A DNA stretch of 64,000 nucleotides from Terriglobia bacterium (GTDB lineage: Bacteria > Acidobacteriota > Terriglobia > 20CM-2-55-15). A program made the position numbers and the translations under genes. The stretch spans positions 1 through 64,000 of the forward strand of contig CAXWPJ010000007.1 in NCBI GenBank assembly GCA_963664115.2, read 5' to 3'. Positions 1 through 64,000 of this stretch are shown one piece after another. A model generated the notes under the pieces. That model ran no database searches. It was not told the origin of the DNA and saw only the letters and a program-made list of their open reading frames with translations. Position 1 is the first letter of the stretch. Every line of letters starts with the position of its first letter.

Positions 1-66
1 TTCTGTGACTCAGCTGAACACGGTCGTCCCGTGCGGGGGGACATCACCGTTTTGGTTCGGATGTCT

Positions 67-297
67 ATGAAACAAGTCGTGCAAAACGTTCGAACAGGCC
101 ATACGGAGGTTGTAGATATACCCATTCCGGTTATCGTCCGGGAGCAGGTGCTTGTTGCAGTCGAAGCCTCGGTGATTTCAGCTGGGACGGAACGTTACAT
201 TACGGAATTGACTGGAAAGTCACTGCTGGGGAAAGCTAGGGAGCGACCAGATCATGTGAAGCGAGTGCTGCAGAAGGTCCGGACAGAAGGTCTAGCG
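67..297 (+). pseudogene. Bi-domain oxidoreductase (Zn-ADH-like + Gfo/Idh/MocA), N-terminal fragment 1
   Basis: MKQVVQNVRTG...SVISAGTE...KSLLGKARERPD is the typical N-terminus of this family; it rejoins in frame with 1904 (RTEGLA|STLRQVREKLD) after removing the IS and one AGCG. Confidence 0.85.
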
Positions 298-335
298 GAG
301 AATGTCAACAAGTTTGAGACACCTGGGTTCAGAAT

Positions 336-1337
336 TTAAGCTACCACTTGCGTCTCCGCAGGTGGGTTGATCCACACCTTTGCCGGCGGTCCAAGGATCG
401 TCCTGGGTGCGCCGACAAAACGTTCTGGATGCTCGCGACGAGCGCGATCCAAGGCACGCTGGCGTCGCTGGACGACGGGGCCGGTGCGACCGTCATGGAC
501 CATCGCCGGTGTCAGCCAGTTCAGGCCCGAATGATAGTGGACGTTGTTGTACCAGCCGAAGAAGTCGCGGCAGAACGCCGTGGCATCCTGGATGCAGCCA
601 AAGCGTTCCGGGAAGTCCGGCCGATACTTCAGCGTTTTGAACTGGGCCTCGGAGAACGGGTTGTCATCGGAGACATGCGGTCGGGAATGGGTCTTGGTCA
701 CCCCCAGATCCGAGAGCAGTAAGGCCACCACCTTCGATTTCATCGAGGACCCGCGATCCGCGTGCAGAGTCAGCTGATCCTGCTCGATCCGATGCTTGTC
801 ACAGCTTTCACGAATCAGTTTCTTGGCCAGGCCGGAAGATTCGCAGTCGGCCACCATCCAGCCCACCGCCTGGCGGCTGAAGATGTCCAAGATCACGTAC
901 AAGTAGTAGTAGGTCCACTTTCGCGGGCCCTTCAGCTTCGTTATGTCCCAACTCCAAACCTGATTCGGTCCCGTGGCCAACAGTTCCGGCTTCTCGTAGA
1001 CGGGATGACGCCGTTGGTTCCGCCGCTCGCGAACCTCCTGATTCGCATCCAGAATCCGGTACATCGTGCGTACCGAACACAGATAGCGTTCCTCGTCCAG
1101 CAGGGCCGCGGCGACCTGTGCGGGCGCCTGGTCCACGAAGCGCTCACTATGCAACACGTCGAGGACCTCTTGGCGCTCCACCCCGCTCAACGCCCGATGC
1201 GATCCGGCAGGTGTCGGCTCCACCGCGGGCGTGGCTTCCCGTCGCCGGTGGCGGTAGAGCGACGCGCGCGGAACGCCAAAGACCCGACATGCCGGCGCCG
1301 TTCCCAACTCGCCGGAGAACTTCTCGGCCGCTTCCAT
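336..1337 (-). CDS. IS3-family transposase OrfB (DDE integrase core)
   Basis: WSWDIT, HADRGS and DNPFSEAQFKTLK motifs. Confidence 0.92.
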   Translation of the reverse strand: MEAAEKFSGELGTAPACRVFGVPRASLYRHRRREATPAVEPTPAGSHRALSGVERQEVLDVLHSERFVDQAPAQVAAALLDEERYLCSVRTMYRILDANQEVRERRNQRRHPVYEKPELLATGPNQVWSWDITKLKGPRKWTYYYLYVILDIFSRQAVGWMVADCESSGLAKKLIRESCDKHRIEQDQLTLHADRGSSMKSKVVALLLSDLGVTKTHSRPHVSDDNPFSEAQFKTLKYRPDFPERFGCIQDATAFCRDFFGWYNNVHYHSGLNWLTPAMVHDGRTGPVVQRRQRALDRARREHPERFVGAPRTILGPPAKVWINPPAETQVVA

Positions 1338-1825
1338 CAGTCGTTCTCTTCGTCGTCCGGACTCTTCAGGGGGATTCCCAGGAGCGAGGCAACTTTTTTT
1401 TGGATGCCGATCACCGTTTCGGCTTGCTCCAGCTTTCTCTCGAGCCGCCGCGTCTCCCGCTTCAGTTGCGCAATGCGCTTATCCCGCGGATCCTTCGGTT
1501 GCGCTTTCGGTCCTCGCTTCGCCCCTCGACCGGCGAGCTCGCCCGCATCGTGTTGTCGCCGCCAGGTGCTCAGGCTCGACGAATACACGCCCTCCCTGCG
1601 CAGCAACGCCCCCACCTCGCCTGGCTTCGTGCACTTGTCGGCCTCCCGCACGATCCGCCTCTTATACGCGGCGGTGAACCGACGGCGTGTCGCCTTATCC
1701 GCAACCTCCGGGTCCGGGGCATCCCCGTTCCGTCCGGCCGCTTCGGGCGCAACTCCAGTCGCCCTACGGGCTCCTTCCGTTCCGCCCGATTCTTCGTTCT
1801 CGTGTTCTGCTTTGATCACCAACAC
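1337..1825 (-). CDS. IS3-family transposase OrfA (HTH)
   Basis: RRRFTAAYKRRIV...LLRREGVYSS; A8G slippery run at 1394-1401; OrfB lies in the -1 frame. Confidence 0.88.
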   Translation of the reverse strand: MLVIKAEHENEESGGTEGARRATGVAPEAAGRNGDAPDPEVADKATRRRFTAAYKRRIVREADKCTKPGEVGALLRREGVYSSSLSTWRRQHDAGELAGRGAKRGPKAQPKDPRDKRIAQLKRETRRLERKLEQAETVIGIQKKVASLLGIPLKSPDDEEND

Positions 1826-1903
1826 AGGTTACCTGCCTTCCCGCCCTTGCTCACTAATTATTGCTCAGGCAGGTGTCTCACCTACGTTGGCACAGAGGGA
1901 GCG

Positions 1904-2827
1904 TCAACACTGCGGCAGGTTCGTGAGAAGCTGGATGATGTGATGCCTCTGGGGTACTCCGCAGCGGGCACTGTCCTTGATTGTGGCGCCGCTATTCGAA
2001 AGTTCAAACCCGGCGACCGGGTCGCTGTTGCAGCTCCTCATGCGAGCGTTGTTGCTGTTGGGCAGAACCTTTGTTCCCTGATTCCAGACGGAGTTCCTTC
2101 TGATCAGGCCTCCTACGCAGGCATCGGCGCTATCGCGCTCCAGGGTGTTCGCTTGGCAAAGGTCACGCTGGGTGAGAGTGTGCTGGTGATTGGCCTCGGA
2201 TTGATTGGATTGATAGCGACTGGACTCTTGAAAGCGCAAGGATGCCGGGTGTTTGCCATCGACCTCGATGCTTCCCGGGCGGATCTGGCGAAGCGATTTG
2301 GTGCCGACACGGTGGCCTCTGAGTTCCATAGCGAGGCTATCGACAACTTCTCTCGCGGCCTTGGCGTGGATGCAGTCATTATTGCTACGGCGACTACCAG
2401 CAACGGCCCGATCGAGTTTGCTGCCGACTCGTGCCGGACCAAAGCGCGCATCGTTCTCGTAGGAACGGCGGGATTGAATATCCCACGCCCCCCCTTTTTT
2501 GACAAAGAGCTGAATTTTATCGTTTCTCATTCCCTGGGCGCTGGTCGCGGAGATCCAGTCTATGAAGACAAGGGCGTGGATTATCCGATTGGTTATGCGC
2601 GGTGGACGGCGCAGCGCAACATGGACGCCGTTCTCGACCAGATCGCCGCAAGGCACCTCGGCGTCGATCGTCTCACAACGCACAGATTCGCGGTCGAGGA
2701 TGCAGCCAAAGCGTACGATCTTCTGGTAAATCGCACCGAACGCTATCTCGGAATCGTCTTGGAGTTTCCGTCGCCACCCAAGAAACCCTTCAACCGCACG
2801 GTGCAGACGGCTAAGCCTACTACTAGA
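1904..2827 (+). pseudogene. Bi-domain oxidoreductase fragment 2 (Zn-ADH-like domain)
   Basis: PLGYSAAG, VIGLGLIG Rossmann motif, GAGRGDPVYEDKGVDYPIGYARWT. Confidence 0.88.
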
Positions 2828-4674
2828 CCCTGAACAAGCGTGATTGACGAGGAAATGATAGTGCAATAAGAGCGGAAGTACCCGAAATGCCCCCTCTCCG
2901 TGCGAAAAAAACCTTGAACAGATTCTTCGGAAAAGGAGGCATTTCAGATGAACGATTATACGCGCAAGAACATGAGGAACCGCAAGCGGCGAATCGAACG
3001 TCGGCTTGGGGACCGGCATTGGACGGATCAGGTAGAGCCGATGTTTTCGGCGAGCAACATTCAGTACGAGATGGGAGAGCGGACGCGGGGCACATCGGTT
3101 GGTGGTATCGGGACGATGCAACTGGTGGCGCGGCGGACCGGGCTGATCGAAGCCATCGACAAGGGCGTGCATGTGTTGAAGCGGCACCTGCCGTATCACG
3201 AGTCGGATCACGTGCTGAACATCGCCTACAACGCCTTGAGCGGAGGAACGTGCCTGGAAGACATCGAACTGCGGCGCAACGATGCGGTGTATCTGGATGC
3301 GCTGGGAGCGCAACGGATTCCGGATCCGACGACGGCGGGAGACTTCTGCCGGAGATTCGAGGCCGACGACGTGGAGTGTCTGATGGAGGCAACCAATCAA
3401 GTCCGGCTCGGAGTCTGGCGACAGCAACCGGCGGCGTTTTTCGAAGAAGCGGTGTTGGACGCGGACGGGACACTGGCCGAAACCACGGGGGAATGCAAGC
3501 AAGGGATGGACGTGGCCTACGACGGGACGTGGGGATATCACCCGCTGATGATCTCGCTGGCCAACACCGCCGAACCGCTGTATCTGGTCAATCGTAGCGG
3601 CAACCGGCCGTCGCATGAAGGAGCCGCGGTCCGGTTCGACCAAGCCATCGCATTGTGCCGGCATGCGGGGTTTCGCCAGATCCTGCTGCGCGGGGACACG
3701 GACTTCAGCCAGACCCGGCATCTGGACGGATGGGACGACCAGCAGGTGGGTTTCATATTCGGGATTGACGCGATGGCGAACCTGAAGGCCCGGGCCGATG
3801 AACTGGAGCCGCGCCAGTGGAAGCGCCTGGAACGGCCCGCGAAATACGACGTGGCGACCGAACCGCGCCAACGTCCCGACAACGTGAAGGAAGAGATCGT
3901 TCGGCAGCGCGGTTTCGACAATATCCGCTTGCAGGGTGAGGATGTGGCCGAGTTTCGGTATCGACCCGGAGCCTGCGATCGGGACTACCGTGTCGTCGTG
4001 GTGCGGAAGAATCTGTCGGTGGCCAAAGGAGAGCAGGTGTTGTTTGACGACATCCGGTACTTCTTCTACATTACCAACCGTTCGGATCCGGCCGACCAGA
4101 TTGTGATGCGTGCCAATCAACGGTGCAATCAGGAGAATCTCATTGAGCAGTTGAAGAACGGCGTTCAGGCGTTGCGGATGCCGGTCGGAGATCAGACCAG
4201 CAACTGGGCCTACATGGTGATCGCGTCACTGGCCTGGACACTGAAAGCGTGGTTTGCATTGCTGCTTCCCGAAACCGGACGTTGGGGCCAAAAATATCAG
4301 GCTGAGAAGCAAACCGTGCTGCGCATGGAGTTCAAAACCTTCTTGAACGCTTTCATGCTTGTGCCGTGCCAACTCGTGCGCACCGGGCGGCGCATTCTGT
4401 TCCGGATCCTGGCCTGGAACCGGTGGTTGCCGGTCTTGTTCCGCGGGGTGGATGTGTTGCGTCAGCCTCTGCGATGTTGACCCGATCATGACTCTGAGCC
4501 CGGGCGATCGAGGTCCCGGTTTCTGTCAACCGTCCAACACCAGCGAGGCCGAACTGAAACAGATTCAACAGAAACTCGATACCTGGAACAGGCCATCCGG
4601 GAACGGGATTCTATGCCTCGAATTCTATCGGCGCGAACTGGGCCTCGGCGGACTGGTTATGCGCTTGTTTTGGG
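2828..4674 (+). mobile_element. IS1380-family element, complete copy
   Basis: IRs CCCTGAACAAGCG / rc CCCAAAACAAGCG; ACTAGA duplicated at 2822-2827 and 4675-4680. Confidence 0.9.
2948..4480 (+). CDS. IS1380-family transposase
   Basis: LDADGT, GYHPL, LRGDTDF and ENLIEQLK motifs; 510 aa. Confidence 0.92.
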   Translation: MNDYTRKNMRNRKRRIERRLGDRHWTDQVEPMFSASNIQYEMGERTRGTSVGGIGTMQLVARRTGLIEAIDKGVHVLKRHLPYHESDHVLNIAYNALSGGTCLEDIELRRNDAVYLDALGAQRIPDPTTAGDFCRRFEADDVECLMEATNQVRLGVWRQQPAAFFEEAVLDADGTLAETTGECKQGMDVAYDGTWGYHPLMISLANTAEPLYLVNRSGNRPSHEGAAVRFDQAIALCRHAGFRQILLRGDTDFSQTRHLDGWDDQQVGFIFGIDAMANLKARADELEPRQWKRLERPAKYDVATEPRQRPDNVKEEIVRQRGFDNIRLQGEDVAEFRYRPGACDRDYRVVVVRKNLSVAKGEQVLFDDIRYFFYITNRSDPADQIVMRANQRCNQENLIEQLKNGVQALRMPVGDQTSNWAYMVIASLAWTLKAWFALLLPETGRWGQKYQAEKQTVLRMEFKTFLNAFMLVPCQLVRTGRRILFRILAWNRWLPVLFRGVDVLRQPLRC

Positions 4675-4680
4675 ACTAGA

Positions 4681-5314
4681 GACGGGTTGCGTGTCAGCAT
4701 GATCGGTGCTGGAAATTTTGGCCGTCTCGTCATGTTGCCGCATTTGAAGTCAATCAAGGGAGTGAAGTTTCGAGGGATATGTACCGCAAAGGGTCTCTCT
4801 GCATCCCACGTCGCGAACAAGTACGGTTTTGAATATGCAACAGCTGACGCTGAAGAAGTATTTTCAGATAAAGACACCGATGCCGTGCTCATTCTGACTC
4901 GACATGATCTCCACGCGGATCTTGTTAGCGGCGCTTTGGGGGCCGGGAAACATGTTTTCGTCGAGAAGCCTCTCTGCATTACATCCAGCGATCTCACGCG
5001 CCTTTCTGAAGAGGTGGATAGTCTTCCAGCCTCGGCTCCAACACTCCTGGTTGGATTTAATAGACGGTTTTCTCCAGCACTTTCACATATTAAAGGTCAC
5101 TTTGAAGACGTAGCTCCGCTAAGTGTTTCGTATCGCTTCGTGTCCCCCACGCTTTCGTCCGAAACTTGGCAACAAGACATGGAGGTCGGGGGCGGTCGGA
5201 TTATCGGCGAAGCTTGCCATGCCGTAGACTTCTGCATCGCAGTGACGGAGAGTCCCGCGGTGAAGGTGTTTGCGGAGTCCGTGAGGCCAGTCGGTTCACT
5301 AAAAACGCCCGACG
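4681..5314 (+). pseudogene. Bi-domain oxidoreductase fragment 3 (Gfo/Idh/MocA domain, C-terminus lost)
   Basis: IGAGNFG, HVFVEKP, VGFNRRF, GGGRIIGEACH; in frame with fragment 2 across the IS1380; ends abruptly in IS DNA. Confidence 0.88.
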
Positions 5315-5468
5315 ACCGTCCAACACCAGCGAGGCTGAACTGAAACAGATTCAACAGAAACTCGATACCTGGAAAGAACAAACAGGCCATCCGGGAACGG
5401 GATTCTATGCCTCGAATTCTATCGGCGCGAACTGGGCCTCGGCGGACTGGTTATGCGCTTGTTTTGGG
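5315..5468 (+). mobile_element. Isolated right-end fragment of IS1380
   Basis: Near-identical to 4529-4674 with an 8-bp extra segment; ends in the right IR followed by ACTAGT. Confidence 0.85.
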
Positions 5469-5505
5469 ACTAGTTGGAGCCGACGAACACGGCGACACTA
5501 GTAGA

Positions 5506-7064
5506 CCCTGAACAAGCGTGATTGACGAGGAAATGATAGTGCAATAAGAGCGGAAGTACCCGAAATGCCCCCTCTCCGTGCGAAAAAAACCTTGAACAGA
5601 TTCTTCGGAAAAGGAGGCATTTCAGATGAACGATTATACGCGCAAGAACATGAGGAACCGCAAGCGGCGAATCGAACGTCGGCTTGGGGACCGGCATTGG
5701 ACGGATCAGGTAGAGCCGATGTTTTCGGCGAGCAACATTCAGTACGAGATGGGAGAGCGGACGCGGGGCACATCGGTTGGTGGTATCGGGACGATGCAAC
5801 TGGTGGCGCGGCGGACCGGGCTGATCGAAGCCATCGACAAGGGCGTGCATGTGTTGAAGCGGCACCTGCCGTATCACGAGTCGGATCACGTGCTGAACAT
5901 CGCCTACAACGCCTTGAGCGGAGGAACGTGCCTGGAAGACATCGAACTGCGGCGCAACGATGCGGTGTATCTGGATGCGCTGGGAGCGCAACGGATTCCG
6001 GATCCGACGACGGCGGGAGACTTCTGCCGGAGATTCGAGGCCGACGACGTGGAGTGTCTGATGGAGGCAACCAATCAAGTCCGGCTCGGAGTCTGGCGAC
6101 AGCAACCGGCGGCGTTTTTCGAAGAAGCGGTGTTGGACGCGGACGGGACACTGGCCGAAACCACGGGGGAATGCAAGCAAGGGATGGACGTGGCCTACGA
6201 CGGGACGTGGGGATATCACCCGCTGATGATCTCGCTGGCCAACACCGCCGAACCGCTGTATCTGGTCAATCGTAGCGGCAACCGGCCGTCGCATGAAGGA
6301 GCCGCGGTCCGGTTCGACCAAGCCATCGCATTGTGCCGGCATGCGGGGTTTCGCCAGATCCTGCTGCGCGGGGACACGGACTTCAGCCAGACCCGGCATC
6401 TGGACGGATGGGACGACCAGCAGGTGGGTTTCATATTCGGGATTGACGCGATGGCGAACCTGAAGGCCCGGGCCGATGAACTGGAGCCGCGCCAGTGGAA
6501 GCGCCTGGAACGGCCCGCGAAATACGACGTGGCGACCGAACCGCGCCAACGTCCCGACAACGTGAAGGAAGAGATCGTTCGGCAGCGCGGTTTCGACAAT
6601 ATCCGCTTGCAGGGTGAGGATGTGGCCGAGTTTCGGTATCGACCCGGAGCCTGCGATCGGGACTACCGTGTCGTCGTGGTGCGGAAGAATCTGTCGGTGG
6701 CCAAAGGAGAGCAGGTGTTGTTTGACGACATCCGGTACTTCTTCTACATTACCAACCGTTCGGATCCGGCCGACCAGATTGTGATGCGTGCCAATCAACG
6801 GTGCAATCAGGAGAATCTCATTGAGCAGTTGAAGAACGGCGTTCAGGCGTTGCGGATGCCGGTCGGAGATCAGACCAGCAACTGGGCCTACATGGTGATC
6901 GCGTCACTGGCCTGGACACTGAAAGCGTGGTTTGCATTGCTGCTTCCCGAAACCGGACGTTGGGGCCAAAAATATCAGGCTGAGAAGCAAACCGTGCTGC
7001 GCATGGAGTTCAAAACCTTCTTGAACGCTTTCATGCTTGTGCCGTGCCAACTCGTGCGCACCGG
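5506..7064 (+). mobile_element. IS1380 second copy, 3'-truncated (transposase ORF 5626-7149 has a foreign C-terminus)
   Basis: Matches copy 1 from the left IR up to ...GTGCGCACCGG, then ACTAGA and hsdS sequence. Confidence 0.9.
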
Positions 7065-7147
7065 ACTAGATCACGTACGCGCAGTACCTCCCACTCCTTC
7101 GGAATCACACCCACCTCGGTCTGCTTGTAGCCCGGCCTCACTTCCAT
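7065..7147 (-). pseudogene. hsdS: Type I RM specificity subunit, first ~27 codons only
   Basis: MEVRPGYKQTEVGVIPKEWEV is a classic HsdS start and overlaps the hsdM stop; cut by IS1380. Confidence 0.85.
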
Positions 7148-9865
7148 GAGAAACCCATCCGTGTGAGGTGTCCGTTGACTTTCTGCTCTAGGTCGGTCAT
7201 CTTGTTGACCATTTTCGGGAGCGGAGTTTTGTAGCGTTCGGCCAACTCCTTCACGCGCTTTGTGAGGGCCTGGCTGATTCGGTCCATTTCGCTGTGAATG
7301 GTGGCATCGAGCGCATCGAGCCATTTGTCGTCGACCACTAGAGTCTTGATTTCATCTTCCGTCAGCTCGGGATACTTGGCATAGGCTTTGGCATCAAGTT
7401 TGGCCTCCGCTTGTTTCAGTTTCGTTTTCTGCTCGCTAATTTCATCTGTTTGTTCGAGGTAAGCACCAAGCACGCACAGATCATCGAGGTCTTCATCGTT
7501 GGGTTCCGCTTGGAGTCGTTTCCGGATAGAAGTTGTCTCTTTCGCTAAGAGGTCCGAGACGGCCTTCTTGGCTTTCTTTTCTTCGGCCGTTCTTGCCTTG
7601 TACTGTTCGAGCAGGGCAAGTTCGTCAGGGTCGTCTGAGGCTTTCAGACGGGCGTTGAGGCTTTTCTGGGTAATTTTCCCTTTAGCATTGGTAAGCGCCG
7701 CGAGGTGCGGCTCGGCTGTTAGTTCCATCAGACCTTGCCGTGCTTCGTCTCGCTCCACCACGGCCTGCATGTATCGCTCAAACGTCTTCGCATTAGAGGA
7801 CTGCCATATGCTGAGAAGTGCTTCATGCCAAGAACTTAGTGCTTCGGTCTTGTTATCCACCCCATTGAGTGTGCCTTCTTCGCCGCCGTGTTCCTCTTCC
7901 AACTCCGTCAGTCTTGCTTGGAGAGTTTCTAATTCGTCCTCGTGCTCGCGAATGATGTCCCGCGCATCGGGGAAATAGCGGTTCACTATGAGTTGCTTTG
8001 GCACCAGATCGCAGGTCCAGCCAACGTCCTTCTCCTGCCCCTTCTTCTTGCCATTCTTGATCTTTTCCAGGACACGGTAGGTTTCGACTGCCCAACCGTC
8101 AACGGCAATGATGTAACAGTCGTCCTGCATGGTCTCGTCCCAGTAGTCCATGAGGCGTTGGTAAACGTCGTAGGGATCGATCAGCGGCTTGTTCCCGTAA
8201 TGAGCTAGGAGGTCGTCGGAGAGGGCGGCAATGGTTTCCTTCGGATGGCAGCCGGTTTCCAACGCCTTGAGCGTCCCGGCGGACTTTTGCCGCCACTCAG
8301 CGAAATGGGTGTTCATTCCTTCGATGAAGGCGGGGAACTCCGGGTGCTCGTAAATGGCGGACTTTATAGCTGTCTTGTCGACGGCGAGGTCGAGGTAGCC
8401 AGGCCGGTTTCCTTTGAACAAGACCTTCTGTAGCTGAGGGCAAACGTTCCAGTAGCGATCAAGCGCATCGACATCATCAGCAGGGATACCGCCGCGGAGA
8501 TGTCCTTCGATGTCCTGGAGGTCCTCGGGAGTCTGACTGTCGATATAGCGCGGCAGATTGAGGTTGAACTCGTTCTTCTCGATCTCCTCAAATGAGACCA
8601 TCCGTGCGTACTTCGGGACTTCGAGCTGCTTATCGAAGACATCCACTATCTTGTGAATGTCCTGAGAGCGGAGTCGGTTCTTGGGGCCGTCCTTCATAAA
8701 ACTCGCGCTGGCGTCGACCATGAAGATACCTTTACGGGCTTGGGCGTCCTGTTTGTCGACGACGACGATGCAAGCTGGGATCCCGGTGCCGTAGAACAGG
8801 TTTGCCGGTAGGCCAATGATTCCTTTGATGTAGCCCCGGCGAACCAGATTGCGGCGGATGTCTTCTTCGGCATGGCCCCGGAACAGCACTCCGTGCGGCA
8901 GAACGCAAGCTCCCGTTCCGGTGCTTCTGAGCGAACGAACGATGTGAAGTAGGTAGGCATAATCGCCCTGTTTGGCCGGTGGAACGCCGAACCGCGTGAA
9001 GCGTTCGTAGGGATCCTTCAGTGGATCGAGACCCGTGCTCCAGCGTTTGTCGGAAAAGGGCGGATTGGCGATGACGTAGTCGAACGTCTTGAGCGTGTCG
9101 CCGTCCTTGAACTTCGGATCGGTCAGCGTATTACCTTGCCTGATGAGAGCCGTCGGGCTGTCGTGCAGGATCATGTTCATCCGCGCGAGACCGCTCGTGG
9201 CGGCGTCCTTTTCTTGCCCGTAGATCGTGACGTCGGTGCTGGCCTCGTCGCCTACCTTGAGTAGCAACGAACCTGAACCGCAGGTCGGATCGTAGACCGT
9301 CGTGTCGCTGCTAGTCTTCGCTTCTCGGATGCCGACGATCTGCGCGATGATGCGGCTAACTTCGGCGGGGGTGTAGAACTGGCCCTTGCTCTTGCCGCTC
9401 TCGGTGGCGAAGTGCCGCATTAGATATTCGTAGGCGTCGCCCAAGATGTCGTCGTCGTCGGCACGGTTCTTCGAGAAGTCGAGCGCGGGGTTCTCAAAGA
9501 TCGCGATCAGGTTGGTGAGCCGTTCCACCCTTCTCCTTGCCATCACCGAGTTTGGTTGGGTCGTTGAAGTCCGGAAAATCGGACTGAGAAAGCTGTTGGT
9601 TGGCCTTTGCAAGTGGTCCAACGATCTTTTTGTTGATGTCGTCGCCGATGTCCTTCGTGCCCTTGAGCGCGACCATATCCTTGAAGCTCGCGCCGTCGGG
9701 AATGACGATCGGGGCGTACGCCTCGCCGGCGTATTTGTCGCTGACGTATTTGATGAAGAGCAGGACAAGGACGTAGTCCTTGTATTGAGAGGCGTCCATG
9801 CCGCCACGCAGTTCGTCGCAGCTACTCCAGAGCGAGCTGTAGAGTTCAGATTTCTTTAGAGCCAT
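7138..9865 (-). pseudogene. hsdM: Type I RM methyltransferase M subunit with one frameshift (~9528-9530)
   Basis: MALKKSELYSSLWSSCDELRGGMD in ORF 9494-9865; GQFYTP, DPTCGSG and NPPF in ORF 7138-9807; deleting one G restores LGDGKEKVERLTNL. Confidence 0.9.
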
Positions 9866-10075
9866 GAACGGTTTTCTATTCCTTCCACGCGGATATCGCC
9901 ACCGAGCCGTTCGATCGAAGAGATCGACTACCTTGAGTGGCGCGGGAGGGCTACTTCAGATGATTTCCAGGTCTGCGCCCACAATCCCAGTGAACTTACA
10001 GTATAGAAAGACGTCAAACGGGTAAAGATCCTTGTTCTCAGTACCTTGAATATATCGATTGCCGCCGAACCAAGC

Positions 10076-10390
10076 TCATTGATCGGCAAGCGACCGCATC
10101 ACACTATCCACAATAGCGTCGATCTCGTCCTTACTGATCGGCTCCTGCCGATACCGTTCCATCCACCGATCCAGATCCGACCGTTTGACCAGGATCTTCC
10201 CGCCCGGCCGGTAGTGCCGGATCTCCTTGAGTCGAGATTGGAGCGTCCGGCGGCTCAGGCCGAGGTACTTCGCGGCTTCTGTCAGGGGCATGTAGCGGTC
10301 GGTTTCGAGGTATTCTAAGATTTCAGGGACCGAGACTGTGCCATGCACATCCGCGTGGCGGCCACAGGTCGGACATGGTTGCTGTTTCAC
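10076..10390 (-). CDS. Excisionase-like helix-turn-helix protein
   Basis: YMPLTEAAKYLGLSRRTL...GKILVKRSDLDRW. Confidence 0.8.
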   Translation of the reverse strand: MKQQPCPTCGRHADVHGTVSVPEILEYLETDRYMPLTEAAKYLGLSRRTLQSRLKEIRHYRPGGKILVKRSDLDRWMERYRQEPISKDEIDAIVDSVMRSLADQ

Positions 10391-10489
10391 AAGTAGTGTC
10401 CTTCGGAGTGTGTGGATGTGAGCTGGTCGAGTGTGACTTTGAATTCGATGAATAAGTGTAGGATTGGCTTTCGTTAGTACACGGAGTGT

Positions 10490-11862
10490 GTGACTTACAT
10501 GATCGAAGCCGCTATCACGGTTAAGAACTATCGTTGCTTTGAAGATTCTAAGCCAGCGACCTTCCGGATTGGGCCAGGTTTTACGTCGTTTGTCGGACCT
10601 AACAATTCTGGAAAATCCTCAGCATTGAGGATGTTCTATGAAATTCGGAACATATTTGACCAGAATGAGGCTTTGCAGGATTTGCTTCAATCGCCAAGAG
10701 ACATTAGCTTTGGCGCGCAAGGGGTTTCAGACGATCTTGAGATTTTTTGTAAGTCCAATCCCAGAGATATTCATATCGACATATCTATGCCGGCCGATGC
10801 AGACGAAAACGGCACCCCCGCATTAGATCAAGCTCAGATAGTGATCAAGCGCGACGGCGAACATGTTTTCTGGAAGCTAGAGAATTCTTGGGCTCGTGAG
10901 AAAGGGGAGGGTTTCGGAATAGTTGACCAGGCCTTTATAGATCCTAGTGGGCGGCCGCTTGTGAAGTTTGCTGGTTTTCTTGATTTATTTCGATGCCTAA
11001 AAGGCGCTCTGTACGTTGGGCCGTTCAGGAACGCGACAACCGAGGCGAGTGGTGACTACTACGATATCTCGATCGGGACCGACTTCGTCAATACTTGGGA
11101 TGCATGGAAAAACGGAGGACAGCTCGACCGAAGCGAGCGCATGCAGAAGGTTTCCAGCGACATCGAAAGAATCTTTGGACTAAAGCGTCTCGAGATCAAT
11201 ACATCCAATCCTCTCAAGACGTTGCTGTTGGTGGTAGATGGCGCTTCCTACAAGCTGAAAGAACTAGGTGCTGGTATGGCGCAATTCATTGTCGTACTTG
11301 CTAATGCCGCAATCAAGCAGCCGAGTATGATCTTGATTGACGAACCGGAATTGAACCTGCACCCGAGCTTGCAGCTAGATTTTCTGACAACTCTGGCGAG
11401 CTACACGACCGAAGGTATTGTTGTCTTCGCAACTCACTCGATTGGCTTGGCCCGAGCCGCATCAGAAAGAATCCATTCGTTAAAGAGAGAGAACGGTCAT
11501 GTGGTAGTGACGCCGTTCGAGCAGACACCGAACTACGCTGAGTTTGCCGGCGAGATGGGGTATTCAGGGTTCAAGGAAATCGGATGTGAGCAGATTCTTT
11601 TGGTAGAGGGTCCGACGGACATTAAGACCGTACAGCAGTTCCTTCGGAAGTACGGACTTGATCACAAAATTGTACTGATTCAGCTCGGCGGCCGCTCAAT
11701 GATAAACGGCAAAGTTCAGCATGAGCTGGCAGAGTTGAAGCGAATCACAGACCAAGTGGCGGTTCTCATAGATAGCGAACGCGTCAAGGACGGTGGGCCC
11801 GTCTCGGCTGAACGAAAGGCTTTTGTTGCCCTCTGTAAGAAGCTGGGTTTCAAAGTGTGTGT
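10490..11862 (+). pseudogene. OLD-like AAA(ABC) ATPase-TOPRIM nuclease, N-terminal part, IS-interrupted
   Basis: GPNNSGKS Walker A, LIDEPELNLHP Walker B, ATHS; LLVEGPTD and LIDSE TOPRIM motifs. Confidence 0.8.
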
Positions 11863-11921
11863 TGTACGTCGTCAGAATAATTCGGACAAAAAGACCATTT
11901 AGCTAAGAGACGGTTTTGAAG

Positions 11922-12905
11922 TTATACCACTCCAATCCTAAGGTTCTCGATTTTGCGTCGAGCCAGCGTTTTTCTTTTGATCTGGTCACGACGTGCAAGG
12001 ATCTGCTGATCCCTCCCGAAGAACACGTCAGCCGGTGTCACGTTGTTCAGAGATTCGTGATACCGATGGTGGTTGTAGTGTTCGACCCATTGCGCGATCG
12101 CCTGCTCAAGTTCCCACGGATAATAGTAGTGTTCCAACTTGACCACGTTCTTCATCGAACGGTGATAGCGTTCGATCTTGCCCTGTGTCATCGGGTGATA
12201 GGGCGCACCCCGGGTGTGTTCCATACCACGACGTTGTAAATAGTCTTTGAGTTCGTGCGATACGTAGCAGGGGCCGTTGTCGCTCAACAATCGCGGTCGG
12301 TGCCGGACTTGTACTTGTCCGACATCTGTCGCCTGTAGTGCAACGTCCAGCGTGTCCTGAACGTCAGATGCGGCCATGGTTTGAAAGAGCTTCCAGGCGA
12401 TGATGTAGCGAGAGTAATCGTCCAGCACGGTCGACAGGTAGTACCAACCCCAACCGACGACCCTGAAGTAAGTGAAATCAGTTTGCCAGAGTTCGTTCAC
12501 ACGCCGGGTTGGCTGCTGGAAGTGATCGCTGGCCGTCATCACGATGTATGCGGGACTGGTGATCAGGTCGCATCTCTTCAGAATCCGATACACGCTGGAT
12601 TCGGAGATGAAGTAGTCCTGGGTGTCGGTGATCTGCCAGGCCAGTTCCCGCGGTGAGGCTTCCGGGTGGTTCAACGCGGTTTCGACCACCTGTTCCCGCA
12701 CCGGTCCCGGAATCCGGTTCCAGCAGAAGCCGGGGCCGGAATGCCGATCTAACAAGCCGGCTGCGCCACGCTCTTTGTATCGTCGATACCAACCGTAGAA
12801 CGTGCTGCGGGGGACGCCCAGCTCCCGGAGGGTCGCTGTCACCGACAACTCCGAGTCTTCCACCACTCGGATCGTCTCCAGCTTCTCAGATCCCGATTGC
12901 CTCAT
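11922..12905 (-). CDS. Transposase OrfB (DDE)
   Basis: WQTDFT, LSDNG, TQGKIERYHRSMK; probably reached by frameshift at the A7 run near 12940. Confidence 0.88.
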   Translation of the reverse strand: MRQSGSEKLETIRVVEDSELSVTATLRELGVPRSTFYGWYRRYKERGAAGLLDRHSGPGFCWNRIPGPVREQVVETALNHPEASPRELAWQITDTQDYFISESSVYRILKRCDLITSPAYIVMTASDHFQQPTRRVNELWQTDFTYFRVVGWGWYYLSTVLDDYSRYIIAWKLFQTMAASDVQDTLDVALQATDVGQVQVRHRPRLLSDNGPCYVSHELKDYLQRRGMEHTRGAPYHPMTQGKIERYHRSMKNVVKLEHYYYPWELEQAIAQWVEHYNHHRYHESLNNVTPADVFFGRDQQILARRDQIKRKTLARRKIENLRIGVV

Positions 12906-13267
12906 ATATCGATGCTCTCGGAGTCCGTTACGTTCAACGTTTTTTTCAGAAAACGATTCTTTAGCAGTATTTCGGCCACGACCTGCTTCAACTGATCGTT
13001 TTCCTGCCGCAACTCGGTGACTTCGCTCGATGTCGCTTCCCGCTTCGTGTCCCCAGCCAGCCGTTTCTTCCCCGCCTCCAGGAAGTCCTTGCTCCACCGG
13101 TAATACAGATTTGACGGAATCCCTTCGCGTCGGCACAGTTCTGCGATGCTCTCTTCGCCTCGCAACCCTTCCAACACGATCCGCACTTTCTCCTCAGACG
13201 AGTACTTCTTGCGCGTCTTTCGACGAATCTCTCGTACCCGATTCTCTGCCGACACTTTCTCACTCAT
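12902..13267 (-). CDS. Transposase OrfA (HTH)
   Basis: RKKYSSEEKVRIVLEGLRGEESIAELCRREGI. Confidence 0.9.
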   Translation of the reverse strand: MSEKVSAENRVREIRRKTRKKYSSEEKVRIVLEGLRGEESIAELCRREGIPSNLYYRWSKDFLEAGKKRLAGDTKREATSSEVTELRQENDQLKQVVAEILLKNRFLKKTLNVTDSESIDI

Positions 13268-13352
13268 TCGATCCTCCTTCAGATCGTTCTGATTAGAAAA
13301 GTGTCTCTTAGTTTTTTAGGGTATTTCGTACGAAATGCTCTGACGGGCTACA

Positions 13353-13567
13353 GTCGGGCTACCGAAAACTACCTGACTGAGAGTGCCGTGAAGAGAGTCA
13401 AGGGTCAGGGGTATCGAGGCCTCGAACCGTTTGAGCTTTTGAGAGATGTTAAGCCAGCGTGGAACAAGGCCGATAATTGGAGAATTGCTGCTGAGATGTC
13501 ACTTGACGACCTTCAGGAAACGGATCTCGACCCATTCTTTAATTCACTGAAAACGAATCACTCATAA
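13353..13567 (+). pseudogene. C-terminal remainder of the AAA-TOPRIM nuclease
   Basis: RATENYLT matches the TOPRIM-OLD 'ENY' motif and resumes directly after the IS end. Confidence 0.7.
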
Positions 13568-13603
13568 GGCGCGTTTAGGGCCGTGAACCGCCGGCCACAC
13601 TTC

Positions 13604-14104
13604 TTACACGCCCAAAGATCCTCCCCAACTATACAACCAAGGTTCGTCATCTCGCCAGCCCCAGCCCCGGCTCCAGACACAGCCGCCCAGAACTTGTCGA
13701 GTAGGTCGGGGTTTGCTGCGTGTCTGCTTGAGAGCTGCCTCGAACTCGGTCTTGAATTGTGCGTCGTGTTCGGCCTTCGACATTGCGTTCAGCTCGTCTC
13801 TGACGCGTTTCTGTTCGGCGACGAAGTCTGACCAAGGTATTGGGTCGTTCTCAAGCCACACCAGGACCTCGTCGACGTGAATGGTTTCCAGGGCGGTGTC
13901 GCGCAGAGCCTGGGCCTGGTCGGCGGTGATCGGGTCATCAAGGAGTGAGCGCAGGTGTTCCTCTCGCCAGTCGAACCACGACGGGATGATGAACAGGGTG
14001 TCACGCTTGTTGCATGCGGACTTGAACAGAACGAGGGCGTTGTCTACGGACAGGCCGGGGGTGAGGAGATCGAGGCCGTAATCGGTGATTCGAGAGTCCA
14101 TCAA
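13604..14104 (-). CDS. Hypothetical protein
   Basis: 166-aa ORF overlapping the upstream stop (ATGA), with an SD GGAGG. Confidence 0.65.
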   Translation of the reverse strand: MMDSRITDYGLDLLTPGLSVDNALVLFKSACNKRDTLFIIPSWFDWREEHLRSLLDDPITADQAQALRDTALETIHVDEVLVWLENDPIPWSDFVAEQKRVRDELNAMSKAEHDAQFKTEFEAALKQTRSKPRPTRQVLGGCVWSRGWGWRDDEPWLYSWGGSLGV

Positions 14105-14727
14105 GACAGCCCTCCTATGAATTCACAGAGCTGAGTGAAAGCCCTGTGCTTGTCCACCGGTTGTCGCGCGATTGCAGCCAGATAGTCCGACAGCGGGGTG
14201 TCGTTCCGACGGTCGAACCCGAACGCGTCGAGGTTCGACGCGACGATCTGGTGCGCCCACATCGAGAGTGCTTTGATCCCGCCGACCGTACCGGCCCATC
14301 CCCTGGCAAATTCGTCGACTTTAGCTTTGTCCGTTATCTCGTCGATTGTTAGACCAGCACCGGCGTGCAGCGAGTGCCTTCCGATCGGTATCAGGTACGC
14401 CTGGTGCTGGTTGTTGAAGCCAACCACGTTCGTCACGCAGTCTCCGCAGAACCACAACGCCCATCTCGAACCACTGCTCAGCAATTCGAGGCCGCAGCAA
14501 TAACAGGACTCGATGGTGGTGTTGAAATCGAAGCCCGGCCAGGTTCTTGCGCGCGTTCCCGATTTTCTGTCGCAGTCGCACTTCTGTCGGTGGCCGCCCG
14601 AGCCGTCATCCAGATATCGCCACGGGCCTTTGATTTCGCAGCACGTCGAGCAGATCGACATTCCGGAGTAGTCGACATCGGTCGGGGCGTTGTTTTCAGT
14701 TACTCCGTAGACTCTTATTTTCGGCAT
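14101..14727 (-). CDS. Cys-rich hypothetical protein (possible Zn-binding)
   Basis: Strong SD AGGAGG before ATG 14727; CxxCC, CxC, CxCC and CxxC motifs. Confidence 0.7.
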   Translation of the reverse strand: MPKIRVYGVTENNAPTDVDYSGMSICSTCCEIKGPWRYLDDGSGGHRQKCDCDRKSGTRARTWPGFDFNTTIESCYCCGLELLSSGSRWALWFCGDCVTNVVGFNNQHQAYLIPIGRHSLHAGAGLTIDEITDKAKVDEFARGWAGTVGGIKALSMWAHQIVASNLDAFGFDRRNDTPLSDYLAAIARQPVDKHRAFTQLCEFIGGLS

Positions 14728-14763
14728 CGTTACCTCCTGGGCTAGTTCGAAAAGAATCGACAC

Positions 14764-14929
14764 GCACCAGGAGGGCGAAAATACGAACGCCCTGCACAGA
14801 GCAGGGCGAAGGTTGGTGTTGGAGAGTTGTTTCGAGTCGTCTCGCACATCTGACGCTTTCGGCGTCAAAGGCACCGTATCTCTCCGTACCGGTTGCCGGG
14901 TTCGGCCGCGACCGAACCACTCCTGATGC
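14764..14929 (-). ncRNA. Candidate structured RNA or leader with multiple hairpins
   Basis: 10-bp closing helix with four internal hairpins; G-U pairs favour the minus strand; TTGACC-N18-TCTAAT promoter upstream. Confidence 0.55.
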
Positions 14930-14989
14930 TAATGACTATTAGAAGGTGGAAAGTGCTGGTCGGTCAAGGGGTTTCAAGCGGATACAGTG

Positions 14990-15385
14990 TCATTCCAAAC
15001 ATGGAAACGCCTGCCCAAGGGCCACGGCGATGGTAATCGGAATTCTGTCGTGAAGTGTTTCGGGATGGTCATCGGCAAACCTGACGTAGATTTTTACCAT
15101 TTGTGAAATCGAGATGCCGTTTGGCAGACAGAATAGACTTTCGCCAAGAGTTAGCTGAGAAATAAAGTTGGCATCCAGAATTGCGGCAAAGAAGCCAGTG
15201 CAGTAGCCAATATCATACTGATTCTCAGCAAATACCTCGCGCCGATCCTCTCGCAGTACCGCCGCCTCTGCGACCAAAACAGGTTCACACTGCCGAACGA
15301 GTTCTTCCGTTTTGTCCTCTTGGGCCCGTGCCAGGTGAGGACACAGGATCACTATCAGGCCAACCCACAAAAAAGTTCGTGACAT
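14990..15385 (-). CDS. Secreted Rap1a/Tai-like immunity-family protein
   Basis: Signal peptide (ARA|Q); pattern L..QC...GYCTGF...FCLPNG....QMVKIY.RF...HPE.LH...AFPC. Confidence 0.7.
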   Translation of the reverse strand: MSRTFLWVGLIVILCPHLARAQEDKTEELVRQCEPVLVAEAAVLREDRREVFAENQYDIGYCTGFFAAILDANFISQLTLGESLFCLPNGISISQMVKIYVRFADDHPETLHDRIPITIAVALGQAFPCLE

Positions 15386-15512
15386 CGTTACCCCCAAACT
15401 ATTCCTCATGACGCTTCTCGCAGCCCGATCAATACTTGTACGCATGTCCGTAGAAAGGTGGTCATATAGTACCGCGGTCAACTAACGCAGTCACGGTCAA
15501 TCATCGGTCATC

Positions 15513-15728
15513 ATGACCGACAAGAAGCTGATGCGGCTCGTGGGCCAGCGTCTGCGCCAGCTCCGTACGGAGCGCGACATGACGCAAGAGGACATGACTG
15601 ATTTCGGCTTTGATTATCGGTACTACCAGCGGATAGAGAGCGGTGAGCGGAATGTGACCCTAAAGACGCTTAACAAGCTGGCGAGTGCGTTTAAAGTACC
15701 GATCAAGAATCTCTTCCCATACGAATAA
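15513..15728 (+). CDS. XRE-family HTH regulator (C-protein-like)
   Basis: GQRLRQLR...MTQED...IESGERNVTLKTLNKLA. Confidence 0.88.
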   Translation: MTDKKLMRLVGQRLRQLRTERDMTQEDMTDFGFDYRYYQRIESGERNVTLKTLNKLASAFKVPIKNLFPYE

Positions 15729-15757
15729 CTTACCTGCAATCATAGGTCCCGATACTT

Positions 15758-16801
15758 ATGTCGAATGATCGCACCAACGCCGTACGAGACGGCCTGTTCG
15801 CGCTGGATTCCTTGCTCGACCAACAACTCAACGAATCTCGTAATCATCCCGCCGCGATTCCCGTCAAAGAATTCGCGTTCGACCAAAGACGGAAGGCTCT
15901 GGACCAACGCGTCGACGAATGGGCGTCTCGTCTCGAATCGTGGGCTCAGGACGCCTTCCAGCAGTACATGGATTTGATGATCTCAAACCCCAATGAGATC
16001 GGCCTGGATCCTGTCGGCAAAGCGGAAACAAGGCTGAGGGTTTTTTTGGAACCTCGTCTGGGACACGCCCTGATCGGGGAGTCGGGATCTTCAGGTTCGG
16101 ACGAAAACGTAGTCGATTTCATGACCGGCGGCGAGTTCGCTCATAAGAACGTCATCGCCTGGGTCGCTGATGTGATCTCCGATCGTTGGGTTTCGTTGTT
16201 CTGGAAGGACCCGAACTATCCATTGGAAATCGACGAAGGAGCTGCACAGAACTGGCAAGCGCCTGTATGGATGAGATCAGCATTGATCTCGGACGGTGAA
16301 GCCATTGACGATCCTGATGGCCTATTGAGCGCAGACGACACACGCAGAGAACTGGCTACGATTCACAATCATTTGTGGGCTTCCATAGAGGAAGGGATAA
16401 GGAGTGGGCGAAGGGCTGCTCAGATTCGTGTGGCGTCTAAACCTGTCTTCTCACCTGTCCAAATGGAACCCCTCCCGGCCGAGGTGGCGACTCCCGTCGA
16501 ATCTTCGACTGGTCAGCCCAACTCCGAGACCTTTTCACATTCCGAAGACTTCAGAATGGTCACTTTGAACGGCCAGGATTATGCGCCAACGGCGCAGGGA
16601 GCGAAAATTGTCAAGGTGCTCTACCAGGCCCACTGTGATGGAAAGCCCTATCTGGCGAGCTATACCATCATGGAGAAGATAGAGAAGCCGGGAAGCCGGC
16701 TGATAGACAGTTTTCGTAGCAATCCAGCCATGTGGAAAGCCCTCGTTCGTAAGACTTCTTCCGGGCTTTATGGCCTGAATATCCGAAATTCAGACGACTA
16801 A
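15758..16801 (+). CDS. Hypothetical protein with probable C-terminal winged-helix domain
   Basis: 347-aa ORF; the C-terminal ~85 aa has a beta-hairpin/helix/wing pattern (...GLYGLNI). Confidence 0.55.
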   Translation: MSNDRTNAVRDGLFALDSLLDQQLNESRNHPAAIPVKEFAFDQRRKALDQRVDEWASRLESWAQDAFQQYMDLMISNPNEIGLDPVGKAETRLRVFLEPRLGHALIGESGSSGSDENVVDFMTGGEFAHKNVIAWVADVISDRWVSLFWKDPNYPLEIDEGAAQNWQAPVWMRSALISDGEAIDDPDGLLSADDTRRELATIHNHLWASIEEGIRSGRRAAQIRVASKPVFSPVQMEPLPAEVATPVESSTGQPNSETFSHSEDFRMVTLNGQDYAPTAQGAKIVKVLYQAHCDGKPYLASYTIMEKIEKPGSRLIDSFRSNPAMWKALVRKTSSGLYGLNIRNSDD

Positions 16802-16808
16802 ATCCTTT

Positions 16809-16855
16809 TTACAACCTCCTTACACAACTACGACTTTCTTACACTCTTCTTACAC
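16809..16855 (+). repeat. Four TTACA(C) direct repeats in two 11-bp-spaced pairs
   Basis: TTACA at 16809, 16820, 16839 and 16850. Confidence 0.6.
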
Positions 16856-16994
16856 CCTCTAAAGACCGTATTTTCAGTGTGTTAATGAGATGATTAATTT
16901 AGCGCAAAATCAATCGTTGCGTTGAAAGTCGACTGAAGTTCGGCTTTGAACGATGAAGTCAGACGCGAGCGAAACAACGTGAAGGAGATTAGAA

Positions 16995-17267
16995 ATGATC
17001 GTGAATAGAGATAGCTATATAGGGAATTGGTCGACGTCTTCTGGAAATGATGTTGACGTCTATCTATCTCCCGAACTTGGATCCCTCGACGCTCTGTTTC
17101 AGGCCGAGTGGGAGCGAAAGCCGTCAGAGGCGGACCTGGCTGAGTACAGGACGATGATCCTTCTGGAAGCCTTCGAAAAGGCGAAGACGATTCGCCCAGA
17201 TCTGACAGATACCCCTGCTGTGGTGTTGGACTTCGGACTGACCCACTTTGAAGATCAGCGGTCCTGA
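16995..17267 (+). CDS. Hypothetical protein
   Basis: AAGGAG SD; 90 aa. Confidence 0.6.
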   Translation: MIVNRDSYIGNWSTSSGNDVDVYLSPELGSLDALFQAEWERKPSEADLAEYRTMILLEAFEKAKTIRPDLTDTPAVVLDFGLTHFEDQRS

Positions 17268-17351
17268 GTGCCGTGGCTTTCGCAGGAAAGAGTGCAAAAC
17301 CCTGTGGGCGGGTTCCGGTCTGTCCACTCAACCAAAATTGGAGGTTCTGTA

Positions 17352-19166
17352 ATGAACGACAACATTTCGTCCACGATCGAACACAAGACAAACGCCGACG
17401 GCCAGAAGGACGGCTTTGAAACCACCGGCAGCTCGCCGCCAGACTCCGAAAAGGTGACTCTGGTTCCTGAACGTCCTGAGAGCGATGAGCAAAAGTCCGA
17501 CGACAAGAACACAGCTAAGAAATCCAAGAAAAAGTCGATCGACGGAGAAGACGACGAGGAGAAAACGCCGGATCGTTTGGCGCAACGGGTTTTGAATGAA
17601 ATCCATCAGAGGAACGGCCGTATCTTGCGTCTGGATGGGGATCTGTACGTGGTTCAGGAGCGTCCTGACGGCAGCGAGTTCCGGTATGCGTTGCGACCCG
17701 GAAATCTCGACCTGGACCGTGTTCTTCACGGGGTCACGGGACTTACCCATTCCCAGCAAAAAGCGAAATTCGTGATCGATCGTCTGCGATTGCTGGGGGC
17801 CAGCGACGCAGAGAAAGTGAACTACGGTCATTTCGCGCTCTATCTACAGAACGAACCAAAGATCAGCACGACGCCTACTGTGATTACTTCGACTGGTACC
17901 GCCGTATTGAGGATACGGTCTGGCAAAGTCGAGCGCGTCGGATTCTCTAGCCAGGGGCGGTACTACGTGGAGCCGGTCGGCCTGCCGTGGAAATATAGCA
18001 AGCTCGACTCTGATTACAAGAAGTACACCGCAACGATGTTTCTGAGACTGTTCAGCGATTACCAGCAGCGCTTGAGTGAGGGTCGCGTTGGTTTGGCGTT
18101 GGCTCTGGCGCTCTTGCCGTTTATCCGGGAACGACTCGACATGCGCCCGATATTTCAGTTCGCGGGTGCCCAGGGCTCGGGCAAGAGCTATACAGCCGAC
18201 CGATTTGGACGGTTGTTGTACGGCAAACCATCATTGGAGTCAGCGACTCAGGCCGCGCTCCGAAGGAGCGTCGAGCCTCTAGTTCTGCTCGATGACATCG
18301 AGAGGCCACCACAATGGCTCCGTGACCATCTTCGGCGATCGTCGACAGGGACAAGGCATCGGACTGTGGGACGGGCCGAGACGGGGTTTGAGGTCGAGGA
18401 CTCTGGTCCGGTGAACTCGATCTACGTTCTGACGGCGATTCGCATCCCGACCGATCCGCCGCTCCTGTCCAGGACCTGGCTCTTCAACTTCGACAAGAAC
18501 TACGGCCACCCAGAATTTCCAGGTGAGGATACTGTGAAGACCGAGATCGATCTTCTGAGGGCGAGCTTTCTCAGTTTGCTCTTGGACGTGCTGGCGTCTG
18601 CTCTCCAGATCGAGCAGGAGGACGGCTTGCCTGTTCTGACTGAATACGGGCGACTGCCGAACGAACGCACCAGTATGGCCCAGAAATTTGTCCTGTTGTT
18701 TTTGCGCGCGTTCGATCGGGTTGCTCCCGGGATCATCGAACCGGAAAACGAGTTCCAGGGCTTTCTCGCAGCTCTGAGAGCACAGGAAGAGTCAACCCTG
18801 GGGCAGACGACCATCGAGTTGACACTGCTGGCCGAGGTGATCGAGGGGATTCTCTGCGAACGCCCAGGCATATTGGGCCAACCCACAGGCAGTCCGATTG
18901 TCCGTGATGACGATTCGGTCGAGGTCTCTTCAGAGCGGCTGTCTCTGCTTCTTCTGGACGCGGCACGTCGGTACGGCGTTAGGTTGAAGTTTGATATGAA
19001 CGCTGTCAATACCGGGAAGTGGATAGCGTCTGAGGTCGCGAGCTCAACGGAATTTACAGTCGAAGCCGGATCGAGGGGCAGCGGCAACAGCAAGCGGAAA
19101 GTTTGGAGAATCAAGCTGAAAGGGCAAGACGCAGACGATCCTGCCCAGGACCTGACCCAGCCATAA
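17352..19166 (+). CDS. Putative replication ATPase/helicase of a mobile element
   Basis: GGAGG SD; Walker A GAQGSGKS, Walker B LVLLDD; located in an integrase/excisionase module. Confidence 0.65.
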   Translation: MNDNISSTIEHKTNADGQKDGFETTGSSPPDSEKVTLVPERPESDEQKSDDKNTAKKSKKKSIDGEDDEEKTPDRLAQRVLNEIHQRNGRILRLDGDLYVVQERPDGSEFRYALRPGNLDLDRVLHGVTGLTHSQQKAKFVIDRLRLLGASDAEKVNYGHFALYLQNEPKISTTPTVITSTGTAVLRIRSGKVERVGFSSQGRYYVEPVGLPWKYSKLDSDYKKYTATMFLRLFSDYQQRLSEGRVGLALALALLPFIRERLDMRPIFQFAGAQGSGKSYTADRFGRLLYGKPSLESATQAALRRSVEPLVLLDDIERPPQWLRDHLRRSSTGTRHRTVGRAETGFEVEDSGPVNSIYVLTAIRIPTDPPLLSRTWLFNFDKNYGHPEFPGEDTVKTEIDLLRASFLSLLLDVLASALQIEQEDGLPVLTEYGRLPNERTSMAQKFVLLFLRAFDRVAPGIIEPENEFQGFLAALRAQEESTLGQTTIELTLLAEVIEGILCERPGILGQPTGSPIVRDDDSVEVSSERLSLLLLDAARRYGVRLKFDMNAVNTGKWIASEVASSTEFTVEAGSRGSGNSKRKVWRIKLKGQDADDPAQDLTQP

Positions 19167-19192
19167 CGCTGAACTGTAAGAGTCTCTGGTAG

Positions 19193-19312
19193 TGGGTAGG
19201 ATGGGTAGGTTTAGAGAGATATAGATATAGAAAGAAGAAGGACGTTCGTGTCGTAGGTCATCTAAGGACAGTGACCATATCTCTCAGCCGAAAATCCTAC
19301 CCATCTTGCCCG
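19193..19312. repeat. Inverted pair of tandem 9-mers (TGGGTAGGA)2 around a purine/AT-rich core; candidate origin
   Basis: TGGGTAGGATGGGTAGG at 19193-19209 versus CCTACCCATCTTGCCCG at 19296-19312. Confidence 0.5.
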
Positions 19313-19634
19313 TTCGTCTAAGCCGTTCGAGTTTAGCTACTTGAAAGGGCAGGTCAAGTGACCGAAGAGCATACCCAAGGGGGTACGTTTACGGGCCGGG
19401 AGCGAAGCAGCGACATGGGACCCAAATTCGAGACCGAGACGCGCGCACGTATAAAAAGGGACGGTGAAGTCCAGGAGTCCCTTGCGTGGCGCCTGGGGGG
19501 CTTGCGGTCGGATCGATTCGAAGGCCAATGATGATCAGAAGCGGCATCAGCCGAGCGCTGGCGCCTAAACATTAACAATCCGTCGTGATTTAAAAAGCAA
19601 CTTGCCGCGACGTAAAAGACGAGGCTAAAAAGCT

Positions 19635-19874
19635 ATGACAGCAACAATTAGAACGATCGACAAGAGGCTTGCGAAAGCCAAAGAGGTTTCAAAGCTGCTC
19701 AATGTTGCCGTGAGCACGGTCTATGAGTGGGCGCGCATGGACTTCATTCCTCATATAAACATTGGCACAGGAAAAAAGAAGCCCTGCGTTCGGTTTGATG
19801 CCGACGAAGTCAGGGAATGGATGGAGGCGCGCAAAAGGCAGGGTAGGACTACCCGGCTGCCTCTACAGAATTAA
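19635..19874 (+). CDS. AlpA/excisionase-like HTH protein
   Basis: AKEVSKLLNVAVSTVYEWA...IPHI...VRFDADEVREW. Confidence 0.85.
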   Translation: MTATIRTIDKRLAKAKEVSKLLNVAVSTVYEWARMDFIPHINIGTGKKKPCVRFDADEVREWMEARKRQGRTTRLPLQN

Positions 19875-19894
19875 CTAGACTATACGAAACGTAT

Positions 19895-20116
19895 ATGTAT
19901 ACTGTTTGTATATTGAGTAAGCATCGACAGATCGTCAAAGGCTCGCCCAGACGGATCAAGCGACTGCGCCTGGAACTCGGGGTGAGCCAGGCACGGCTTG
20001 CAGCCAAGCTCGGCGTGGCGACCAACACCGTGGCTCGCTGGGAGCGCGGTGATCTGAAACCACCGAAGGTAGTCGAGTTGGCCGTCGAGTGCTTGCTCCT
20101 CAAATCTGAACAGTAG
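19895..20116 (+). CDS. XRE-family HTH protein
   Basis: IKRLRLELGVSQARLAAKLGVATNTVARWERG; start uncertain. Confidence 0.75.
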   Translation: MYTVCILSKHRQIVKGSPRRIKRLRLELGVSQARLAAKLGVATNTVARWERGDLKPPKVVELAVECLLLKSEQ

Positions 20117-20134
20117 CAGAAAGGAGGTAGATGA

Positions 20135-21247
20135 ATGTCAAAACCGAAACAAAAGGCTAAGGGTCTCTTCAAGCGCCCTGGCTCTCCAAACTGGTTTATC
20201 CGTTACGCAGATCGTAACGGTCGAATCTGCCGGGAGAGCACGGGTACGTCTGAGAAGAAACTAGCCAAAGCGATACTGGACAAGAAGAGGACTCTCGTCG
20301 CAGAAAATCGGCAATTGGATGTCAAAAAAGTTTCCACTGCCACCTTCTACGAACTCTGCGAAGGTTACTGGGAAAGCCACGGATGGACGCTTCGGGCCAA
20401 TGGCATTCGGAACTTTCTCGACATCTGGAAACGCGGTATCGGGAATTTGCCGGTTCGGGAGATTACCAGTACCCGGATTGAGAGGTTTCTCAACCACCGT
20501 CAGTCGTCCGAGGACTGGAGCATTACGACTCGGAATCGGCATTTGACAATGGTCAAAGCTGTCTTCAATTGGGGCTGTAAGCGCAAAATGTGTGATGGCA
20601 ATCCGACGGATACGATTAGTCGTGACAAGAGAGCCGAGGAAGAAGCCAAGCGAGTTCGATACCTGACGACCGTTGAGATCGAGTGCCTCTTAGAATTAGC
20701 CAGTGACGTGTTCCGGCCAATCCTCCTGTGTGCCCTCCATAGCGGCATGAGGCGAGGTGAAATACTCAATCTCAAGTGGTCGGACGTGGATCTGCGATCC
20801 CGATTGATTACGGTGCGAAGTGCGAAGAGTGGGAAGCAACGAAAGATTCCAATCGACGACACGTTATTTTCCGCGCTGTCCAAACTGTCTTCACGATTCG
20901 GAGGAGAATTCGTATTTCCGTCTCCGATTAAACCCGGAGCCCCATATCGGGATATTCACCATACATGGGGACGACTGGTCAGGAAGGCTGGAATCACTGA
21001 TGTGCGCTTTCACGACTTACGCCACACATTTGCCAGTCATTTGGTAATGGCAGGAGTCGATATCAGAACGGTTCAGGAATTACTTGGTCACGCGACGCTG
21101 GCGATGACGGAACGGTACGCTCATCTGTCCCCCGACCATAGCAGTCGGGCGATCCAAGCACTCGATACCGCTCTCCAAAGTGACACAAAAACTGACACAG
21201 TGTCCTCACCCACCGCAGGTACCCCACCGCAAGTTGTTCATTCCTAA
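20135..21247 (+). CDS. Tyrosine recombinase / phage integrase
   Basis: SGMRRGE, K, HDLRH, LLGH and Y catalytic residues; abuts the tRNA 3' end. Confidence 0.95.
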   Translation: MSKPKQKAKGLFKRPGSPNWFIRYADRNGRICRESTGTSEKKLAKAILDKKRTLVAENRQLDVKKVSTATFYELCEGYWESHGWTLRANGIRNFLDIWKRGIGNLPVREITSTRIERFLNHRQSSEDWSITTRNRHLTMVKAVFNWGCKRKMCDGNPTDTISRDKRAEEEAKRVRYLTTVEIECLLELASDVFRPILLCALHSGMRRGEILNLKWSDVDLRSRLITVRSAKSGKQRKIPIDDTLFSALSKLSSRFGGEFVFPSPIKPGAPYRDIHHTWGRLVRKAGITDVRFHDLRHTFASHLVMAGVDIRTVQELLGHATLAMTERYAHLSPDHSSRAIQALDTALQSDTKTDTVSSPTAGTPPQVVHS

Positions 21248-21249
21248 AA

Positions 21250-21322
21250 TGAGCCGTGCCGGGATCGAACCGGCGACCCTCTGCTTAAAAGGCAGATGCT
21301 CTGCCAACTGAGCTAACGGCCC
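21250..21322 (-). tRNA. tRNA-Lys(TTT)
   Basis: GGGCCGTTAGCTCAGTTGGCAGAGCATCTGCCTTTTAAGCAGAGGGTCGCCGGTTCGATCCCGGCACGGCTCA folds as a cloverleaf. Confidence 0.96.
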
Positions 21323-21413
21323 GTCGTTTGAACTTCCTTATCGTAGCGCAGGAATCAAGGGAAGGCACGTGGGGATGGTTACAAAATATGGCGGGCGTCT
21401 GTCTCCGGCGCTC

Positions 21414-22700
21414 TCAAGGTACTTCGAGCGTCTCTTCCCGTTCCGGGCCTGTCGAGACCAGGCGGACCGGGCGCTCCATGAAGTCGGCAAGAAATCGGAT
21501 GTAGTCGCGGGTCTTTTCGGGAAGGTCGGACCACTCGCGCGTCCCCGCAATAGGGGTTTGCCACCCGGGAAAATTTTTATAGACCGGTTCGACCTGGGCC
21601 AAGATGTTGGCATCAGCCGGGAACTCATCGATCGCCGACCCTTTGTAGGTGTAGCCCACGCAGACAGGGATTTCTTCGAAGCTGTCCAGGACGTCGATCT
21701 TTGTGACGGCAATGGCCTCCATATCGTTCACCATCGCTGAATACCGCGCGGCCGCCCCGTCAAACCAACCGCAACGCCTGGGCCGTCCCGTAGTAGAACC
21801 ATACTCGTCCCCCTCGGCCCTCAGCCGTTCACCCATCGTGCCGTTGGCCTCGGTTGGAAACGGCCCACCCCCGACCCGCGTGGTGTAGGCCTTCATGATG
21901 CCCAGGACTGAATGAATGTGCTTGGGTGCGATCCCCAAGCCGCTGGGGATGCCGCATGCGGTTGAGCTGGATGAGGTCACATATGGGAAGGTGCCGTGGT
22001 CGACATCGAGCAAGGTGGCCTGAGCGCCTTCAAACAGAATCCGCTTGCCGTCCGCCAGCATTCTGTTAAGCAGTGTCGTCGTATCGACGAACAGAGGACG
22101 CAGTCGCTCGGCATAGCCGGCGTACGCATCGCATATCGGTTCGGGATCGATCTCCTGGGGATAGTTCAGTGCCTCCAGCGTCCGGTTCTTCTGTTCGACC
22201 TGTTCCCGGATCCGGTCGCCCAGAAGCTCAGGATTCATCAGGTCGCAGACCCGCAGGCCGCGCCGCGCCATCTTGTCTTCATAGGCCGGCCCTATTCCAC
22301 GAGATGTCGTTCCAATTTTCCTCTCTCCCATCTGGAGTTCCAGAGCGGCTTCCAATACTCGGTGGTAGGGCAGGATCAAATGGCATCGGTTGGAGACAAA
22401 CAGACGCCCTTCGGTTTCGATGCCGCTTTCGGCCAGTCCATCGCACTCTTCGATCAATGCCAGGGGATCGAGTACGACCCCGCTGCCGATAACACACTGA
22501 ATTTTGGAATGGAAAATTCCGGAGGGGATCAGGTGGAGGATGAATCGCTGGCTGCCGATCCGGATTGTGTGGCCTGCGTTGTGACCGCCCTGATAGCGAG
22601 CGACGACATCGAAGCTGTCGGAGAGGATGTCGATAATCTTGCCTTTGCCTTCGTCACCCCACTGCGCACCCACGACCGCAAGATTTTTGTTGTTCGCCAT
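21414..22700 (-). CDS. purA: Adenylosuccinate synthetase
   Basis: GAQWGDEGKGK, GGHNAGHT, TTGRPRRCGW. Confidence 0.98.
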   Translation of the reverse strand: MANNKNLAVVGAQWGDEGKGKIIDILSDSFDVVARYQGGHNAGHTIRIGSQRFILHLIPSGIFHSKIQCVIGSGVVLDPLALIEECDGLAESGIETEGRLFVSNRCHLILPYHRVLEAALELQMGERKIGTTSRGIGPAYEDKMARRGLRVCDLMNPELLGDRIREQVEQKNRTLEALNYPQEIDPEPICDAYAGYAERLRPLFVDTTTLLNRMLADGKRILFEGAQATLLDVDHGTFPYVTSSSSTACGIPSGLGIAPKHIHSVLGIMKAYTTRVGGGPFPTEANGTMGERLRAEGDEYGSTTGRPRRCGWFDGAAARYSAMVNDMEAIAVTKIDVLDSFEEIPVCVGYTYKGSAIDEFPADANILAQVEPVYKNFPGWQTPIAGTREWSDLPEKTRDYIRFLADFMERPVRLVSTGPEREETLEVP

Positions 22701-22735
22701 GGTCAGATCAAGTTAGGGATAGGTCGGGAGGGCTC

Positions 22736-23074
22736 TTACGCGTCATCGAAATAGTAGCCGCAGTCCTCGTCGATCTCTCTCAAGTCTTGCGGGACCAGAG
22801 GGAAAACCCGGCATTGCGCGAAGTGTTCCCCGTAGATTTCACAACTGAATTCCCCGTCGCTTTCCTGGAGGAAAGGGCACTTCAACAGGATCTTGCAACA
22901 GGCGCCGCAACGGGTGCATTCTCCGCGTCGCCTCGCGAGGAGCTGATCGTTGTCGCGAGTGTAGACGTTGGAGCGAATGAAGCGGCGAATTTTCCCCCGG
23001 ATCTGCAGCGCACGGAAGCGAATCTTCTCGACGGCCGGGGCAGAGCTTGGCGCATCTAGGACTGGTAGTTCCAC
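22736..23074 (-). CDS. YkgJ-like cysteine-cluster protein
   Basis: CxxCxxCC...CPFL...CxIY...C..FP...C. Confidence 0.7.
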   Translation of the reverse strand: MELPVLDAPSSAPAVEKIRFRALQIRGKIRRFIRSNVYTRDNDQLLARRRGECTRCGACCKILLKCPFLQESDGEFSCEIYGEHFAQCRVFPLVPQDLREIDEDCGYYFDDA

Positions 23075-23099
23075 TAATTACTCCGCTGGAAAGGTTCGT

Positions 23100-23429
23100 T
23101 CAGGAGAGATGCTTCGAGATCGCGCCTACAATCGTGTCCTTAGGCACCGCGCCGACGAGTTGTTCCTTGACTTGACCGTCCTTGAAAAGGAGCAGCGTCG
23201 GAATGCCTCGAATCTGAAAACGCGCTGACAGGCTGCTGTTTGCGTCCACATCGAGTTTGCCGACCTTTACCTTGCCCTGGTATTCCTCAGCAATCTCTTC
23301 GACCGTGGGTGCCAAGGCCCGGCATGGACCACACCACGCAGCCCAAAAATCGATGAGCACGGGCACGTCGGATTTCTCAACTTCGGCTTCGAAGTTCGAG
23401 TCTGTGATTTCTACGGTATGAGCTCCCAT
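23100..23429 (-). CDS. trxA: Thioredoxin
   Basis: WCGPC, GIPTL. Confidence 0.97.
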   Translation of the reverse strand: MGAHTVEITDSNFEAEVEKSDVPVLIDFWAAWCGPCRALAPTVEEIAEEYQGKVKVGKLDVDANSSLSARFQIRGIPTLLLFKDGQVKEQLVGAVPKDTIVGAISKHLS

Positions 23430-23564
23430 CAGTGACTCCGGATGATGTTCAGGCGCACGCTCAGTACGTTAGCGGACGCCTCCGGAAAAGTCAATCAGGT
23501 GTCTCGCACAAGGTGGGTGGCGTGGATAAGGGAATGCGGTGGTGGGAGAGATCTGGACCAGACT

Positions 23565-23780
23565 TCAGGCCGAAACGTCAACCCTCACACCCTGTTCCTC
23601 GGATTTGACATGACCCTCGGGTGTGTAAAGTTTTTCGTTGGAATACTTTGCCTTAGCTTTGACTCTCCGGCGTTTCGGGTTTTGTTGTCGGCGCCGTCCG
23701 GAGTTGTCTGATGGCTGGGTTCGTTGGAGTGATCCAAGAACCGGAATCGCGGTGGTCGGTATGATTGTGTTCGAGTCCAT
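23565..23780 (-). CDS. Small hypothetical protein
   Basis: SD-like GAGG; 71 aa ending GVRVDVSA. Confidence 0.45.
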   Translation of the reverse strand: MDSNTIIPTTAIPVLGSLQRTQPSDNSGRRRQQNPKRRRVKAKAKYSNEKLYTPEGHVKSEEQGVRVDVSA

Positions 23781-23912
23781 GACAAAACCCTCTATCCTGA
23801 TCACTGTATCGGCATCAACCTGATCGAACTTTAAGGTATATTCCCTCCCACAGTCATCCTTGACCTTCACCCGGCACGGGGATGCGGAGACCGACCCAGA
23901 GCAGGAGTTCAA

Positions 23913-25193
23913 GTGTCGTTCAACAGCCATAGAAAATTGCGTCCCGAGGGCATTGTGATCAGTGGATTCGGTTGTCTGACGCCTGCGGGAAACAGCCGCG
24001 AATGCCTCTGGACGTCTTTTCGGGAAGGCAGGAGCGGCGTGGGCCGGATCGAAAGATTCGATCCCTCGCCTTTCCCGGTGCAGATCGCCGGTGAAGTTCG
24101 GGGCGTTGATCCCTTCGACAACGTGTCCGCTAAAGAGCGACGACACATATCGCGAGCCGCGGTTCTCGCCATCGGAGCGACACGTCTGGCGCTTCGAGAC
24201 GCCAAGTTAGATCCCGCATGTCTATCCTTAGGTGCCCGGCAGCAGATGGGTGTCATCCTCGGCAGCGGAGGTGGCGGCCTGGAGTTTACCGAGAGGCAGT
24301 ATGGCCATTACTACCGGGAGGAGTTAAAAAAGGCCAGCGTGTATACGATTCCCACCTCAACAACCGGGTCGCTCAGCAGTGAGGTCTCAATTGCCTTTGG
24401 GCTTCATGGACCGAGTCACGTCGTGTCAACCGGATGCACCAGTTCCACCGACGCGATTTTCTATGCATGTCAATCCATCCTGAGTGGTCAGACCGACGTC
24501 GTCATAAGCGGCGGGGCCGACGCGCCCCTGGCACCCGGCATTTTGTCCGGATTCTGCCTGATGCGGGTTCTGACCCAGTCATGGAACGAGGATCCGGAAG
24601 CCGGCTCACGGCCGTTTTCCCAAGACCGGGATGGCTTCGTCCTGGGAGAGGGAAGTTGGATTTATGTTCTGGAGAGCGAGCGTTCAGCGCAGGCACGGGG
24701 GGCTCGGATCTATGCGGAGGTGGCCGGATATGGATCTACCTGCGATGCCTACCACCGGGTGCGGCTCGATGAATCCGGCGTGGAACCCGCACGGGCCATG
24801 ACACTGGCTCTCGAAGACGCCGGCGTCCGGCCCGAGGAGTTGGACTACGTCAACCTGCATGGAACCTCTACCGTTCTTAACGATCGAATAGAGACACGGG
24901 CGCTCAAGGTCAGCCTGGGCGATGCGGCGTTCCGTACACCCATGAGCGCTTCGAAGTCTGTGTTTGGCCACCCACAGGGAGCCAGCGGTGCGGCGGGCGT
25001 GAGTGCGGTACTGTTTGCAATGGATGAAGGGCTGATACCACCCACGCTCAATCTCATCAATCCCGATTCGGAATGCGATCTTGACTACACGCCACTGTCC
25101 GCACGCAAGCGAGCAGTGCGCTATGGCCTCGCCAACTGCATCGGTTTCGGGTCCAAGAATTCGGCCCTCGTCCTGAAGAATCACGATGCCTGA
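23913..25193 (+). CDS. Beta-ketoacyl-ACP synthase II-like ketosynthase
   Basis: Cys-His-His triad in TGCTSS, HGTST and GHPQGA; C-terminal IGFGSKN. Confidence 0.9.
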   Translation: MSFNSHRKLRPEGIVISGFGCLTPAGNSRECLWTSFREGRSGVGRIERFDPSPFPVQIAGEVRGVDPFDNVSAKERRHISRAAVLAIGATRLALRDAKLDPACLSLGARQQMGVILGSGGGGLEFTERQYGHYYREELKKASVYTIPTSTTGSLSSEVSIAFGLHGPSHVVSTGCTSSTDAIFYACQSILSGQTDVVISGGADAPLAPGILSGFCLMRVLTQSWNEDPEAGSRPFSQDRDGFVLGEGSWIYVLESERSAQARGARIYAEVAGYGSTCDAYHRVRLDESGVEPARAMTLALEDAGVRPEELDYVNLHGTSTVLNDRIETRALKVSLGDAAFRTPMSASKSVFGHPQGASGAAGVSAVLFAMDEGLIPPTLNLINPDSECDLDYTPLSARKRAVRYGLANCIGFGSKNSALVLKNHDA

Positions 25194-25869
25194 CTTGGGG
25201 CAGAGAATCGACACTGCGGAGATGATGGATGACCCGACGCTTGGGCCGAAAGAATTTCTGAAGGCGTATGACGAACTGGGAACGATCAACCGATATCTTG
25301 GCGGCGTGCGCGCGGTTCAGCGTTTCCTTCCTCCTCCGACGAAGGGGCCTCCTCGAACGAAGAGGCCCGCTCCGGCCAGGGGCCTCGTATTGGATGTAGC
25401 AGCGGGAGCGTGCGATATCGGCGATCGCTTGATCGAAAGTGGTCGATGGCAGGTCGTCGGCCTGGATTTGAACAGCGCAGGCCTCTCCCTTGCCAAAAGA
25501 ACGTTTCCCGTAGTCGGCGATGCCTTCAACCTCCCTTTCGCCGATAACACCTTCGATTGCGTGACGGCATCGTTGTTTTTTCATCATCTCTCGGACGCGG
25601 ATTGCAGCCGAATCCTTCGCGGAATGTTTCGCGTTGCCCGCAGACGGGTAATCGTCAACGATTTACACCGGGCACAGGCTGCGTACTGGTCGATCTACGC
25701 GCTGACACGCTTGTTGGGCAGCAGCACCATGGTCCAAAACGACGGACCGCTGTCTGTGCGCCGTGCGTTCCGGCCGGATGAACTGATCGCCATCGCCCGC
25801 AGCGCCGGATTTGAGGGGCGGGTGCACCGCAGCTTCCCGTATCGTCTTGTGTTGGTCGTCGACAAGTAG
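25186..25869 (+). CDS. SAM-dependent methyltransferase
   Basis: EMMDD, VLDVAAGACD, SLFFHH, NDLHR, DGPLSVRRAF. Confidence 0.88.
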   Translation: MPDLGQRIDTAEMMDDPTLGPKEFLKAYDELGTINRYLGGVRAVQRFLPPPTKGPPRTKRPAPARGLVLDVAAGACDIGDRLIESGRWQVVGLDLNSAGLSLAKRTFPVVGDAFNLPFADNTFDCVTASLFFHHLSDADCSRILRGMFRVARRRVIVNDLHRAQAAYWSIYALTRLLGSSTMVQNDGPLSVRRAFRPDELIAIARSAGFEGRVHRSFPYRLVLVVDK

Positions 25870-25901
25870 AACAACCGAAAAGACACCGGATCAGCAACGC
25901 A

Positions 25902-26927
25902 TTGAAAGGAAAAACGACATGCGAAATCAAGCGTCATCAGGTTCTGATTATTGGCGGTGGCCTCGCAGGTGCTGCCGCGACGATTGCCCTCTCTCGCGCT
26001 GGCGTGGATGCCCGCGCCCTGGATCGGGATCAATTTCCTCGGCGGAAAGTGTGTGGCGGCTTCCTGTCCCCCGGCGCCATCCGGTGTTTGGACGATCTGG
26101 GTGTTCTCCGCCGGCTGCGGTCCGAAGGTGCGGTTCGGGTGCGGCGCGCGCGCGTCCGACTGGGTGAGAACGAAATCGATATTCCATTTGATACAGCCGG
26201 TCTGGGAGTTTCCCGGGAGCGCCTGGACCAGATACTGGCCGAGGCAGCGGGTGTCCGTTCCCGACATTTCGTGAATAACGTAGAGCGTTTGAAAAAGGGA
26301 TTCCGTGTTCACGGCACCGCACCCGAAGGTCGAAGTTTTCGCCTGGACGCCGATGTTGTGATCGATGCCGCGGGGAAGTTGAGCCGATTGACCCGCAGGT
26401 TGATTCGTCCCGAATTTGGCGTTCAGTACTATGAGCAGCGCTCCCTCGGTTCCACTCTTGAATTTTCTTTCTTTCCGGGCGGCTACGGGGGTTCGGTGTC
26501 CGTCGAGGGTGGCCGGGTCAATACCTGTTTTCTGGTGGACAGAACCCGCGTCGCGGCATTCCTCGGCCGCGAAGGGTGCATTGTTACCGGATCGGTGGGA
26601 TACACTCGGACGCGGGGCCCATACCTGGCCGTCGGGGATGCCGCCGGAATGATCGACCCGTTTTGTGGTGAGGGCATCCGCCACGCCCTCGAATCGGGAC
26701 GCTTGGCCGGCCAAATCGTTTCCGAAGGACTGGTTGCCGGGCTTTCATATGCAGGTATGAGGGAATCCTATGATCGTGGCTGCGCCGAGACCTGGCGTCA
26801 GAAACGAACCTTGGGTTCCATCCTGCGGTGGGTTCTCGATCACAGGCTAGCTAAGGGTGCTGCTTTCGCGCTCGGCGGGCAGTATCCCGGCGTGGGGCGC
26901 AGACTCCTCCATCAACTCTGGAAGTAG
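25902..26927 (+). CDS. NAD(P)/FAD-dependent oxidoreductase (geranylgeranyl reductase-like)
   Basis: IIGGGLAG, KVCGGF, GDAAGMIDPFCGEG. Confidence 0.88.
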   Translation: MKGKTTCEIKRHQVLIIGGGLAGAAATIALSRAGVDARALDRDQFPRRKVCGGFLSPGAIRCLDDLGVLRRLRSEGAVRVRRARVRLGENEIDIPFDTAGLGVSRERLDQILAEAAGVRSRHFVNNVERLKKGFRVHGTAPEGRSFRLDADVVIDAAGKLSRLTRRLIRPEFGVQYYEQRSLGSTLEFSFFPGGYGGSVSVEGGRVNTCFLVDRTRVAAFLGREGCIVTGSVGYTRTRGPYLAVGDAAGMIDPFCGEGIRHALESGRLAGQIVSEGLVAGLSYAGMRESYDRGCAETWRQKRTLGSILRWVLDHRLAKGAAFALGGQYPGVGRRLLHQLWK

Positions 26928-26969
26928 TCCGGGCCAGTCTCGGGACAGCCGAGGGCGCCCTGTCTGAAA

Positions 26970-28109
26970 ATGGACATCGTTCTCTACATCCTGTCATTTA
27001 TAGCGATAAGTCAAGGGATAATATCCCTAAGGGATGGTCGTCGAAACTTAAAGTATACCTTAACCTATAGTGCCGCCCATGTCGCCGACCGGCCTGTCGT
27101 CGTCTTCTGTCCCGTAAAAGATGCGGATATCGACCTGGCGGCCAACATCGACTCCTTGTTGACGCAAACCCACAGCGCCTATCGGGTCGTCTTCATTGTG
27201 GATTCAGAGACGGATCCGGCGTTTCCGATTCTGTCTGCCAGTCGCGGGGAAGTGCTGGTCGCAGGTCATGCCCACCAATGCGGGCAAAAGGTCCACAACC
27301 TGATCCATGGGGTCCTCACCCGAGGCAACGACGGCGACACCTTTGTTTTTTGCGACGCGGACGTGCGCTTTCCGTCCGACTGGTTGCGGCATCTGGTCGC
27401 GCCGCTGGAAGACCCGGTGATCGGAGCCACGACGGGTTACCGCTGGTACGTGGGTTCTGGGCCGGGCCTGGCTACGCGGGTCCGGTCGGCATGGAATGCG
27501 ACGGTCGTTGGGTTTCTCGGACCCCATTCGAGAAATTTCGTTTGGGGAGGATCCACCGCGATACGGAGGGTGACTTTTGAAAGTGCGCGGGTTCTCGATC
27601 AGTGGCACGGTGCTCTCAGCGATGATTATGCTCTGACCACCGCCGTCCGCAGGGCCGGACTTCGAATCGTCTATGTGCCGATCTGTCTGCTTCCGTCCAA
27701 CGACCGCTGCACATGGGGGCAATTGATGGAATTCACCACACGGCAGATCCTGATCACCCGTGTATATGCCCCGCAGATATGGACGCTCGGTCTGGTGACT
27801 TATACGCTCTTCAATACGACGTTTTTGTGGCTCACGTTTCGGATGTTCAGTGAGTGGAAGTTGTTCCTTCCCTGGGTGCTCATTTATGGACTGGCTATCG
27901 TGCGGGCGGATTTGCGATTCCAGGCCGCCGCGCATGTACTCAAGGATATTTCGCTCCTCGGTCATCGCTGGTTTTACCGGCTCTCTCCGCCTCTGACTGC
28001 TTTGCTCTACGAGTGGAATTTTCTGCGCACGATCGTCGGTCGCCGTCTGGTCTGGAAGGGCATTCCATACACGCTGGTTTCATCGAGGGAAACGCGAGTG
28101 GAGCGGTGA
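26970..28109 (+). CDS. GT2/GT21 glycosyltransferase (ceramide/hopanoid glucosyltransferase-like)
   Basis: N-terminal TM, KVHNL, DAD, SDDY, C-terminal TMs. Confidence 0.82.
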   Translation: MDIVLYILSFIAISQGIISLRDGRRNLKYTLTYSAAHVADRPVVVFCPVKDADIDLAANIDSLLTQTHSAYRVVFIVDSETDPAFPILSASRGEVLVAGHAHQCGQKVHNLIHGVLTRGNDGDTFVFCDADVRFPSDWLRHLVAPLEDPVIGATTGYRWYVGSGPGLATRVRSAWNATVVGFLGPHSRNFVWGGSTAIRRVTFESARVLDQWHGALSDDYALTTAVRRAGLRIVYVPICLLPSNDRCTWGQLMEFTTRQILITRVYAPQIWTLGLVTYTLFNTTFLWLTFRMFSEWKLFLPWVLIYGLAIVRADLRFQAAAHVLKDISLLGHRWFYRLSPPLTALLYEWNFLRTIVGRRLVWKGIPYTLVSSRETRVER

Positions 28110-28123
28110 GTCACGGCTGAGTC

Positions 28124-28431
28124 GGTGGTGTCTCAGTTGAAAAGTTTATATGCGGCCGAGAGGGGGATTTCGCTCGGTCGTTCAATCGGACATCCTGTCC
28201 GAACGACCGGCGACCCCCGCCATCATCCTGATGGCGGGGCCTATTAAGCACACTGACCCGTTAAAGCCGTCCCCGGAAGATCCGCAGCGGTCCCCCGGTG
28301 CGGATGGACCGCATTCAGAATAAAGAGGCGGAGCCTCGGCGTCAGCGGAGGCAGCAAAGCTGACGCGTCGGTGGAAGCAGATCATTCGATCAAGTCCGAA
28401 ATCACCTGCGTTTTTCAACTGAGACATTACT
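28124..28431. other. 308-bp IR-bounded, hairpin-rich element (MITE or ncRNA)
   Basis: Perfect 15-bp IR TGTCTCAGTTGAAAA at 28129-28143 and 28412-28426; GTC on both flanks; internal hairpins. Confidence 0.6.
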
Positions 28432-28479
28432 GTCCGCCCGTGTAGGGCGCGAGGGCCCGAATCTGCTAGGATGGATCCT

Positions 28480-29322
28480 ATGCCAGCAACGGTGAAACCC
28501 GTTCGGGTTCCTGATCTCGTGGCCATGAAGAGCAATGGCGAAAAGATCACGATGCTGACCGCATACGATGCCACGATGGCACGCCTCCTGGATGTTGCCG
28601 GTATTGATGTCCTGCTTGTCGGCGACTCGCTCGGGATGGTTGTCATGGGCTATGAGACCACCGTCCCGGTGACTCTCGACATGATGCTCCACCACTGCAA
28701 AGCGGTGGTTCGTGGCACACGGCGTGCTCTGGTGGTGGCCGACCTGCCTTTTCTGACCTATCAGATCGACCGAGCGGAAACGTTGCGGAATGCGGGTCGG
28801 CTGATTCAGGACGGCGGAGCAGCGGCGGTTAAGATCGAAGGCGGTCATGCGATCCTCGATGCGGCACGCCGGCTCCGGGACGCAGGCATCCCGGTCATGG
28901 GACATTTAGGATTAACGCCTCAATCCGTTCATCAGATCGGGGGCTTCCGTCCTCAGGCCCAGACGGTGGAAGATGGGGAAACGCTCATAGAGGATGCCAT
29001 TGCCCTGGAGAGCGCAGGTGCTTTCGCCATCGTCCTGGAGTCCATACCTGCTGAAATTGCTGAGCGGGTGACCGCGTCAGTTGCTGTCCCAACGATAGGG
29101 ATCGGCGCGGGTCCCGGCTGTGACGGGCAGGTGCTGGTGAGTTACGACATGCTGGGTCTGTTCGATCAGTTTGTTCCCTCATTCGTCAAGCAGTACGCCA
29201 ACCTGAGTCAAACCGTAAAGGACGCCGCCGGAGCCTATGCCGATGATGTCCGGTCGGGCCGCTTTCCCAAACCCGGTAGCCCTAAAAAGCACGTCGAAAC
29301 GCTCGGTGAGCGGAATCCATGA
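28480..29322 (+). CDS. panB: 3-methyl-2-oxobutanoate hydroxymethyltransferase
   Basis: LTAYD, LVGDSLG, GHLGLTPQS, GIGAG. Confidence 0.97.
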   Translation: MPATVKPVRVPDLVAMKSNGEKITMLTAYDATMARLLDVAGIDVLLVGDSLGMVVMGYETTVPVTLDMMLHHCKAVVRGTRRALVVADLPFLTYQIDRAETLRNAGRLIQDGGAAAVKIEGGHAILDAARRLRDAGIPVMGHLGLTPQSVHQIGGFRPQAQTVEDGETLIEDAIALESAGAFAIVLESIPAEIAERVTASVAVPTIGIGAGPGCDGQVLVSYDMLGLFDQFVPSFVKQYANLSQTVKDAAGAYADDVRSGRFPKPGSPKKHVETLGERNP

Positions 29323-30197
29323 CCGTAGAAGCGTTTCGGAGCGCCCGAGAGCTCCGGACGTATCTTGACAGCTCACCCTTCGGGGATAAACCCCTGGGGC
29401 TGGTTCCCACGATGGGTGCACTTCACGAAGGGCACGGAAGCCTGATTCAACTGGCCCGAGAAGAATGTGGGACGGTGATCGTCAGTCTGTTTGTCAACTC
29501 GCTGCAGTTTGGACCCACGGAAGATTTAAGGAACTACCCGAGGCGCTTTGACGCTGACCTGCTCTTCTGCGAAAGGCGCAGTGTCGACGCGCTGTTTGCG
29601 CCCTCTGAGGAAGAAATGTATCCGTCGGGAACACCTACGCTTGTTGAAGTGGGTCCAGAAGCCGAGGGTTTGTGCGGCGCATCCCGGCCAGGCCATTTTC
29701 AGGGCGTTGCGACTACCGTTCTGAAGTTGTTCAACATCGTGCGGCCGGACCGGGCTTACTTCGGTGAAAAAGACATGCAACAGCTTGCCGTGATCTCGCG
29801 GATGGCACGCGACATGAACCTGTCAGTGGACATCGTGACTGGCCCGACCCAACGCGATCCCGATGGAATGGCCATCAGTTCGCGGAATGAATACCTGAGC
29901 ACTGAAGAGCGCCAGATCGCACCTGTCCTCTATCGGGCATTGCGTGTCGCGCGTCAACGCATCGGGGACGGCGACCGGGATCCGCTTCTGCCCAAGAACG
30001 CGGCACTGAAAGTTCTGGAATTCGAACCGCTGGTGAGGGTCGAATATATCGAAATCGTGAATCCTGAGGACATGCGGGCCGTAGACGAGATTGCAGGTCC
30101 GGTACGCGTGGCGGCAGCGATCCGGATCGGAGATACACGCCTGATCGATAATGTCCTCTGCGAACCGTCAAACAAATCGAGGCGACGCCGGAAATGA
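29319..30197 (+). CDS. panC: Pantoate--beta-alanine ligase
   Basis: VPTMGALHEGH, FGEKD, SSRN, RLIDN. Confidence 0.97.
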   Translation: MTVEAFRSARELRTYLDSSPFGDKPLGLVPTMGALHEGHGSLIQLAREECGTVIVSLFVNSLQFGPTEDLRNYPRRFDADLLFCERRSVDALFAPSEEEMYPSGTPTLVEVGPEAEGLCGASRPGHFQGVATTVLKLFNIVRPDRAYFGEKDMQQLAVISRMARDMNLSVDIVTGPTQRDPDGMAISSRNEYLSTEERQIAPVLYRALRVARQRIGDGDRDPLLPKNAALKVLEFEPLVRVEYIEIVNPEDMRAVDEIAGPVRVAAAIRIGDTRLIDNVLCEPSNKSRRRRK

Positions 30198-30415
30198 CTG
30201 ATCGTCGCACTGCGTATACCGTTAAGCTGTTTGACGGATAATGTCATGGGCGCGTTGGGCATGGTCTGGCCAGAGACCGATAGCCTCCCTTTAACTGCGT
30301 TCGCATCTGGAAATCGGATCCCGGCGCGCAGACTTTGTGAAGGGCTGTCAAGTTCAACGTATGTTAGGATATGCCGCTCTGAGATACGGAATGGAGACGG
30401 AAAACTTTTCCTGAA

Positions 30416-31255
30416 ATGAGAAAGAAAAAGAAAAGAATCCAGGTGGCTCACAGTCCCGACTCTGACGACGCGTTCATGTTTTACGCTATGGCGACGCGCA
30501 AGCTCGATACCGGAGACCGAAGCTACCACCACACGCTCGCGGACATCGAAACACTGAACAAGAAGGCCATGAACGGAGAGTTTGAGGTGAGCGCGGTTTC
30601 ATTCCATGCCTATGCGTACATGGCCGATAAATACGCGGTCCTCAGCTCCGGCGGGAGTATGGGATCCAACTATGGCCCCGTGCTGGTATCCGCCAAGCCT
30701 TTGCGGCGCGATCGCCTGGGCCGGAAAAAAATCGCGATTCCGGGCACCTTGACCACAGCCTTTCTCACGCTTCGACTTTTTTCACCAGACGTCACTTACG
30801 AAGTCGTGCCGTTTGACCAAATTCTGGATGTGCTCCCCGAAGGGGAGTTCGATGCCGGACTTTTGATCCACGAAGGGCAGTTGAACTATCGGGATCTTGG
30901 ATTTCACAAAGTGATCGACCTGGGTGAATGGTGGCATGATGAGACGGGATTACCCCTGCCCCTGGGTGGAAATGTCGTGCGGCGCGATCTGGGCACCACC
31001 TTGATGAAGCAGATTTCGAAAGACATCAGAGCGAGCATCAAGTACGGCTTGGATCACCGGGCGGAAGCTATGGAATACGCTCTCGAATTCGCGCGCGGGC
31101 TCGACGCCCAACGGGCCGATCGCTTTGTCGGCATGTACGTGAATGAACTCTCCCTGGATTATGGTGGCCAGGGACGTAAGGCTGTTCGCCGCCTGCTGCG
31201 GGATGCCCACAAGGCGGGTTTGATTCCGAAGCCGCCGCGTATCGAATTCGTGTAG
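30416..31255 (+). CDS. mqnD: MqnA/MqnD-family futalosine-pathway menaquinone enzyme (MqnD-like)
   Basis: AHSPDSDDAFMFY, YGP, LIHEGQ, LPLPLG, MYVN. Confidence 0.8.
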   Translation: MRKKKKRIQVAHSPDSDDAFMFYAMATRKLDTGDRSYHHTLADIETLNKKAMNGEFEVSAVSFHAYAYMADKYAVLSSGGSMGSNYGPVLVSAKPLRRDRLGRKKIAIPGTLTTAFLTLRLFSPDVTYEVVPFDQILDVLPEGEFDAGLLIHEGQLNYRDLGFHKVIDLGEWWHDETGLPLPLGGNVVRRDLGTTLMKQISKDIRASIKYGLDHRAEAMEYALEFARGLDAQRADRFVGMYVNELSLDYGGQGRKAVRRLLRDAHKAGLIPKPPRIEFV

Positions 31256-31288
31256 TTGTAAAATTCCTCCCACAACCCTTAATTCAAT

Positions 31289-31774
31289 ATGGACCAAGAG
31301 GCACGAAGGCATCAGGCCGAAGACGATCTCGGACAAGCCTACCGACTCCAGATGAACGGCGAACTCTCCCGAGCGGTCGCACTCTATAAGCAATCGATCG
31401 CGTCACACCCGACCGCCGAAGCCCATACATTTCTGGGCTGGACCTATAGCCAGCAGGGTCGTCTCGACGACGCTATCGAGGAATGCCGCGAGGCGATTCG
31501 CGTGGATCCTTCCTTCGGAAACCCCTACAACGACATCGGAGCCTATCTCATGCAGCGGGGGGACATCGATGAAGCGATCGATTGGTTTCATCAGGCGCTT
31601 CGAGCCCCACGATATGAGAGCTATTGTTTTCCCCATGTAAACCTCGGCCGTGTTTACGAGGGGAAACGGATGTGGGTGCGGGCTCTCGGAGAGTACCATC
31701 GGGCCGTCCGGGAAAATTCGGAGTACAAACCTGCCCTGGAAGGCATCGCCCGCATTCGTGGCCTATTGAATTGA
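31289..31774 (+). CDS. TPR protein
   Basis: AEAHTFLGWTY, FGNPYNDIGAYL repeats. Confidence 0.88.
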   Translation: MDQEARRHQAEDDLGQAYRLQMNGELSRAVALYKQSIASHPTAEAHTFLGWTYSQQGRLDDAIEECREAIRVDPSFGNPYNDIGAYLMQRGDIDEAIDWFHQALRAPRYESYCFPHVNLGRVYEGKRMWVRALGEYHRAVRENSEYKPALEGIARIRGLLN

Positions 31775-31837
31775 ATCATTTGCAATTCCCCGAGGGCTTG
31801 AAAGCGTGGGTTCAGGACGGCCCTGGAATCGACGAGG

Positions 31838-31884
31838 CACCCGCATATTGGGGAGATTTTTATCGATGCCACAAGATATGGGCG
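31838..31884. promoter_or_regulatory. Tandem NrdR boxes
   Basis: CACCCGCATATTGGGG (31838) and CCACAAGATATGGGCG (31869), 31 bp apart, resemble acaCwAtATaTwGtgt and sit upstream of an RNR gene. Confidence 0.6.
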
Positions 31885-31974
31885 TAAGGTAGACCTAATC
31901 TGTCCCTAACCGAATCTAGGGTTGGGAGCGCACCGGCGCATCCGGCGACGCTCAGACTTCGGAGGGGACAGACA

Positions 31975-34752
31975 ATGAAGCAGGGGACCAAGGGGATAGG
32001 GCAGGGCATACAGGAGGAGGTACAGGCGGCAATGACGGACGGAAACGGGCATGTAACCACCGACAAGGGGCTTAAGTTCGAACGTCATTTTTCCAGCGAC
32101 GCAGTCTCGCCCTACGACGCAGTGGAATGGGAGCACCGCACGGCTTCGATCTCAAGCGATACCGGCGGCGTCGTCTTTGAACAGCGTGATGTCGAGGTTC
32201 CGAAAGACTGGTCGCAGACGGCAACCAACATTGTCGCATCCAAGTACTTTCACGGTCTCCAGGGCACCCCGGAACGTGAGACCAGTGTCAGGCAACTCAT
32301 CTCCCGCGTGACGCAAACGATGAAGAAGTGGGGTGCCACCGATGGTTATTTCTCATCCGAAACCGACGCTGATATCTTTCACGACGAGCTTTCCCACCTG
32401 CTGCTGAATCAGATGGTCGCCTTTAATTCCCCGGTGTGGTTCAACTGCGGCGTGGAAGCAAAACCCCAGTGCTCCGCGTGCTTTATTAATTCAGTGGAAG
32501 ACACCATGGGCTCGATTCTGAATCTGGCCAAGACCGAAGCGATGTTGTTCAAGTGGGGATCGGGGGCCGGGAGCAACCTGTCACCGATCCGTTCCTCGAT
32601 CGAAACGCTTTCAGGCGGAGGCATCGCTTCCGGGCCAGTCTCATTCATGAAGGGCTTTGATGCCTTTGCCGGAGTCATCAAATCAGGTGGAAAGACCCGC
32701 AGGGCAGCCAAGATGGTGATCCTGGACATGGATCATCCGGATATCGTCGAGTTCATCAACAGCAAAGCAAACGAAGAAAAGAAGGCATGGGTCTTACTCG
32801 ATCAGGGTTACAGCGGTGGCATTGATGGGGAGGCCTACTCTTCTATCTTCTTTCAGAATGCGAACCACAGTGTCCGTGTGACCGATAAATTCATGGAAGC
32901 GGTCGTCAACGACGGCAAGTGGACGACGCATGCCGTGACGACGGGTGAGCCCGTGAATACCTACCAGGCGCGCGAGCTGATGGCGATGATTTCGGATTCC
33001 TCCCACATCTGCGGTGATCCGGGCATGCAGTACGACACAACGATCAATCGTTGGCACACATGCAAGAACACTGCACCGATCAAAGCGTCGAACCCATGTT
33101 CCGAATACATGTTTCTTGACGATTCGGCCTGCAACCTGGCTTCGCTGAACCTCATGAAGTTTCGGCTCCCCGACGGCGGCTTTGACATTAAATCTTTCCG
33201 GTGGGCCGTCGCTGTAACGATTACGGCGCAGGAAATCATCGTTTCTAACGCCGGCTATCCCACGGACCGAATCGAGAAAAACTCTCACGACTTCAGGCCT
33301 CTCGGTCTGGGCTACGCCAACCTGGGAGCACTGCTGATGTCTCTGGGTATCCCCTACGACAGCGACCAGGGCCGCGACTACGCCGGGACAATTACGGCAA
33401 TCATGACGGGCCAGGCCTATCTGACTTCAGCCAAGATCGCGGATGATGCCGGGCCGTTTGCGGGATATAAGGCCAACGCAGAGCCTTTTCTTGAAGTGAT
33501 GCGGATGCACCGGGATTCGGTGAAGGGAATTGATCGCAATAATGTTCCCAGCGCAATGTACGAGTCGGCGTGGAAAGTCTGGTGCGATGCCGTCGATCAT
33601 GGAGAGCGTACGGGATATCGAAATGCCCAGGCGTCTGTACTGGCGCCGACCGGCACGATCGGGTTCATGATGGACTGCGATACCACGGGAGTAGAACCGG
33701 ACCTCGCCCTGGTCAAGTACAAAAAGCTTGTCGGTGGCGGGACGATCAAAATCGTCAACAACACCATACCCCTTGCATTGGAACGGTTGGGCTACGACGA
33801 TCCCGACGTCAAAAAGATCGTCGATTACATCAATGAGAACGGAACGATCGAAGGGGCTCCGCAATTTCTTGACGCACATCTTCCGGTGTTCGATTGCGCG
33901 TTTAAGCCGACCAACGGTGAACGCTCGATCCACTACATGGGCCACCTGCGGATGATGGGCGCGGTCCAGCCCTTTATTTCCGGAGCGATCTCAAAGACGG
34001 TCAACTTGCCCTCATCCGTGACGGCAGAAGAAATTTCCGAAACCTACACGGAAGGATGGCGGCTTGGCTTGAAGTCGGTGGCGATATACCGTGACGCTTC
34101 AAAGCGCACGCAGCCCCTCTCGACCACCGATAGCGATACGCGTGAACGTGGCGCGGGCGATCGGCCCGTGCGCCGCCATCTTGCCGCCGAGCGTCACGCG
34201 ATCACACACAAGTTCGACATCGCGGGTCATGAAGGCTACATCACCGTAGGCATGTATGAGGACGGGGCGCCGGGCGAGATCTTCATCGTGATGGCCAAGG
34301 AAGGGTCGACATTGTCGGGGGTGATGGACAGCTTTGCGACTTCCTGCTCGATGGCGCTGCAATACGGCGTGCCACTGCAGGTGCTTGTGGACAAGTTCAC
34401 CCATACACGATTCGAACCCTCCGGTTTCACGTCCAACCCCCAGGTGCCCTATGCCAAATCGATCATGGACTATATTTTCCGCTATCTGGCATCCCGTTTT
34501 CTGACGACAGAGGAAGCCGCTGCGGTGGGTGTTCAGATCGAAGAATCGCCCGGCGTGAAATTGGGGCCGTCACCGCTATCAGGCCCGGCGCCCCAAAGCA
34601 AAGCCCAGCAACCGGGACCGGCCCGGGCTGGCGCGCTCGTAGACATCGAAGATCAGGACGCGCCGGTGTGTTTTGACTGTGGTTCGCTGATGGTCCGCAG
34701 CGGCGCCTGCTACAAGTGCCTCAATTGTGGCTCGACGAGTGGCTGTTCGTAG
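31975..34752 (+). CDS. nrdJ: Vitamin B12-dependent class II ribonucleotide reductase
   Basis: QCSACFI, SNPCSEY, APTGTI, TSCPD-like domain, C-terminal Zn finger and GCS; start may be 32032. Confidence 0.96.
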   Translation: MKQGTKGIGQGIQEEVQAAMTDGNGHVTTDKGLKFERHFSSDAVSPYDAVEWEHRTASISSDTGGVVFEQRDVEVPKDWSQTATNIVASKYFHGLQGTPERETSVRQLISRVTQTMKKWGATDGYFSSETDADIFHDELSHLLLNQMVAFNSPVWFNCGVEAKPQCSACFINSVEDTMGSILNLAKTEAMLFKWGSGAGSNLSPIRSSIETLSGGGIASGPVSFMKGFDAFAGVIKSGGKTRRAAKMVILDMDHPDIVEFINSKANEEKKAWVLLDQGYSGGIDGEAYSSIFFQNANHSVRVTDKFMEAVVNDGKWTTHAVTTGEPVNTYQARELMAMISDSSHICGDPGMQYDTTINRWHTCKNTAPIKASNPCSEYMFLDDSACNLASLNLMKFRLPDGGFDIKSFRWAVAVTITAQEIIVSNAGYPTDRIEKNSHDFRPLGLGYANLGALLMSLGIPYDSDQGRDYAGTITAIMTGQAYLTSAKIADDAGPFAGYKANAEPFLEVMRMHRDSVKGIDRNNVPSAMYESAWKVWCDAVDHGERTGYRNAQASVLAPTGTIGFMMDCDTTGVEPDLALVKYKKLVGGGTIKIVNNTIPLALERLGYDDPDVKKIVDYINENGTIEGAPQFLDAHLPVFDCAFKPTNGERSIHYMGHLRMMGAVQPFISGAISKTVNLPSSVTAEEISETYTEGWRLGLKSVAIYRDASKRTQPLSTTDSDTRERGAGDRPVRRHLAAERHAITHKFDIAGHEGYITVGMYEDGAPGEIFIVMAKEGSTLSGVMDSFATSCSMALQYGVPLQVLVDKFTHTRFEPSGFTSNPQVPYAKSIMDYIFRYLASRFLTTEEAAAVGVQIEESPGVKLGPSPLSGPAPQSKAQQPGPARAGALVDIEDQDAPVCFDCGSLMVRSGACYKCLNCGSTSGCS

Positions 34753-34812
34753 TGTGCTGAGTTCGAAAGTTCAACCGACTATTCATTGCTCGGACTGGTT
34801 TGGAGGCTAGCC

Positions 34813-35445
34813 TTGAGTTCAGACAGCTCACACATTCGAAGAGTTTTGGAATTGGCAAGGTCGGAAATCAACCAACAGCGCCCCGACGCTGCCCACGGGC
34901 ATCTAAAAACCGTCCACCACGAAATCGAAGAACAAGACGACCAGCAACTGGCAGCTGAGTACCAACTCCTCGTAGCCGAAACGTTTAAAGCGAAACAGGA
35001 CCCGGCCGCCGAGCAGTTTTTTCAGGAAGCCATTCGGTTACTTGAGCAGATTGAACCTTCGCCCACAGACCTGCTGCTGCGAGCTTTGGAACACTATGGC
35101 GACGACCTCTGCAGTCGACGCATTCCTTCCAAGGCACGCGAGCCGTATTCGAAGGCCCGACGGATTGCCACCGAGTTTCATTTCGAAGAGGATAACGCCC
35201 GGCTGCACCTGAAACTAATCCGAATCGATCTAGAAACCCATAGCAATCTCGAGCTTGAGAATTTCAAGACGATGAAGTGCGTAGTCGAGAGGTCCGGATT
35301 TACCTCCATTCAGCAGTTGCTCGTATGGATGATGCACAGCGATCAAGTTAAGGAATCCAGTTGGGGCCTGCGCGCCGCTCGCGGGAAGAGTTCGGCAAAC
35401 GAGCTCTACTTCCAAGATCTCTTTCAGAAGATGTCCGAACGGTAA
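34813..35445 (+). CDS. TPR-like helical protein
   Basis: GGAGG SD before TTG; helical repeats AEQFFQEAI, AREPYSKA. Confidence 0.6.
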   Translation: MSSDSSHIRRVLELARSEINQQRPDAAHGHLKTVHHEIEEQDDQQLAAEYQLLVAETFKAKQDPAAEQFFQEAIRLLEQIEPSPTDLLLRALEHYGDDLCSRRIPSKAREPYSKARRIATEFHFEEDNARLHLKLIRIDLETHSNLELENFKTMKCVVERSGFTSIQQLLVWMMHSDQVKESSWGLRAARGKSSANELYFQDLFQKMSER

Positions 35446-35450
35446 GTTCG

Positions 35451-36236
35451 ATGAGACAAGACAGAACTAACCGCTACGTTCGGTCCATCCTGAAACGTAC
35501 AGGCGAAGCGAACCTGAGTAAGGCTGTTGAGAAGACCGTTGACCAATACAGAGCTGCTGGAGAATCTCTAGAACAAGCCGCTTACCGCTTAGGCATCGCA
35601 CGTATTACTTCGAAGCCGATGCCCTTCGATGGTGGTATATACGAATCAGGAAATGAGTTGGAAATCAGGCTAAACTCGCTTAGTCCTCTGAAGCGACGAC
35701 GATTCACACTCGCTCACGAAATCGGACATTTGATTCTCGAAGAGCACGTCAGAAACACGCGTAACTGCACAGATGACTCGGGTCTGGAGAGAACGTGCGA
35801 CCTGATGGCCGCTGAGCTATTGATGCCGGCAGGCGAGGTAAGACGCTACGCAGGAAGTCTCGAAGGGCAGACGCCAGCTAACTTGCAGGCAATCGCCACT
35901 CACTTTGAAGTTTCCTTGCATGCCACCGCCCTTCGACTTCACAAGGACCTGCAGATTTGGAAGAAGTCGATCGGGATGTGGGAGCGTAAGCGGGAGGCCC
36001 GCGAGCTTTGGTTTGTGGGCCACCGCCCATGGACCAGTTCTCGACAGGACTTTCATGCATTCGTTCGCGCCCAGCGCTCTGAGTCGAGCGTTACGGCTCG
36101 AGAGTTTTGCTGGAAAGGCGCTGGACTTCAGGCCGTGTCGCTTGAGCTAATGAATCTTGGCAATTATCGTTTGTTGGGAACAGTTTCGGAAGGCATTTCG
36201 CCCAAGCTCGCCGCGCCTGAACCGGCATCCATGTAA
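35451..36236 (+). CDS. ImmA/IrrE-family metallopeptidase
   Basis: RRRFTLAHEIGH...ERTCDLMAAELLMP...FEVS. Confidence 0.88.
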   Translation: MRQDRTNRYVRSILKRTGEANLSKAVEKTVDQYRAAGESLEQAAYRLGIARITSKPMPFDGGIYESGNELEIRLNSLSPLKRRRFTLAHEIGHLILEEHVRNTRNCTDDSGLERTCDLMAAELLMPAGEVRRYAGSLEGQTPANLQAIATHFEVSLHATALRLHKDLQIWKKSIGMWERKREARELWFVGHRPWTSSRQDFHAFVRAQRSESSVTAREFCWKGAGLQAVSLELMNLGNYRLLGTVSEGISPKLAAPEPASM

Positions 36237-36351
36237 CGGTAAATGAAACTTTCTCCACGCTCCTGAATTGAATACGGGTGACGCTGCTGTTGCGTAGTCA
36301 TCACGGGAGCAGCTCGGCGATCCACAGGAACCTTTTGTAAGTGTTTTCAAC

Positions 36352-36377
36352 TCGGGCGCTCAAATCAGAGCGCCCGA
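36352..36377. terminator. Perfect 10-bp hairpin, possible terminator
   Basis: TCGGGCGCTC-AAATCA-GAGCGCCCGA; no U tract. Confidence 0.4.
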
Positions 36378-36423
36378 TTGATCTTGCCGCCGCAATCGAA
36401 CTCACCTCAGGTAATAATCTGAC

Positions 36424-36580
36424 CCCATTCTAGTGATGAAGTTCGGTGGCTCGTCAGTCGGGTCCATCGAGAGTAATCGGACCGCGGCATCGGCGGTTTC
36501 CGATTCGCTGAATGCGGAACCGGTCATGTTCCGATCCGCCATGGGCGGTGTTACTGACTGCTTGGTTAAAAGCGAAGACA
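36424..36580 (+). pseudogene. lysC: Aspartokinase N-terminal remnant
   Basis: LVMKFGGSSV...SAMGGVTD.L, only about 50 codons. Confidence 0.75.
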
Positions 36581-36668
36581 AGGCCTATCGTGGTCAAACG
36601 GGAAGGTCGCGCCTGAGGTGCACCGCCTCACACACGATGGGCTTGAACTGTTTCGACAGGCGTTTATC

Positions 36669-37730
36669 TTAGCTTGATACAGAGGGCATCTCGCCGCCCC
36701 GAAACCGGAGGCCGCGGCGGTAGCCTTCCAATTCTGCCCGTTCCACGTTTTTTCGAACCACTTTCGACAGGGCAGAACTCGGGTCTTCGATGAACGCTTT
36801 GACTTCGCTTAACTGCACGTCGACACGCGCGATCTCCGCGTCGATATCGGTGCCGGACTCTCCGCCAGAGGCGGTCGACGTTGCGGAGGCGGGGCCGGAT
36901 TCGGCGAGCTTTTGCTCCAGCTGCTCTTTCTGGAAAGTCAGTTCCTTCAATTTCCATTCGTATTCTGCCGTCAACTTCTCTCTCAGATCGGCTTCGAGAT
37001 CCGCCACGCCCGCAGTATGTTTCGTTTCTTCTACGAGTGCTTTCAGGGCAGCGCGCTCCTCTTCCCACGCCAGTCCGGACGCGGCCAGTTCTTCTTCGAG
37101 TCGGCCTCGGGCATCCTCGGTTTCAGCCACTCGAGTCAGTAGCTCTTCGCGGATCGCGTCGAGTTCAGCCCGGTCGATCCTGGATTCCTGATCGGCAAGC
37201 GCTTCTTTCATGCCCTCGAGACTGTGCTGGAGTCGTTCACGCTCCGCCGAAGCTTCCTGAACCCGCAGTTTGGCCTGGGCTTCGACTTTCTGAACCCGCG
37301 CTGTTACTTCGGCTTCCTGGACATCAGCGGCCCGACTTTCCGTTCGGGCCTTCCGGAGTGCCACCTCCAGATCCTCGATTTCTTCGTTGAGCCTTCGGCG
37401 TTCCTGCCGCCATTTCTCCGAAGATTCTTCGAGTTCCTGCTCAGCCTCGCCCAGCTTGGCCGCGTATTCCGAACCGAGGTCGCCTGAGCCGCTGCCCGGC
37501 GACACTTCCTTCGCCTCAATCAGCGCAGCCTCAAGCTTCTGTATCTGTATCTGAAGCTCATTGCGTTCGGCTTGCCAATCAGTGCTGGAATCGATTTCTT
37601 TCATTCCTTGTCCGGTCTGGCTCCGCGTGACCGCTTCCACACCCCCCGGGCGGGACTTCAACATATTTAGTAGGGAACCGCCCATCCAGGGCGCCTCGCT
37701 GTCCTTCCGCTGCCGGGAGCGATCAATCAT
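36669..37730 (-). CDS. Long coiled-coil protein
   Basis: E/A/R/L-rich heptads; 353 aa. Confidence 0.75.
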   Translation of the reverse strand: MIDRSRQRKDSEAPWMGGSLLNMLKSRPGGVEAVTRSQTGQGMKEIDSSTDWQAERNELQIQIQKLEAALIEAKEVSPGSGSGDLGSEYAAKLGEAEQELEESSEKWRQERRRLNEEIEDLEVALRKARTESRAADVQEAEVTARVQKVEAQAKLRVQEASAERERLQHSLEGMKEALADQESRIDRAELDAIREELLTRVAETEDARGRLEEELAASGLAWEEERAALKALVEETKHTAGVADLEADLREKLTAEYEWKLKELTFQKEQLEQKLAESGPASATSTASGGESGTDIDAEIARVDVQLSEVKAFIEDPSSALSKVVRKNVERAELEGYRRGLRFRGGEMPSVSS

Positions 37731-37855
37731 AACTCAGTTGCTAATTTCGGAAAGGAACATATGCGGGCTGGAACCTTAGAGGTCAGGGTTGGAGGACAAA
37801 ATCCGAAATCCGAATCCTCTTCCGGACCGCCGGCCTGATCCCGTCTAAAGACCAA

Positions 37856-37873
37856 TAATCGTATATATGATTA
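37856..37873. promoter_or_regulatory. Candidate operator of the mod operon
   Basis: Near-palindrome TAATCGTATATATGATTA in an AT-rich promoter. Confidence 0.45.
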
Positions 37874-37916
37874 AAAACTAACTGTATTAAACCATATTAA
37901 ATAGTATTATATCGCT

Positions 37917-38321
37917 ATGGAATTACTGCGTCCCTCGGAAGCCGCAAAAGAACTGGGTGTGAGCTATCCCACGCTGAAGCAATGGATCTATCGGGGCCGA
38001 CTCCAGTCGGTGACAACGCCGGGAGGTCATCACCGCATACCCCGCGCAGAGATCGATCGCATTTCCCGTGAAGGGGCCCGCGGGCCATCCCAAAAAAGAA
38101 AACGCGGGGACGGGGCCAGAATCAGTGGACGCAACAAATTACGCGGTCGTGTCGTGGACGTGCGGCACGAGGGGCTCTTGTCACAAATTCAGATCGATGT
38201 GGGCGGGCAGATCGTGACGTCCATAATTACTCGGGCCGGCGCTGATGAGATGCGGCTTCGTGTGGGCGTTGAGGCGTCGGCACTGATCAAAGCCACCGAG
38301 GTCATGATAATCCGTGGTTGA
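37917..38321 (+). CDS. Molybdate regulator (excisionase-type HTH + TOBE)
   Basis: TPGGHHRI HTH; ISGRNKLRG...IKATEV TOBE domain. Confidence 0.9.
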   Translation: MELLRPSEAAKELGVSYPTLKQWIYRGRLQSVTTPGGHHRIPRAEIDRISREGARGPSQKRKRGDGARISGRNKLRGRVVDVRHEGLLSQIQIDVGGQIVTSIITRAGADEMRLRVGVEASALIKATEVMIIRG

Positions 38322-39120
38322 ACCCCCACCCTTAATGCGGTCCACAAAGAAGCGCATGGCCACGTTGCTGCTGTGTCTCAGCTTGTGGAGCCCGCCACGG
38401 GCGGGCGCCGAGGATATTGTGGTCGCTGCCGCGTCCGACCTGAGCTTTGCCATACGCGATATCATCGAGGATTTCGAGGCCAGCACGCCACACACAGTGC
38501 GGCTTTCCCTGGGTTCCTCGGGCAATTTCTTTACACAGATCCAGAACGGGGCACCCTTCGATGTCTATTTGTCCGCCGATATTAATTACCCGGAGCAACT
38601 GGCAGCATCCGGTCTGACCGAAGCGGGGTCGTTATTTGCTTATGCCTTCGGCCGGATCGTGGTCTGGGCACGGAACGGGTCTTCTACCGACCCGACGTCG
38701 CTTGGGATGACGGCAATCGCTGAAGACATGGGGAAACTGTCTATTGCGAATCCCAGACACGCGCCTTACGGGCGGGCTGCGCAGTCCGCGCTGGAGTATT
38801 ACCAGCTCTGGGAGAGTGTTTCCGGGCGCCTGGTCCTGGCAGAAAATGTCGCGCAGGCGGCCCAGTTTGCGGAGTCGGGCGCGGCGTCGATCGCAATCAT
38901 CGCTCTTTCTCTGGCGTCCTCTGACCCCTTGCGCCGGGCGGGACGCTTCTGGGAGATCCCCAGCCAGGCCCATCCCCAGTTGGCCCAAGGAGGCGTCATC
39001 CTCCCTCATGCCCGGAGCACGGGCAGGCTGGGTGCGGCGCTGACCTTCACATCCTGGATGCAAAGCGAGAGTGCCCGGATCGTCCTCGAACGCTATGGTT
39101 TTTCGCTGCCATCGGATTGA
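38314..39120 (+). CDS. modA: Molybdate ABC transporter substrate-binding protein
   Basis: AAASDL, GSSG, GAPFDV, ANPRHAPYG; start uncertain. Confidence 0.95.
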   Translation: MVEPPPLMRSTKKRMATLLLCLSLWSPPRAGAEDIVVAAASDLSFAIRDIIEDFEASTPHTVRLSLGSSGNFFTQIQNGAPFDVYLSADINYPEQLAASGLTEAGSLFAYAFGRIVVWARNGSSTDPTSLGMTAIAEDMGKLSIANPRHAPYGRAAQSALEYYQLWESVSGRLVLAENVAQAAQFAESGAASIAIIALSLASSDPLRRAGRFWEIPSQAHPQLAQGGVILPHARSTGRLGAALTFTSWMQSESARIVLERYGFSLPSD

Positions 39121-39126
39121 AAAATC

Positions 39127-39792
39127 ATGAACACCACAGCACTGGCGACGAGTCTGCAACTGGCGGGGGCCACGTCCATCATTCTGCTGTTTGTCGGTTT
39201 GCCCACCGCGTACTGGTTGGCCTATTCGAGACGGCGGTGGAAGTTTCTCATCGAAGCTCTCGTCGCACTCCCGATCGTCCTGCCGCCGACCGTGTTGGGG
39301 TTCTATATTCTCGTCGCCATGGGGCCGAGAAGTCCGGCGGGCCAATGGTACGAACGGTTCGCAGGACAGCCGTTTCCGTTCACGTTTGAAGGCCTGGTCC
39401 TGGCTTCGACTCTGTTCAGCTTTCCCTTCGCAGTGCAACCGATGGCTGCCGCGTTTGCCGCGGTGGACCGGCGCTTGCTCGAAGCCTCGTGGCTGCTGGG
39501 TGTCTCCCGATTCGGAACGTTCCGCCGAGTCATCGTGCCGCAGTCTATCGGAGGCCTGGTCACGGGTTTTGTTCTCAGTTTCGCGCACACCATCGGAGAA
39601 TTCGGCGTGGTTCTGATGGTGGGCGGCAACATTGAAGGCGTCACTCGCACTGTTTCGATTGATATCTACGACGAAGTGCAGGCCTTTAATTATTCCGCGG
39701 CAAACCAAACCGCCCTCGTGCTGCTGGTCTTTTCCTTTGCGGTCCTTGCATCCGTCTACGCGATCAACCGGAAGATCTGGGGCCTCTGGTAG
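39127..39792 (+). CDS. modB: Molybdate ABC transporter permease
   Basis: LPPTVLGF, FAHTIGEFG. Confidence 0.95.
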   Translation: MNTTALATSLQLAGATSIILLFVGLPTAYWLAYSRRRWKFLIEALVALPIVLPPTVLGFYILVAMGPRSPAGQWYERFAGQPFPFTFEGLVLASTLFSFPFAVQPMAAAFAAVDRRLLEASWLLGVSRFGTFRRVIVPQSIGGLVTGFVLSFAHTIGEFGVVLMVGGNIEGVTRTVSIDIYDEVQAFNYSAANQTALVLLVFSFAVLASVYAINRKIWGLW

Positions 39793-39875
39793 GAGGAGGG
39801 ACGGACACTTCATGCGACTTGGTGACCTGGCGATTGTATTTCTCCTGAAGTGTCCGTCCCCTTGAGTAGAAACGT

Positions 39876-41018
39876 ATGAACACTCAAAACGTGCGGGACG
39901 TAGAGGGGACGGTGGGTCCGACGCCAACTGTCGCCCCGACGCTAAACGTCAACATCGAAAAACGCTATTCGGACGGCACAACGATTGCTGCGGATTTCGA
40001 TCTCCCATCGAACCCACCTCAGGTGTCCATCGTCTTCGGACCCTCCGGTGCAGGCAAGACAACGCTGCTACGGTGTATTGCCGGTCTGGAAAGGCCGACC
40101 CGGGGCCGTATTCGATACGGAGAGGAAATCTGGAGCCAGCACGGTACGCGGCACTGGGTGCGGCCTCAGAAGCGGCCCATTGGCTATCTGTTTCAAGACT
40201 TCGCCCTGTTTCCCCACCTCACGGTGGAGCGCAACATCGCCTTTGGCTTGGGTGCTTTTTCTCGTTCTGAGTGCCACCAGAAGGTCGAGGCAATCAGCTC
40301 CCGGCTGGGACTTGAAGGCCTCCGAGGGCGCCGGCCCGGAGAACTCTCCGGTGGTGAGCAGCAACGTGTTGCCCTGGCCCGGGTGCTAGTACGCGAACCC
40401 AGAATTCTCTTGCTTGACGAGCCTTTTGCGGCATTGGACGAAAGAACGCGAGAGAGTGTCCGGTCCTACCTCCGAAACTTTCTCTCCCAGCTGGAAATCC
40501 CCGCCCTCGTCGTGACCCACGACTGGATCGACGCCCTGGCGCTCGGGGATGAAATGATGGTTCTCAGTCGCGGGAGACTCCTCCAGAAAGGATCGCCCCA
40601 GGAGGTGTTCACGCGACCGGCACGGCGGGAAGTGGCTGCCGCAGTGGGGGTTGACACCGTTGCCCCGGGCCGGATGCTCGATCGGGCCGATGGCGTGGTG
40701 CGGCTGCGTGTCGGTCGAGGGGAACTGCTGGCGGTGGACCCGGGCGGCGAGGATAATTCTTTCTGGGTCTGCATTCGCGGAGAGGATGTCACGATCGAGC
40801 AAGGCCCACCGCCCCGAAGCAGCGCACGGAACCATCTTTCCGGAAAGGTGAGTGCGGTTTTCCCACAGGGAACACTCACGAAGGTGGTGCTGGACGTGGG
40901 ATTCGAGCTGGTCGCTCTCGTAACCCGTCAGGCGGCCCGAGACCTCAATCTGGCGCCGGGTGTCGGGATATCGGCCGTATTCAAAGCCTCGATCGTCCAT
41001 CTCATCCCCACTAAATGA
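39876..41018 (+). CDS. modC: Molybdate ABC transporter ATPase
   Basis: GPSGAGKT, LSGGE, LLLDEP, C-terminal TOBE (SARN). Confidence 0.95.
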   Translation: MNTQNVRDVEGTVGPTPTVAPTLNVNIEKRYSDGTTIAADFDLPSNPPQVSIVFGPSGAGKTTLLRCIAGLERPTRGRIRYGEEIWSQHGTRHWVRPQKRPIGYLFQDFALFPHLTVERNIAFGLGAFSRSECHQKVEAISSRLGLEGLRGRRPGELSGGEQQRVALARVLVREPRILLLDEPFAALDERTRESVRSYLRNFLSQLEIPALVVTHDWIDALALGDEMMVLSRGRLLQKGSPQEVFTRPARREVAAAVGVDTVAPGRMLDRADGVVRLRVGRGELLAVDPGGEDNSFWVCIRGEDVTIEQGPPPRSSARNHLSGKVSAVFPQGTLTKVVLDVGFELVALVTRQAARDLNLAPGVGISAVFKASIVHLIPTK

Positions 41019-41427
41019 CACTCGACAAGACGATCTGAAGTCCTTCGCGGTTCGTGTTCCAAGAGAGCCGTTCAGAAGCCTCCAGAGCCGGCAGCCAGGC
41101 ATAAGCCACGTGTTCATCAGACAGAATCACTGCATGGAATCGCTCGACTTCGGCTCCGACGAGGAGCTCCCTCACTTCGGCTGCATCCTTCTCGAAATGA
41201 AACTCGACTCCGGTCTCGACAAAGTGGAGAACGTCGGTGATGCCTGTTTCCTCTTCCAGTTCGCGCGCGGCCGAATGTAGGAAATTACGGTCTTCGGGCT
41301 CCATTTTTCCGGTCACAGGCTGCCAGATGTCGCCCCGGTCGGGCGGGCGCTGGAGAAGAAGGACCTGGATCTCTGGCGCTCTGCAGTAAACAATGACTTG
41401 AACCTTTCGTATGATGACATCAGCCAT
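41011..41427 (-). CDS. NUDIX hydrolase (NudB-like)
   Basis: WQPVTG...AARELEEETG, LSDEH. Confidence 0.88.
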   Translation of the reverse strand: MADVIIRKVQVIVYCRAPEIQVLLLQRPPDRGDIWQPVTGKMEPEDRNFLHSAARELEEETGITDVLHFVETGVEFHFEKDAAEVRELLVGAEVERFHAVILSDEHVAYAWLPALEASERLSWNTNREGLQIVLSSVI

Positions 41428-41469
41428 GATTGCAGTGCATTGTAACCGTTCCGCATATGTGAGTCAGCG

Positions 41470-41907
41470 ATGTCGGCCGTGATCGAAGTCGGAGACGAAC
41501 TGCGGATTCCGGAGGATGCACTCGAATTCCGTGTGGGAACCAGCAGCGGCCCCGGGGGTCAGAACGTCAATCGCGTTCGGACTCGGGTCACCGTTTGTTT
41601 CGATGTGGCCCACGCCGCATGTCTGTCGGACCTACAGCGGCAACGCATTCTCGAACGTCTGGCGGCCCGGATTAACAAGGAGGGCATCCTCAAGGTCCGA
41701 TCCCAGAAGCACAGGACGCAACAGATGAACCGCGCTGGGGCACAGGAACGGCTGATCGAGCTTCTGGGGGCCGCGCTGCATGTGGCACGACCCCGGAAAA
41801 AGACCCGGGCGAGCCGGGCCGCTAAGGAACGCCGGCTGGAGGACAAGAAGCGGCGTTCACGGCAAAAGCGGGACCGGACCCGGCCTGCGGGGATGGATCA
41901 GGATTGA
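41470..41907 (+). CDS. arfB: Alternative ribosome rescue peptidyl-tRNA hydrolase
   Basis: SSGPGGQNVN, basic C-terminal tail. Confidence 0.95.
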   Translation: MSAVIEVGDELRIPEDALEFRVGTSSGPGGQNVNRVRTRVTVCFDVAHAACLSDLQRQRILERLAARINKEGILKVRSQKHRTQQMNRAGAQERLIELLGAALHVARPRKKTRASRAAKERRLEDKKRRSRQKRDRTRPAGMDQD

Positions 41908-41911
41908 AGCG

Positions 41912-42535
41912 GTGGGGCAGTCGCGACTGACAATTGAGGACGGGGTGCGGGAAGTCGTCCGTTGGGCGCGGGCAGACCGGAACCCACCGGTAGTTGTGGG
42001 TATCGGGGGAGGCTCGTGTGCAGGAAAGACGAGCGTTTCCCTTGCTTTGAGGGAAGGGATTGCGGATTCGGGCATTCTTGAAATGGATGCGTATTACCAT
42101 AGCCGCGCAGATGTGGGCGAACAGGTCGATGTCAACTTCGACGAGCCAGGGGCCCTGGACTTCACATTATTAAAAAGACACTTGAAGTTTCTACGTTCAG
42201 GTATTGGAATTCATAAGCCTGTTTACGATTTTAAAAAACATGTGCGGTCCGGTACGGAATGGTTCGCTCCGTGCCGGGTCATTATCCTGGACGGCATCTT
42301 CGCCTTGCATTCAAGCCTGGAGGGATGGCTGGATTTTGGGATCTTCGTGGATTGCGACGCGGTGGAGCGCTTGCGGCGGAGGCTCAAGCGGGATCGTGTC
42401 GAGCGTGGCCGGACTTGGGCAAGCGTCCGCCACCAATTCGAAACCACCGTGCAACCGATGTTTCTAATCCATGTCGAGGGAACGCGGACGGCGGCCAACA
42501 TCGTCATCTCGAATCAAAAGCACCTTCAGCTCTAA
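41912..42535 (+). CDS. udk: Uridine kinase
   Basis: GIGGGSCAGKT, DAYY, NFDEP, RRLKRDRVERGR; start uncertain. Confidence 0.88.
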   Translation: MGQSRLTIEDGVREVVRWARADRNPPVVVGIGGGSCAGKTSVSLALREGIADSGILEMDAYYHSRADVGEQVDVNFDEPGALDFTLLKRHLKFLRSGIGIHKPVYDFKKHVRSGTEWFAPCRVIILDGIFALHSSLEGWLDFGIFVDCDAVERLRRRLKRDRVERGRTWASVRHQFETTVQPMFLIHVEGTRTAANIVISNQKHLQL

Positions 42536-42604
42536 AGAAAGCGTCCCCTGTTGCCGATCTGTCTATTAACGATACGGACGATACTCCTAAGGGGAGAGAC
42601 CGGC

Positions 42605-42778
42605 ATGGACGCCATAATAGTGAGTGAATTGGACAAGATTATCGCCTCGCTCGAGGTGATCGAGAACCAGTTAACGAAGGTCAAGGCCAGCGAAGAAGGC
42701 GCGGTATGGATTCGCTCAGAGTTTCCGCCGATGCCCTTTCCGGCATTCGACCAGGAATCTTCATCACTTCCCATCTGA
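42605..42778 (+). CDS. Small hypothetical protein
   Basis: AAGGGGAG SD; 57 aa. Confidence 0.45.
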   Translation: MDAIIVSELDKIIASLEVIENQLTKVKASEEGAVWIRSEFPPMPFPAFDQESSSLPI

Positions 42779-42837
42779 GGACGCGCCCACACGGTCTGGG
42801 GAAGTCGCTTCGAGTTCAGAAGCTCAACTGCTCGGAC

Positions 42838-42879
42838 ACGCCCGCGAGAATTCGAAGCTCTGACCTTCGGATTCGTAGT
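42838..42879 (-). repeat. att-like copy of the tRNA-Arg 3' half
   Basis: 39/42 identical direct repeat of 55396-55437. Confidence 0.9.
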
Positions 42880-43275
42880 TCAATCCCTAACTTTTCAGCT
42901 GTTTTAATTCCGTTCAGACTGTCTGCTAATACGTTGACAGTATGCGCCTTCTCGTCAAAGTCACACCCCATCCCTTTTTGGCTGTTTTTGGGTGTCTTCA
43001 GGCGTGTTGGTAGATGTTGTTAAATGCGGTACCCTCGGACGCAACGCGATGTTTAAGAAGAACTGAACAAGCGGATTCAATATGTTCTCAGTGAAGCCGG
43101 TGGGGACACGGATGAAGTGGCCTTTTGTCGGCCGCCTATCACTGCTTTCGGTTCTCTTTACGTTGGCACTGCGCTTGCCACTATGTTTGTACGACCTTTT
43201 AACCGGGGAGCGATCAACGCCACTCCACTGTCAACGAACATTAACGTGATTACTACAACTTATTGAGGAGTGATT

Positions 43276-44271
43276 ATGGCTAAAAAAACGAACAGACGCG
43301 AGTTTGTCAAGGTCGCTGGACTGGCGGCCTCGGGCTGGATGGCGACGGCCCGTGCGGTGAGCGGAGCAGTTCCTGAGTCGCAGGGGCAACCGGCGCCAAG
43401 AACAATGGGTGCGCGCTTTCGCGCGTTGATGAATGGGCCGGAACCGCTTATATGCCCGAACGGTTATGACACGCTTACGGCTCGTCTGATCGAGGCTCAC
43501 GGCTTCAAAGGAGTGTTTATCGGCAGCAGTGTCGCTAATCAAGCCCTGGCCGGTATGCCGGACCAGGCGATCGTCACGGTGTCCGAGATCATCGAATATG
43601 ATAGTACTGTCGCCGCGAACGTGGATATTCCTGTCCTTGCGGATCTCGATGACTTCGGCGCCACGCCTCTCACTATTTACCGCCTCGCGCAAAAGGCTGA
43701 ACGCGGTGGGATCGGCTGCGCGGCCTTCGATGACCGAATGCCCCTCAACCGCGCCACGGCCTATGCCGTTCCGGGTGTCCACCCCAGGGCTCGCATGATC
43801 GACAATATTCATGCAGCAGCCGACGCGCGTACGGACATGGTCCTGATCGTGCGCTGTCTTGCGCCCACTCCGAATAATTCGTACAACGAGATGCTGGACC
43901 GGGCCGCCGCTTACGCCGAAGCCGGCGCTGACGCTGTGTGGCTGGGATTGCCGACGGCCGAAGACTACGTACAGGCTGCCGGCATGATCACGAAGCCGCT
44001 GATGGCTACCGTCGGTGGCGCAAATTTACCGGCAACGGCGGCCGCTATGCTAGCAGCTCGAATCACCGTGGGTCAGGTCCCCAGCATGGTAGACATTGCG
44101 TTAGGCGCCATCGACAGAACACTGGTCGAATTGAAAGCGACCGGACATAGGACCGAAGCAATAAAGGGGGCGCTGAACCGGGAGATGTCGCAGAAAATTA
44201 AGCAAGTTGAAGAACTCAATGCGCTCTCACGGAAGTACAATCTTCCCAGCGCCTCGGCTCCGGAACGCTAG
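43276..44271 (+). CDS. Tat-signal isocitrate lyase/PEP mutase-family protein
   Basis: NRREFVK twin-Arg signal; YDTLTARL, GMPD, PVLADLDDFG, RAAAYAEAGAD. Confidence 0.82.
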   Translation: MAKKTNRREFVKVAGLAASGWMATARAVSGAVPESQGQPAPRTMGARFRALMNGPEPLICPNGYDTLTARLIEAHGFKGVFIGSSVANQALAGMPDQAIVTVSEIIEYDSTVAANVDIPVLADLDDFGATPLTIYRLAQKAERGGIGCAAFDDRMPLNRATAYAVPGVHPRARMIDNIHAAADARTDMVLIVRCLAPTPNNSYNEMLDRAAAYAEAGADAVWLGLPTAEDYVQAAGMITKPLMATVGGANLPATAAAMLAARITVGQVPSMVDIALGAIDRTLVELKATGHRTEAIKGALNREMSQKIKQVEELNALSRKYNLPSASAPER

Positions 44272-44311
44272 CCCGCGTTGACAGCCCGCGTTGGCAAGGA
44301 TGCCTGCTGAG

Positions 44312-45106
44312 GGCTCTGTCAACTTATCTTCCAACGGCCGAACCGATGGCATTTGGTCGCGAGTTGATCAGGCTGCCGTCACCGCTTCCCAAGTCGCAAA
44401 AGAACGCGCCCTCAACATGCGGTGGTGAACTGCTTTTAGTCTGTGCCTGGCCAAGCGGAAAAGATTCAGAACAACACCGTGAACATAGAGGAATCGTTGA
44501 GCGTGCGCAGGCGACTTGAATTTCCTCATCTGCCGTTCGTGCTGTCGGGTAGGTTGGTGTGAGGCTTCCGCTCGATTGTTCGCGTAACGTTCAGTGTCAT
44601 GATTCGTCGAAGGCATGATCGTCCGGAGCGCTGCGCCGTGACTCTTCAACTTATCGGTGACGATTCGCAGCGGAGTCTTTCCTTGACCTTTCAAGAGTTT
44701 GCGAAAGAAGCGCTCCGCTGCACGACGGTTGCGCCGCGACTGAACGAGGATATCGATCACGTCACCGTCTTGATCCACGGCACGCCACAGGTATTGCCGT
44801 TGACCGTTGATCGTCACGAAGACCTCGTCGAGGAACCCTGTATCTCCGAGTCGACCTTGTCGTCGCTTCAGGCGCTTGGCATAGTCGAGCCCGAACTTCG
44901 CACACCACCGGCGAATTGTCTCGTAGGACACGGTGATTCCTCGCTCGGCCAGCAAATCCTCGACTTCCCGAAAGCTGAGACTGAATCGATAGTAAAGCCA
45001 GACTGCATGCCTGATGATTTCAGCGGGATAGCGGTGTCCGTGGTAGCGGGATTGGGCGCTTTTCATCCAATCAGTGTGGCAGGTATGGTCTCAAGTTGAC
45101 AATGCC
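44312..45106 (-). mobile_element. IS6-family element
   Basis: IRs GGCTCTGTCAACTT / rc GGCATTGTCAACTT; about 795 bp. Confidence 0.9.
44368..45066 (-). CDS. IS6-family transposase
   Basis: AVWLYYRFSLSFREVEDLLAERG, LDE, YLWRAVD, NNRAE. Confidence 0.93.
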   Translation of the reverse strand: MKSAQSRYHGHRYPAEIIRHAVWLYYRFSLSFREVEDLLAERGITVSYETIRRWCAKFGLDYAKRLKRRQGRLGDTGFLDEVFVTINGQRQYLWRAVDQDGDVIDILVQSRRNRRAAERFFRKLLKGQGKTPLRIVTDKLKSHGAALRTIMPSTNHDTERYANNRAEASHQPTRQHERQMRKFKSPAHAQRFLYVHGVVLNLFRLARHRLKAVHHRMLRARSFATWEAVTAA

Positions 45107-45409
45107 ATCTGGATTCCTCTGTCAAGTAGGCGTAACTCTCCTGTCTGTTTTCTCCCGCAAATATATTCAGCAGGACTGACTAGAGGTTGCGAGGTGAGTA
45201 GCTAGTCGACTGCATCCGTATCTTCGGCCTCAAAAGTGGAACGGTATTGTTCCGGGCCATGATGGAAATTTGCGCGCGGGGAGCCATCCAACAAAGACGT
45301 CTTGAGGACACCCGCGTCGCTTCAAATTCACGGCCCACGGGTTTCGACCGTTCGGTTCAGCGTTCCACGCGGTGGGAAACAACCCGCGAAGTGTGGTATG
45401 AACTAAAGG

Positions 45410-45811
45410 ATGTCAGAATTTGGAGAAGCAACTGGAGAAGTCCTTGGACAACATCTGATCGCCGACATGACGGGGTTGTCCCCTGTCCTCCTGCGTGATG
45501 GTGAGCGGATCATGCATGTTCTTAACGACGCGTTGGCGCTGGCAGGTTTTCACTCCATCAGGAGCGTGGAACATCACTTCGTCGAGCGTGGTGCGGGATT
45601 TACGGGGATGGTCCTTTTGGCGGAATCCCATGCCGCCGTTCATACCTATCCCGAGCAGGAATACCTCGCGCTCGACATCTTCGCTTGCGGCGGTATCGAT
45701 CCATCCACCGTCATGGACGCGTTGGTTCGAGAGCTGGGTCCTACATCAGTCGACGTGCGGACTCTGACACGCGCTCCTCGCGCGAGCATTCCCGCGGACA
45801 GAAAAACCTAA
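45410..45811 (+). CDS. speD: S-adenosylmethionine decarboxylase proenzyme
   Basis: GQHLIAD, LAESH self-cleavage site, HTYPE, DIFACG. Confidence 0.93.
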   Translation: MSEFGEATGEVLGQHLIADMTGLSPVLLRDGERIMHVLNDALALAGFHSIRSVEHHFVERGAGFTGMVLLAESHAAVHTYPEQEYLALDIFACGGIDPSTVMDALVRELGPTSVDVRTLTRAPRASIPADRKT

Positions 45812-45858
45812 TCCGGAGGGATATCACCCGAAAATGTTCGGGGTGAGGCCGGATTTGG
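45812..45858. terminator. Hairpin between convergent speD and DUF350 genes
   Basis: ATCCGG...TCACCCGAA-AATG-TTCGGGGTGA...CCGGAT. Confidence 0.45.
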
Positions 45859-45865
45859 CCTACCC

Positions 45866-46873
45866 TCAGAAGGTCCACACGATCAGGATCGAAGCGCCGA
45901 TGTAGCCGAACGCTTCGAGGAGGCCGGCGCCGATGTTAGGATGTTCCTGCGTCTGTTCGTCGGCAAGTTTGACGCCCGGCGCCAGTAAGATGTCGGTGAA
46001 TTTGTGGACGAAGAACAACATGATGAAGCCAAATGTGACATCGACCGCGAACAGCATCAGGCTATCGGTCCAGCCGGTGAAATCGCCGCCGACTGCCACA
46101 CTGATGACATTGCCGATTCCGATGAGCGCTCCTCCGAACGCGAGGCCTACCGCAGCGTTATCTCTCTCCAGTTCTTCAAGAAACTTGTATGGGGTCACCC
46201 ACTCGTACAGTCGTCCGGCGATCACCAATACCACCTGGGCGAGTAACCAGAAAGCCAGTAGGACTAGCATGCCCGAACCCATGGCGCTGAATGCGCTCGC
46301 CGCGGGAGAAGCTCCCCCTAATTCGCCCTCGGTGGCACGGAGAATGATCAGGCCGTTGGCGATATATACGCCGGCCTCGACGTACCCCACGCCGAGGTTG
46401 CGATCTTGGACAATCTCTTTGGTGTTGTTGAATGTAGGCAGAAGGATTTTTTCGCACATGAAGCTCGCCAGAAGCATAAGGACGATTGCAGAAAGACCGT
46501 AGATAGCGATCGTAACCACGTCTGTTCCGAGACCCTGTGATTCGCCCGAAATCGCCCCACCGAAAGCGACCAGAATGCCGAAGTAATAGCCCACCGTGGA
46601 GATTGCGAGCGCCTGATTGTCCCGGGTGAAGAGTTCCGCATTCAACTCCACACGCCGATATAGACTGGAATAAGCGAATTTCGCGATCCACAAGAGAACA
46701 AACGCTTCGAGGATATAAACGAAGGATTCGCCGATTAGATACAAATTATCTACCAGAGAAACCTGCACCAACTGCGGCGTAGAAGTTTGCGCAGAGAGTG
46801 TAAATCCCAGTCCGGCGAATACCGGAGCGGCTAAGCCAAGTACGACAGCGAGAATGGCCGGCTGTTTGCTCAT
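45866..46873 (-). CDS. Multi-repeat DUF350 membrane protein
   Basis: Repeated E...DN.A.G/A motifs between TM pairs (RDNQALA, DRNLGVG, RDNAAVG, HPNIGAG). Confidence 0.82.
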   Translation of the reverse strand: MSKQPAILAVVLGLAAPVFAGLGFTLSAQTSTPQLVQVSLVDNLYLIGESFVYILEAFVLLWIAKFAYSSLYRRVELNAELFTRDNQALAISTVGYYFGILVAFGGAISGESQGLGTDVVTIAIYGLSAIVLMLLASFMCEKILLPTFNNTKEIVQDRNLGVGYVEAGVYIANGLIILRATEGELGGASPAASAFSAMGSGMLVLLAFWLLAQVVLVIAGRLYEWVTPYKFLEELERDNAAVGLAFGGALIGIGNVISVAVGGDFTGWTDSLMLFAVDVTFGFIMLFFVHKFTDILLAPGVKLADEQTQEHPNIGAGLLEAFGYIGASILIVWTF

Positions 46874-46904
46874 AATGAAATTCCTGTTGTGTCGTCGATC
46901 GCGA

Positions 46905-47660
46905 TCATTTTCCAAAGCTGCGCCCGCCTGAGACCGCCCGACTGCTTGCTCTGGCCTGAAAACGCGCCTGTTTGGCCTGATACCTCTGAGAGAAAGATGG
47001 CCGCGTTGTGGCAGTAGCCGTACCGTTCGCGCCGAAGGTGGGCCGTCCTCCAGTCTGAGGGCCGTAGTAGGGCTGTCCGCGATTCCTCGTGCCGACGTAG
47101 GTGCCGTAATCTCCCCGATTGATCCGGTGCCCACCCAACGCGGTCCTCATGAACGCGTACTGCCCGTAAAAAATCCAGAAACCGCCGGCACCAAAATACC
47201 CGTATTGGCTGCGACCCACATGCTGATAGTAGGGCGGGTGGCTCTGGTCATAGCCGGTCAAGGTGCCATCCGCATTCTTTGCGGCCACGACCATACCTAT
47301 GGATCGCTCATAACGGTCCACCAGACGGTCGGAGATCGAATAGGTGTTCACCTGTTCATCAAACTCGGCCGCCTCGCCCTCGTCGGGGTTCTCTCCGATC
47401 GGTTCAGCGACCAGGTAGCTGCTCTTGAGCGTCATCGAGTTCCGCAGAAATCCGTCGTCGACATCGTCCACGATGATCGAATACTCGGAATATTCGGCAA
47501 GCTGTCGCGCCAACTCTGGGACCGGGTCATTGCGCGACAGCCAGCCGCCGACTACCCAGAATCCCAGCAGTACCACGACGGCGACCATCCCTGCCTGGAT
47601 CCAGCGTTCCTCGCTTGTCTGCCTGGGCATCTCTCGACGCCTTGGATCATTTCTGTTCAT
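46905..47660 (-). CDS. Single-TM protein with Gly/Tyr/Arg-rich tail ending GGRSFGK
   Basis: N-terminal TM; GGFWIFYGQYAFM; low-complexity tail. Confidence 0.75.
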   Translation of the reverse strand: MNRNDPRRREMPRQTSEERWIQAGMVAVVVLLGFWVVGGWLSRNDPVPELARQLAEYSEYSIIVDDVDDGFLRNSMTLKSSYLVAEPIGENPDEGEAAEFDEQVNTYSISDRLVDRYERSIGMVVAAKNADGTLTGYDQSHPPYYQHVGRSQYGYFGAGGFWIFYGQYAFMRTALGGHRINRGDYGTYVGTRNRGQPYYGPQTGGRPTFGANGTATATTRPSFSQRYQAKQARFQARASSRAVSGGRSFGK

Positions 47661-47668
47661 GGTAGTTC

Positions 47669-48217
47669 CTAAGCGTCCCCACTCGGCAGGATGTTTGTGA
47701 ACTGATACTCTTCCACATATTCGCCGACGACAGACTTGAAATCCCTTTCTCCGTACTGCGTGACGAACAGTACATTGTTTCCTGTATCGTCACAATAGGT
47801 CCAACTGATGAAGTCTTTACCCGGGCCCTCGGCGTTTTCATGGAACCGACCTGCGCCGCTCTCCATCAGCCTATGGCTTCGCCCATTGCGGGTCAAGGTC
47901 TTAGGTGGATCTTCATGTCGGCGGGTATGTTCAATGACTTCTTCGGAGATCTCGCTGATAGAAATGCTTTCTGTCAGCGTCCAGGTGATCCCGTCGTCAC
48001 TCGCACGTTCCAGATAGAGGACCTTGTCGGAGGTTTCGAGCACCCATTCTCTGGTCTCGACTCCAGAGTAGTCGTAGGTATTGTACCCCTTGACCTCCCA
48101 GGTCTTCATATCGTAATCGACCAGATATCCAACCTTCATAACGCCCAGTTCAAAGTCCACCTGCGTGTCGGATTCTGCATCGTCTTGGCCACGGCCAAAC
48201 CATTTTTTCCATCCCAT
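47669..48217 (-). CDS. DUF4178-like protein
   Basis: Acidic, aromatic beta-rich sequence (YDYSG...EW.L, FISWTY.D..G); operon context. Confidence 0.7.
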   Translation of the reverse strand: MGWKKWFGRGQDDAESDTQVDFELGVMKVGYLVDYDMKTWEVKGYNTYDYSGVETREWVLETSDKVLYLERASDDGITWTLTESISISEISEEVIEHTRRHEDPPKTLTRNGRSHRLMESGAGRFHENAEGPGKDFISWTYCDDTGNNVLFVTQYGERDFKSVVGEYVEEYQFTNILPSGDA

Positions 48218-48246
48218 CTTTCATCATCCCCCTAGGGAGCATCGGA

Positions 48247-49839
48247 CTACCATCGAGCGAGATCGTCCCGATAATACCCCGCCAGAGTCGGTCGTGCCAA
48301 GGTATTAGGCTCGACCTCAACACGGGTCATGTCCGCATCAAAATGTAAATTGGCCAAGAACAATTCCTTGTTCAGGTAACGCAGCCCGGGCATAAACTGA
48401 ACGCTGCCAGGATCGATCGGTGCCTCGGACCCGATATGAAAGCCCCATTCGCCGAAGGAAGGTACGTAGGCGTGAAACGAGAGCACCTCGAGATCCGCTT
48501 CTTCCATCGATTTGCCGATACACCAGTAGGCCTGGCGCGTGTAGTAAGGGCTCGTCGCCTGAGTAATTACCACTCCTCCGGGAGCCAGATGCCGACGAAT
48601 CAGCTTGTACGCTTCGACCGAGAACAGTTTTGAGATCTCTTCTTCTCGCGGATCTGGAAGATCGATTACCACCACCGAATAGGGTTCGTGTTCCCTCTGC
48701 AGAAAACTAAACCCATCTTCGTTAATCACCCGGACCCGGGGGTGGCTCAGGGCGTTCCGGTTCAGGTCGGTAAAATAGAGATTGCGCCTGGCCAGCGTCG
48801 TCATGGCCGGATCGAGGTCCACCAGCTCGATCTCGTCCACCTCGGAATACCGCAGGATTTCACGAACGGCGAGACCGTCACCGCCGCCGACGACCAGAAC
48901 CCGTGCCCGGCTATGCGAAAACGCCATGGCAGGGTGGACCAGCGCTTCGTGATACCGGTACTCGTCGACTGAGGAGAACTGTAGATGCTCGTTCAAAAAG
49001 AGCCGGGTTTCATCCTTCCAGCGCGTAACCACAATCTTCTGATATTCGGTCTCCGTGCTGAAAACCACCTGGCCTTCGTAGAGGGAATCTTCCCACCGAT
49101 CCATCAGGGGCTGGGCTTGACTTGCGAATACAGCCAACACAGTAGAAATCAGGACGCCCTGGACGACGAGTCGTGCCCGGTCTCCGGCCGATATTTGGGC
49201 CCACACGGCGAGAAGGATGGCCGAACCAGCGGCAACGTTGAGGGCGCCGGCGAGGAGTGATGTATGAAACGCCCCGAGAACCGGCAAACAAAAGAATGGG
49301 AAGAGAACAGCGGCGACCAGAGCGCCAACGTAATCGACCGAAAGCACATTCGACAGGATCGTCCGCAACGATCCGTGTCTTCGCAGGATCCGTGTGAGGA
49401 GCGGGATCTCCAGTCCGATGAGCGTGCCGATGATCAGGATGATGACCAGCATCAGGTATTTGTAGACGCTGGTGTAGGCGTTCGCGAGGTACAGAGCGGG
49501 AACTGTCAGACCTCCGAACAACCCGAGCCACAGTTCCAACGCCACCAACCGCCGGATCAAGTTCCCGTGAACGGCCCTCGAGATCCACGAGCCCAGGCCC
49601 ATCGCGAAAAGAAAGAATCCGATCGTCAGCGAGTACTGTTGGACGCTGTTGCCCAGGAAATACGACGAGATACTTCCGACCAGTAACTCGTAGACGATTC
49701 CGCACGCCGCGGCGACGAAAATCGATGCGAGTATCAGGAACAGACCCAGCCGCGACAGCCTTTCTTCTCCCAACCCGACATCGTCGAACTCTAGTTCGTT
49801 GGGGGTAAGATTGGTGTCAGGTGTCTTGCTGATGCTCAT
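48247..49839 (-). CDS. speE: Membrane-bound polyamine aminopropyltransferase (spermidine synthase-like)
   Basis: About 7 TMs (CGIVYEL, GLEIPLL) followed by LQFSSVDEYRYHE, GGGDG, VDLD, IDLPDP, PSFGEWG. Confidence 0.92.
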   Translation of the reverse strand: MSISKTPDTNLTPNELEFDDVGLGEERLSRLGLFLILASIFVAAACGIVYELLVGSISSYFLGNSVQQYSLTIGFFLFAMGLGSWISRAVHGNLIRRLVALELWLGLFGGLTVPALYLANAYTSVYKYLMLVIILIIGTLIGLEIPLLTRILRRHGSLRTILSNVLSVDYVGALVAAVLFPFFCLPVLGAFHTSLLAGALNVAAGSAILLAVWAQISAGDRARLVVQGVLISTVLAVFASQAQPLMDRWEDSLYEGQVVFSTETEYQKIVVTRWKDETRLFLNEHLQFSSVDEYRYHEALVHPAMAFSHSRARVLVVGGGDGLAVREILRYSEVDEIELVDLDPAMTTLARRNLYFTDLNRNALSHPRVRVINEDGFSFLQREHEPYSVVVIDLPDPREEEISKLFSVEAYKLIRRHLAPGGVVITQATSPYYTRQAYWCIGKSMEEADLEVLSFHAYVPSFGEWGFHIGSEAPIDPGSVQFMPGLRYLNKELFLANLHFDADMTRVEVEPNTLARPTLAGYYRDDLARW

Positions 49840-51542
49840 TGAACTGCGCCCGTCTCTCCGGATAGACCCTTGATCGATGATTCGAATGTCCTGCCGAGGC
49901 GCTCCAGGACCTGTTCGGCCGCCCGGATGCCGGAAAAACAGGCTTCTTCGAACAGCGGCAGTCCTGTCGTGTCACACGAGGCGAAATACACGTTTCCGAA
50001 AGGCTCCCTCCGAGTGACGCTTTCTGGGCCCCATATGAGTCCCGGCCTCGGCCGGATCATGGCGTGACCCCACCGGTAAACGTCGATGCGGTCTACGACA
50101 CGCTCCAGGTCCGGATGGGCCAACAGTAGGTCCCGCATGATCACGTTGACCCAGTACGGATGTTCTTCTTCAAGGAGCTTTCTACGAGCAAGGTCGATGT
50201 CCTCGACGAACGGGAGATAATAAACCAGGATCGATGGGTTGTCTCTGTAGACCTGTCGGGTTTGATGATCAGCGACAATGTAGCCTAGGGATTGGCTGTC
50301 GCGGAGTACATTGTCCCACGCGATCGAGACTTCGGCGTTTGTGGGCAACTCGCTCACGTGGATACTGGCGGTCAGCCATGGGCTGTAATCACAGGATTCG
50401 ATCGCTTCTACCTGGGGCCGTGGCAATCCATCGACCAGGAAAGGCGCGGTGTGGAGCTTGGAGGCATGGATCACGGTTCGGGCCGAAATAGTGCGATATG
50501 TCTCACTCGGTGTATCGAAGTAGCCGACCCGAACGCCGGGATTGTCGTTATCGATGTTGTCGATGCGAAGCACCGTGCATCCGAGCCGGTATTGCGAGTC
50601 GTCCAGGTCTTGGGCTAAGCGTTGTACCAGAAACCCGTTTCCCGCGGGCCACGTCAACGTATCCGAAGGGTACTGGTCCCACAGCCGCTCGTCGTAGTAT
50701 CGGCAGGCGAAATAGTGAATGCCGGCCCAGGCCGACACGGTTGCCATCATGCTCCCGTAATCGTCCCGGCAAGCATAGTTGATCATCCAATCCAACCGTG
50801 GCGAATTCCATCCTTTGGAGCGGACGTAGGTTTCCATCGAAATCTTGTCGAGATCACGAACCCGGGAGTCCGTGGTGCTGTAGCTGAGAGGGAGTGCGAA
50901 TGCGCGCCGGCCGTCAAAACCGCGGTAAAGCGTCCAGGTCAGCATGTCGTCCTCAAAGGCAAGTATGGCTTCGCGGTCCTGGGTTGAGGCCCCGGCGAGC
51001 AGATCCCATTCGATCCATCTTCCGTCCATGAAGACACGTTCGGTGGGCCATCGCAGGATGTGTTGTTCGGGAATCCTCGGCCGTCCGGCCTCATCGTAGC
51101 CTTCGATTATGCCCAGGTCGGACAGGACTTCTTTGACGCAATCCGCTTCCGCGGGCGGAATATTGATGTAGTGTGCCGCCCAGGGGAATTCCGCGCCCTC
51201 TGCGCTTCCGGACGCGGAGGTGCCTCCAAGCCAGGGCTCCAGTTCGAGCAGGACAAAGTTGTCCAGTCCGGCCTTCATCAGCTTCCAGGCTGCGCACAGT
51301 CCAGAAACGCCACCTCCGACGATGGCGACGTCGTAGGTATGAGCATCAGGCTCGGGAAATCGATCGCGAGGGTGGGGTTCGCGCAGAAGATGCCCCGCCT
51401 GCTGGCCCCCCCCCACGATTTGCCCCGGAACTTTGAAGGTCCTCGGAGGCGGAGTGCCTGAATTCCAGCACGAAGGCACGACCGCCAGAAGGCTGCCGGT
51501 CGCGGAGAGGCGAAGGAACCGACGGCGTGTAAAGAACGACAT
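49836..51542 (-). CDS. Tat-lipoprotein FAD-dependent oxidoreductase (amine oxidase-like)
   Basis: TRRRFL plus lipobox-like VPSC; IVGGGVSG, RWGHAM, LFEEA. Confidence 0.85.
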   Translation of the reverse strand: MSFFTRRRFLRLSATGSLLAVVPSCWNSGTPPPRTFKVPGQIVGGGQQAGHLLREPHPRDRFPEPDAHTYDVAIVGGGVSGLCAAWKLMKAGLDNFVLLELEPWLGGTSASGSAEGAEFPWAAHYINIPPAEADCVKEVLSDLGIIEGYDEAGRPRIPEQHILRWPTERVFMDGRWIEWDLLAGASTQDREAILAFEDDMLTWTLYRGFDGRRAFALPLSYSTTDSRVRDLDKISMETYVRSKGWNSPRLDWMINYACRDDYGSMMATVSAWAGIHYFACRYYDERLWDQYPSDTLTWPAGNGFLVQRLAQDLDDSQYRLGCTVLRIDNIDNDNPGVRVGYFDTPSETYRTISARTVIHASKLHTAPFLVDGLPRPQVEAIESCDYSPWLTASIHVSELPTNAEVSIAWDNVLRDSQSLGYIVADHQTRQVYRDNPSILVYYLPFVEDIDLARRKLLEEEHPYWVNVIMRDLLLAHPDLERVVDRIDVYRWGHAMIRPRPGLIWGPESVTRREPFGNVYFASCDTTGLPLFEEACFSGIRAAEQVLERLGRTFESSIKGLSGETGAVQ

Positions 51543-51555
51543 TGCTGGATGATAC

Positions 51556-52257
51556 TCAGATGCCCATTTTCTTCTTGAGCTCAGCCAGCGAGTCGCTGGT
51601 CTCGGCCGAGCTGGGCACCGCAAGGGTTCTGTCAATCTCCTGGTCCAGGGTGACGCTCGCGTCTGTCATGTCTCCGTAAGCCTCGGCAAGCGACTCCTCC
51701 TCTATCACTTTGTCCTTCATCCTTTCCAGTAGTGCAATCGTACTGGAGGAGTCGGCGTTCGACATCTGCTGGTTGATTTTCCGCATCGATGTCGCCGTCT
51801 TGGCACGGGCTCTCAAGGTCACCAACTCGGTCTCGAAGCGGCTGATGGTTTCCTTCAGCGTTCCCACCTTCGCCTGGAGCTGGTCCCCCATGGATTTTTG
51901 CTGCTCGTAATCCTTCTTTAAGGAACCTGAGCGTTGGAGAGCCTCCTCCTTCTTGGTCAAGGCTTCAGTTGCCAGACGTTCCGCGTCAGCTTCGGGCAGA
52001 TCCCCGCTCTTCATTTTCTGGAGAAGAAGCATCGCTTTTCTTTCGTAATCCTTCGCAAGCTTTTTCTGGTCGTCCGAGTCTTTCTTGAAACGAATTGCGA
52101 TCGCTTTAACTTGCGCCAGACTCTGCATAGAGCCCTGCAGGTCTTTCTTCAGGTCGCGAATTCCCTGCTCGCTCATCTTGATCGGGTCTTCGAGCTTATC
52201 CGCGACCGAATGTGCCTGGGACTGCACGTTTTTGAAAATTCTTTGAAAAAAACTCAT
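51556..52257 (-). CDS. PspA/IM30 (bacterial ESCRT-III-like) protein
   Basis: MSFFQRI...LEDPIKMSEQ, coiled coil, ERMKDKV, LAELK. Confidence 0.93.
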   Translation of the reverse strand: MSFFQRIFKNVQSQAHSVADKLEDPIKMSEQGIRDLKKDLQGSMQSLAQVKAIAIRFKKDSDDQKKLAKDYERKAMLLLQKMKSGDLPEADAERLATEALTKKEEALQRSGSLKKDYEQQKSMGDQLQAKVGTLKETISRFETELVTLRARAKTATSMRKINQQMSNADSSSTIALLERMKDKVIEEESLAEAYGDMTDASVTLDQEIDRTLAVPSSAETSDSLAELKKKMGI

Positions 52258-52673
52258 TTGTCAGCTCCCCCCGACTGTCGGTGACTAAATTTCAGCAACT
52301 CTGGGCCGTTTTCGGCCAGGGCAAGCTCCAGCGACCGGATGGAGCCTTCCAACTCGTTACAATCCAGGTTTTCCAGTTGCAAGGTATCGCGGAAAAGGAC
52401 ACGGTTACCTTCTTCGTCATCGAGCACAAACGCTCCATGTACCATGGTTCGGTTCATCTGGAGGAGGCGTTTGAAGAAATCTCCAGCATCCTCGGGGACA
52501 TCCATGATGAGTTGTTCGAGGATGACGATTGGGGGTTCGCAGTCAATGATCAGGTTATGAATCCCATTCTCCTCATCCTCCACCACGATCAACTCTTCGG
52601 CTTCATCCTCGCTGACGATCTTGAGATCGATATCGAGCAGATAGCCCTTCACCAAGTCTAGGTTCTCGGACAT
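52254..52673 (-). CDS. YbjN/CesT-like chaperone-fold protein
   Basis: LLQMNRTMVHGAFVLD...FRDTLQLENLD. Confidence 0.78.
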   Translation of the reverse strand: MSENLDLVKGYLLDIDLKIVSEDEAEELIVVEDEENGIHNLIIDCEPPIVILEQLIMDVPEDAGDFFKRLLQMNRTMVHGAFVLDDEEGNRVLFRDTLQLENLDCNELEGSIRSLELALAENGPELLKFSHRQSGGADK

Positions 52674-52675
52674 GT

Positions 52676-53065
52676 TTACTTCTCCTGTCTGTTTGTCTCG
52701 CTCTGGGACCGCTTCCGTAGCCGCTCGTAAGCACCGTTCAACCGTTGCGTCAGTTCATCGGCTATTTTTAGTTTCTCGAGATCTTTCGAATGCAGATCCG
52801 GGTGGTATTTCCGTAACAGCCGTATCCATGCCTTCCGGACCGTGGCAAGGCTGGAACCATAGGGCACCTCCAGGTTGGAATAGAGTTCGGCCAACTCCGG
52901 ATCGATGCGCTGGGCGTTAGATTCGATATTTCTGCTACCGTGGCCCGGCCCGTGGGCCCGAGTCTGCCTTTGGCGTCCACGTGCCCGATCAGCGTGAATC
53001 CGTCCGTTCGAGCCAGCGTGGATCTGGGCTCGAATGAGGCGGATCACGCGGGTTGCCAGTTCCAA
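52676..53065 (-). CDS. Small J-domain protein
   Basis: LYSNLEV...VRKAW...KYHPD...LNGAYE. Confidence 0.85.
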   Translation of the reverse strand: MELATRVIRLIRAQIHAGSNGRIHADRARGRQRQTRAHGPGHGSRNIESNAQRIDPELAELYSNLEVPYGSSLATVRKAWIRLLRKYHPDLHSKDLEKLKIADELTQRLNGAYERLRKRSQSETNRQEK

Positions 53066-53194
53066 TCAATCAGCTCCCTCGAAGACAGGTTTTCAATGAC
53101 GACATTGCGCGCTCATCAGAATCATAACTCAATAGGTTATATTTGGCGGTATTGATAAGCTCGCGTTCGTCAGTGAAGGGATGACTCGATCACC

Positions 53195-54253
53195 ATGCTC
53201 AGGTTGATTATGGAATGGTTCCGGCGCTTCAGGCCGGAAAGACACGGCGAAATCCGTAAGGTAATCCTCTTGTTTTCCGCCCTGACCGCCCTGGGTGCGG
53301 TCGGTTATAGACTTTTCGAGGGTGCTGCCGATCCCGAGCTGTCCTGGAACGATGCCATTTGGTGGTCGATCGTTACGATGACGACCGTGGGATACGGGGA
53401 CTATTTTCCAACGACCGCCTACGGTCGCTACCTGGTGGCGATTCCACTGATGTTTGTCGGCATCGGCATCCTTGGCTACTTGCTCTCGGTGATGGCAACT
53501 GCGTTGATTGAGTCGAGGTCAAAGGAGTTGAAAGGCATGACAGATCTCCACGTTGAATCCCATGTGCTCGTAGTGAATTTTCAAAGTGAAGGCCGGAATC
53601 TAGAGATTGTCAAGGAGCTGCGGGAGGACTCCAAGACAAAGGACCTTGCAATAGTGTTGGTCGATGACCACCTCGACGAGCTGCCGCCCGAACTGGGGAA
53701 ACTGGGTGTCCGTTTTGTGAAGGGCAACCCATCGAGGGAAAGTGTCCTGCGGCGCGCATGCGTCGACAAGGCGCGTTATGCGATCGTTCTTGCCTCGGAA
53801 GTGGACCCATCGCGCGCCGATGACCATACTCTTGCCGCGGCCCTTACAATCGAATCGATCAACCCCAACATCTTCACGGTCGCCGAATGCCTCGACCCTG
53901 AGCGTGTGGGACTGATGCGCCGATCGGGATGCGACAGCGTGGTCTGCGTGTCCGGTCTCGCATCGTCCTTCTTGGTTCAGGAGGTTTGCGATCCTGGCAT
54001 GCATGCCGTCGTCAACGAACTGATGTCAAACAGATTTGGTCAACAAGTCTACATCGTTCCGGTTGAACAAATGCAAAACTGGGAATTTTCTGAGCTGCAG
54101 GCACATCTTTCACGAAAAGGGTACCTTGTATTGGGAATACAACGCGGCAGCGAGGCACTGCTCAACCCAGGGAATGCGTACAAGATCGAAGCGAGCGATC
54201 ACGTCATCTGCATGGGGCCACACAGGCCCGCTCCGGTTCGGATCTCGAGCTAG
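53195..54253 (+). CDS. Two-TM potassium channel with RCK/TrkA domain
   Basis: TMTTVGYGD selectivity filter; RCK_N and RCK_C. Confidence 0.93.
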   Translation: MLRLIMEWFRRFRPERHGEIRKVILLFSALTALGAVGYRLFEGAADPELSWNDAIWWSIVTMTTVGYGDYFPTTAYGRYLVAIPLMFVGIGILGYLLSVMATALIESRSKELKGMTDLHVESHVLVVNFQSEGRNLEIVKELREDSKTKDLAIVLVDDHLDELPPELGKLGVRFVKGNPSRESVLRRACVDKARYAIVLASEVDPSRADDHTLAAALTIESINPNIFTVAECLDPERVGLMRRSGCDSVVCVSGLASSFLVQEVCDPGMHAVVNELMSNRFGQQVYIVPVEQMQNWEFSELQAHLSRKGYLVLGIQRGSEALLNPGNAYKIEASDHVICMGPHRPAPVRISS

Positions 54254-55017
54254 CGATCTTTGGTCGGTGACTGCGCCTTAGAACGTTTCCAGAATGCGGA
54301 TAGTCCTAACACCAGAACGCCCACTGAGATTGCTCCACAAACAACACCCCAGAACCAATACGGCAAGAATAGTAGATCTGCGAGCTGTGCAACGTCGGAG
54401 GGCATAGCTCCGGCACCAGTCATCGCGGTCTTGGTGAAGAGATAGTCCGCGCGCGAGAAAACACTGAGTGCCATCTGTACGGCTAGGACTGCGACAGTAA
54501 ACTGAGCGATTCCGGCACCAAAGCGTCTACCCACATAGAACAGGCTTCCACCCACTGCTCCGACGAAAGCAAACCCAAAGACGTTGCGTATGACCAGGAC
54601 GCAGGCAGCAATCATTAATGCTCCGAATGCCATGAGCGCGATCTGTGCAAGGCGCGCGCGGGCGGACAACCAAAACAAGAATGCTCCTGCAACTGCCGGT
54701 CCAATGAGCCCGCCCGCCGCTGTGGCCGCACGGCTCAATCGGCCCGCGGCGCCTCCTATCATGGCTACCCCGGACCCGTCAGCGTAGAGTCGGAAAGAAT
54801 CGAACTCCAGGCCAACCAACATTGCCGTCAGTCCGTGGCCCATTTCATGGGCCACGGTTGACAAGAGAAGAATCGGATAACCGACAACTCCACCAAAGGG
54901 AAGCAATGGCGCCAAGATGCCGACGGCTGTGGCCGCAGTCAACGCAGCTCTCGCACGCGCTCGGTCTGAGGATCCCTGGCGAATTCGTAAGGAATCGAAA
55001 AGTCGCTCGAAATTCAT
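54250..55017 (-). CDS. M50B-like intramembrane metallopeptidase
   Basis: HEMGH within a TM, AGGLIGP, SD motif; multi-TM. Confidence 0.82.
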   Translation of the reverse strand: MNFERLFDSLRIRQGSSDRARARAALTAATAVGILAPLLPFGGVVGYPILLLSTVAHEMGHGLTAMLVGLEFDSFRLYADGSGVAMIGGAAGRLSRAATAAGGLIGPAVAGAFLFWLSARARLAQIALMAFGALMIAACVLVIRNVFGFAFVGAVGGSLFYVGRRFGAGIAQFTVAVLAVQMALSVFSRADYLFTKTAMTGAGAMPSDVAQLADLLFLPYWFWGVVCGAISVGVLVLGLSAFWKRSKAQSPTKDR

Positions 55018-55156
55018 ATCGCTCGAGAGGGAATCGTTCCTGACAACTGAAACCGTCGCGTGCCTAACGCGTGCGGCTGAAGAACTGCGACCTCATGCAC
55101 TCGCCCAACTTTGAACACTCCACGAGCCCCCGCAACAGTCAGAGTCTTCCCTCGAC

Positions 55157-55315
55157 CTATAATAGACAGTTGACCCCTCGCCGTTCACCTGCCAGTTGTT
55201 GAAGCTTGAGGTTGAGCTTATAGGCGACGACCTTCGCCTTACGGAGCAGTTCTGTCGTTGAAAAGGATGGGTTCAAGGCGTCCCGCTGCAGTTCGAGGAC
55301 TATTGGGTCAGGCAT
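55157..55315 (-). pseudogene. AbiTii-domain N-terminal remnant
   Basis: IVLELQRDAL......ELLRKAKVVAYKLNL resembles AbiTii N-termini as recalled; truncated. Confidence 0.6.
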
Positions 55316-55394
55316 AGCGTGGCAACCTATGGCAACCAGAGGCGAGAAAACGAAAAAGGCCGCCACTTTGGCAGCCTAACTTCTTTGTTTTCAA

Positions 55395-55468
<74 letters not shown>

Positions 55469-55527
55469 GAAACAGGATTTGGACTACGTCTGGCCGCTCT
55501 ACCGCATGACAGGGCTGGGGTCAGGGG

Positions 55528-56106
55528 TCACAGGATACGCAACAAGCGTTTCGACTCCTCCAGCAACCGATCCAAATCAAGAGGTTTGGGTAAGAAACAG
55601 TCCGCTCCCGCCTGAAGAATCTTCGATTCAACTTCCGGTTGTCCACTGATCGCAATGATCGCGGTGCGGTTAGCTGGATTTTCCTTGATTCGACGGCAGA
55701 CTTCGAGCCCATCCACCCCGGGGATGAGTATATCGAGGACGATCAGGTCCGGATGCGAGCGCCCGATTTCAATCAAGGCCGTAATACCATCTGAGGCGGC
55801 GTTGACCTCGTATGCATCCTCCCGCTCGAAAAAGGTCGTCAGGACCTTGACGATACTGTCTTCGTCTTCAACGATCAGCACCTTGAGCTTTTCTGCCGTG
55901 AGTGCCGCGGGGACAGGTATCTGGTGCTTTCTCAGGAAAGCCAGCAAGTCCTCCCGGCTGATGCGGCGATGTCCCCCGGGTGTCCGATAGGAATTGAGCA
56001 AGTCCTGCTCAATCCAGTTGATCATAGACCGGGGATTGACCTGCAGTAACTTGCTGACTTCGTGGGTCGTAAAGATGTCTTTGTTCGGGTTAGTACTTGC
56101 AGCCAT
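55528..56106 (-). CDS. Response regulator with N-terminal excisionase-type HTH
   Basis: TTHEVSKLL..RTPGGHRRI; VLIVEDE, LIVLD, PKP. Confidence 0.9.
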   Translation of the reverse strand: MAASTNPNKDIFTTHEVSKLLQVNPRSMINWIEQDLLNSYRTPGGHRRISREDLLAFLRKHQIPVPAALTAEKLKVLIVEDEDSIVKVLTTFFEREDAYEVNAASDGITALIEIGRSHPDLIVLDILIPGVDGLEVCRRIKENPANRTAIIAISGQPEVESKILQAGADCFLPKPLDLDRLLEESKRLLRIL

Positions 56107-56308
56107 CCAGCGTTCCTGCCGCGCCAGGTGGGGCCGGGGACGCGTTGCCTCGTTCGATACCAATCGAATTCGACCCGGCGGAGCCGAATTTCCATTTTCG
56201 CGCCGGTTCCGAACCCGCATCTTCTACCAGTGGTCCCCGTCACCCTCCCCACATCGACTATCGAGGACCGTATGCGAGCCGGTATAACGTAACATACTGA
56301 CATTCCTT

Positions 56309-56803
56309 ATGGGAATCGCTATTCGGGATTGGCAGCCTTCGGATTTCGAGCGGATTACTTCGCTTTGGTTGTCCGCTTATGCGCTTGTCTCCCTCCCGGA
56401 CGCGCCACTGCGAAGCGACGCAAACCGGGTGCTGACCGAGTGGCTGGACGATCGATTTCGGGACCGGCGGTCCCTGGGTTATGTCGGAGAACGGGACGGC
56501 GATTTCGCTGGATTCGTACTGGGACGCATTGGCGAGTGGGAGTCGGATCCCCCCATTCTCAAGCGGCGCCGGATTGGACTGATCGACGTGGTGTACGTCC
56601 TGGAAGTGCATCGCAGGTACGGGGTCGCAAGCGCTTTGGTGCAATTTGTCATCGAACGCGCCCGGGCACGCGGTGCGACCGCGCTTGAGACAAGCTTTGA
56701 GACTGCTAACGAACCGGCCACCAGGCTCTGGTGGAGTTTGGGTTTCAAGCCCTGGATCGAGCGTGCCTACCGTCCGATCAGATCCTCAAGCTCAAACGAC
56801 TGA
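56309..56803 (+). CDS. GNAT acetyltransferase
   Basis: VYVLEVHRRYGVA, NEPA....LGF. Confidence 0.88.
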   Translation: MGIAIRDWQPSDFERITSLWLSAYALVSLPDAPLRSDANRVLTEWLDDRFRDRRSLGYVGERDGDFAGFVLGRIGEWESDPPILKRRRIGLIDVVYVLEVHRRYGVASALVQFVIERARARGATALETSFETANEPATRLWWSLGFKPWIERAYRPIRSSSSND

Positions 56804-56930
56804 GATGGAACGCATGGCATCTAAAAGGCTTCGAAAGCTAAGCTGTGGGTCCAGCCCTGTCGCACCTGATTGCTAAACTACCCCGACGTCGGCCGAACGC
56901 GATGATGCCCAAGGGCCTGAAAGTTGGAGT

Positions 56931-57734
56931 ATGACGGTGAAAATAGTCACCTGCATGAAACTGGTTCCCGATCCCACCGCGCGCCTCCTCATAAACGAAA
57001 GTAAAAGCTGGATCCAAGAGACAGACCTGAGCTTCGTCCTCAACGAAGCGGACAGCTATGCTCTCGAAGAAGCGCTGGCACTCAAAGAAAAACACGGCGG
57101 GGAAGTGATAGCCCTTTCCGTGGGACAGGAGTCGACCTTACGGATACTTCGCCAGGGACTGGCCACCGGCGCAGATCGGGCAATTTTTCTTTCTGACAAG
57201 CGGTTTCGAGGTTCCGACGAGTTTGTGACGGCACAGATCATCGCGCGGGCTGTGGACAAAGACGGAGGAGCCGACCTGGTGCTCACGGGTGTGCAATCCG
57301 ATGATTTGGGCACGGGTACGACGGGAGTGATGGTGGCTGAGTTACTCGGATGGCCGCACGCCAGTGTCGTCATCAGCGTGGACGCGGCACCGGAAGAGAG
57401 GCGCGTTCGGGTCAGACGGGAGCTCGAAGGTGGCATAACCGAAGAGGTCGAATTGGAATCCCCCTGTGTTTTGACGCTGCAGTACGGGATCAATCAGCCA
57501 CGGTATCCATCGCTGAAGGGAATAATGGCGGCCAAAAAAAAGGAACTTCGGAAATGGGACCTGGAAGATCTTGAGCTGGGAGACGATGCGGTGGGTGTGT
57601 CCGGAAGTATGGTTGAGGTCGCCGCTGTCTTCGTCCCTGAACGAACCGGCGATGTAGAGATCATCTCCGGCAGCCCCGCGGAAGCGGCTGCCCGGCTGGT
57701 TGAAAAATTGAGAAAAGAAGCAAAAGCCTTGTAG
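56931..57734 (+). CDS. etfB: Electron transfer flavoprotein beta subunit
   Basis: KLVPD, YALEEAL, GVQSDD, PRYPSLKGIMAAKKK. Confidence 0.95.
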   Translation: MTVKIVTCMKLVPDPTARLLINESKSWIQETDLSFVLNEADSYALEEALALKEKHGGEVIALSVGQESTLRILRQGLATGADRAIFLSDKRFRGSDEFVTAQIIARAVDKDGGADLVLTGVQSDDLGTGTTGVMVAELLGWPHASVVISVDAAPEERRVRVRRELEGGITEEVELESPCVLTLQYGINQPRYPSLKGIMAAKKKELRKWDLEDLELGDDAVGVSGSMVEVAAVFVPERTGDVEIISGSPAEAAARLVEKLRKEAKAL

Positions 57735-57744
57735 GTGTGCTCTT

Positions 57745-58767
57745 GTGATATTGGCACTGACGGAACACGAAAACCAAAACTTCAAGCCCCTGACGCGTGA
57801 ATTACTGGGCATGGCCCGGCGCCTCGGGCAGGAACTCGAGGAACCGGTGGCGGCGGTGGTCCTCGGATCGGGGGTGGACGGACTGGTTCCAGAGCTCGGG
57901 GCCCTGGGTATCGATCGTGTATTCACCGTGGATGATCCCGCGCTTTCCGCCTATAGCCCGGATGCCTACCTCGCTGCGCTGGGGGCCGTGACCGACGCCC
58001 TGACGAGGGGACCGGACGCGGGGCCAAAAGGGATTCCGAACAGTCGAAGACCCTATCTCGTGATGGCGGGGCATGCGGGTATCGGACCGGATTTGCTTCC
58101 GCGAATGGCGGCGCAGTTGAGGCGGCCCCTGGTGGCGGCCTGCGTGGATATTGAGAAGCAGGGCGAACGGTTGTTTATGACCCGCCAGATTTTTAACGCG
58201 AAGATGCACATGAGGGTATCGCTCCGCGGGGAGGCGCCGTATTTTGCGACGATAGCGCCGGGTGCGTTTCCGGTCTCCGAAGTCGCTGAAGAAGACAGGG
58301 TCCGGCCGGAGACGGTTCCGATCGAACTGGGGGAAGTGCATATCCGCCAGAGGGTGATCGGCAGGGAAGAGACCGCCACAGGCGCACTCGACTTTGGGTC
58401 GGCTTCCACCATAGTTTCCGGAGGCCGGGGACTCAAGGCTCCTGAGAATGTGGCGCTTGTCGTCGAATTAGCTCAGGCATTGGGGGGCGCGGTCGGGGCG
58501 TCCCGGCCTGTCGTCGACGCGGGATGGTTGCCACGTGAACACCAGATCGGCAGTTCCGGTCAGACAGTGTCTCCAAAGCTGTACTTCGCCATCGGCATTT
58601 CCGGAGCGATTCAGCATCTGGTGGGCATGCAGACCGCGCAATGCATCGTTGCGATCAACAAAGATGCGGATGCTCCAATTTTCAAGGTAGCGCAGTACGG
58701 CATCGTGGGCGATCTTTTCGAGATCGTTCCGGAAATCACAAAGATAATCAACGACCTGAACGCCTAG
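57745..58767 (+). CDS. etfA: Electron transfer flavoprotein alpha subunit
   Basis: SGGRG, GASRPVVD, GISGAIQH, AINKD. Confidence 0.96.
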   Translation: MILALTEHENQNFKPLTRELLGMARRLGQELEEPVAAVVLGSGVDGLVPELGALGIDRVFTVDDPALSAYSPDAYLAALGAVTDALTRGPDAGPKGIPNSRRPYLVMAGHAGIGPDLLPRMAAQLRRPLVAACVDIEKQGERLFMTRQIFNAKMHMRVSLRGEAPYFATIAPGAFPVSEVAEEDRVRPETVPIELGEVHIRQRVIGREETATGALDFGSASTIVSGGRGLKAPENVALVVELAQALGGAVGASRPVVDAGWLPREHQIGSSGQTVSPKLYFAIGISGAIQHLVGMQTAQCIVAINKDADAPIFKVAQYGIVGDLFEIVPEITKIINDLNA

Positions 58768-58899
58768 CAGTCGGGCAGCACTCGAACGTTTGATTCGGAT
58801 CAGCCGATTTGAATTTATTTGCATCCTTTCGAATAGAAACACCTAGAATCGACCGTGCAGGGACTTCAAATTAGAGTCGTCGTCAGGGGGAAGCGCAGT

Positions 58900-59301
58900 A
58901 TGCAGAACGCTTCGTTGTTGATCGGGCTCTGCCTGATCCTGGCGTTGGCACCGAACGGCTGGAAGGACTGTTTCGAGAAGCGGTTCCGATATTACCAGGG
59001 GATGCGTCTCCAAGCCGCGGTAATGATCGCCAGCAAGGCGGCCGCAGAGGCTGTTGCGGTTGCGAATGCGACTAATCTGGAAGCGGCGACAACGGCACAC
59101 GGAATCATTGGAAAAGGCTCGCGGCATCTGTCATTCTCAGTTTCGTGGGAAAGCTCCGGATGGGTCTTTTCGCTTCAAGACAGAGGAGTTAGGCAGTCGA
59201 CATATCGGCTCGACCGGAGGGAAAACGATCCCATCCGAGTGGACCAGATACCGGACCAGCGAAGCGCCTGCCTGGAGAAATACGGCAGGACGTTAATTTA
59301 A
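58900..59301 (+). CDS. Hypothetical secreted or membrane protein
   Basis: Hydrophobic N-terminus; no recognised motif. Confidence 0.4.
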   Translation: MQNASLLIGLCLILALAPNGWKDCFEKRFRYYQGMRLQAAVMIASKAAAEAVAVANATNLEAATTAHGIIGKGSRHLSFSVSWESSGWVFSLQDRGVRQSTYRLDRRENDPIRVDQIPDQRSACLEKYGRTLI

Positions 59302-59381
59302 TTGACTTTCATTGGGAAGGACGAGTAGCCTTCTATCAGTGAGTGGTGTCTAAAAGAAAGATTTCCTCCACCATCCTACTC

Positions 59382-59411
59382 TCCCCGCGGCCGAGCCGCG
59401 GGGATTTTTTT
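59382..59411 (+). terminator. Rho-independent terminator
   Basis: TCCCCGCGG-CCGAG-CCGCGGGGA followed by T7. Confidence 0.85.
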
Positions 59412-60350
59412 GTGCCACCCATCCCGGCCGACACCCCCTTAAGCAACGCACCCGCGTTATCAATCCATGGCACCATCGGGAACTTTGCCTATCGTGGACA
59501 GCGAATATCAAGTCTGCAGCAGATGTCCTCAGAGTCCGTGACGAAGCATTGGGCCGTGCTTAGCGACCGCTTGCATTCCGGCAATGACAGTTGCGACCGA
59601 GTCCCGTTTCTCAAGAAGCGATCTCTAGTGATACAGAACAAATACGACTACAGTGAGGGCCCAAAGATGACGATTACGAGAAATGAGAGCTCATCCGAGC
59701 ATGGTGTGATGATGCGTTTATTGCGACAGCTGCTTTTTTTTGGCCTTCTGTTTGAAGGATTGGGAATGCTTTCCCTGAAAGTTTTGCTTGCCATTGTTGC
59801 AATTTGTTTGGCTATTGTTATGTGCGCTCATTTTGTATGCAATCGCGACGTTAATTCCGCTTGATTCTCCTCTGCCGAGGTAATACCCTAAGCAACCTGT
59901 TCCGGAAACCATCGATACGATTTTCCTCTCTTCCGGTCTCGACAGCGTTCACTGCGACACGAAACGCTGGGTGCGACCCGAGGGGGTCCGTTGCTTCATC
60001 CGGCCCGACAAGTTCCAAGCTGATTTGATGAACTTGCGGTTGTAGGATGGCTGTGTCGATTGACTGCAGTCTTAGCAGCATTCGAGTAGTGCAAGAGTTG
60101 GGGCACGAGTTTTTATCCGTACTTTCTCCCTTCGTAGTACCTCGATCGATGTATCCGGTTTCGTTAGAGCAGTAGGTGCGACGCGGCCAATCGGCGGCGG
60201 AGCGCCCACCGAACCCTTTCGAATGAGTGATGGGGGACGTGATAGGGAACGGTTGAGGCGCAGTCGTTTTGAATAGCCCGTCATGCAGGAAGCTGACGCT
60301 CCCTTCGGCGGACCTCTATCCCGCACGCAGGGACACACCCCATTACTTGT

Positions 60351-61805
60351 TTGACGATGCCGACAGCGACAATTCAAGTTCTGATTCTTGCCAGCGACAA
60401 GCGACTCGAAGAAGTCCTGACTGGAACACTCGCCGGGTGCGGGGTCAAAAGCGTCAGCGCTTCGATTCTTGAGGGTGCCGCGTTGCGCATCCAGGACGAA
60501 TGTCCCGAGTTAATCCTCGCCGACCTCGACTCGACCGGAGCAGACGCCCTGGACTTGATCGCCGATCTGCGACAGTCGGACTTCGCGGGAACCATCATTG
60601 TGCTTGCGGGTAAAAGCTCGATGTTCCGCGCGTGCGAGGCACTGGAAAAAGGCGCCACCGGGTATCTCAGAAAACCCGTCGAGGCTTGGGAGCTCGCCCT
60701 GGCCGTTAAAGAATCGGCAGCCCGCTTTGATCGTTCCCGGGAAAAAACGGCAGAAGACGCCACGGCCCAGATCTATGGGTCCAGTCCCGAGATCCAGACC
60801 GTCTTGAAAATTGTGGACCAGGTTGCGAGTCGGGACGACCACCTGACGTTGTTTGGAGAGGCGGGTTCCGGCAAGCGATTGATCGGCCGGTTGATCCATA
60901 GTTACAGCGAGCGCAAGCAGGCACGTTTCATGAGTCTCGGCTGCTCGGGATTGAGTGAATCGGTAATCGATCGGGAACTGTTCGGTTACCGGGATCCACA
61001 GGGAGAGACTGCGGGCAAGCGACACGCCGGTTGTCTCGAGTTGTGTGAGGGTGGCACCGTGCTGCTCGACGAAGTTGGCAACCTGCCGCGACGGACACAG
61101 GAAAAGTTACTGCGATGCATGACGCGGCGGAGTCTCCACGTGGGCGGGCCGGTTGTCCGAACTTTCAACGTTCGAATTATCGCGACGTCGAGCCAGAATC
61201 TCGAAGAGAGAGTGCGTGCAGGTCGCTTTCACCGGGAGTTCTTCGATCGCTTACAGAGTATCCAGATTCCTGTCCCCGCCCTGCGACAGCACCGATCAGA
61301 CATTCCGATTCTGATCGACCAATATATCCGAAGTGCAGCCCGCATCGAGGGTAAGGTGCTCAATGGGGTGTCACCGGGAGCGTTGGCACGGCTGATGCAG
61401 TATGACTGGCCTGGAAACGTGCGTGAATTGAAGGACATGATCAGACATGCCGTCTCGGGTGCAGAGGGCCCGGTACTCGGTGATCAAGACCTCCCTTCGT
61501 TGCCCGAGCCTGTCGGATCCGGCCCGGATGTCATGGTTATGGGATCAACGATTCAGGAAGTCGAAAAAGAAGCAATTTTAGGTACGCTTGAAGCAGCGGG
61601 CGGATCGACAAGCCGGGCAGCGAAGATTCTTGAAATGAGCGTTCGCAAAATCCAGTACAAACTCAAGGAATACCGTCAGGAAGCGGCTACGGCCGTTCGC
61701 CTGGAAACAGTCCGAAGTGTTCCCCCGGCCCAGGCACCCCTATCAAAGAAGACCCTTCCCCTAAAAAAGACCGTTTTCGTGGCCCATTCAGATCGGCCGG
61801 AGTGA
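60351..61805 (+). CDS. NtrC-like REC-AAA+-Fis regulator lacking GAFTGA
   Basis: GEAGSGK, LLDEV, RIIAT, WPGNVREL, Fis HTH; ELFG is followed by YRDPQGETAG. Confidence 0.88.
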   Translation: MTMPTATIQVLILASDKRLEEVLTGTLAGCGVKSVSASILEGAALRIQDECPELILADLDSTGADALDLIADLRQSDFAGTIIVLAGKSSMFRACEALEKGATGYLRKPVEAWELALAVKESAARFDRSREKTAEDATAQIYGSSPEIQTVLKIVDQVASRDDHLTLFGEAGSGKRLIGRLIHSYSERKQARFMSLGCSGLSESVIDRELFGYRDPQGETAGKRHAGCLELCEGGTVLLDEVGNLPRRTQEKLLRCMTRRSLHVGGPVVRTFNVRIIATSSQNLEERVRAGRFHREFFDRLQSIQIPVPALRQHRSDIPILIDQYIRSAARIEGKVLNGVSPGALARLMQYDWPGNVRELKDMIRHAVSGAEGPVLGDQDLPSLPEPVGSGPDVMVMGSTIQEVEKEAILGTLEAAGGSTSRAAKILEMSVRKIQYKLKEYRQEAATAVRLETVRSVPPAQAPLSKKTLPLKKTVFVAHSDRPE

Positions 61806-61955
61806 GCCGAGCCGCTCGAGGTTCCCCCTGCATCCATTAGTCGCAGTCTGCGTACCTTTGCGGTCGCGAATCGCGAGACCGTCAGGCTCGCCCTCCGCAT
61901 ATGTGCCTGCCGGCATGGCTTTGGGCTAAGGTGGTCGACGTGCTTCGTGAGGGCC

Positions 61956-62219
61956 ATGTCTGCGTTTTCACACGGGACCCTGACCCCTGGGGACAGAACA
62001 AGTCCCCATTGGGTGCGTTGCCTTAGATGCGGTGCCCGCTTCGATGTATTCGGCGCCCCATGGTGCCCCTGTCGGTCCGGGCATAGAACGAAGCGGTGCC
62101 CGCACTGTGGGGAGTGTCTGTGTTCTCGACCGGAATATCAGGACCCGAATTATTGGGTGGATCCACCGGATGCATTCCGGAGGCACGGTTTCAAGGCCTT
62201 GCTGGTGTTTTACATCTGA
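61956..62219 (+). CDS. Small Cys-rich zinc-finger-like protein
   Basis: CxxC, CxC, CxxC and CxC motifs. Confidence 0.55.
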   Translation: MSAFSHGTLTPGDRTSPHWVRCLRCGARFDVFGAPWCPCRSGHRTKRCPHCGECLCSRPEYQDPNYWVDPPDAFRRHGFKALLVFYI

Positions 62220-62241
62220 GGAAGGGTACGACGCCCGGACC

Positions 62242-63150
62242 TTACTCTCGCACTTCGCGCGGCAGCGTTTGCCGCATCACGAATTCGCGCGCAATCGTAT
62301 CGCCCTCAGGTCCTGCAACATGAAATCGGAATCCGGGATTGTCCGCCTCTCCTGTCCGCTCCAGCGGATAGACACCTCGGAGATTTCTAAGCCGGAGTGT
62401 CGTTTCATACTGATGTTCTTCGAGGTTCCAGACGAAGACTCGAATGCCGTCATACGCGATGTCCGATGCGGCATCGGAGCGCCGTTCGGCGACGACATAC
62501 CAATCGATAAGGCCTGCAACAGGATCCTGGACCTGACGGAGTTGCTGAACCGCAACGTAGGTACGGCCCTCCATAAACGGCAGCAGCGGTTCGGGGGCAT
62601 CGAATTCGATCAGCTGGGAATAGACCCAACCGATTTCATTCTCCGATGGACGTACTTTGAACCAAACGTCGGTTGCGGTGCTTTCAGGTCGATCCGTCGT
62701 GCTGCGTTCGAGTACCTGGAGCGCGGTGCGACGGCGCAGCCGTCGGATGATGTCGGTGTCACGGCCGGGAGCGAGCCTTAAATTGACTTCCTCGCTTGCC
62801 TGCGCCGTGTTCTGAATCGGCAGAGTTGAGGCTTCGGAAACACTCATCTGCATCGCTGCCATCGTGCGATCGCGAAGAATCGTGCTCTCATCCATCCAGC
62901 CTTCTAGCTGATCGCGGTCGCGAACGCGGTACCATGTGCCCCGTTTCTCAAGGATTGCGACCCGTTCACCCTCATACAATGTATACATGGTGCGCGATGC
63001 AGAACTGGCGTCGACGCGCAGGGAAGTGTTGTCTCTTAAGACAGTGGCCTCGTCGATCGCAGGTTCCGGCTCAGGCAGGCACCCGGTGATCATGAAGCTG
63101 AGGCTGAGCCAAACAATCAAGATGTGACGCATGCTGCGCATAGAATACAA
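62242..63150 (-). CDS. SH3b-domain lipoprotein
   Basis: Lipobox ITGC; two SH3b repeats (WYRV...GW, VNLR..PG...WFKV...GWV). Confidence 0.82.
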   Translation of the reverse strand: MYSMRSMRHILIVWLSLSFMITGCLPEPEPAIDEATVLRDNTSLRVDASSASRTMYTLYEGERVAILEKRGTWYRVRDRDQLEGWMDESTILRDRTMAAMQMSVSEASTLPIQNTAQASEEVNLRLAPGRDTDIIRRLRRRTALQVLERSTTDRPESTATDVWFKVRPSENEIGWVYSQLIEFDAPEPLLPFMEGRTYVAVQQLRQVQDPVAGLIDWYVVAERRSDAASDIAYDGIRVFVWNLEEHQYETTLRLRNLRGVYPLERTGEADNPGFRFHVAGPEGDTIAREFVMRQTLPREVRE

Positions 63151-63285
63151 GAGGAGCGCCCCTGGCCCACCACAAGAAAGAGGGCGATTGCTGAACTTGG
63201 CCCGGCTTTGGGGAACTTCGCCTAACGGGAATCAAGCGACGCCTCTCGTTTCAAATTATATCTGCGATGGGCTAAAATTGGTCCC

Positions 63286-63552
63286 ATGACTGAAGCCGCA
63301 ACGGATCCGCCGAAGGAATTTGAAGCCGCGCTCGGGCGCCTCGAAGAGATTGTGGGTTCACTGGAAGACGGTGAGCTTGGCCTGGAAAACGCACTGGAGC
63401 TCTTTGAAGAGGGAATCCGCCTGTCACGTTTCTGTCATGGCAAGCTGGAGCAGGCCCAACGCCGTGTTGAACTCCTGCTCAAAGACGCAGCCGGCGATGT
63501 CAAACCTGTCCTGTTTGACGCGGGAGCGGAGTCGCCGCACGAGCACGAGTGA
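63286..63552 (+). CDS. xseB: Exodeoxyribonuclease VII small subunit
   Basis: [25 protein letters not shown]. Confidence 0.95.
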
Positions 63553-64000
63553 AGACTGCCAACGTCACATCTTTCTTCGAACAGACAGTGCCTGCGGTGG
63601 AAGAGACTCTGTTTCACATACTTCCTGCGGAAACCCGAGTTCCAACACAGCTTCACCTCGCGATGCGCTATAGCGTGTTTGCGGGTGGGAAGAGACTGCG
63701 TCCAGCACTCTGCGTTGCCGGCTATTCCGCCTTTCGTTCCGACTGGGAAAACGTTCTTCCCATTGCGGCATCGCTTGAATTAGTGCACACCTATTCCCTG
63801 ATTCACGATGACTTACCGTCCATGGATGATGACGATTTCCGCCGCGGGATGCCTTCCTGTCACCGGAAATTCGGCGAGGCGATCGCAATATTGGCCGGGG
63901 ACGCATTGCTCACGCTCGCCTTCGAAACAATCGCGCGTTCGGAGCGATTTTCTCCGGAGAAGATTCTTGCTGCCTGCGCCATGGTCGCTCAAGCGGCCGG
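63549..64000 (+). CDS. ispA: Farnesyl diphosphate synthase, partial (runs off the window)
   Basis: Manual translation from GTG 63549: [34 protein letters not shown]. Confidence 0.93.

Follow-up and report, generated by a model that had tools for sequence, protein, structure and literature searches.

We describe a mobile cassette of 11 genes in a 64,000-nucleotide stretch of DNA from a Terriglobia bacterium (GCA_963664115.2 CAXWPJ010000007.1:1-64000; hereafter the window, meaning the whole stretch analysed). It comprises an eight-gene operon together with speD, a K+ channel gene, and an M50B-like peptidase gene, and it is a mobile variant of a published operon class, CesT-PspA group 2 (Ravi 2024, PMC11237479). 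To this class we propose one addition, read from sequence comparison and a structural model. As part of a PspA membrane-stress module, a membrane-bound transferase would aminopropylate, outside the inner membrane, the C-terminal lysine of a co-encoded tail protein. We hold this proposal to be probable by a modest degree.

The eight operon genes run on the minus strand from 53065 to 45866 with intergenic gaps of -4 to 31 nt (Table 1). All eight genes named in a preliminary description of this DNA were found, with family assignments by profile search for all but the tail protein. The CesT/Tir gene and pspA adjoin with a 4-nt overlap. speD converges on the operon and the K+ channel gene points away from it, both as first described; the peptidase gene, which had been called divergent as well, lies instead on the minus strand, tail-to-tail with the channel gene. 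The likely start codons of the DUF350 and oxidase genes are at 46873 and 51542; the longer open reading frames extend back into the neighboring genes. The DUF350 protein has 9 hydrophobic segments, including an N-terminal one, and SpeD carries its ESH self-cleavage motif at residue 72.

Table 1. Features of the cassette and its surroundings, in coordinates of the window
Feature	Position	Strand	Evidence and remarks
tRNA-Arg(ACG) 3' part, degenerate copy	42838..42879	-	39/42 = 55396-55437; att-like scar of a hotspot for integration and not a border of the cassette itself
PEP-mutase/isocitrate-lyase-family gene	43270..44271	+	PF13714 E 1.5e-28; separate cargo
IS6-family transposase, left of cassette	44368..45066	-	PF13610 E 1.9e-35; short terminal inverted repeats
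speD, S-adenosylmethionine decarboxylase (aminopropyl donor)	45410..45811	+	TIGR03330 101 bits, cut-off 75.65
Tandem DUF350 (YjfL-type) membrane protein, 335 aa	45866..46873	-	PF03994, two stretches, E 3e-47
Membrane-anchored protein, Gly/Ser/Arg-rich tail ending Gly-Lys (...GGRSFGK), proposed acceptor	46905..47660	-	One hydrophobic segment, 23-41
DUF4178 protein	47669..48217	-	PF13785 E 3.5e-16
Membrane aminopropyltransferase, 530 aa	48247..49839	-	NF002956 602.6 bits, cut-off 472; NF037959 also over cut-off
Flavin amine-oxidase-fold protein, twin-arginine signal, 568 aa	49836..51542	-	Amino_oxidase PF01593 E 8.7e-18
PspA/IM30 (ESCRT-III superfamily) protein	51556..52257	-	PspA_IM30 PF04012 E 1e-41
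CesT/Tir-like chaperone	52254..52673	-	CesT_Tir_1 PF22550 E 7e-50
Small J-domain protein, 129 aa, HPD	52676..53065	-	PF00226 33.1 bits, cut-off 27.8
Two-helix K+ channel with RCK domain	53195..54253	+	PF07885, PF02254; TVGYG filter at residue 64
M50B-like intramembrane metallopeptidase	54250..55017	-	PF13398 E 4e-38; HEMGH at residue 57
tRNA-Arg(ACG), integration target in this lineage	55395..55468	-	ARAGORN

The genes are found together widely across genomes, and the novelty first claimed for them was overstated: the operon class is already described in Ravi 2024 (PMC11237479). Common to the cassette and group 2 are the CesT-PspA pair, the 7-helix aminopropyltransferase fusion, DUF350 in tandem, DUF4178, and a low-complexity tail carried by an anchored protein. 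The context of Shewanella oneidensis SO_3765, for example, holds the Ctha_1186 lipoprotein, an 8TM YjfL, a 7TM spermine synthase, CesT, PspA, DUF4178, and an RHH protein (PMC11237479). The cassette differs in lacking RHH, in its gene order, and in apparently moving as an IS-flanked unit, and it adds the J-domain protein, the twin-arginine flavin oxidase, speD, the K+ channel, and M50B. Ravi 2024 places speD and an oxidase in variants without the CesT-PspA pair, and a channel in the ligase group (PMC11237479). DnaJ, J-domain, and M50 do not occur in the main text of that paper (PMC11237479), nor do DnaJ, Amino_oxidase, and Peptidase_M50 in one supplement file of it.

The mobile unit appears to be an IS-flanked cassette of about 10 kb, and it was recently transferred. 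An 11-kb copy is 99.7% identical between two genera, relatives carry the cassette at other sites, and the full-length transferase is present, patchily, in 9 of 24 family genomes; the mobility first proposed is borne out. The preliminary description had the unit travel as a tRNA island, with everything inside att repeats. The tRNA repeat is real (E 4e-11 between its two copies, against E 0.02 for the next best match in the genome), but it also encloses the PEP-mutase-family gene and the IS6 transposase gene. None of the genome's 26 matches to the PF00589 integrase family lies between the repeats (42.8-55.4 kb), and GC content shows no sign of an island (0.561 versus 0.569 and 0.570 in the flanks). 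All 4 cassette-bearing relatives checked (G001, G003, G004, and G013) have the cassette away from the tRNA-Arg site. It is because of the missing PF00589 integrase, these four off-tRNA copies, and the 99.7% cross-genus copy that we take the cassette, not a tRNA island, as the unit that moves.

There is no tRNA at the cassette loci of nine relatives (9/9), and the relatives' tRNA-Arg site is filled by about 2-32 kb of other DNA, in which one genome (G002) has an integrase about 3 kb from the same tRNA-Arg. The PEP-mutase-family gene has three paralogues in the genome, and the cassette loci of the nine relatives lack it. The IS6 element, with its TGTCAACTT-containing terminal inverted repeats, stands on one side of the cassette only in the window; G004 has IS6 pieces on both sides, and G006 and G016 have a 1.4-kb repeat on both sides. 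Plasmid records matching the transferase number 135, mostly Ralstonia megaplasmids. The contigs of four runs contain no joint between the two att copies; contigs drop rare variants, so excision may go unseen in them. Of the words of a flank query, a fraction of only 0.09-0.12 was present in the RNA runs.

The cassette brings its own aminopropyl donor enzyme, as had been claimed. Its speD is the sole PF02675 match in the genome, the family is absent from all 4 cassette-free relatives tested, and speD presence tracks the cassette. In the phylum of locus L031, 5 of 5 operon-bearing genomes have speD elsewhere. We propose that speD joined the cassette because the recipient lineage lacked it.

The transferase combines a six-helix MFS half (26-219), a seventh helix (218-240), and a SpeE-fold domain (243-528). 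In a predicted model (pLDDT 91.5), residues 26-219 superpose on OxlT (Z 18.6, rmsd 2.7, 180 aligned) and the catalytic domain on 1uir (Z 35.4, rmsd 2.9, 277 aligned). GGGDG with its Asp, the catalytic D-x-x-D, the SpeE fold, and the linked speD place it in the aminopropyltransferase superfamily, of which membrane enzymes of this type account for about 7,200 stretches, by estimate, in the genome collection. With canonical SpeE, the partner of SpeD, it shares catalytic fold and motifs; canonical SpeE is soluble and of about 290 aa, whereas this enzyme is a 530-aa membrane fusion with a predicted outward domain and Arg295. It scores under the cut-offs of the canonical models (133 bits versus 249.55 for TIGR00417; 163 versus 260 for NF002010).

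Across 68 alignment rows, GGGDG (G318-G322), D343, D375, D393, D396, and YHE are invariant. So is Arg295, which is family-specific; Thermus thermophilus SpeE has Ile there. The SpeE counterpart of D396 binds the far amine of putrescine. D396 is invariant, yet a peptide lysine has no far amine, an observation that runs against the tail-lysine model. Glu284, at a position that is Gly or Ser in most homologues, was considered as damage peculiar to this copy and rejected, being shared by 4 of 5 relatives checked.

The half-MFS fold and the seventh helix, with Lys/Arg enrichment at the N-terminus and in loops 2-3, 4-5, and 6-7, suggest that the active site likely faces outward, beyond the inner membrane. 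The lipobox-like motifs of tail-protein homologues and the twin-arginine motif of the oxidase, both described below, are in keeping with such a site. We know of no precedent for an enzyme that uses decarboxylated SAM outside the cytoplasm, a point against the tail-lysine model.

The argument for the tail lysine comes from co-variation with enzyme type. An open reading frame ending in GK lies within 1.5 kb upstream at 56 of 76 transferase loci and, under the same rule, at 0 of 53 ligase (YgiC-type) loci; for GG the counts are 1/76 and 24/53. Nine further transferase loci have an HK-ending frame and two a K-tail farther off, which brings the K-tail total to 67/76. Five of the remaining nine were examined (all but L056, L057, L084, and L099), and in all 5 of those genomes a tail gene ending GK or HK stands behind DUF4178 at another place. 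An 'HR'-ending frame at L091 was rejected as an exception after an HK-ending gene turned up behind DUF4178 in the same genome. At ligase loci a Gly/Ser-rich tail protein is present in 42/57, with G (21), S (15), E (4), T (2), and K (0) as last residues. The terminal K is retained in transferase partners whose length ranges from 46 to about 360 residues, and 121 of 123 tail-protein homologues end in GK. This near constancy across genomes points to the tail as the likely modification site.

Fisher's p of 7e-20 for the GK switch is overstated, because related genomes do not count as independent and the samples are taxonomically skewed (the transferase loci are the best 80 of 584, mostly Acidobacteriota; the ligase loci are mostly from Proteobacteria). 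Among 151 genomes drawn from Gammaproteobacteria there were 8 matches, of which 3 had bifunctional size, and a metagenome ligase scan was set aside as it found only enterobacterial ygiC (89-100% identical).

The tail protein has no Pfam family over cut-off, and its nearest atlas clusters are unnamed lipoproteins. A loose pattern finds a lipobox-like motif in 66 of the 123 homologues; this copy has no cysteine. Homology to DUF1190 (hhalign probability 14.5) or to three Bacteroidota ligase partners (probability 0.4) is not supported. Like the cassette, the E. coli yjfIJKLMC/ygiBC operons combine a PspA/CesT-like pair and DUF350 with an anchored protein whose tail is rich in Gly, Ser, and Arg, beside a polyamine-transferring enzyme. 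They differ in that the enzyme is an ATP-grasp peptide-spermidine ligase, not an aminopropyltransferase, and that the tails, as in the DUF1190 lipoprotein of ygiBC, end in GG or another non-lysine residue; YgiB and YjfM both have a C-terminal GG. A published account credits YgiC with peptide-spermidine ligase activity and calls its physiological substrate unknown (PMC11762307). Among the papers listed by searches of the openly accessible literature, none puts forward the tail as substrate in its title or the opening of its abstract, and we found no paper there on aminopropylation of a bacterial C-terminal lysine.

The strongest rival, unlikely in our judgment but deserving weight, is that the transferase makes, at the membrane or beyond it, a small-molecule polyamine that neutralizes the cell surface (cadaverine, free lysine, or agmatine being possible precursors), and that the K-tail is a mere binding or sorting motif for DUF350/DUF4178. 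The transferase retains the putrescine-binding aspartates of SpeE, its nearest folds in a fold search are small-molecule synthases, and the oxidase could just degrade the product, as SpdH does. At locus L259, furthermore, speD, a ligase, and a GG-tail gene are divergent from a membrane transferase without an adjoining K-tail gene, and there the transferase may make free polyamine. A pure binding motif, however, is not expected to change from K to G/S exactly with enzyme type. The MFS-aminopropyltransferase fusions with AdoMetDC of Li et al. 2019, which are of the same fusion type (NF002956, NF037959) and come with speD and DUF350, also speak against it: they reportedly do not complement a speE mutant and occur in hosts without spermidine. 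Their acceptor is said to have been left unknown; the cassette differs in the candidate acceptor and the outward-facing active site proposed here. That the enzyme does not perform ordinary spermidine synthesis, as first suggested, fits both this work and the predicted topology.

It is improbable that the terminal lysine, or its aminopropylated form, serves covalent anchoring, either as an aldehyde made by the oxidase or through a transpeptidase link to peptidoglycan or lipid that tethers the inner membrane. A nearly constant terminal Lys on an anchored protein predicted to face outward and a twin-arginine amine oxidase in the same operon would suit such a role, and Braun's lipoprotein, which tethers through its C-terminal Lys, offers a precedent; but a Pfam scan finds no transpeptidase gene in the cassette, and among 20 loci from L031's phylum that keep tail and transferase, 11 lack the oxidase. 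Slighter still is the chance that another envelope molecule serves as acceptor (a lipid head group, lipid A, or a foreign cationic peptide), with the tail protein as a mere scaffold. Ravi 2024 proposes 'aminopropylation of other substrates' altering membrane structure (PMC11237479), and the predicted active site would lie at the membrane surface; that reading leaves unexplained both the K versus G/S switch and the invariant Arg295. An anti-phage or anti-toxin defense system on a tRNA island, one of the options first suggested, is very improbable. In its favor, the cassette is mobile and patchy and carries genes for a K+ channel and an intramembrane protease. Against it, PADLOC gives only partial domain matches (2/12 proteins), none of the phage records matches the transferase at E 1e-20, and 38 chosen flank/insert ORFs scanned with Pfam are mostly transposases with no defense family among them. 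In L031's phylum the tail family is single-copy in 101/151 genomes and the 20 loci read are free of IS6 and tRNA, the pattern of a core envelope operon.

We return to the tail-lysine model and its remaining proteins. The oxidase begins TRRRFL; R6 and R7 do not vary across 40 alignment rows, each trimmed at the RR, and a loose rule finds RR before the FAD motif in 51/52 homologues. In a fold search it matches amine oxidases, phytoene desaturase, and protoporphyrinogen oxidase about equally well (Z 26-29); residues 40-545 align with SpdH at Z 26.6 (rmsd 3.8, 454 aligned), tied with several other flavoenzymes, and the N-terminal piece alone does not single out SpdH. These ties, and the lack of the oxidase at 11/20 loci noted above, count against the model. 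SpdH has a Tat signal and cleaves spermine to spermidine and 3-aminopropanal (PMC11107197). The PspA protein falls below the PspA and LiaH equivalog cut-offs. HPD is present in 19/19 homologues of the J-protein, whose N-terminal helix bears a weak likeness to that of PspA (hhalign probability 24). The chloroplast HSP70B-CDJ2/VIPP1 system likewise pairs a J-domain protein with a PspA/VIPP1 polymer; the cassette's J-protein differs in its 129 aa and in a link to PspA that comes from gene order only. Hsp70/CDJ2 act on Vipp1 polymers, apparently disassembling Vipp1 (PMC13051332).

The proposed sequence of events is as follows. SpeD, by its family assignment, would make decarboxylated SAM in the cytoplasm. 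The seventh helix would put the catalytic domain of the transferase outside, as fold and charge bias suggest, and a homodimer could form a full 12-helix carrier that moves the donor out and methylthioadenosine back. The acceptor would be the epsilon-amine of the terminal Lys in the Gly/Ser/Arg-rich tail, yielding a polyamine-tipped tail; the YgiC/YjfC operons would arrive at a similar product through ligation of spermidine to a tail whose last residue is Gly or some other residue than lysine. By analogy with the cleavage of spermine by SpdH, the twin-arginine oxidase might remove the mark, the weakest step. DUF350 and DUF4178 may read the state of the tail and couple it to PspA-CesT membrane remodeling, the J-protein may recruit DnaK so that PspA polymers are taken apart, and the K+ channel and M50B would be accessory.

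A wider reading, which we offer tentatively and consider rather unlikely in full, makes this a widespread reversible extracytoplasmic modification: a half-transporter/aminopropyltransferase that feeds itself would write aminopropyl-lysine on a C-terminal tail, a Tat-exported flavin oxidase would erase it, and the polyamine tip would control a bacterial ESCRT-III system with its own J-protein/DnaK disassembly. YgiC/YjfC operons would produce that tip by ligation, and both operon classes would then be convergent forms of a single system.

The cassette is useful in that it brings together donor enzyme, writer, candidate eraser, candidate substrate, and scaffold on about 10 kb of DNA with a history of transfer between genera. 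Recycling of PspA polymers without an AAA ATPase is a question left open in Ravi 2024 (PMC11237479), and a dedicated J-protein would offer one route. The switch of the last residue with enzyme type provides a candidate substrate for membrane aminopropyltransferases and YgiC alike. If the proposal is true, it would constitute a further modification of bacterial envelope proteins and tie polyamine chemistry to PspA/ESCRT-III.

The cassette centers on 8 closely packed minus-strand genes in the order described (J-protein, CesT, PspA, oxidase, transferase, DUF4178, the GK-tail protein, and DUF350); their families are borne out by Pfam and NCBIfam. The observation made in the preliminary description is partly confirmed, and its interpretation is partly supported. 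Among the flanking genes, speD (plus strand) converges with the operon and the K+ channel gene (plus strand) diverges from it, as described; the M50B peptidase gene, which had been grouped with the channel, instead lies on the minus strand, tail-to-tail with it. The transferase scores 602.6 against NF002956, the model for membrane polyamine aminopropyltransferases, well beyond the curated cut-off of 472, and falls under the cut-off of the SpeE models in the NCBIfam comparison. Elsewhere in the window, a tyrosine integrase adjoins tRNA-Lys(TTT) and marks a second, integrase-bearing island border, and a set of repeats is probably a duplicated mobile element.

Features and their coordinates, in window positions unless a locus is named
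Feature	Coordinates	Detail
Long identical repeats	2819-7149	two copies, spacing 2,678 nt, beneath ORFs of ~510 aa; 93-nt and 60-nt repeats in between
Tyrosine integrase together with the adjoining tRNA-Lys	20135-21322	integrase 370 aa; PF00589 match 20663-21133
tRNA-Lys(TTT)	21250-21322	at the integrase end
tRNA-Arg(ACG) repeat	42838-42879; 55396-55437	
PEP-mutase-family protein	43270-44271	starts with a twin-arginine-like stretch (TNRREFVK), unusual in the family; three paralogues in the genome
Cassette limits, 9 loci	45305-45390; 54970-55175	likeness to the window breaks off near these positions
DUF350, probable start	46873	
Transferase	48247-49839	
Oxidase, probable start	51542	
Loose ends, two runs	51555	other variants at the pspA/oxidase spot
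Independent-run contig	54643-55428	no differences
Query for word content	55400-60000	0.43 and 0.37 of words in runs labelled seawater and sponge metagenome
End of 99.7% block	L021 14000-15366; L022; L023	~1.4 kb beyond M50B, within the first part of a Ser/Thr kinase gene
Extra gene, G007 and G017	L024 10661-11773; L025 8277-9371	~365 aa, between pspA and oxidase; no Pfam match
Two enzyme types in one locus	L259 (G737:C65:152000-168000) 6120-9846	

The module had been described as traveling on a tRNA island. The tRNA-Arg repeat is indeed there, its copies agreeing at 39 of 42 positions, and the assembly of the right border is supported by the identical independent contig. The moving unit, however, is the cassette itself. 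A full-length transferase is present in 9 of 24 genomes of the family; these keep the cassette gene order at 81-96% nucleotide identity, with all 11 genes in 8 of the 9 loci. M50B is broken in G003, DUF350 is split by tblastn in G004, and in G023 the cassette ends at the contig end and the CesT match is split. None of the 9 cassette loci contains a tRNA, and the tRNA-Arg site is filled with other DNA in relatives: about 2 kb in G003, 7 kb in G013, 10 kb in G001, 20 kb in G002, and 32 kb in G004. Because this cargo is so varied, with an integrase in that of G002 and none between the repeats of the window, the site is a hotspot at which the cassette was caught once.

Flanking ORFs were scanned in 7 relatives' loci, and in 6 of these transposases lie inside the cassette or adjoin it. 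Congeners share 84-96% identity over cassette segments vs 67-82% over flanking genes, and G013 and G006/G016, assigned to different genera by the classification tool and unlike in their flanks, share an 11,004-bp copy at 99.7% identity. Summed contig depth, which includes other organisms and is not a copy number, was mostly greater within the cassette than in the flanking DNA in 4 runs. The word content of runs provides only a lead to a seawater or sponge habitat.

The genes also co-occur far outside this family: a neighborhood survey recovered the same 8 genes in the same order in L031, a Ca. Latescibacterota locus, and in 9 of 20 loci from that phylum, hand-chosen from both score classes. 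Among these 20, the transferase, DUF350, and GK-tail genes are present in all, PspA and CesT in 19, the J-protein in 9 (each time with the oxidase), the channel in 3, and speD in 1; M50B and IS6 occur in none. Of 151 genomes from the phylum, 101 have exactly one member of the tail family. In a quick tree of 54 transferases, those of the window's family are sister to a 9-row Ca. Latescibacterota clade (SH-aLRT 99). With a root that serves drawing only, the tree suggests, but does not establish, a donor on that side.

The claim that the cassette supplies its own aminopropyl donor enzyme holds: the window's genome has no second copy of its speD, and 4 of 4 cassette-free relatives tested (genomes 95-99% complete) lack the gene. 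In 5 of 5 operon-bearing Ca. Latescibacterota genomes checked, speD lies outside the operon. The window's genome has 4 other Spermine_synth matches; the reading frames that hold them measure 842, 821, 1062, and 228 aa, and the 3 in frames of 821-1062 aa lie on G000:C2, C1, and C6 (L313, L314).

Partners of the transferase differ in their constancy. Of 36 wider transferase loci with sufficient flanking DNA, 34 have DUF4178, 33 DUF350, 30 the oxidase, and 26 speD; an SPFH protein is found in 22 and a cassette-type PspA in 1. By these counts, it is the scaffold that can be exchanged and the polyamine-tail part that stays constant. In the SPFH-type operons (L032-L110), the K-ending partner is only ~46-62 aa (e.g., ...GGK, ...YHK), lies just upstream of the transferase, and would often be missed by annotation. 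The oxidase has an amine-oxidase fold, and its best matches in a fold search tie at Z 26-29. One of them, SpdH, carries a Tat signal and converts spermine to spermidine and 3-aminopropanal (PMC11107197), making a role as putative eraser plausible by analogy. HPD is conserved in all 19 copies of the J-protein, whose N-terminus weakly resembles the first helix of PspA: the best 8 of 223 proteins against a PspA N-terminal profile are J-proteins (best E 0.002). Chloroplast Hsp70 and CDJ2 appear to take Vipp1 polymers apart (PMC13051332).

The predicted model of the transferase (pLDDT 91.5) comprises a six-helix bundle, a seventh helix, and a SpeE-fold domain. In this model, the bundle matches one half of an MFS transporter (OxlT, Z 18.6, rmsd 2.7, 180 aligned) and the SpeE-fold domain matches 1uir (Z 35.4). 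Both ends of an MFS half lie in the cytoplasm, so that the seventh helix would place the catalytic domain on the outside. The Lys/Arg distribution across 81 sequences agrees with this orientation, and 2 partners point the same way: oxidase homologues have RR ahead of the FAD motif in 51 of 52 cases under a loose rule, and lipobox-like motifs occur in the tail protein's distant homologues. All 68 aligned rows keep the donor and catalytic motifs unchanged. Arg295, where the Thermus thermophilus SpeE has Ile, is a candidate that could bind a terminal carboxylate.

The evidence on the acceptor comes from tail endings. Near 80 transferase loci (the best 80 of 584), 71 of 3,202 same-strand ORFs end in GK vs 11 of 6,755 other ORFs. 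The control consisted of YgiC-type ligase loci from 5 taxonomic draws, with one rule for both sets. Short upstream DNA removed 4 of the 80 transferase loci (n = 76); on the ligase side, one fragment was set aside at the outset, and 7 of 60 loci were excluded because they were of bifunctional size, incomplete, or short (n = 53). An upstream ORF ending in GK accompanies 56/76 transferases vs 0/53 ligases, a GG ending 1/76 vs 24/53, and any K ending 66/76 vs 9/53. With HK endings and 2 more distant genes included, the K-tail count reaches 67/76; of the 9 remaining loci, 5 were tested, and each of these 5 genomes carries, at another site, a GK or HK gene behind DUF4178. All 42 ligase partners chosen by internal motif have G, S, E, or T as their last residue. 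A ligase requires a free carboxylate and an aminopropyltransferase an amine; either would give a similar tail with a polyamine-like tip. Counting against the tail as acceptor are the invariance of D396 in the transferase, the skew of both samples and relatedness of their members, and L259, a locus with both enzyme types: the genes for a YgiC-type ligase and a GG-tailed protein, together with speD, are divergent there from that for a membrane aminopropyltransferase lacking an adjoining K-tail gene.

An anti-phage role, also put forward earlier, finds no support. The cassette core corresponds to the second CesT-PspA group of Ravi 2024 (PMC11237479), where PspA is proposed to sense polyamines or the aminopropylation of other substrates; the portions of that text consulted name no substrate, and a search of its main text and one supplement returned no J-domain or M50 partner terms. 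An operon of this group is also present in Shewanella oneidensis MR-1. The same operon context is given again in PMC10948618. The cassette is a variant of a published operon class, and a tail switch matched to the enzyme, together with a predicted outward-facing active site, makes the question of the substrate directly testable.

Follow-up and report, generated by a model that had tools for sequence, protein, structure and literature searches.

A seven-helix aminopropyltransferase and its Lys-ending partner protein in a CesT/Tir-PspA operon of a Terriglobia bacterium: a candidate acceptor for aminopropylation

Clusters of an S-adenosylmethionine decarboxylase (AdoMetDC), an MFS-SpdSyn fusion and DUF350 were reportedly described by Li, Kurihara, Kim, Liang and Michael in 2019 with no acceptor named. 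In gene content these clusters are reported to match the locus analysed here in the enzyme pair and DUF350. Similar operons form the second group of Ravi 2024 (PMC11237479), for example around SO_3765 of Shewanella oneidensis MR-1. According to the relevant passages, this group has a shared CesT-PspA dyad, a 7TM spermine/spermidine-synthase fusion, an 8TM DUF350 protein, DUF4178 and a lipoprotein with a low-complexity end, as in our locus; a supplementary row reads 'LipoSIG+Ctha_1186+Low-comp'. Those passages propose polyamine monitoring or 'aminopropylation of other substrates' and make no statement on the side of the membrane on which the domain lies. In the main text the word 'lysine' does not occur, and 'tail' occurs solely in a reference title. 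The relevant passages on the third group link PspA and a K+ channel with ligase-type operons (PMC11237479).

In such operons, YgiB-YgiC and YjfM-YjfC, a DUF1190 lipoprotein accompanies a GspS-like peptide-spermidine ligase (Pederick et al. 2023, cited in PMC11762307); the part of PMC11762307 dealing with YgiC calls its physiological substrate unsettled. Features common to these operons and our locus are DUF350, polyamine chemistry and a lipoprotein whose tail is rich in Gly, Ser and Arg. They differ in the enzyme, an ATP-grasp ligase without signal peptide at the loci read, and in a partner which ends in GG and has no detectable homology to the Lys-tail family beyond the lipobox. A further parallel is the fungal NHMT/AN4663, which according to the relevant part of PMC10349129 acts on the terminal residue of secreted proteins once their signal has been cleaved off. 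Like SpeE, it joins 7TM to a SpdS-like domain, and its activity needs the membrane part. However, NHMT is a methyltransferase with Ile in place of the acidic residue of GxG(D/E)G (PMC10349129), whereas SpeE keeps Asp. Moreover, diatom silaffins are exported proteins whose lysine side chains carry aminopropyl units, as described in the passages concerned of PMC3820600, but this case is eukaryotic and concerns internal lysines, and the enzymes are only proposed there.

Gene content of the locus

The window, that is the whole stretch of DNA analysed, comprises 64,000 nucleotides. Its operon is of the CesT/Tir-PspA type with a 7TM synthase of Ravi 2024 (PMC11237479), which is widespread and already published: the dyad, the synthase, DUF350 and DUF4178 stand in one operon. 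Compared with that group the locus adds SpeD, a Tat-type oxidase, a DnaJ-domain gene and a divergent K+ channel, and no RHH gene was seen at the locus. Eight genes run on the minus strand with intergenic gaps of -4 to 31 nt. The first encodes a small DnaJ-domain protein (52676..53065; PF00226, 33.1 bits), followed by a CesT/Tir-like chaperone (52254..52673; PF22550, 168.8 bits), a PspA/IM30 family protein (51556..52257; PF04012, 143.3 bits), a flavin amine-oxidase-family protein (49836..51542), the 7TM aminopropyltransferase SpeE of 530 aa (48247..49839), a DUF4178 protein without signal peptide (47669..48217; PF13785, 60 bits) and the tail protein of 251 aa (46905..47660). The last gene starts 31 nt after the tail gene and encodes a DUF350 (YjfL family) membrane protein of 335 aa with two repeats, matched by PF03994 in two stretches, and nine hydrophobic segments (45866..46873). 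On the plus strand, convergent with this run, lies the remaining member, a SpeD/SpeH-type S-adenosylmethionine decarboxylase (45410..45811; PF02675, 101.7 bits; TIGR03330 above cut-off). Divergent from the run is a two-TM potassium channel with a TrkA/RCK domain (53195..54253, plus strand; PF07885, PF02254), which recurs in 10/80 related loci. The span first singled out, 46905..51542, does hold genes of the operon, but the operon reaches past those coordinates. Scans for promoters and terminators gave signals no higher than the shuffled level.

The oxidase (568 aa; PF01593, 65.2 bits) starts at the ATG at 51542 and combines an amine-oxidase-family domain with the twin-Arg signal TRRRFLR and Cys25. 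It is a probable Tat lipoprotein, as originally proposed, although its lipobox VPSC is non-canonical with Pro at -2. Among 25 homologous ORFs, 19 carry the strict twin-Arg motif, with a Cys behind it in 18 of these; the remaining six comprise four with a relaxed RR motif and two mis-started frames. The oxidase is accessory (present at 25/80 loci), and its PDB matches covered the FAD-binding motif alone and gave no pointer to the substrate. These data speak neither for nor against the reversing or cross-linking role first suggested for it.

Membrane topology and active site of SpeE

Two AlphaFold2 models (pLDDT 89.7 and 95.4) and the family hydropathy place seven membrane helices in residues 30-240 of SpeE, and neither showed further hydrophobic windows beyond residue 255. 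TM1-6 (49183..49752, minus strand) adopt a half-MFS fold in the model, in which residues 30-219 match six-helix MFS halves (best VIA Z 19.1, rmsd 2.4 A, 177 aligned). MFS halves start and finish in the cytoplasm. In all 143 homologues Lys and Arg are more numerous in loops 2/4/6 than in loops 1/3/5 (means 9.1 vs 1.6, with loop limits set by the analyst). Because of this fold and this charge bias, TM7 likely puts the catalytic domain (48250..49077, minus strand) with its intact motif set outside the cytoplasm, a well-supported prediction. An odd number of about seven helices and an exported domain had been proposed for this protein, and that proposal was made to depend on the domain not being cytoplasmic; the predicted topology indeed points outward.

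The MFS link rests on the model, since a sequence search of the PDB with the TM alignment gave nothing useful. Foldseek MFS rows for the TM part had E above 0.001, and PF07690 (MFS) was found in 4/65 members. The SpeE chain by itself lacks the two domains (12 TM) that form an MFS transport path; it consists of one half plus TM7. Four membrane-embedded acids are conserved, namely E51 (136/143; six of the seven misses are gaps), E102 and E144 (142/143 each) and D169 (143/143), which is suggestive of transport and no stronger than that. The original prediction named DUF350 or the TM bundle of SpeE as the mover of decarboxylated SAM (dcSAM). DUF350 also occurs in ligase operons, including genomes where no 7TM-SpeE was found; therefore we set it aside as a dedicated dcSAM carrier and regard the half-MFS of SpeE as the better candidate.

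The catalytic domain has the aminopropyltransferase fold (Foldseek 1uir, E 9e-17, rmsd 2.2). Judged from the alignment its motif set is intact, with D321 in the GGGDG motif and Q267, Q287, Y296, H297, D341, D375, D393 and D396 kept. The acidic GxG(D/E)G is a mark of dcSAM binding (PMC10349129). Asp or Glu occupies this position in 143/143 homologues, unlike the non-acidic NHMT type, and together with the SpdS fold and the catalytic Asp (D321, D393) SpeE has the features of a dcSAM user. R295 was considered as a binder of the Lys carboxylate and was not supported, as it is present in 134/143 only and is kept in GG-linked enzymes.

SpeE belongs to the PRK03612 family (NF002956: 602.6 bits vs cut-off 472, residues 28-528), whereas TIGR00417, the model for spermidine synthase proper, gave 133.2 bits against a cut-off of 249.55. 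This score, the half-MFS model with the charge bias, and the conservation of the tail described below make it very improbable that SpeE is a conventional spermidine synthase, tethered to the membrane, with a cytoplasmic catalytic domain and no relation to the tail. The genome itself would allow such a role: SpeE is named polyamine aminopropyltransferase by NCBIfam and is paired with the only AdoMetDC found (a single copy), and no soluble SpeE was found in the genome. Three other SpdS-like matches, all of them long membrane fusions, stay under the PRK03612 cut-off, and a fourth match is weak. It is true that the island holds no putrescine gene, as first noted, but this carries little weight, as a pyruvoyl arginine decarboxylase adjoins an agmatinase elsewhere in the genome (G000:C2:1057456-1058867). 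The genome probably has the means to make putrescine and agmatine; biosynthetic SpeA/ODC families were not found in it (LysA only; PF01276 none).

Lys-ending partners of SpeE and DUF350

The tail protein consists of an N-terminal membrane anchor, which is its single hydrophobic segment, an acidic soluble domain and a Ser/Gly/Arg-rich tail. It ends in SSRAVSGGRSFGK followed by the stop codon (46905..46946, minus strand), in agreement with the single-TM protein with a flexible GK tail that was first noticed; Lys251 is the proposed aminopropyl acceptor. Among 20,898 ORFs of the genome it was the sole match to a rule requiring a hydrophobic N-terminus and a Gly/Ser/Arg-rich end in [GH]K. The original idea also depended on conservation of the GK terminus, which we found in 28/30 close and 122/147 distant homologues. 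Most relatives are lipoproteins with Cys at position 39 (at least 90% of 64 rows); the protein studied here has Gly at this position. No Pfam family scored over the cut-off. The Ctha_1186 domain was absent from its Pfam/NCBIfam matches, while position, the lipobox of its relatives and the low-complexity end fit the published lipoprotein and its own Cys is missing. Charge favours an N-in orientation of the partners in 29/44, which is less clear than for the enzyme.

A blind rule (co-oriented ORF of at least 40 aa, ending GK, within 2 kb of SpeE) fired at 52/80 SpeE loci, compared with 4/80 on the opposite strand and 17/300 random places in this genome. In the same set a terminal Lys was present at all 55 untruncated DUF350-containing loci (53 GK, 2 HK), 50 of them recognised by the blind rule and five read by eye. 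At SpeE loci drawn randomly by phylum the anchored partner ended in Lys at 55/66 (46 GK, 8 HK, 1 VK), three of the 66 repeating earlier loci. At about nine more SpeE loci the flanks inspected showed no Lys partner (L017, L019, L021, L027, L076, L124, L126, L129, L137). In Bacillota, a Lys-ending partner stood at 7/7 membrane-type but 0/2 soluble-type SpeE loci. Among 201 Acidobacteriota genomes, DUF350 was present in 33/33 enzyme-bearing genomes and a Lys-ending partner in 32, the other one not being inspected, vs 0/8 DUF350 loci of genomes without 7TM-SpeE. The Lys-ending carriers are unrelated (microproteins of 51-91 aa, DUF4247, DUF4178 fusions and the tail-lipoprotein family). Thus 7TM-SpeE, DUF350 and a Lys-ending anchored partner show a three-way link; related genomes in these counts are not independent samples. 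The Gly-rich GK ends expected on the partners were borne out for the last Lys; Gly is enriched at -6 to -8 in 49 GK-ending partners but is not invariant, and HK, VK and AK ends occur.

An invariant last Lys on a flexible lipoprotein tail recalls the Braun lipoprotein, whose terminal Lys tethers it to peptidoglycan. Here, too, the residue might act as a nucleophile through which the anchored protein is attached to peptidoglycan, or be cross-linked through an aldehyde, so that aminopropylation merely lengthens the arm; the PspA link and the exported oxidase would fit. We regard this as improbable, as no transpeptidase-like gene is among the families annotated in the operon and a tether alone leaves the strict co-occurrence with 7TM-SpeE unexplained. 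Such a tether is compatible with aminopropylation of the Lys as a later step.

The association of the tail with DUF350 is no looser than that with SpeE. Among Lys-ending homologues with at least 2.5 kb of downstream contig, 20/42 (many from one metagenome) have DUF350 with no SpeE in view, and both Arg-ending homologues with context lack a downstream DUF350 (2/85 loci). In addition, 13 genomes (seven Paraglaciecola/Pseudoalteromonas and six Bacteroidota, at three places in the tree) combine a 7TM-SpeE that has no adjoining Lys partner with a GSP-type ligase; wherever the partner gene of the ligase was in view, its product ended in GG or SG. As the catalytic residues are unchanged in these 13, their SpeE would have to use another acceptor. 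GG-linked and Lys-linked active sites differ weakly, e.g. K404 to R in 12/13, the label being GK by default for loci not otherwise assigned.

These data are also what could be expected if outward SpeE aminopropylates a small or lipid-linked amine and the terminal Lys serves as a signal for binding by DUF350 or as a substrate of the oxidase. The putrescine genes and the retained D393 and D396, which we take to be residues of the diamine site, point the same way. Options for such an amine include a surface polyamine, a lipid head group and a diamine ligated onto a GG tail. Nevertheless, we consider this unlikely: the oxidase is present at just 25/80 loci, and partners beside stand-alone YgiC-type ligases end in GG in 17/24 cases, in GS, SS, FS or SG in 7/24 and in Lys in none of 24. 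The last residue thus goes with the enzyme and not with DUF350, whose partners have a GG end next to ligases but a Lys end next to SpeE. Common ancestry of the two partner families is not claimed, because the profile of the tail family matched those of two GG-partner sets over the lipobox only. An hhalign comparison of the tail protein with DUF1190/YgiB gave a probability of 35% over the lipobox only, short of homology, and the Atlas feature score of 0.77 for DUF1190 is a lead only. No peptide-spermidine ligase was found in this genome.

A proposed polyamine tip on envelope proteins

We slightly favour the view that outward-facing SpeE transfers aminopropyl from dcSAM to the side-chain amine of the partner's last Lys. 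More generally, two enzyme routes would give an envelope protein a polyamine-like tip, to which we assign a probability of roughly 0.55. What was observed are the gene set, the intact motif set, the charge bias, the three-way link and, in the model, the half-MFS fold; the chemistry is what we infer from them. SpeD would form dcSAM in the cytoplasm, and this cation would pass outward through the acidic half-MFS, which probably acts as a dimer or pairs with another half. The tail tip may be bound or presented by DUF350, and the Lys would gain 57.058 Da with each aminopropyl unit, of which one or more would be added. Chemically, such a tip would resemble the amide of Gly and spermidine that ligases of the YgiC/YjfC type could form on GG partners. 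The exported oxidase, where present, may trim or oxidise it. The weakest step of the proposal is that the tip might serve PspA-linked envelope maintenance. A complex prediction of SpeE 30-530, SAM and the last 32 tail residues (score 0.03, mark 0.32) was uninformative either way.

Full-text searches of the literature listed no paper naming a terminal Lys or a GG tail as acceptor; Pederick 2023 and Iyer et al. 2009, the latter reportedly on ATP-grasp ligases, may bear on this question. More tentatively, and at somewhat less than even odds, C-terminal polyamine tagging of envelope proteins may be widespread in bacteria, with two unrelated chemistries and DUF350 as a shared reader. After export, Lys-ending tails would be the substrates of a half-MFS aminopropyltransferase that faces outward and supplies itself; before export, GG-ending tails would be joined to spermidine by a cytoplasmic ATP-grasp ligase; and the exported oxidase would be an eraser or cross-linker.

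The 7TM-SpeE family is common (25/251 Pseudomonadota, 11/201 Bacteroidota and 33/201 Acidobacteriota genomes sampled) and its members are as a rule annotated as spermidine synthase, but publications leave the acceptor open, and the same holds for what YgiC/YjfC modify physiologically. For each of the two systems the sequences point to a single residue. If true, the proposal would mean that envelope proteins undergo a new modification, a so far undescribed polyamine tip, and that dcSAM chemistry can take place outside the cytoplasm; it would also give DUF350 its first function. The wider tagging view, if it holds, would name the substrates of MFS-SpdSyn fusions as well as of E. coli YgiC/YjfC.

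Operon layout and the aminopropyltransferase

The 530-aa 7TM aminopropyltransferase-family protein SpeE (48247-49839, minus strand) and the 251-aa tail protein (46905-47660, minus strand), whose Ser/Gly/Arg-rich C-terminus ends in Gly-Lys (GK), belong to the central part of a compact run of minus-strand genes, which are separated by -4 to 31 nt. The same run contains a DnaJ-domain gene (52676-53065), a CesT/Tir-like gene (52254-52673), PspA (51556-52257), a flavin oxidase (49836-51542), DUF4178 (47669-48217) and DUF350 (45866-46873), while speD (45410-45811, plus strand) is convergent with it and a K+ channel (53195-54253, plus strand) divergent from it. An IS6/IS240-family transposase abuts speD (44368-45066, minus strand), and an M50B-like membrane peptidase (54250-55017, minus strand) is convergent with the K+ channel. 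Elsewhere the window encodes a protein of the PEP-mutase/isocitrate-lyase family whose N-terminus is twin-Arg-like (43270-44271, plus strand) and two long plus-strand ORFs with identical first 50 residues (2948-4480 and 5626-7149), which are probably copies of an insertion element. Close kin were found in MAGs of Terriglobia and other Acidobacteriota. The operon type is the second CesT-PspA group of Ravi et al. 2024 (PMC11237479), who place a native operon in Shewanella oneidensis MR-1. For comparison we used 80 GTDB loci, the best 80 of 566, picked by enzyme similarity; many of these are short, and 25 carry the oxidase and 38 SpeD. The operon is real and already in print.

SpeE scored 602.6 bits on NF002956 but stayed under the cut-off of the speE model. 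Among PDB entries it matches best, by sequence, the Thermus triamine/agmatine enzyme, a Pyrobaculum SpeE and thermospermine synthase. According to the available part of PMC10349129, the acid in the motif GxG(D/E)G discriminates dcSAM. This residue is Asp or Glu in 143/143 SpeE homologues, among which Q267, Q287, Y296, H297, D375, D393 and D396 are invariant. The AdoMetDC encoded beside the run was the only one found in the genome. The original prediction had also invoked the absence of a putrescine-synthesis gene from the island, which is a weak argument because the genome encodes a pyruvoyl arginine decarboxylase adjoining an agmatinase.

A precedent resembling the proposed role of SpeE is NHMT, likewise a 7TM protein with a SpdS-like domain, which can modify a terminal residue of exported proteins (PMC10349129). 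Three long MFS/SpdS-like fusions (817-1062 aa) are encoded elsewhere in the source genome (L119-L121; G000:C2:539016-539471, C1:82829-83311 and C6:95096-95548). By analogy with NHMT they may be methyltransferases of exported substrates, since in L120, the fusion in which the motif was examined, Ala replaces the acid that binds dcSAM.

Predicted topology of SpeE

AlphaFold2 gave confident models both for full-length SpeE (110 rows) and for its membrane part (65 rows). Helices 1-6 align with single MFS halves (the top match has Z 19.1 and an rmsd of 2.4 A across 177 residues), and nearly all of the 50 structure matches listed are MFS-fold carriers; Foldseek also listed these families, above its E cut-off. 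MFS halves begin and finish in the cytoplasm, and therefore the additional seventh helix of SpeE leads out. Independently, Lys plus Arg are more abundant in loops 2/4/6 than in loops 1/3/5 in 143/143 homologues (9.1 vs 1.6), with a similar bias in further counts. Because of the MFS-half fold with its seventh helix and this charge bias, the catalytic domain is strongly predicted to be extracytoplasmic, and the topology originally proposed is borne out as a prediction. The neighbouring oxidase carries a twin-Arg signal. Four acids within the helices (E51, E102, E144, D169) are nearly invariant among the 143 homologues and would suit the passage of cations such as dcSAM. A half-MFS would require a second half.

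Lys-ending tails and their association with the enzyme

Conservation of the terminal Lys, a further element of the original prediction, was confirmed. GK ends 28/30 close homologues of the tail protein, the remaining two resembling frameshifted fragments, and 122 of 147 new distant representatives (50% clustering), with RR in 6 and most others fragment-like. Ser makes up 30% of the last 30 residues of the distant homologues, Gly and Arg 18% each, and acidic residues 1%. At 85 tail-homologue loci, 81 proteins end in Lys, two are open-ended and two end in Arg runs; no DUF350 was found downstream of these last two. Arg-run ends in place of GK occur in L255:5992-6813, L258:2682-3470, P0175, P0196, P0199, P0205 and P0262.

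Applied blindly, a GK-end rule fired at 52/80 GTDB loci, compared with 4/80 on the opposite strand and 17/300 random genome places. DUF350 is present at 56 of the 80 loci, of which the rule passes 50, while ORF overlap hid three, two end in HK and a contig end cuts one. The carriers of Lys or GK ends are mutually unrelated, comprising microproteins, DUF4247 proteins, DUF4178 fusions and the lipoprotein family of the tail protein. The His-Lys tip was seen on microproteins at L066, L073, L125, L128, L149-L153, L162 and L206, and seven His-Lys loci form a single clade of the enzyme tree. A single hydrophobic segment precedes the tail in 44/49 partners, and charge favours an N-in orientation for 29 of those 44. 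The tail protein itself has a weakly hydrophobic aromatic segment at residues 159-177, which is not called as a membrane span in near-identical homologues; if this segment crossed the membrane, the tail would lie inside, beyond the reach of the enzyme.

Among 66 randomly drawn phylum loci, three of them already in the earlier set, a Lys-ending partner lies within 1.5 kb of SpeE at 55 (18/25, 9/11 and 28/30). In Bacillota this applies to 7/7 membrane-type and 0/2 soluble SpeE loci. Eight genomes in which SpeE stands apart have the Lys-tail/DUF350 pair elsewhere. In the Acidobacteriota sample, DUF350 occurs in 33/33 enzyme-bearing genomes and a Lys partner in all 32 of these examined, whereas genomes with DUF350 but no enzyme show no Lys partner (0/8), and a ligase adjoins DUF350 in three of them. 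Some observations fit this association less well. In the contig-limited view of Lys-ending tail homologues with at least 2.5 kb downstream, 20/42 showed DUF350 without SpeE.

Thirteen genomes, in three places of the tree, have the 7TM enzyme with unchanged catalytic residues, a ligase and no adjacent Lys partner; where in view, the partner of the ligase ends in GG or SG. In these genomes the enzyme may lengthen an amine that has been ligated, or produce free polyamine. At the Bacteroidota loci L018:322-3996, L052:33-3449 and L106/L155 (G268:C65), a GG-ending lipoprotein and a ligase are encoded divergently from 7TM-SpeE, and speD is convergent in L018 and L106, which places both chemistries within a single locus. 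At about nine SpeE loci no partner was seen, and in three myxobacterial genomes the peptide of a distant DUF350 module failed filter confirmation.

The sister ligase system and the proposed modification

Beside 24 stand-alone GSP_synth ligases, the adjoining Gly/Ser/Arg-rich partner, read by eye, ends in GG in 17 cases, in GS, SS, FS or SG in seven and in Lys in none; the count omits six bifunctional GspSA loci and one match under the cut-off. One of these ligases matches E. coli YgiC, for which triglycine is the model substrate, with an E of 2e-160. In the accessible text of PMC11762307, YgiC is reported to be a peptide-spermidine ligase of unknown substrate. Profile comparison detected no homology between the Lys-tail and GG partner families. 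The N-termini of GG-ending partners at L081, L083-L085, L087-L089 and L107-L109 are long and basic and contain RR or RK motifs, with a clear twin-Arg in L089 and L107-L109, and the ligases beside them begin without a signal peptide. Tat export following cytoplasmic ligation would settle the compartment problem of this branch.

Lys bearing aminopropyl units is known from silaffins (PMC3820600), and SUMO- and ubiquitin-spermidine conjugation in vitro is described in the methods of PMC12270671. The accessible portions of PMC11107197, PMC10407285, PMC12568646 and PMC11841054 held nothing further on the acceptor, and a full-text search with thin coverage of subscription journals returned no paper that identifies the tail as the acceptor.

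The switch between GK and GG ends, following enzyme type, is a strong comparative argument at the level of sequence. The most likely reading, to which we assign a probability of roughly 0.55, is that 7TM-SpeE would aminopropylate the terminal Lys of the tail protein outside the cytoplasm. In chemical terms, the tip formed by an aminopropyl-Lys at the C-terminus would be nearly equivalent to one formed there by a Gly-spermidine amide. As DUF350 is common to the Lys/SpeE and GG/ligase systems, it is more likely to deal with the tip than with dcSAM.
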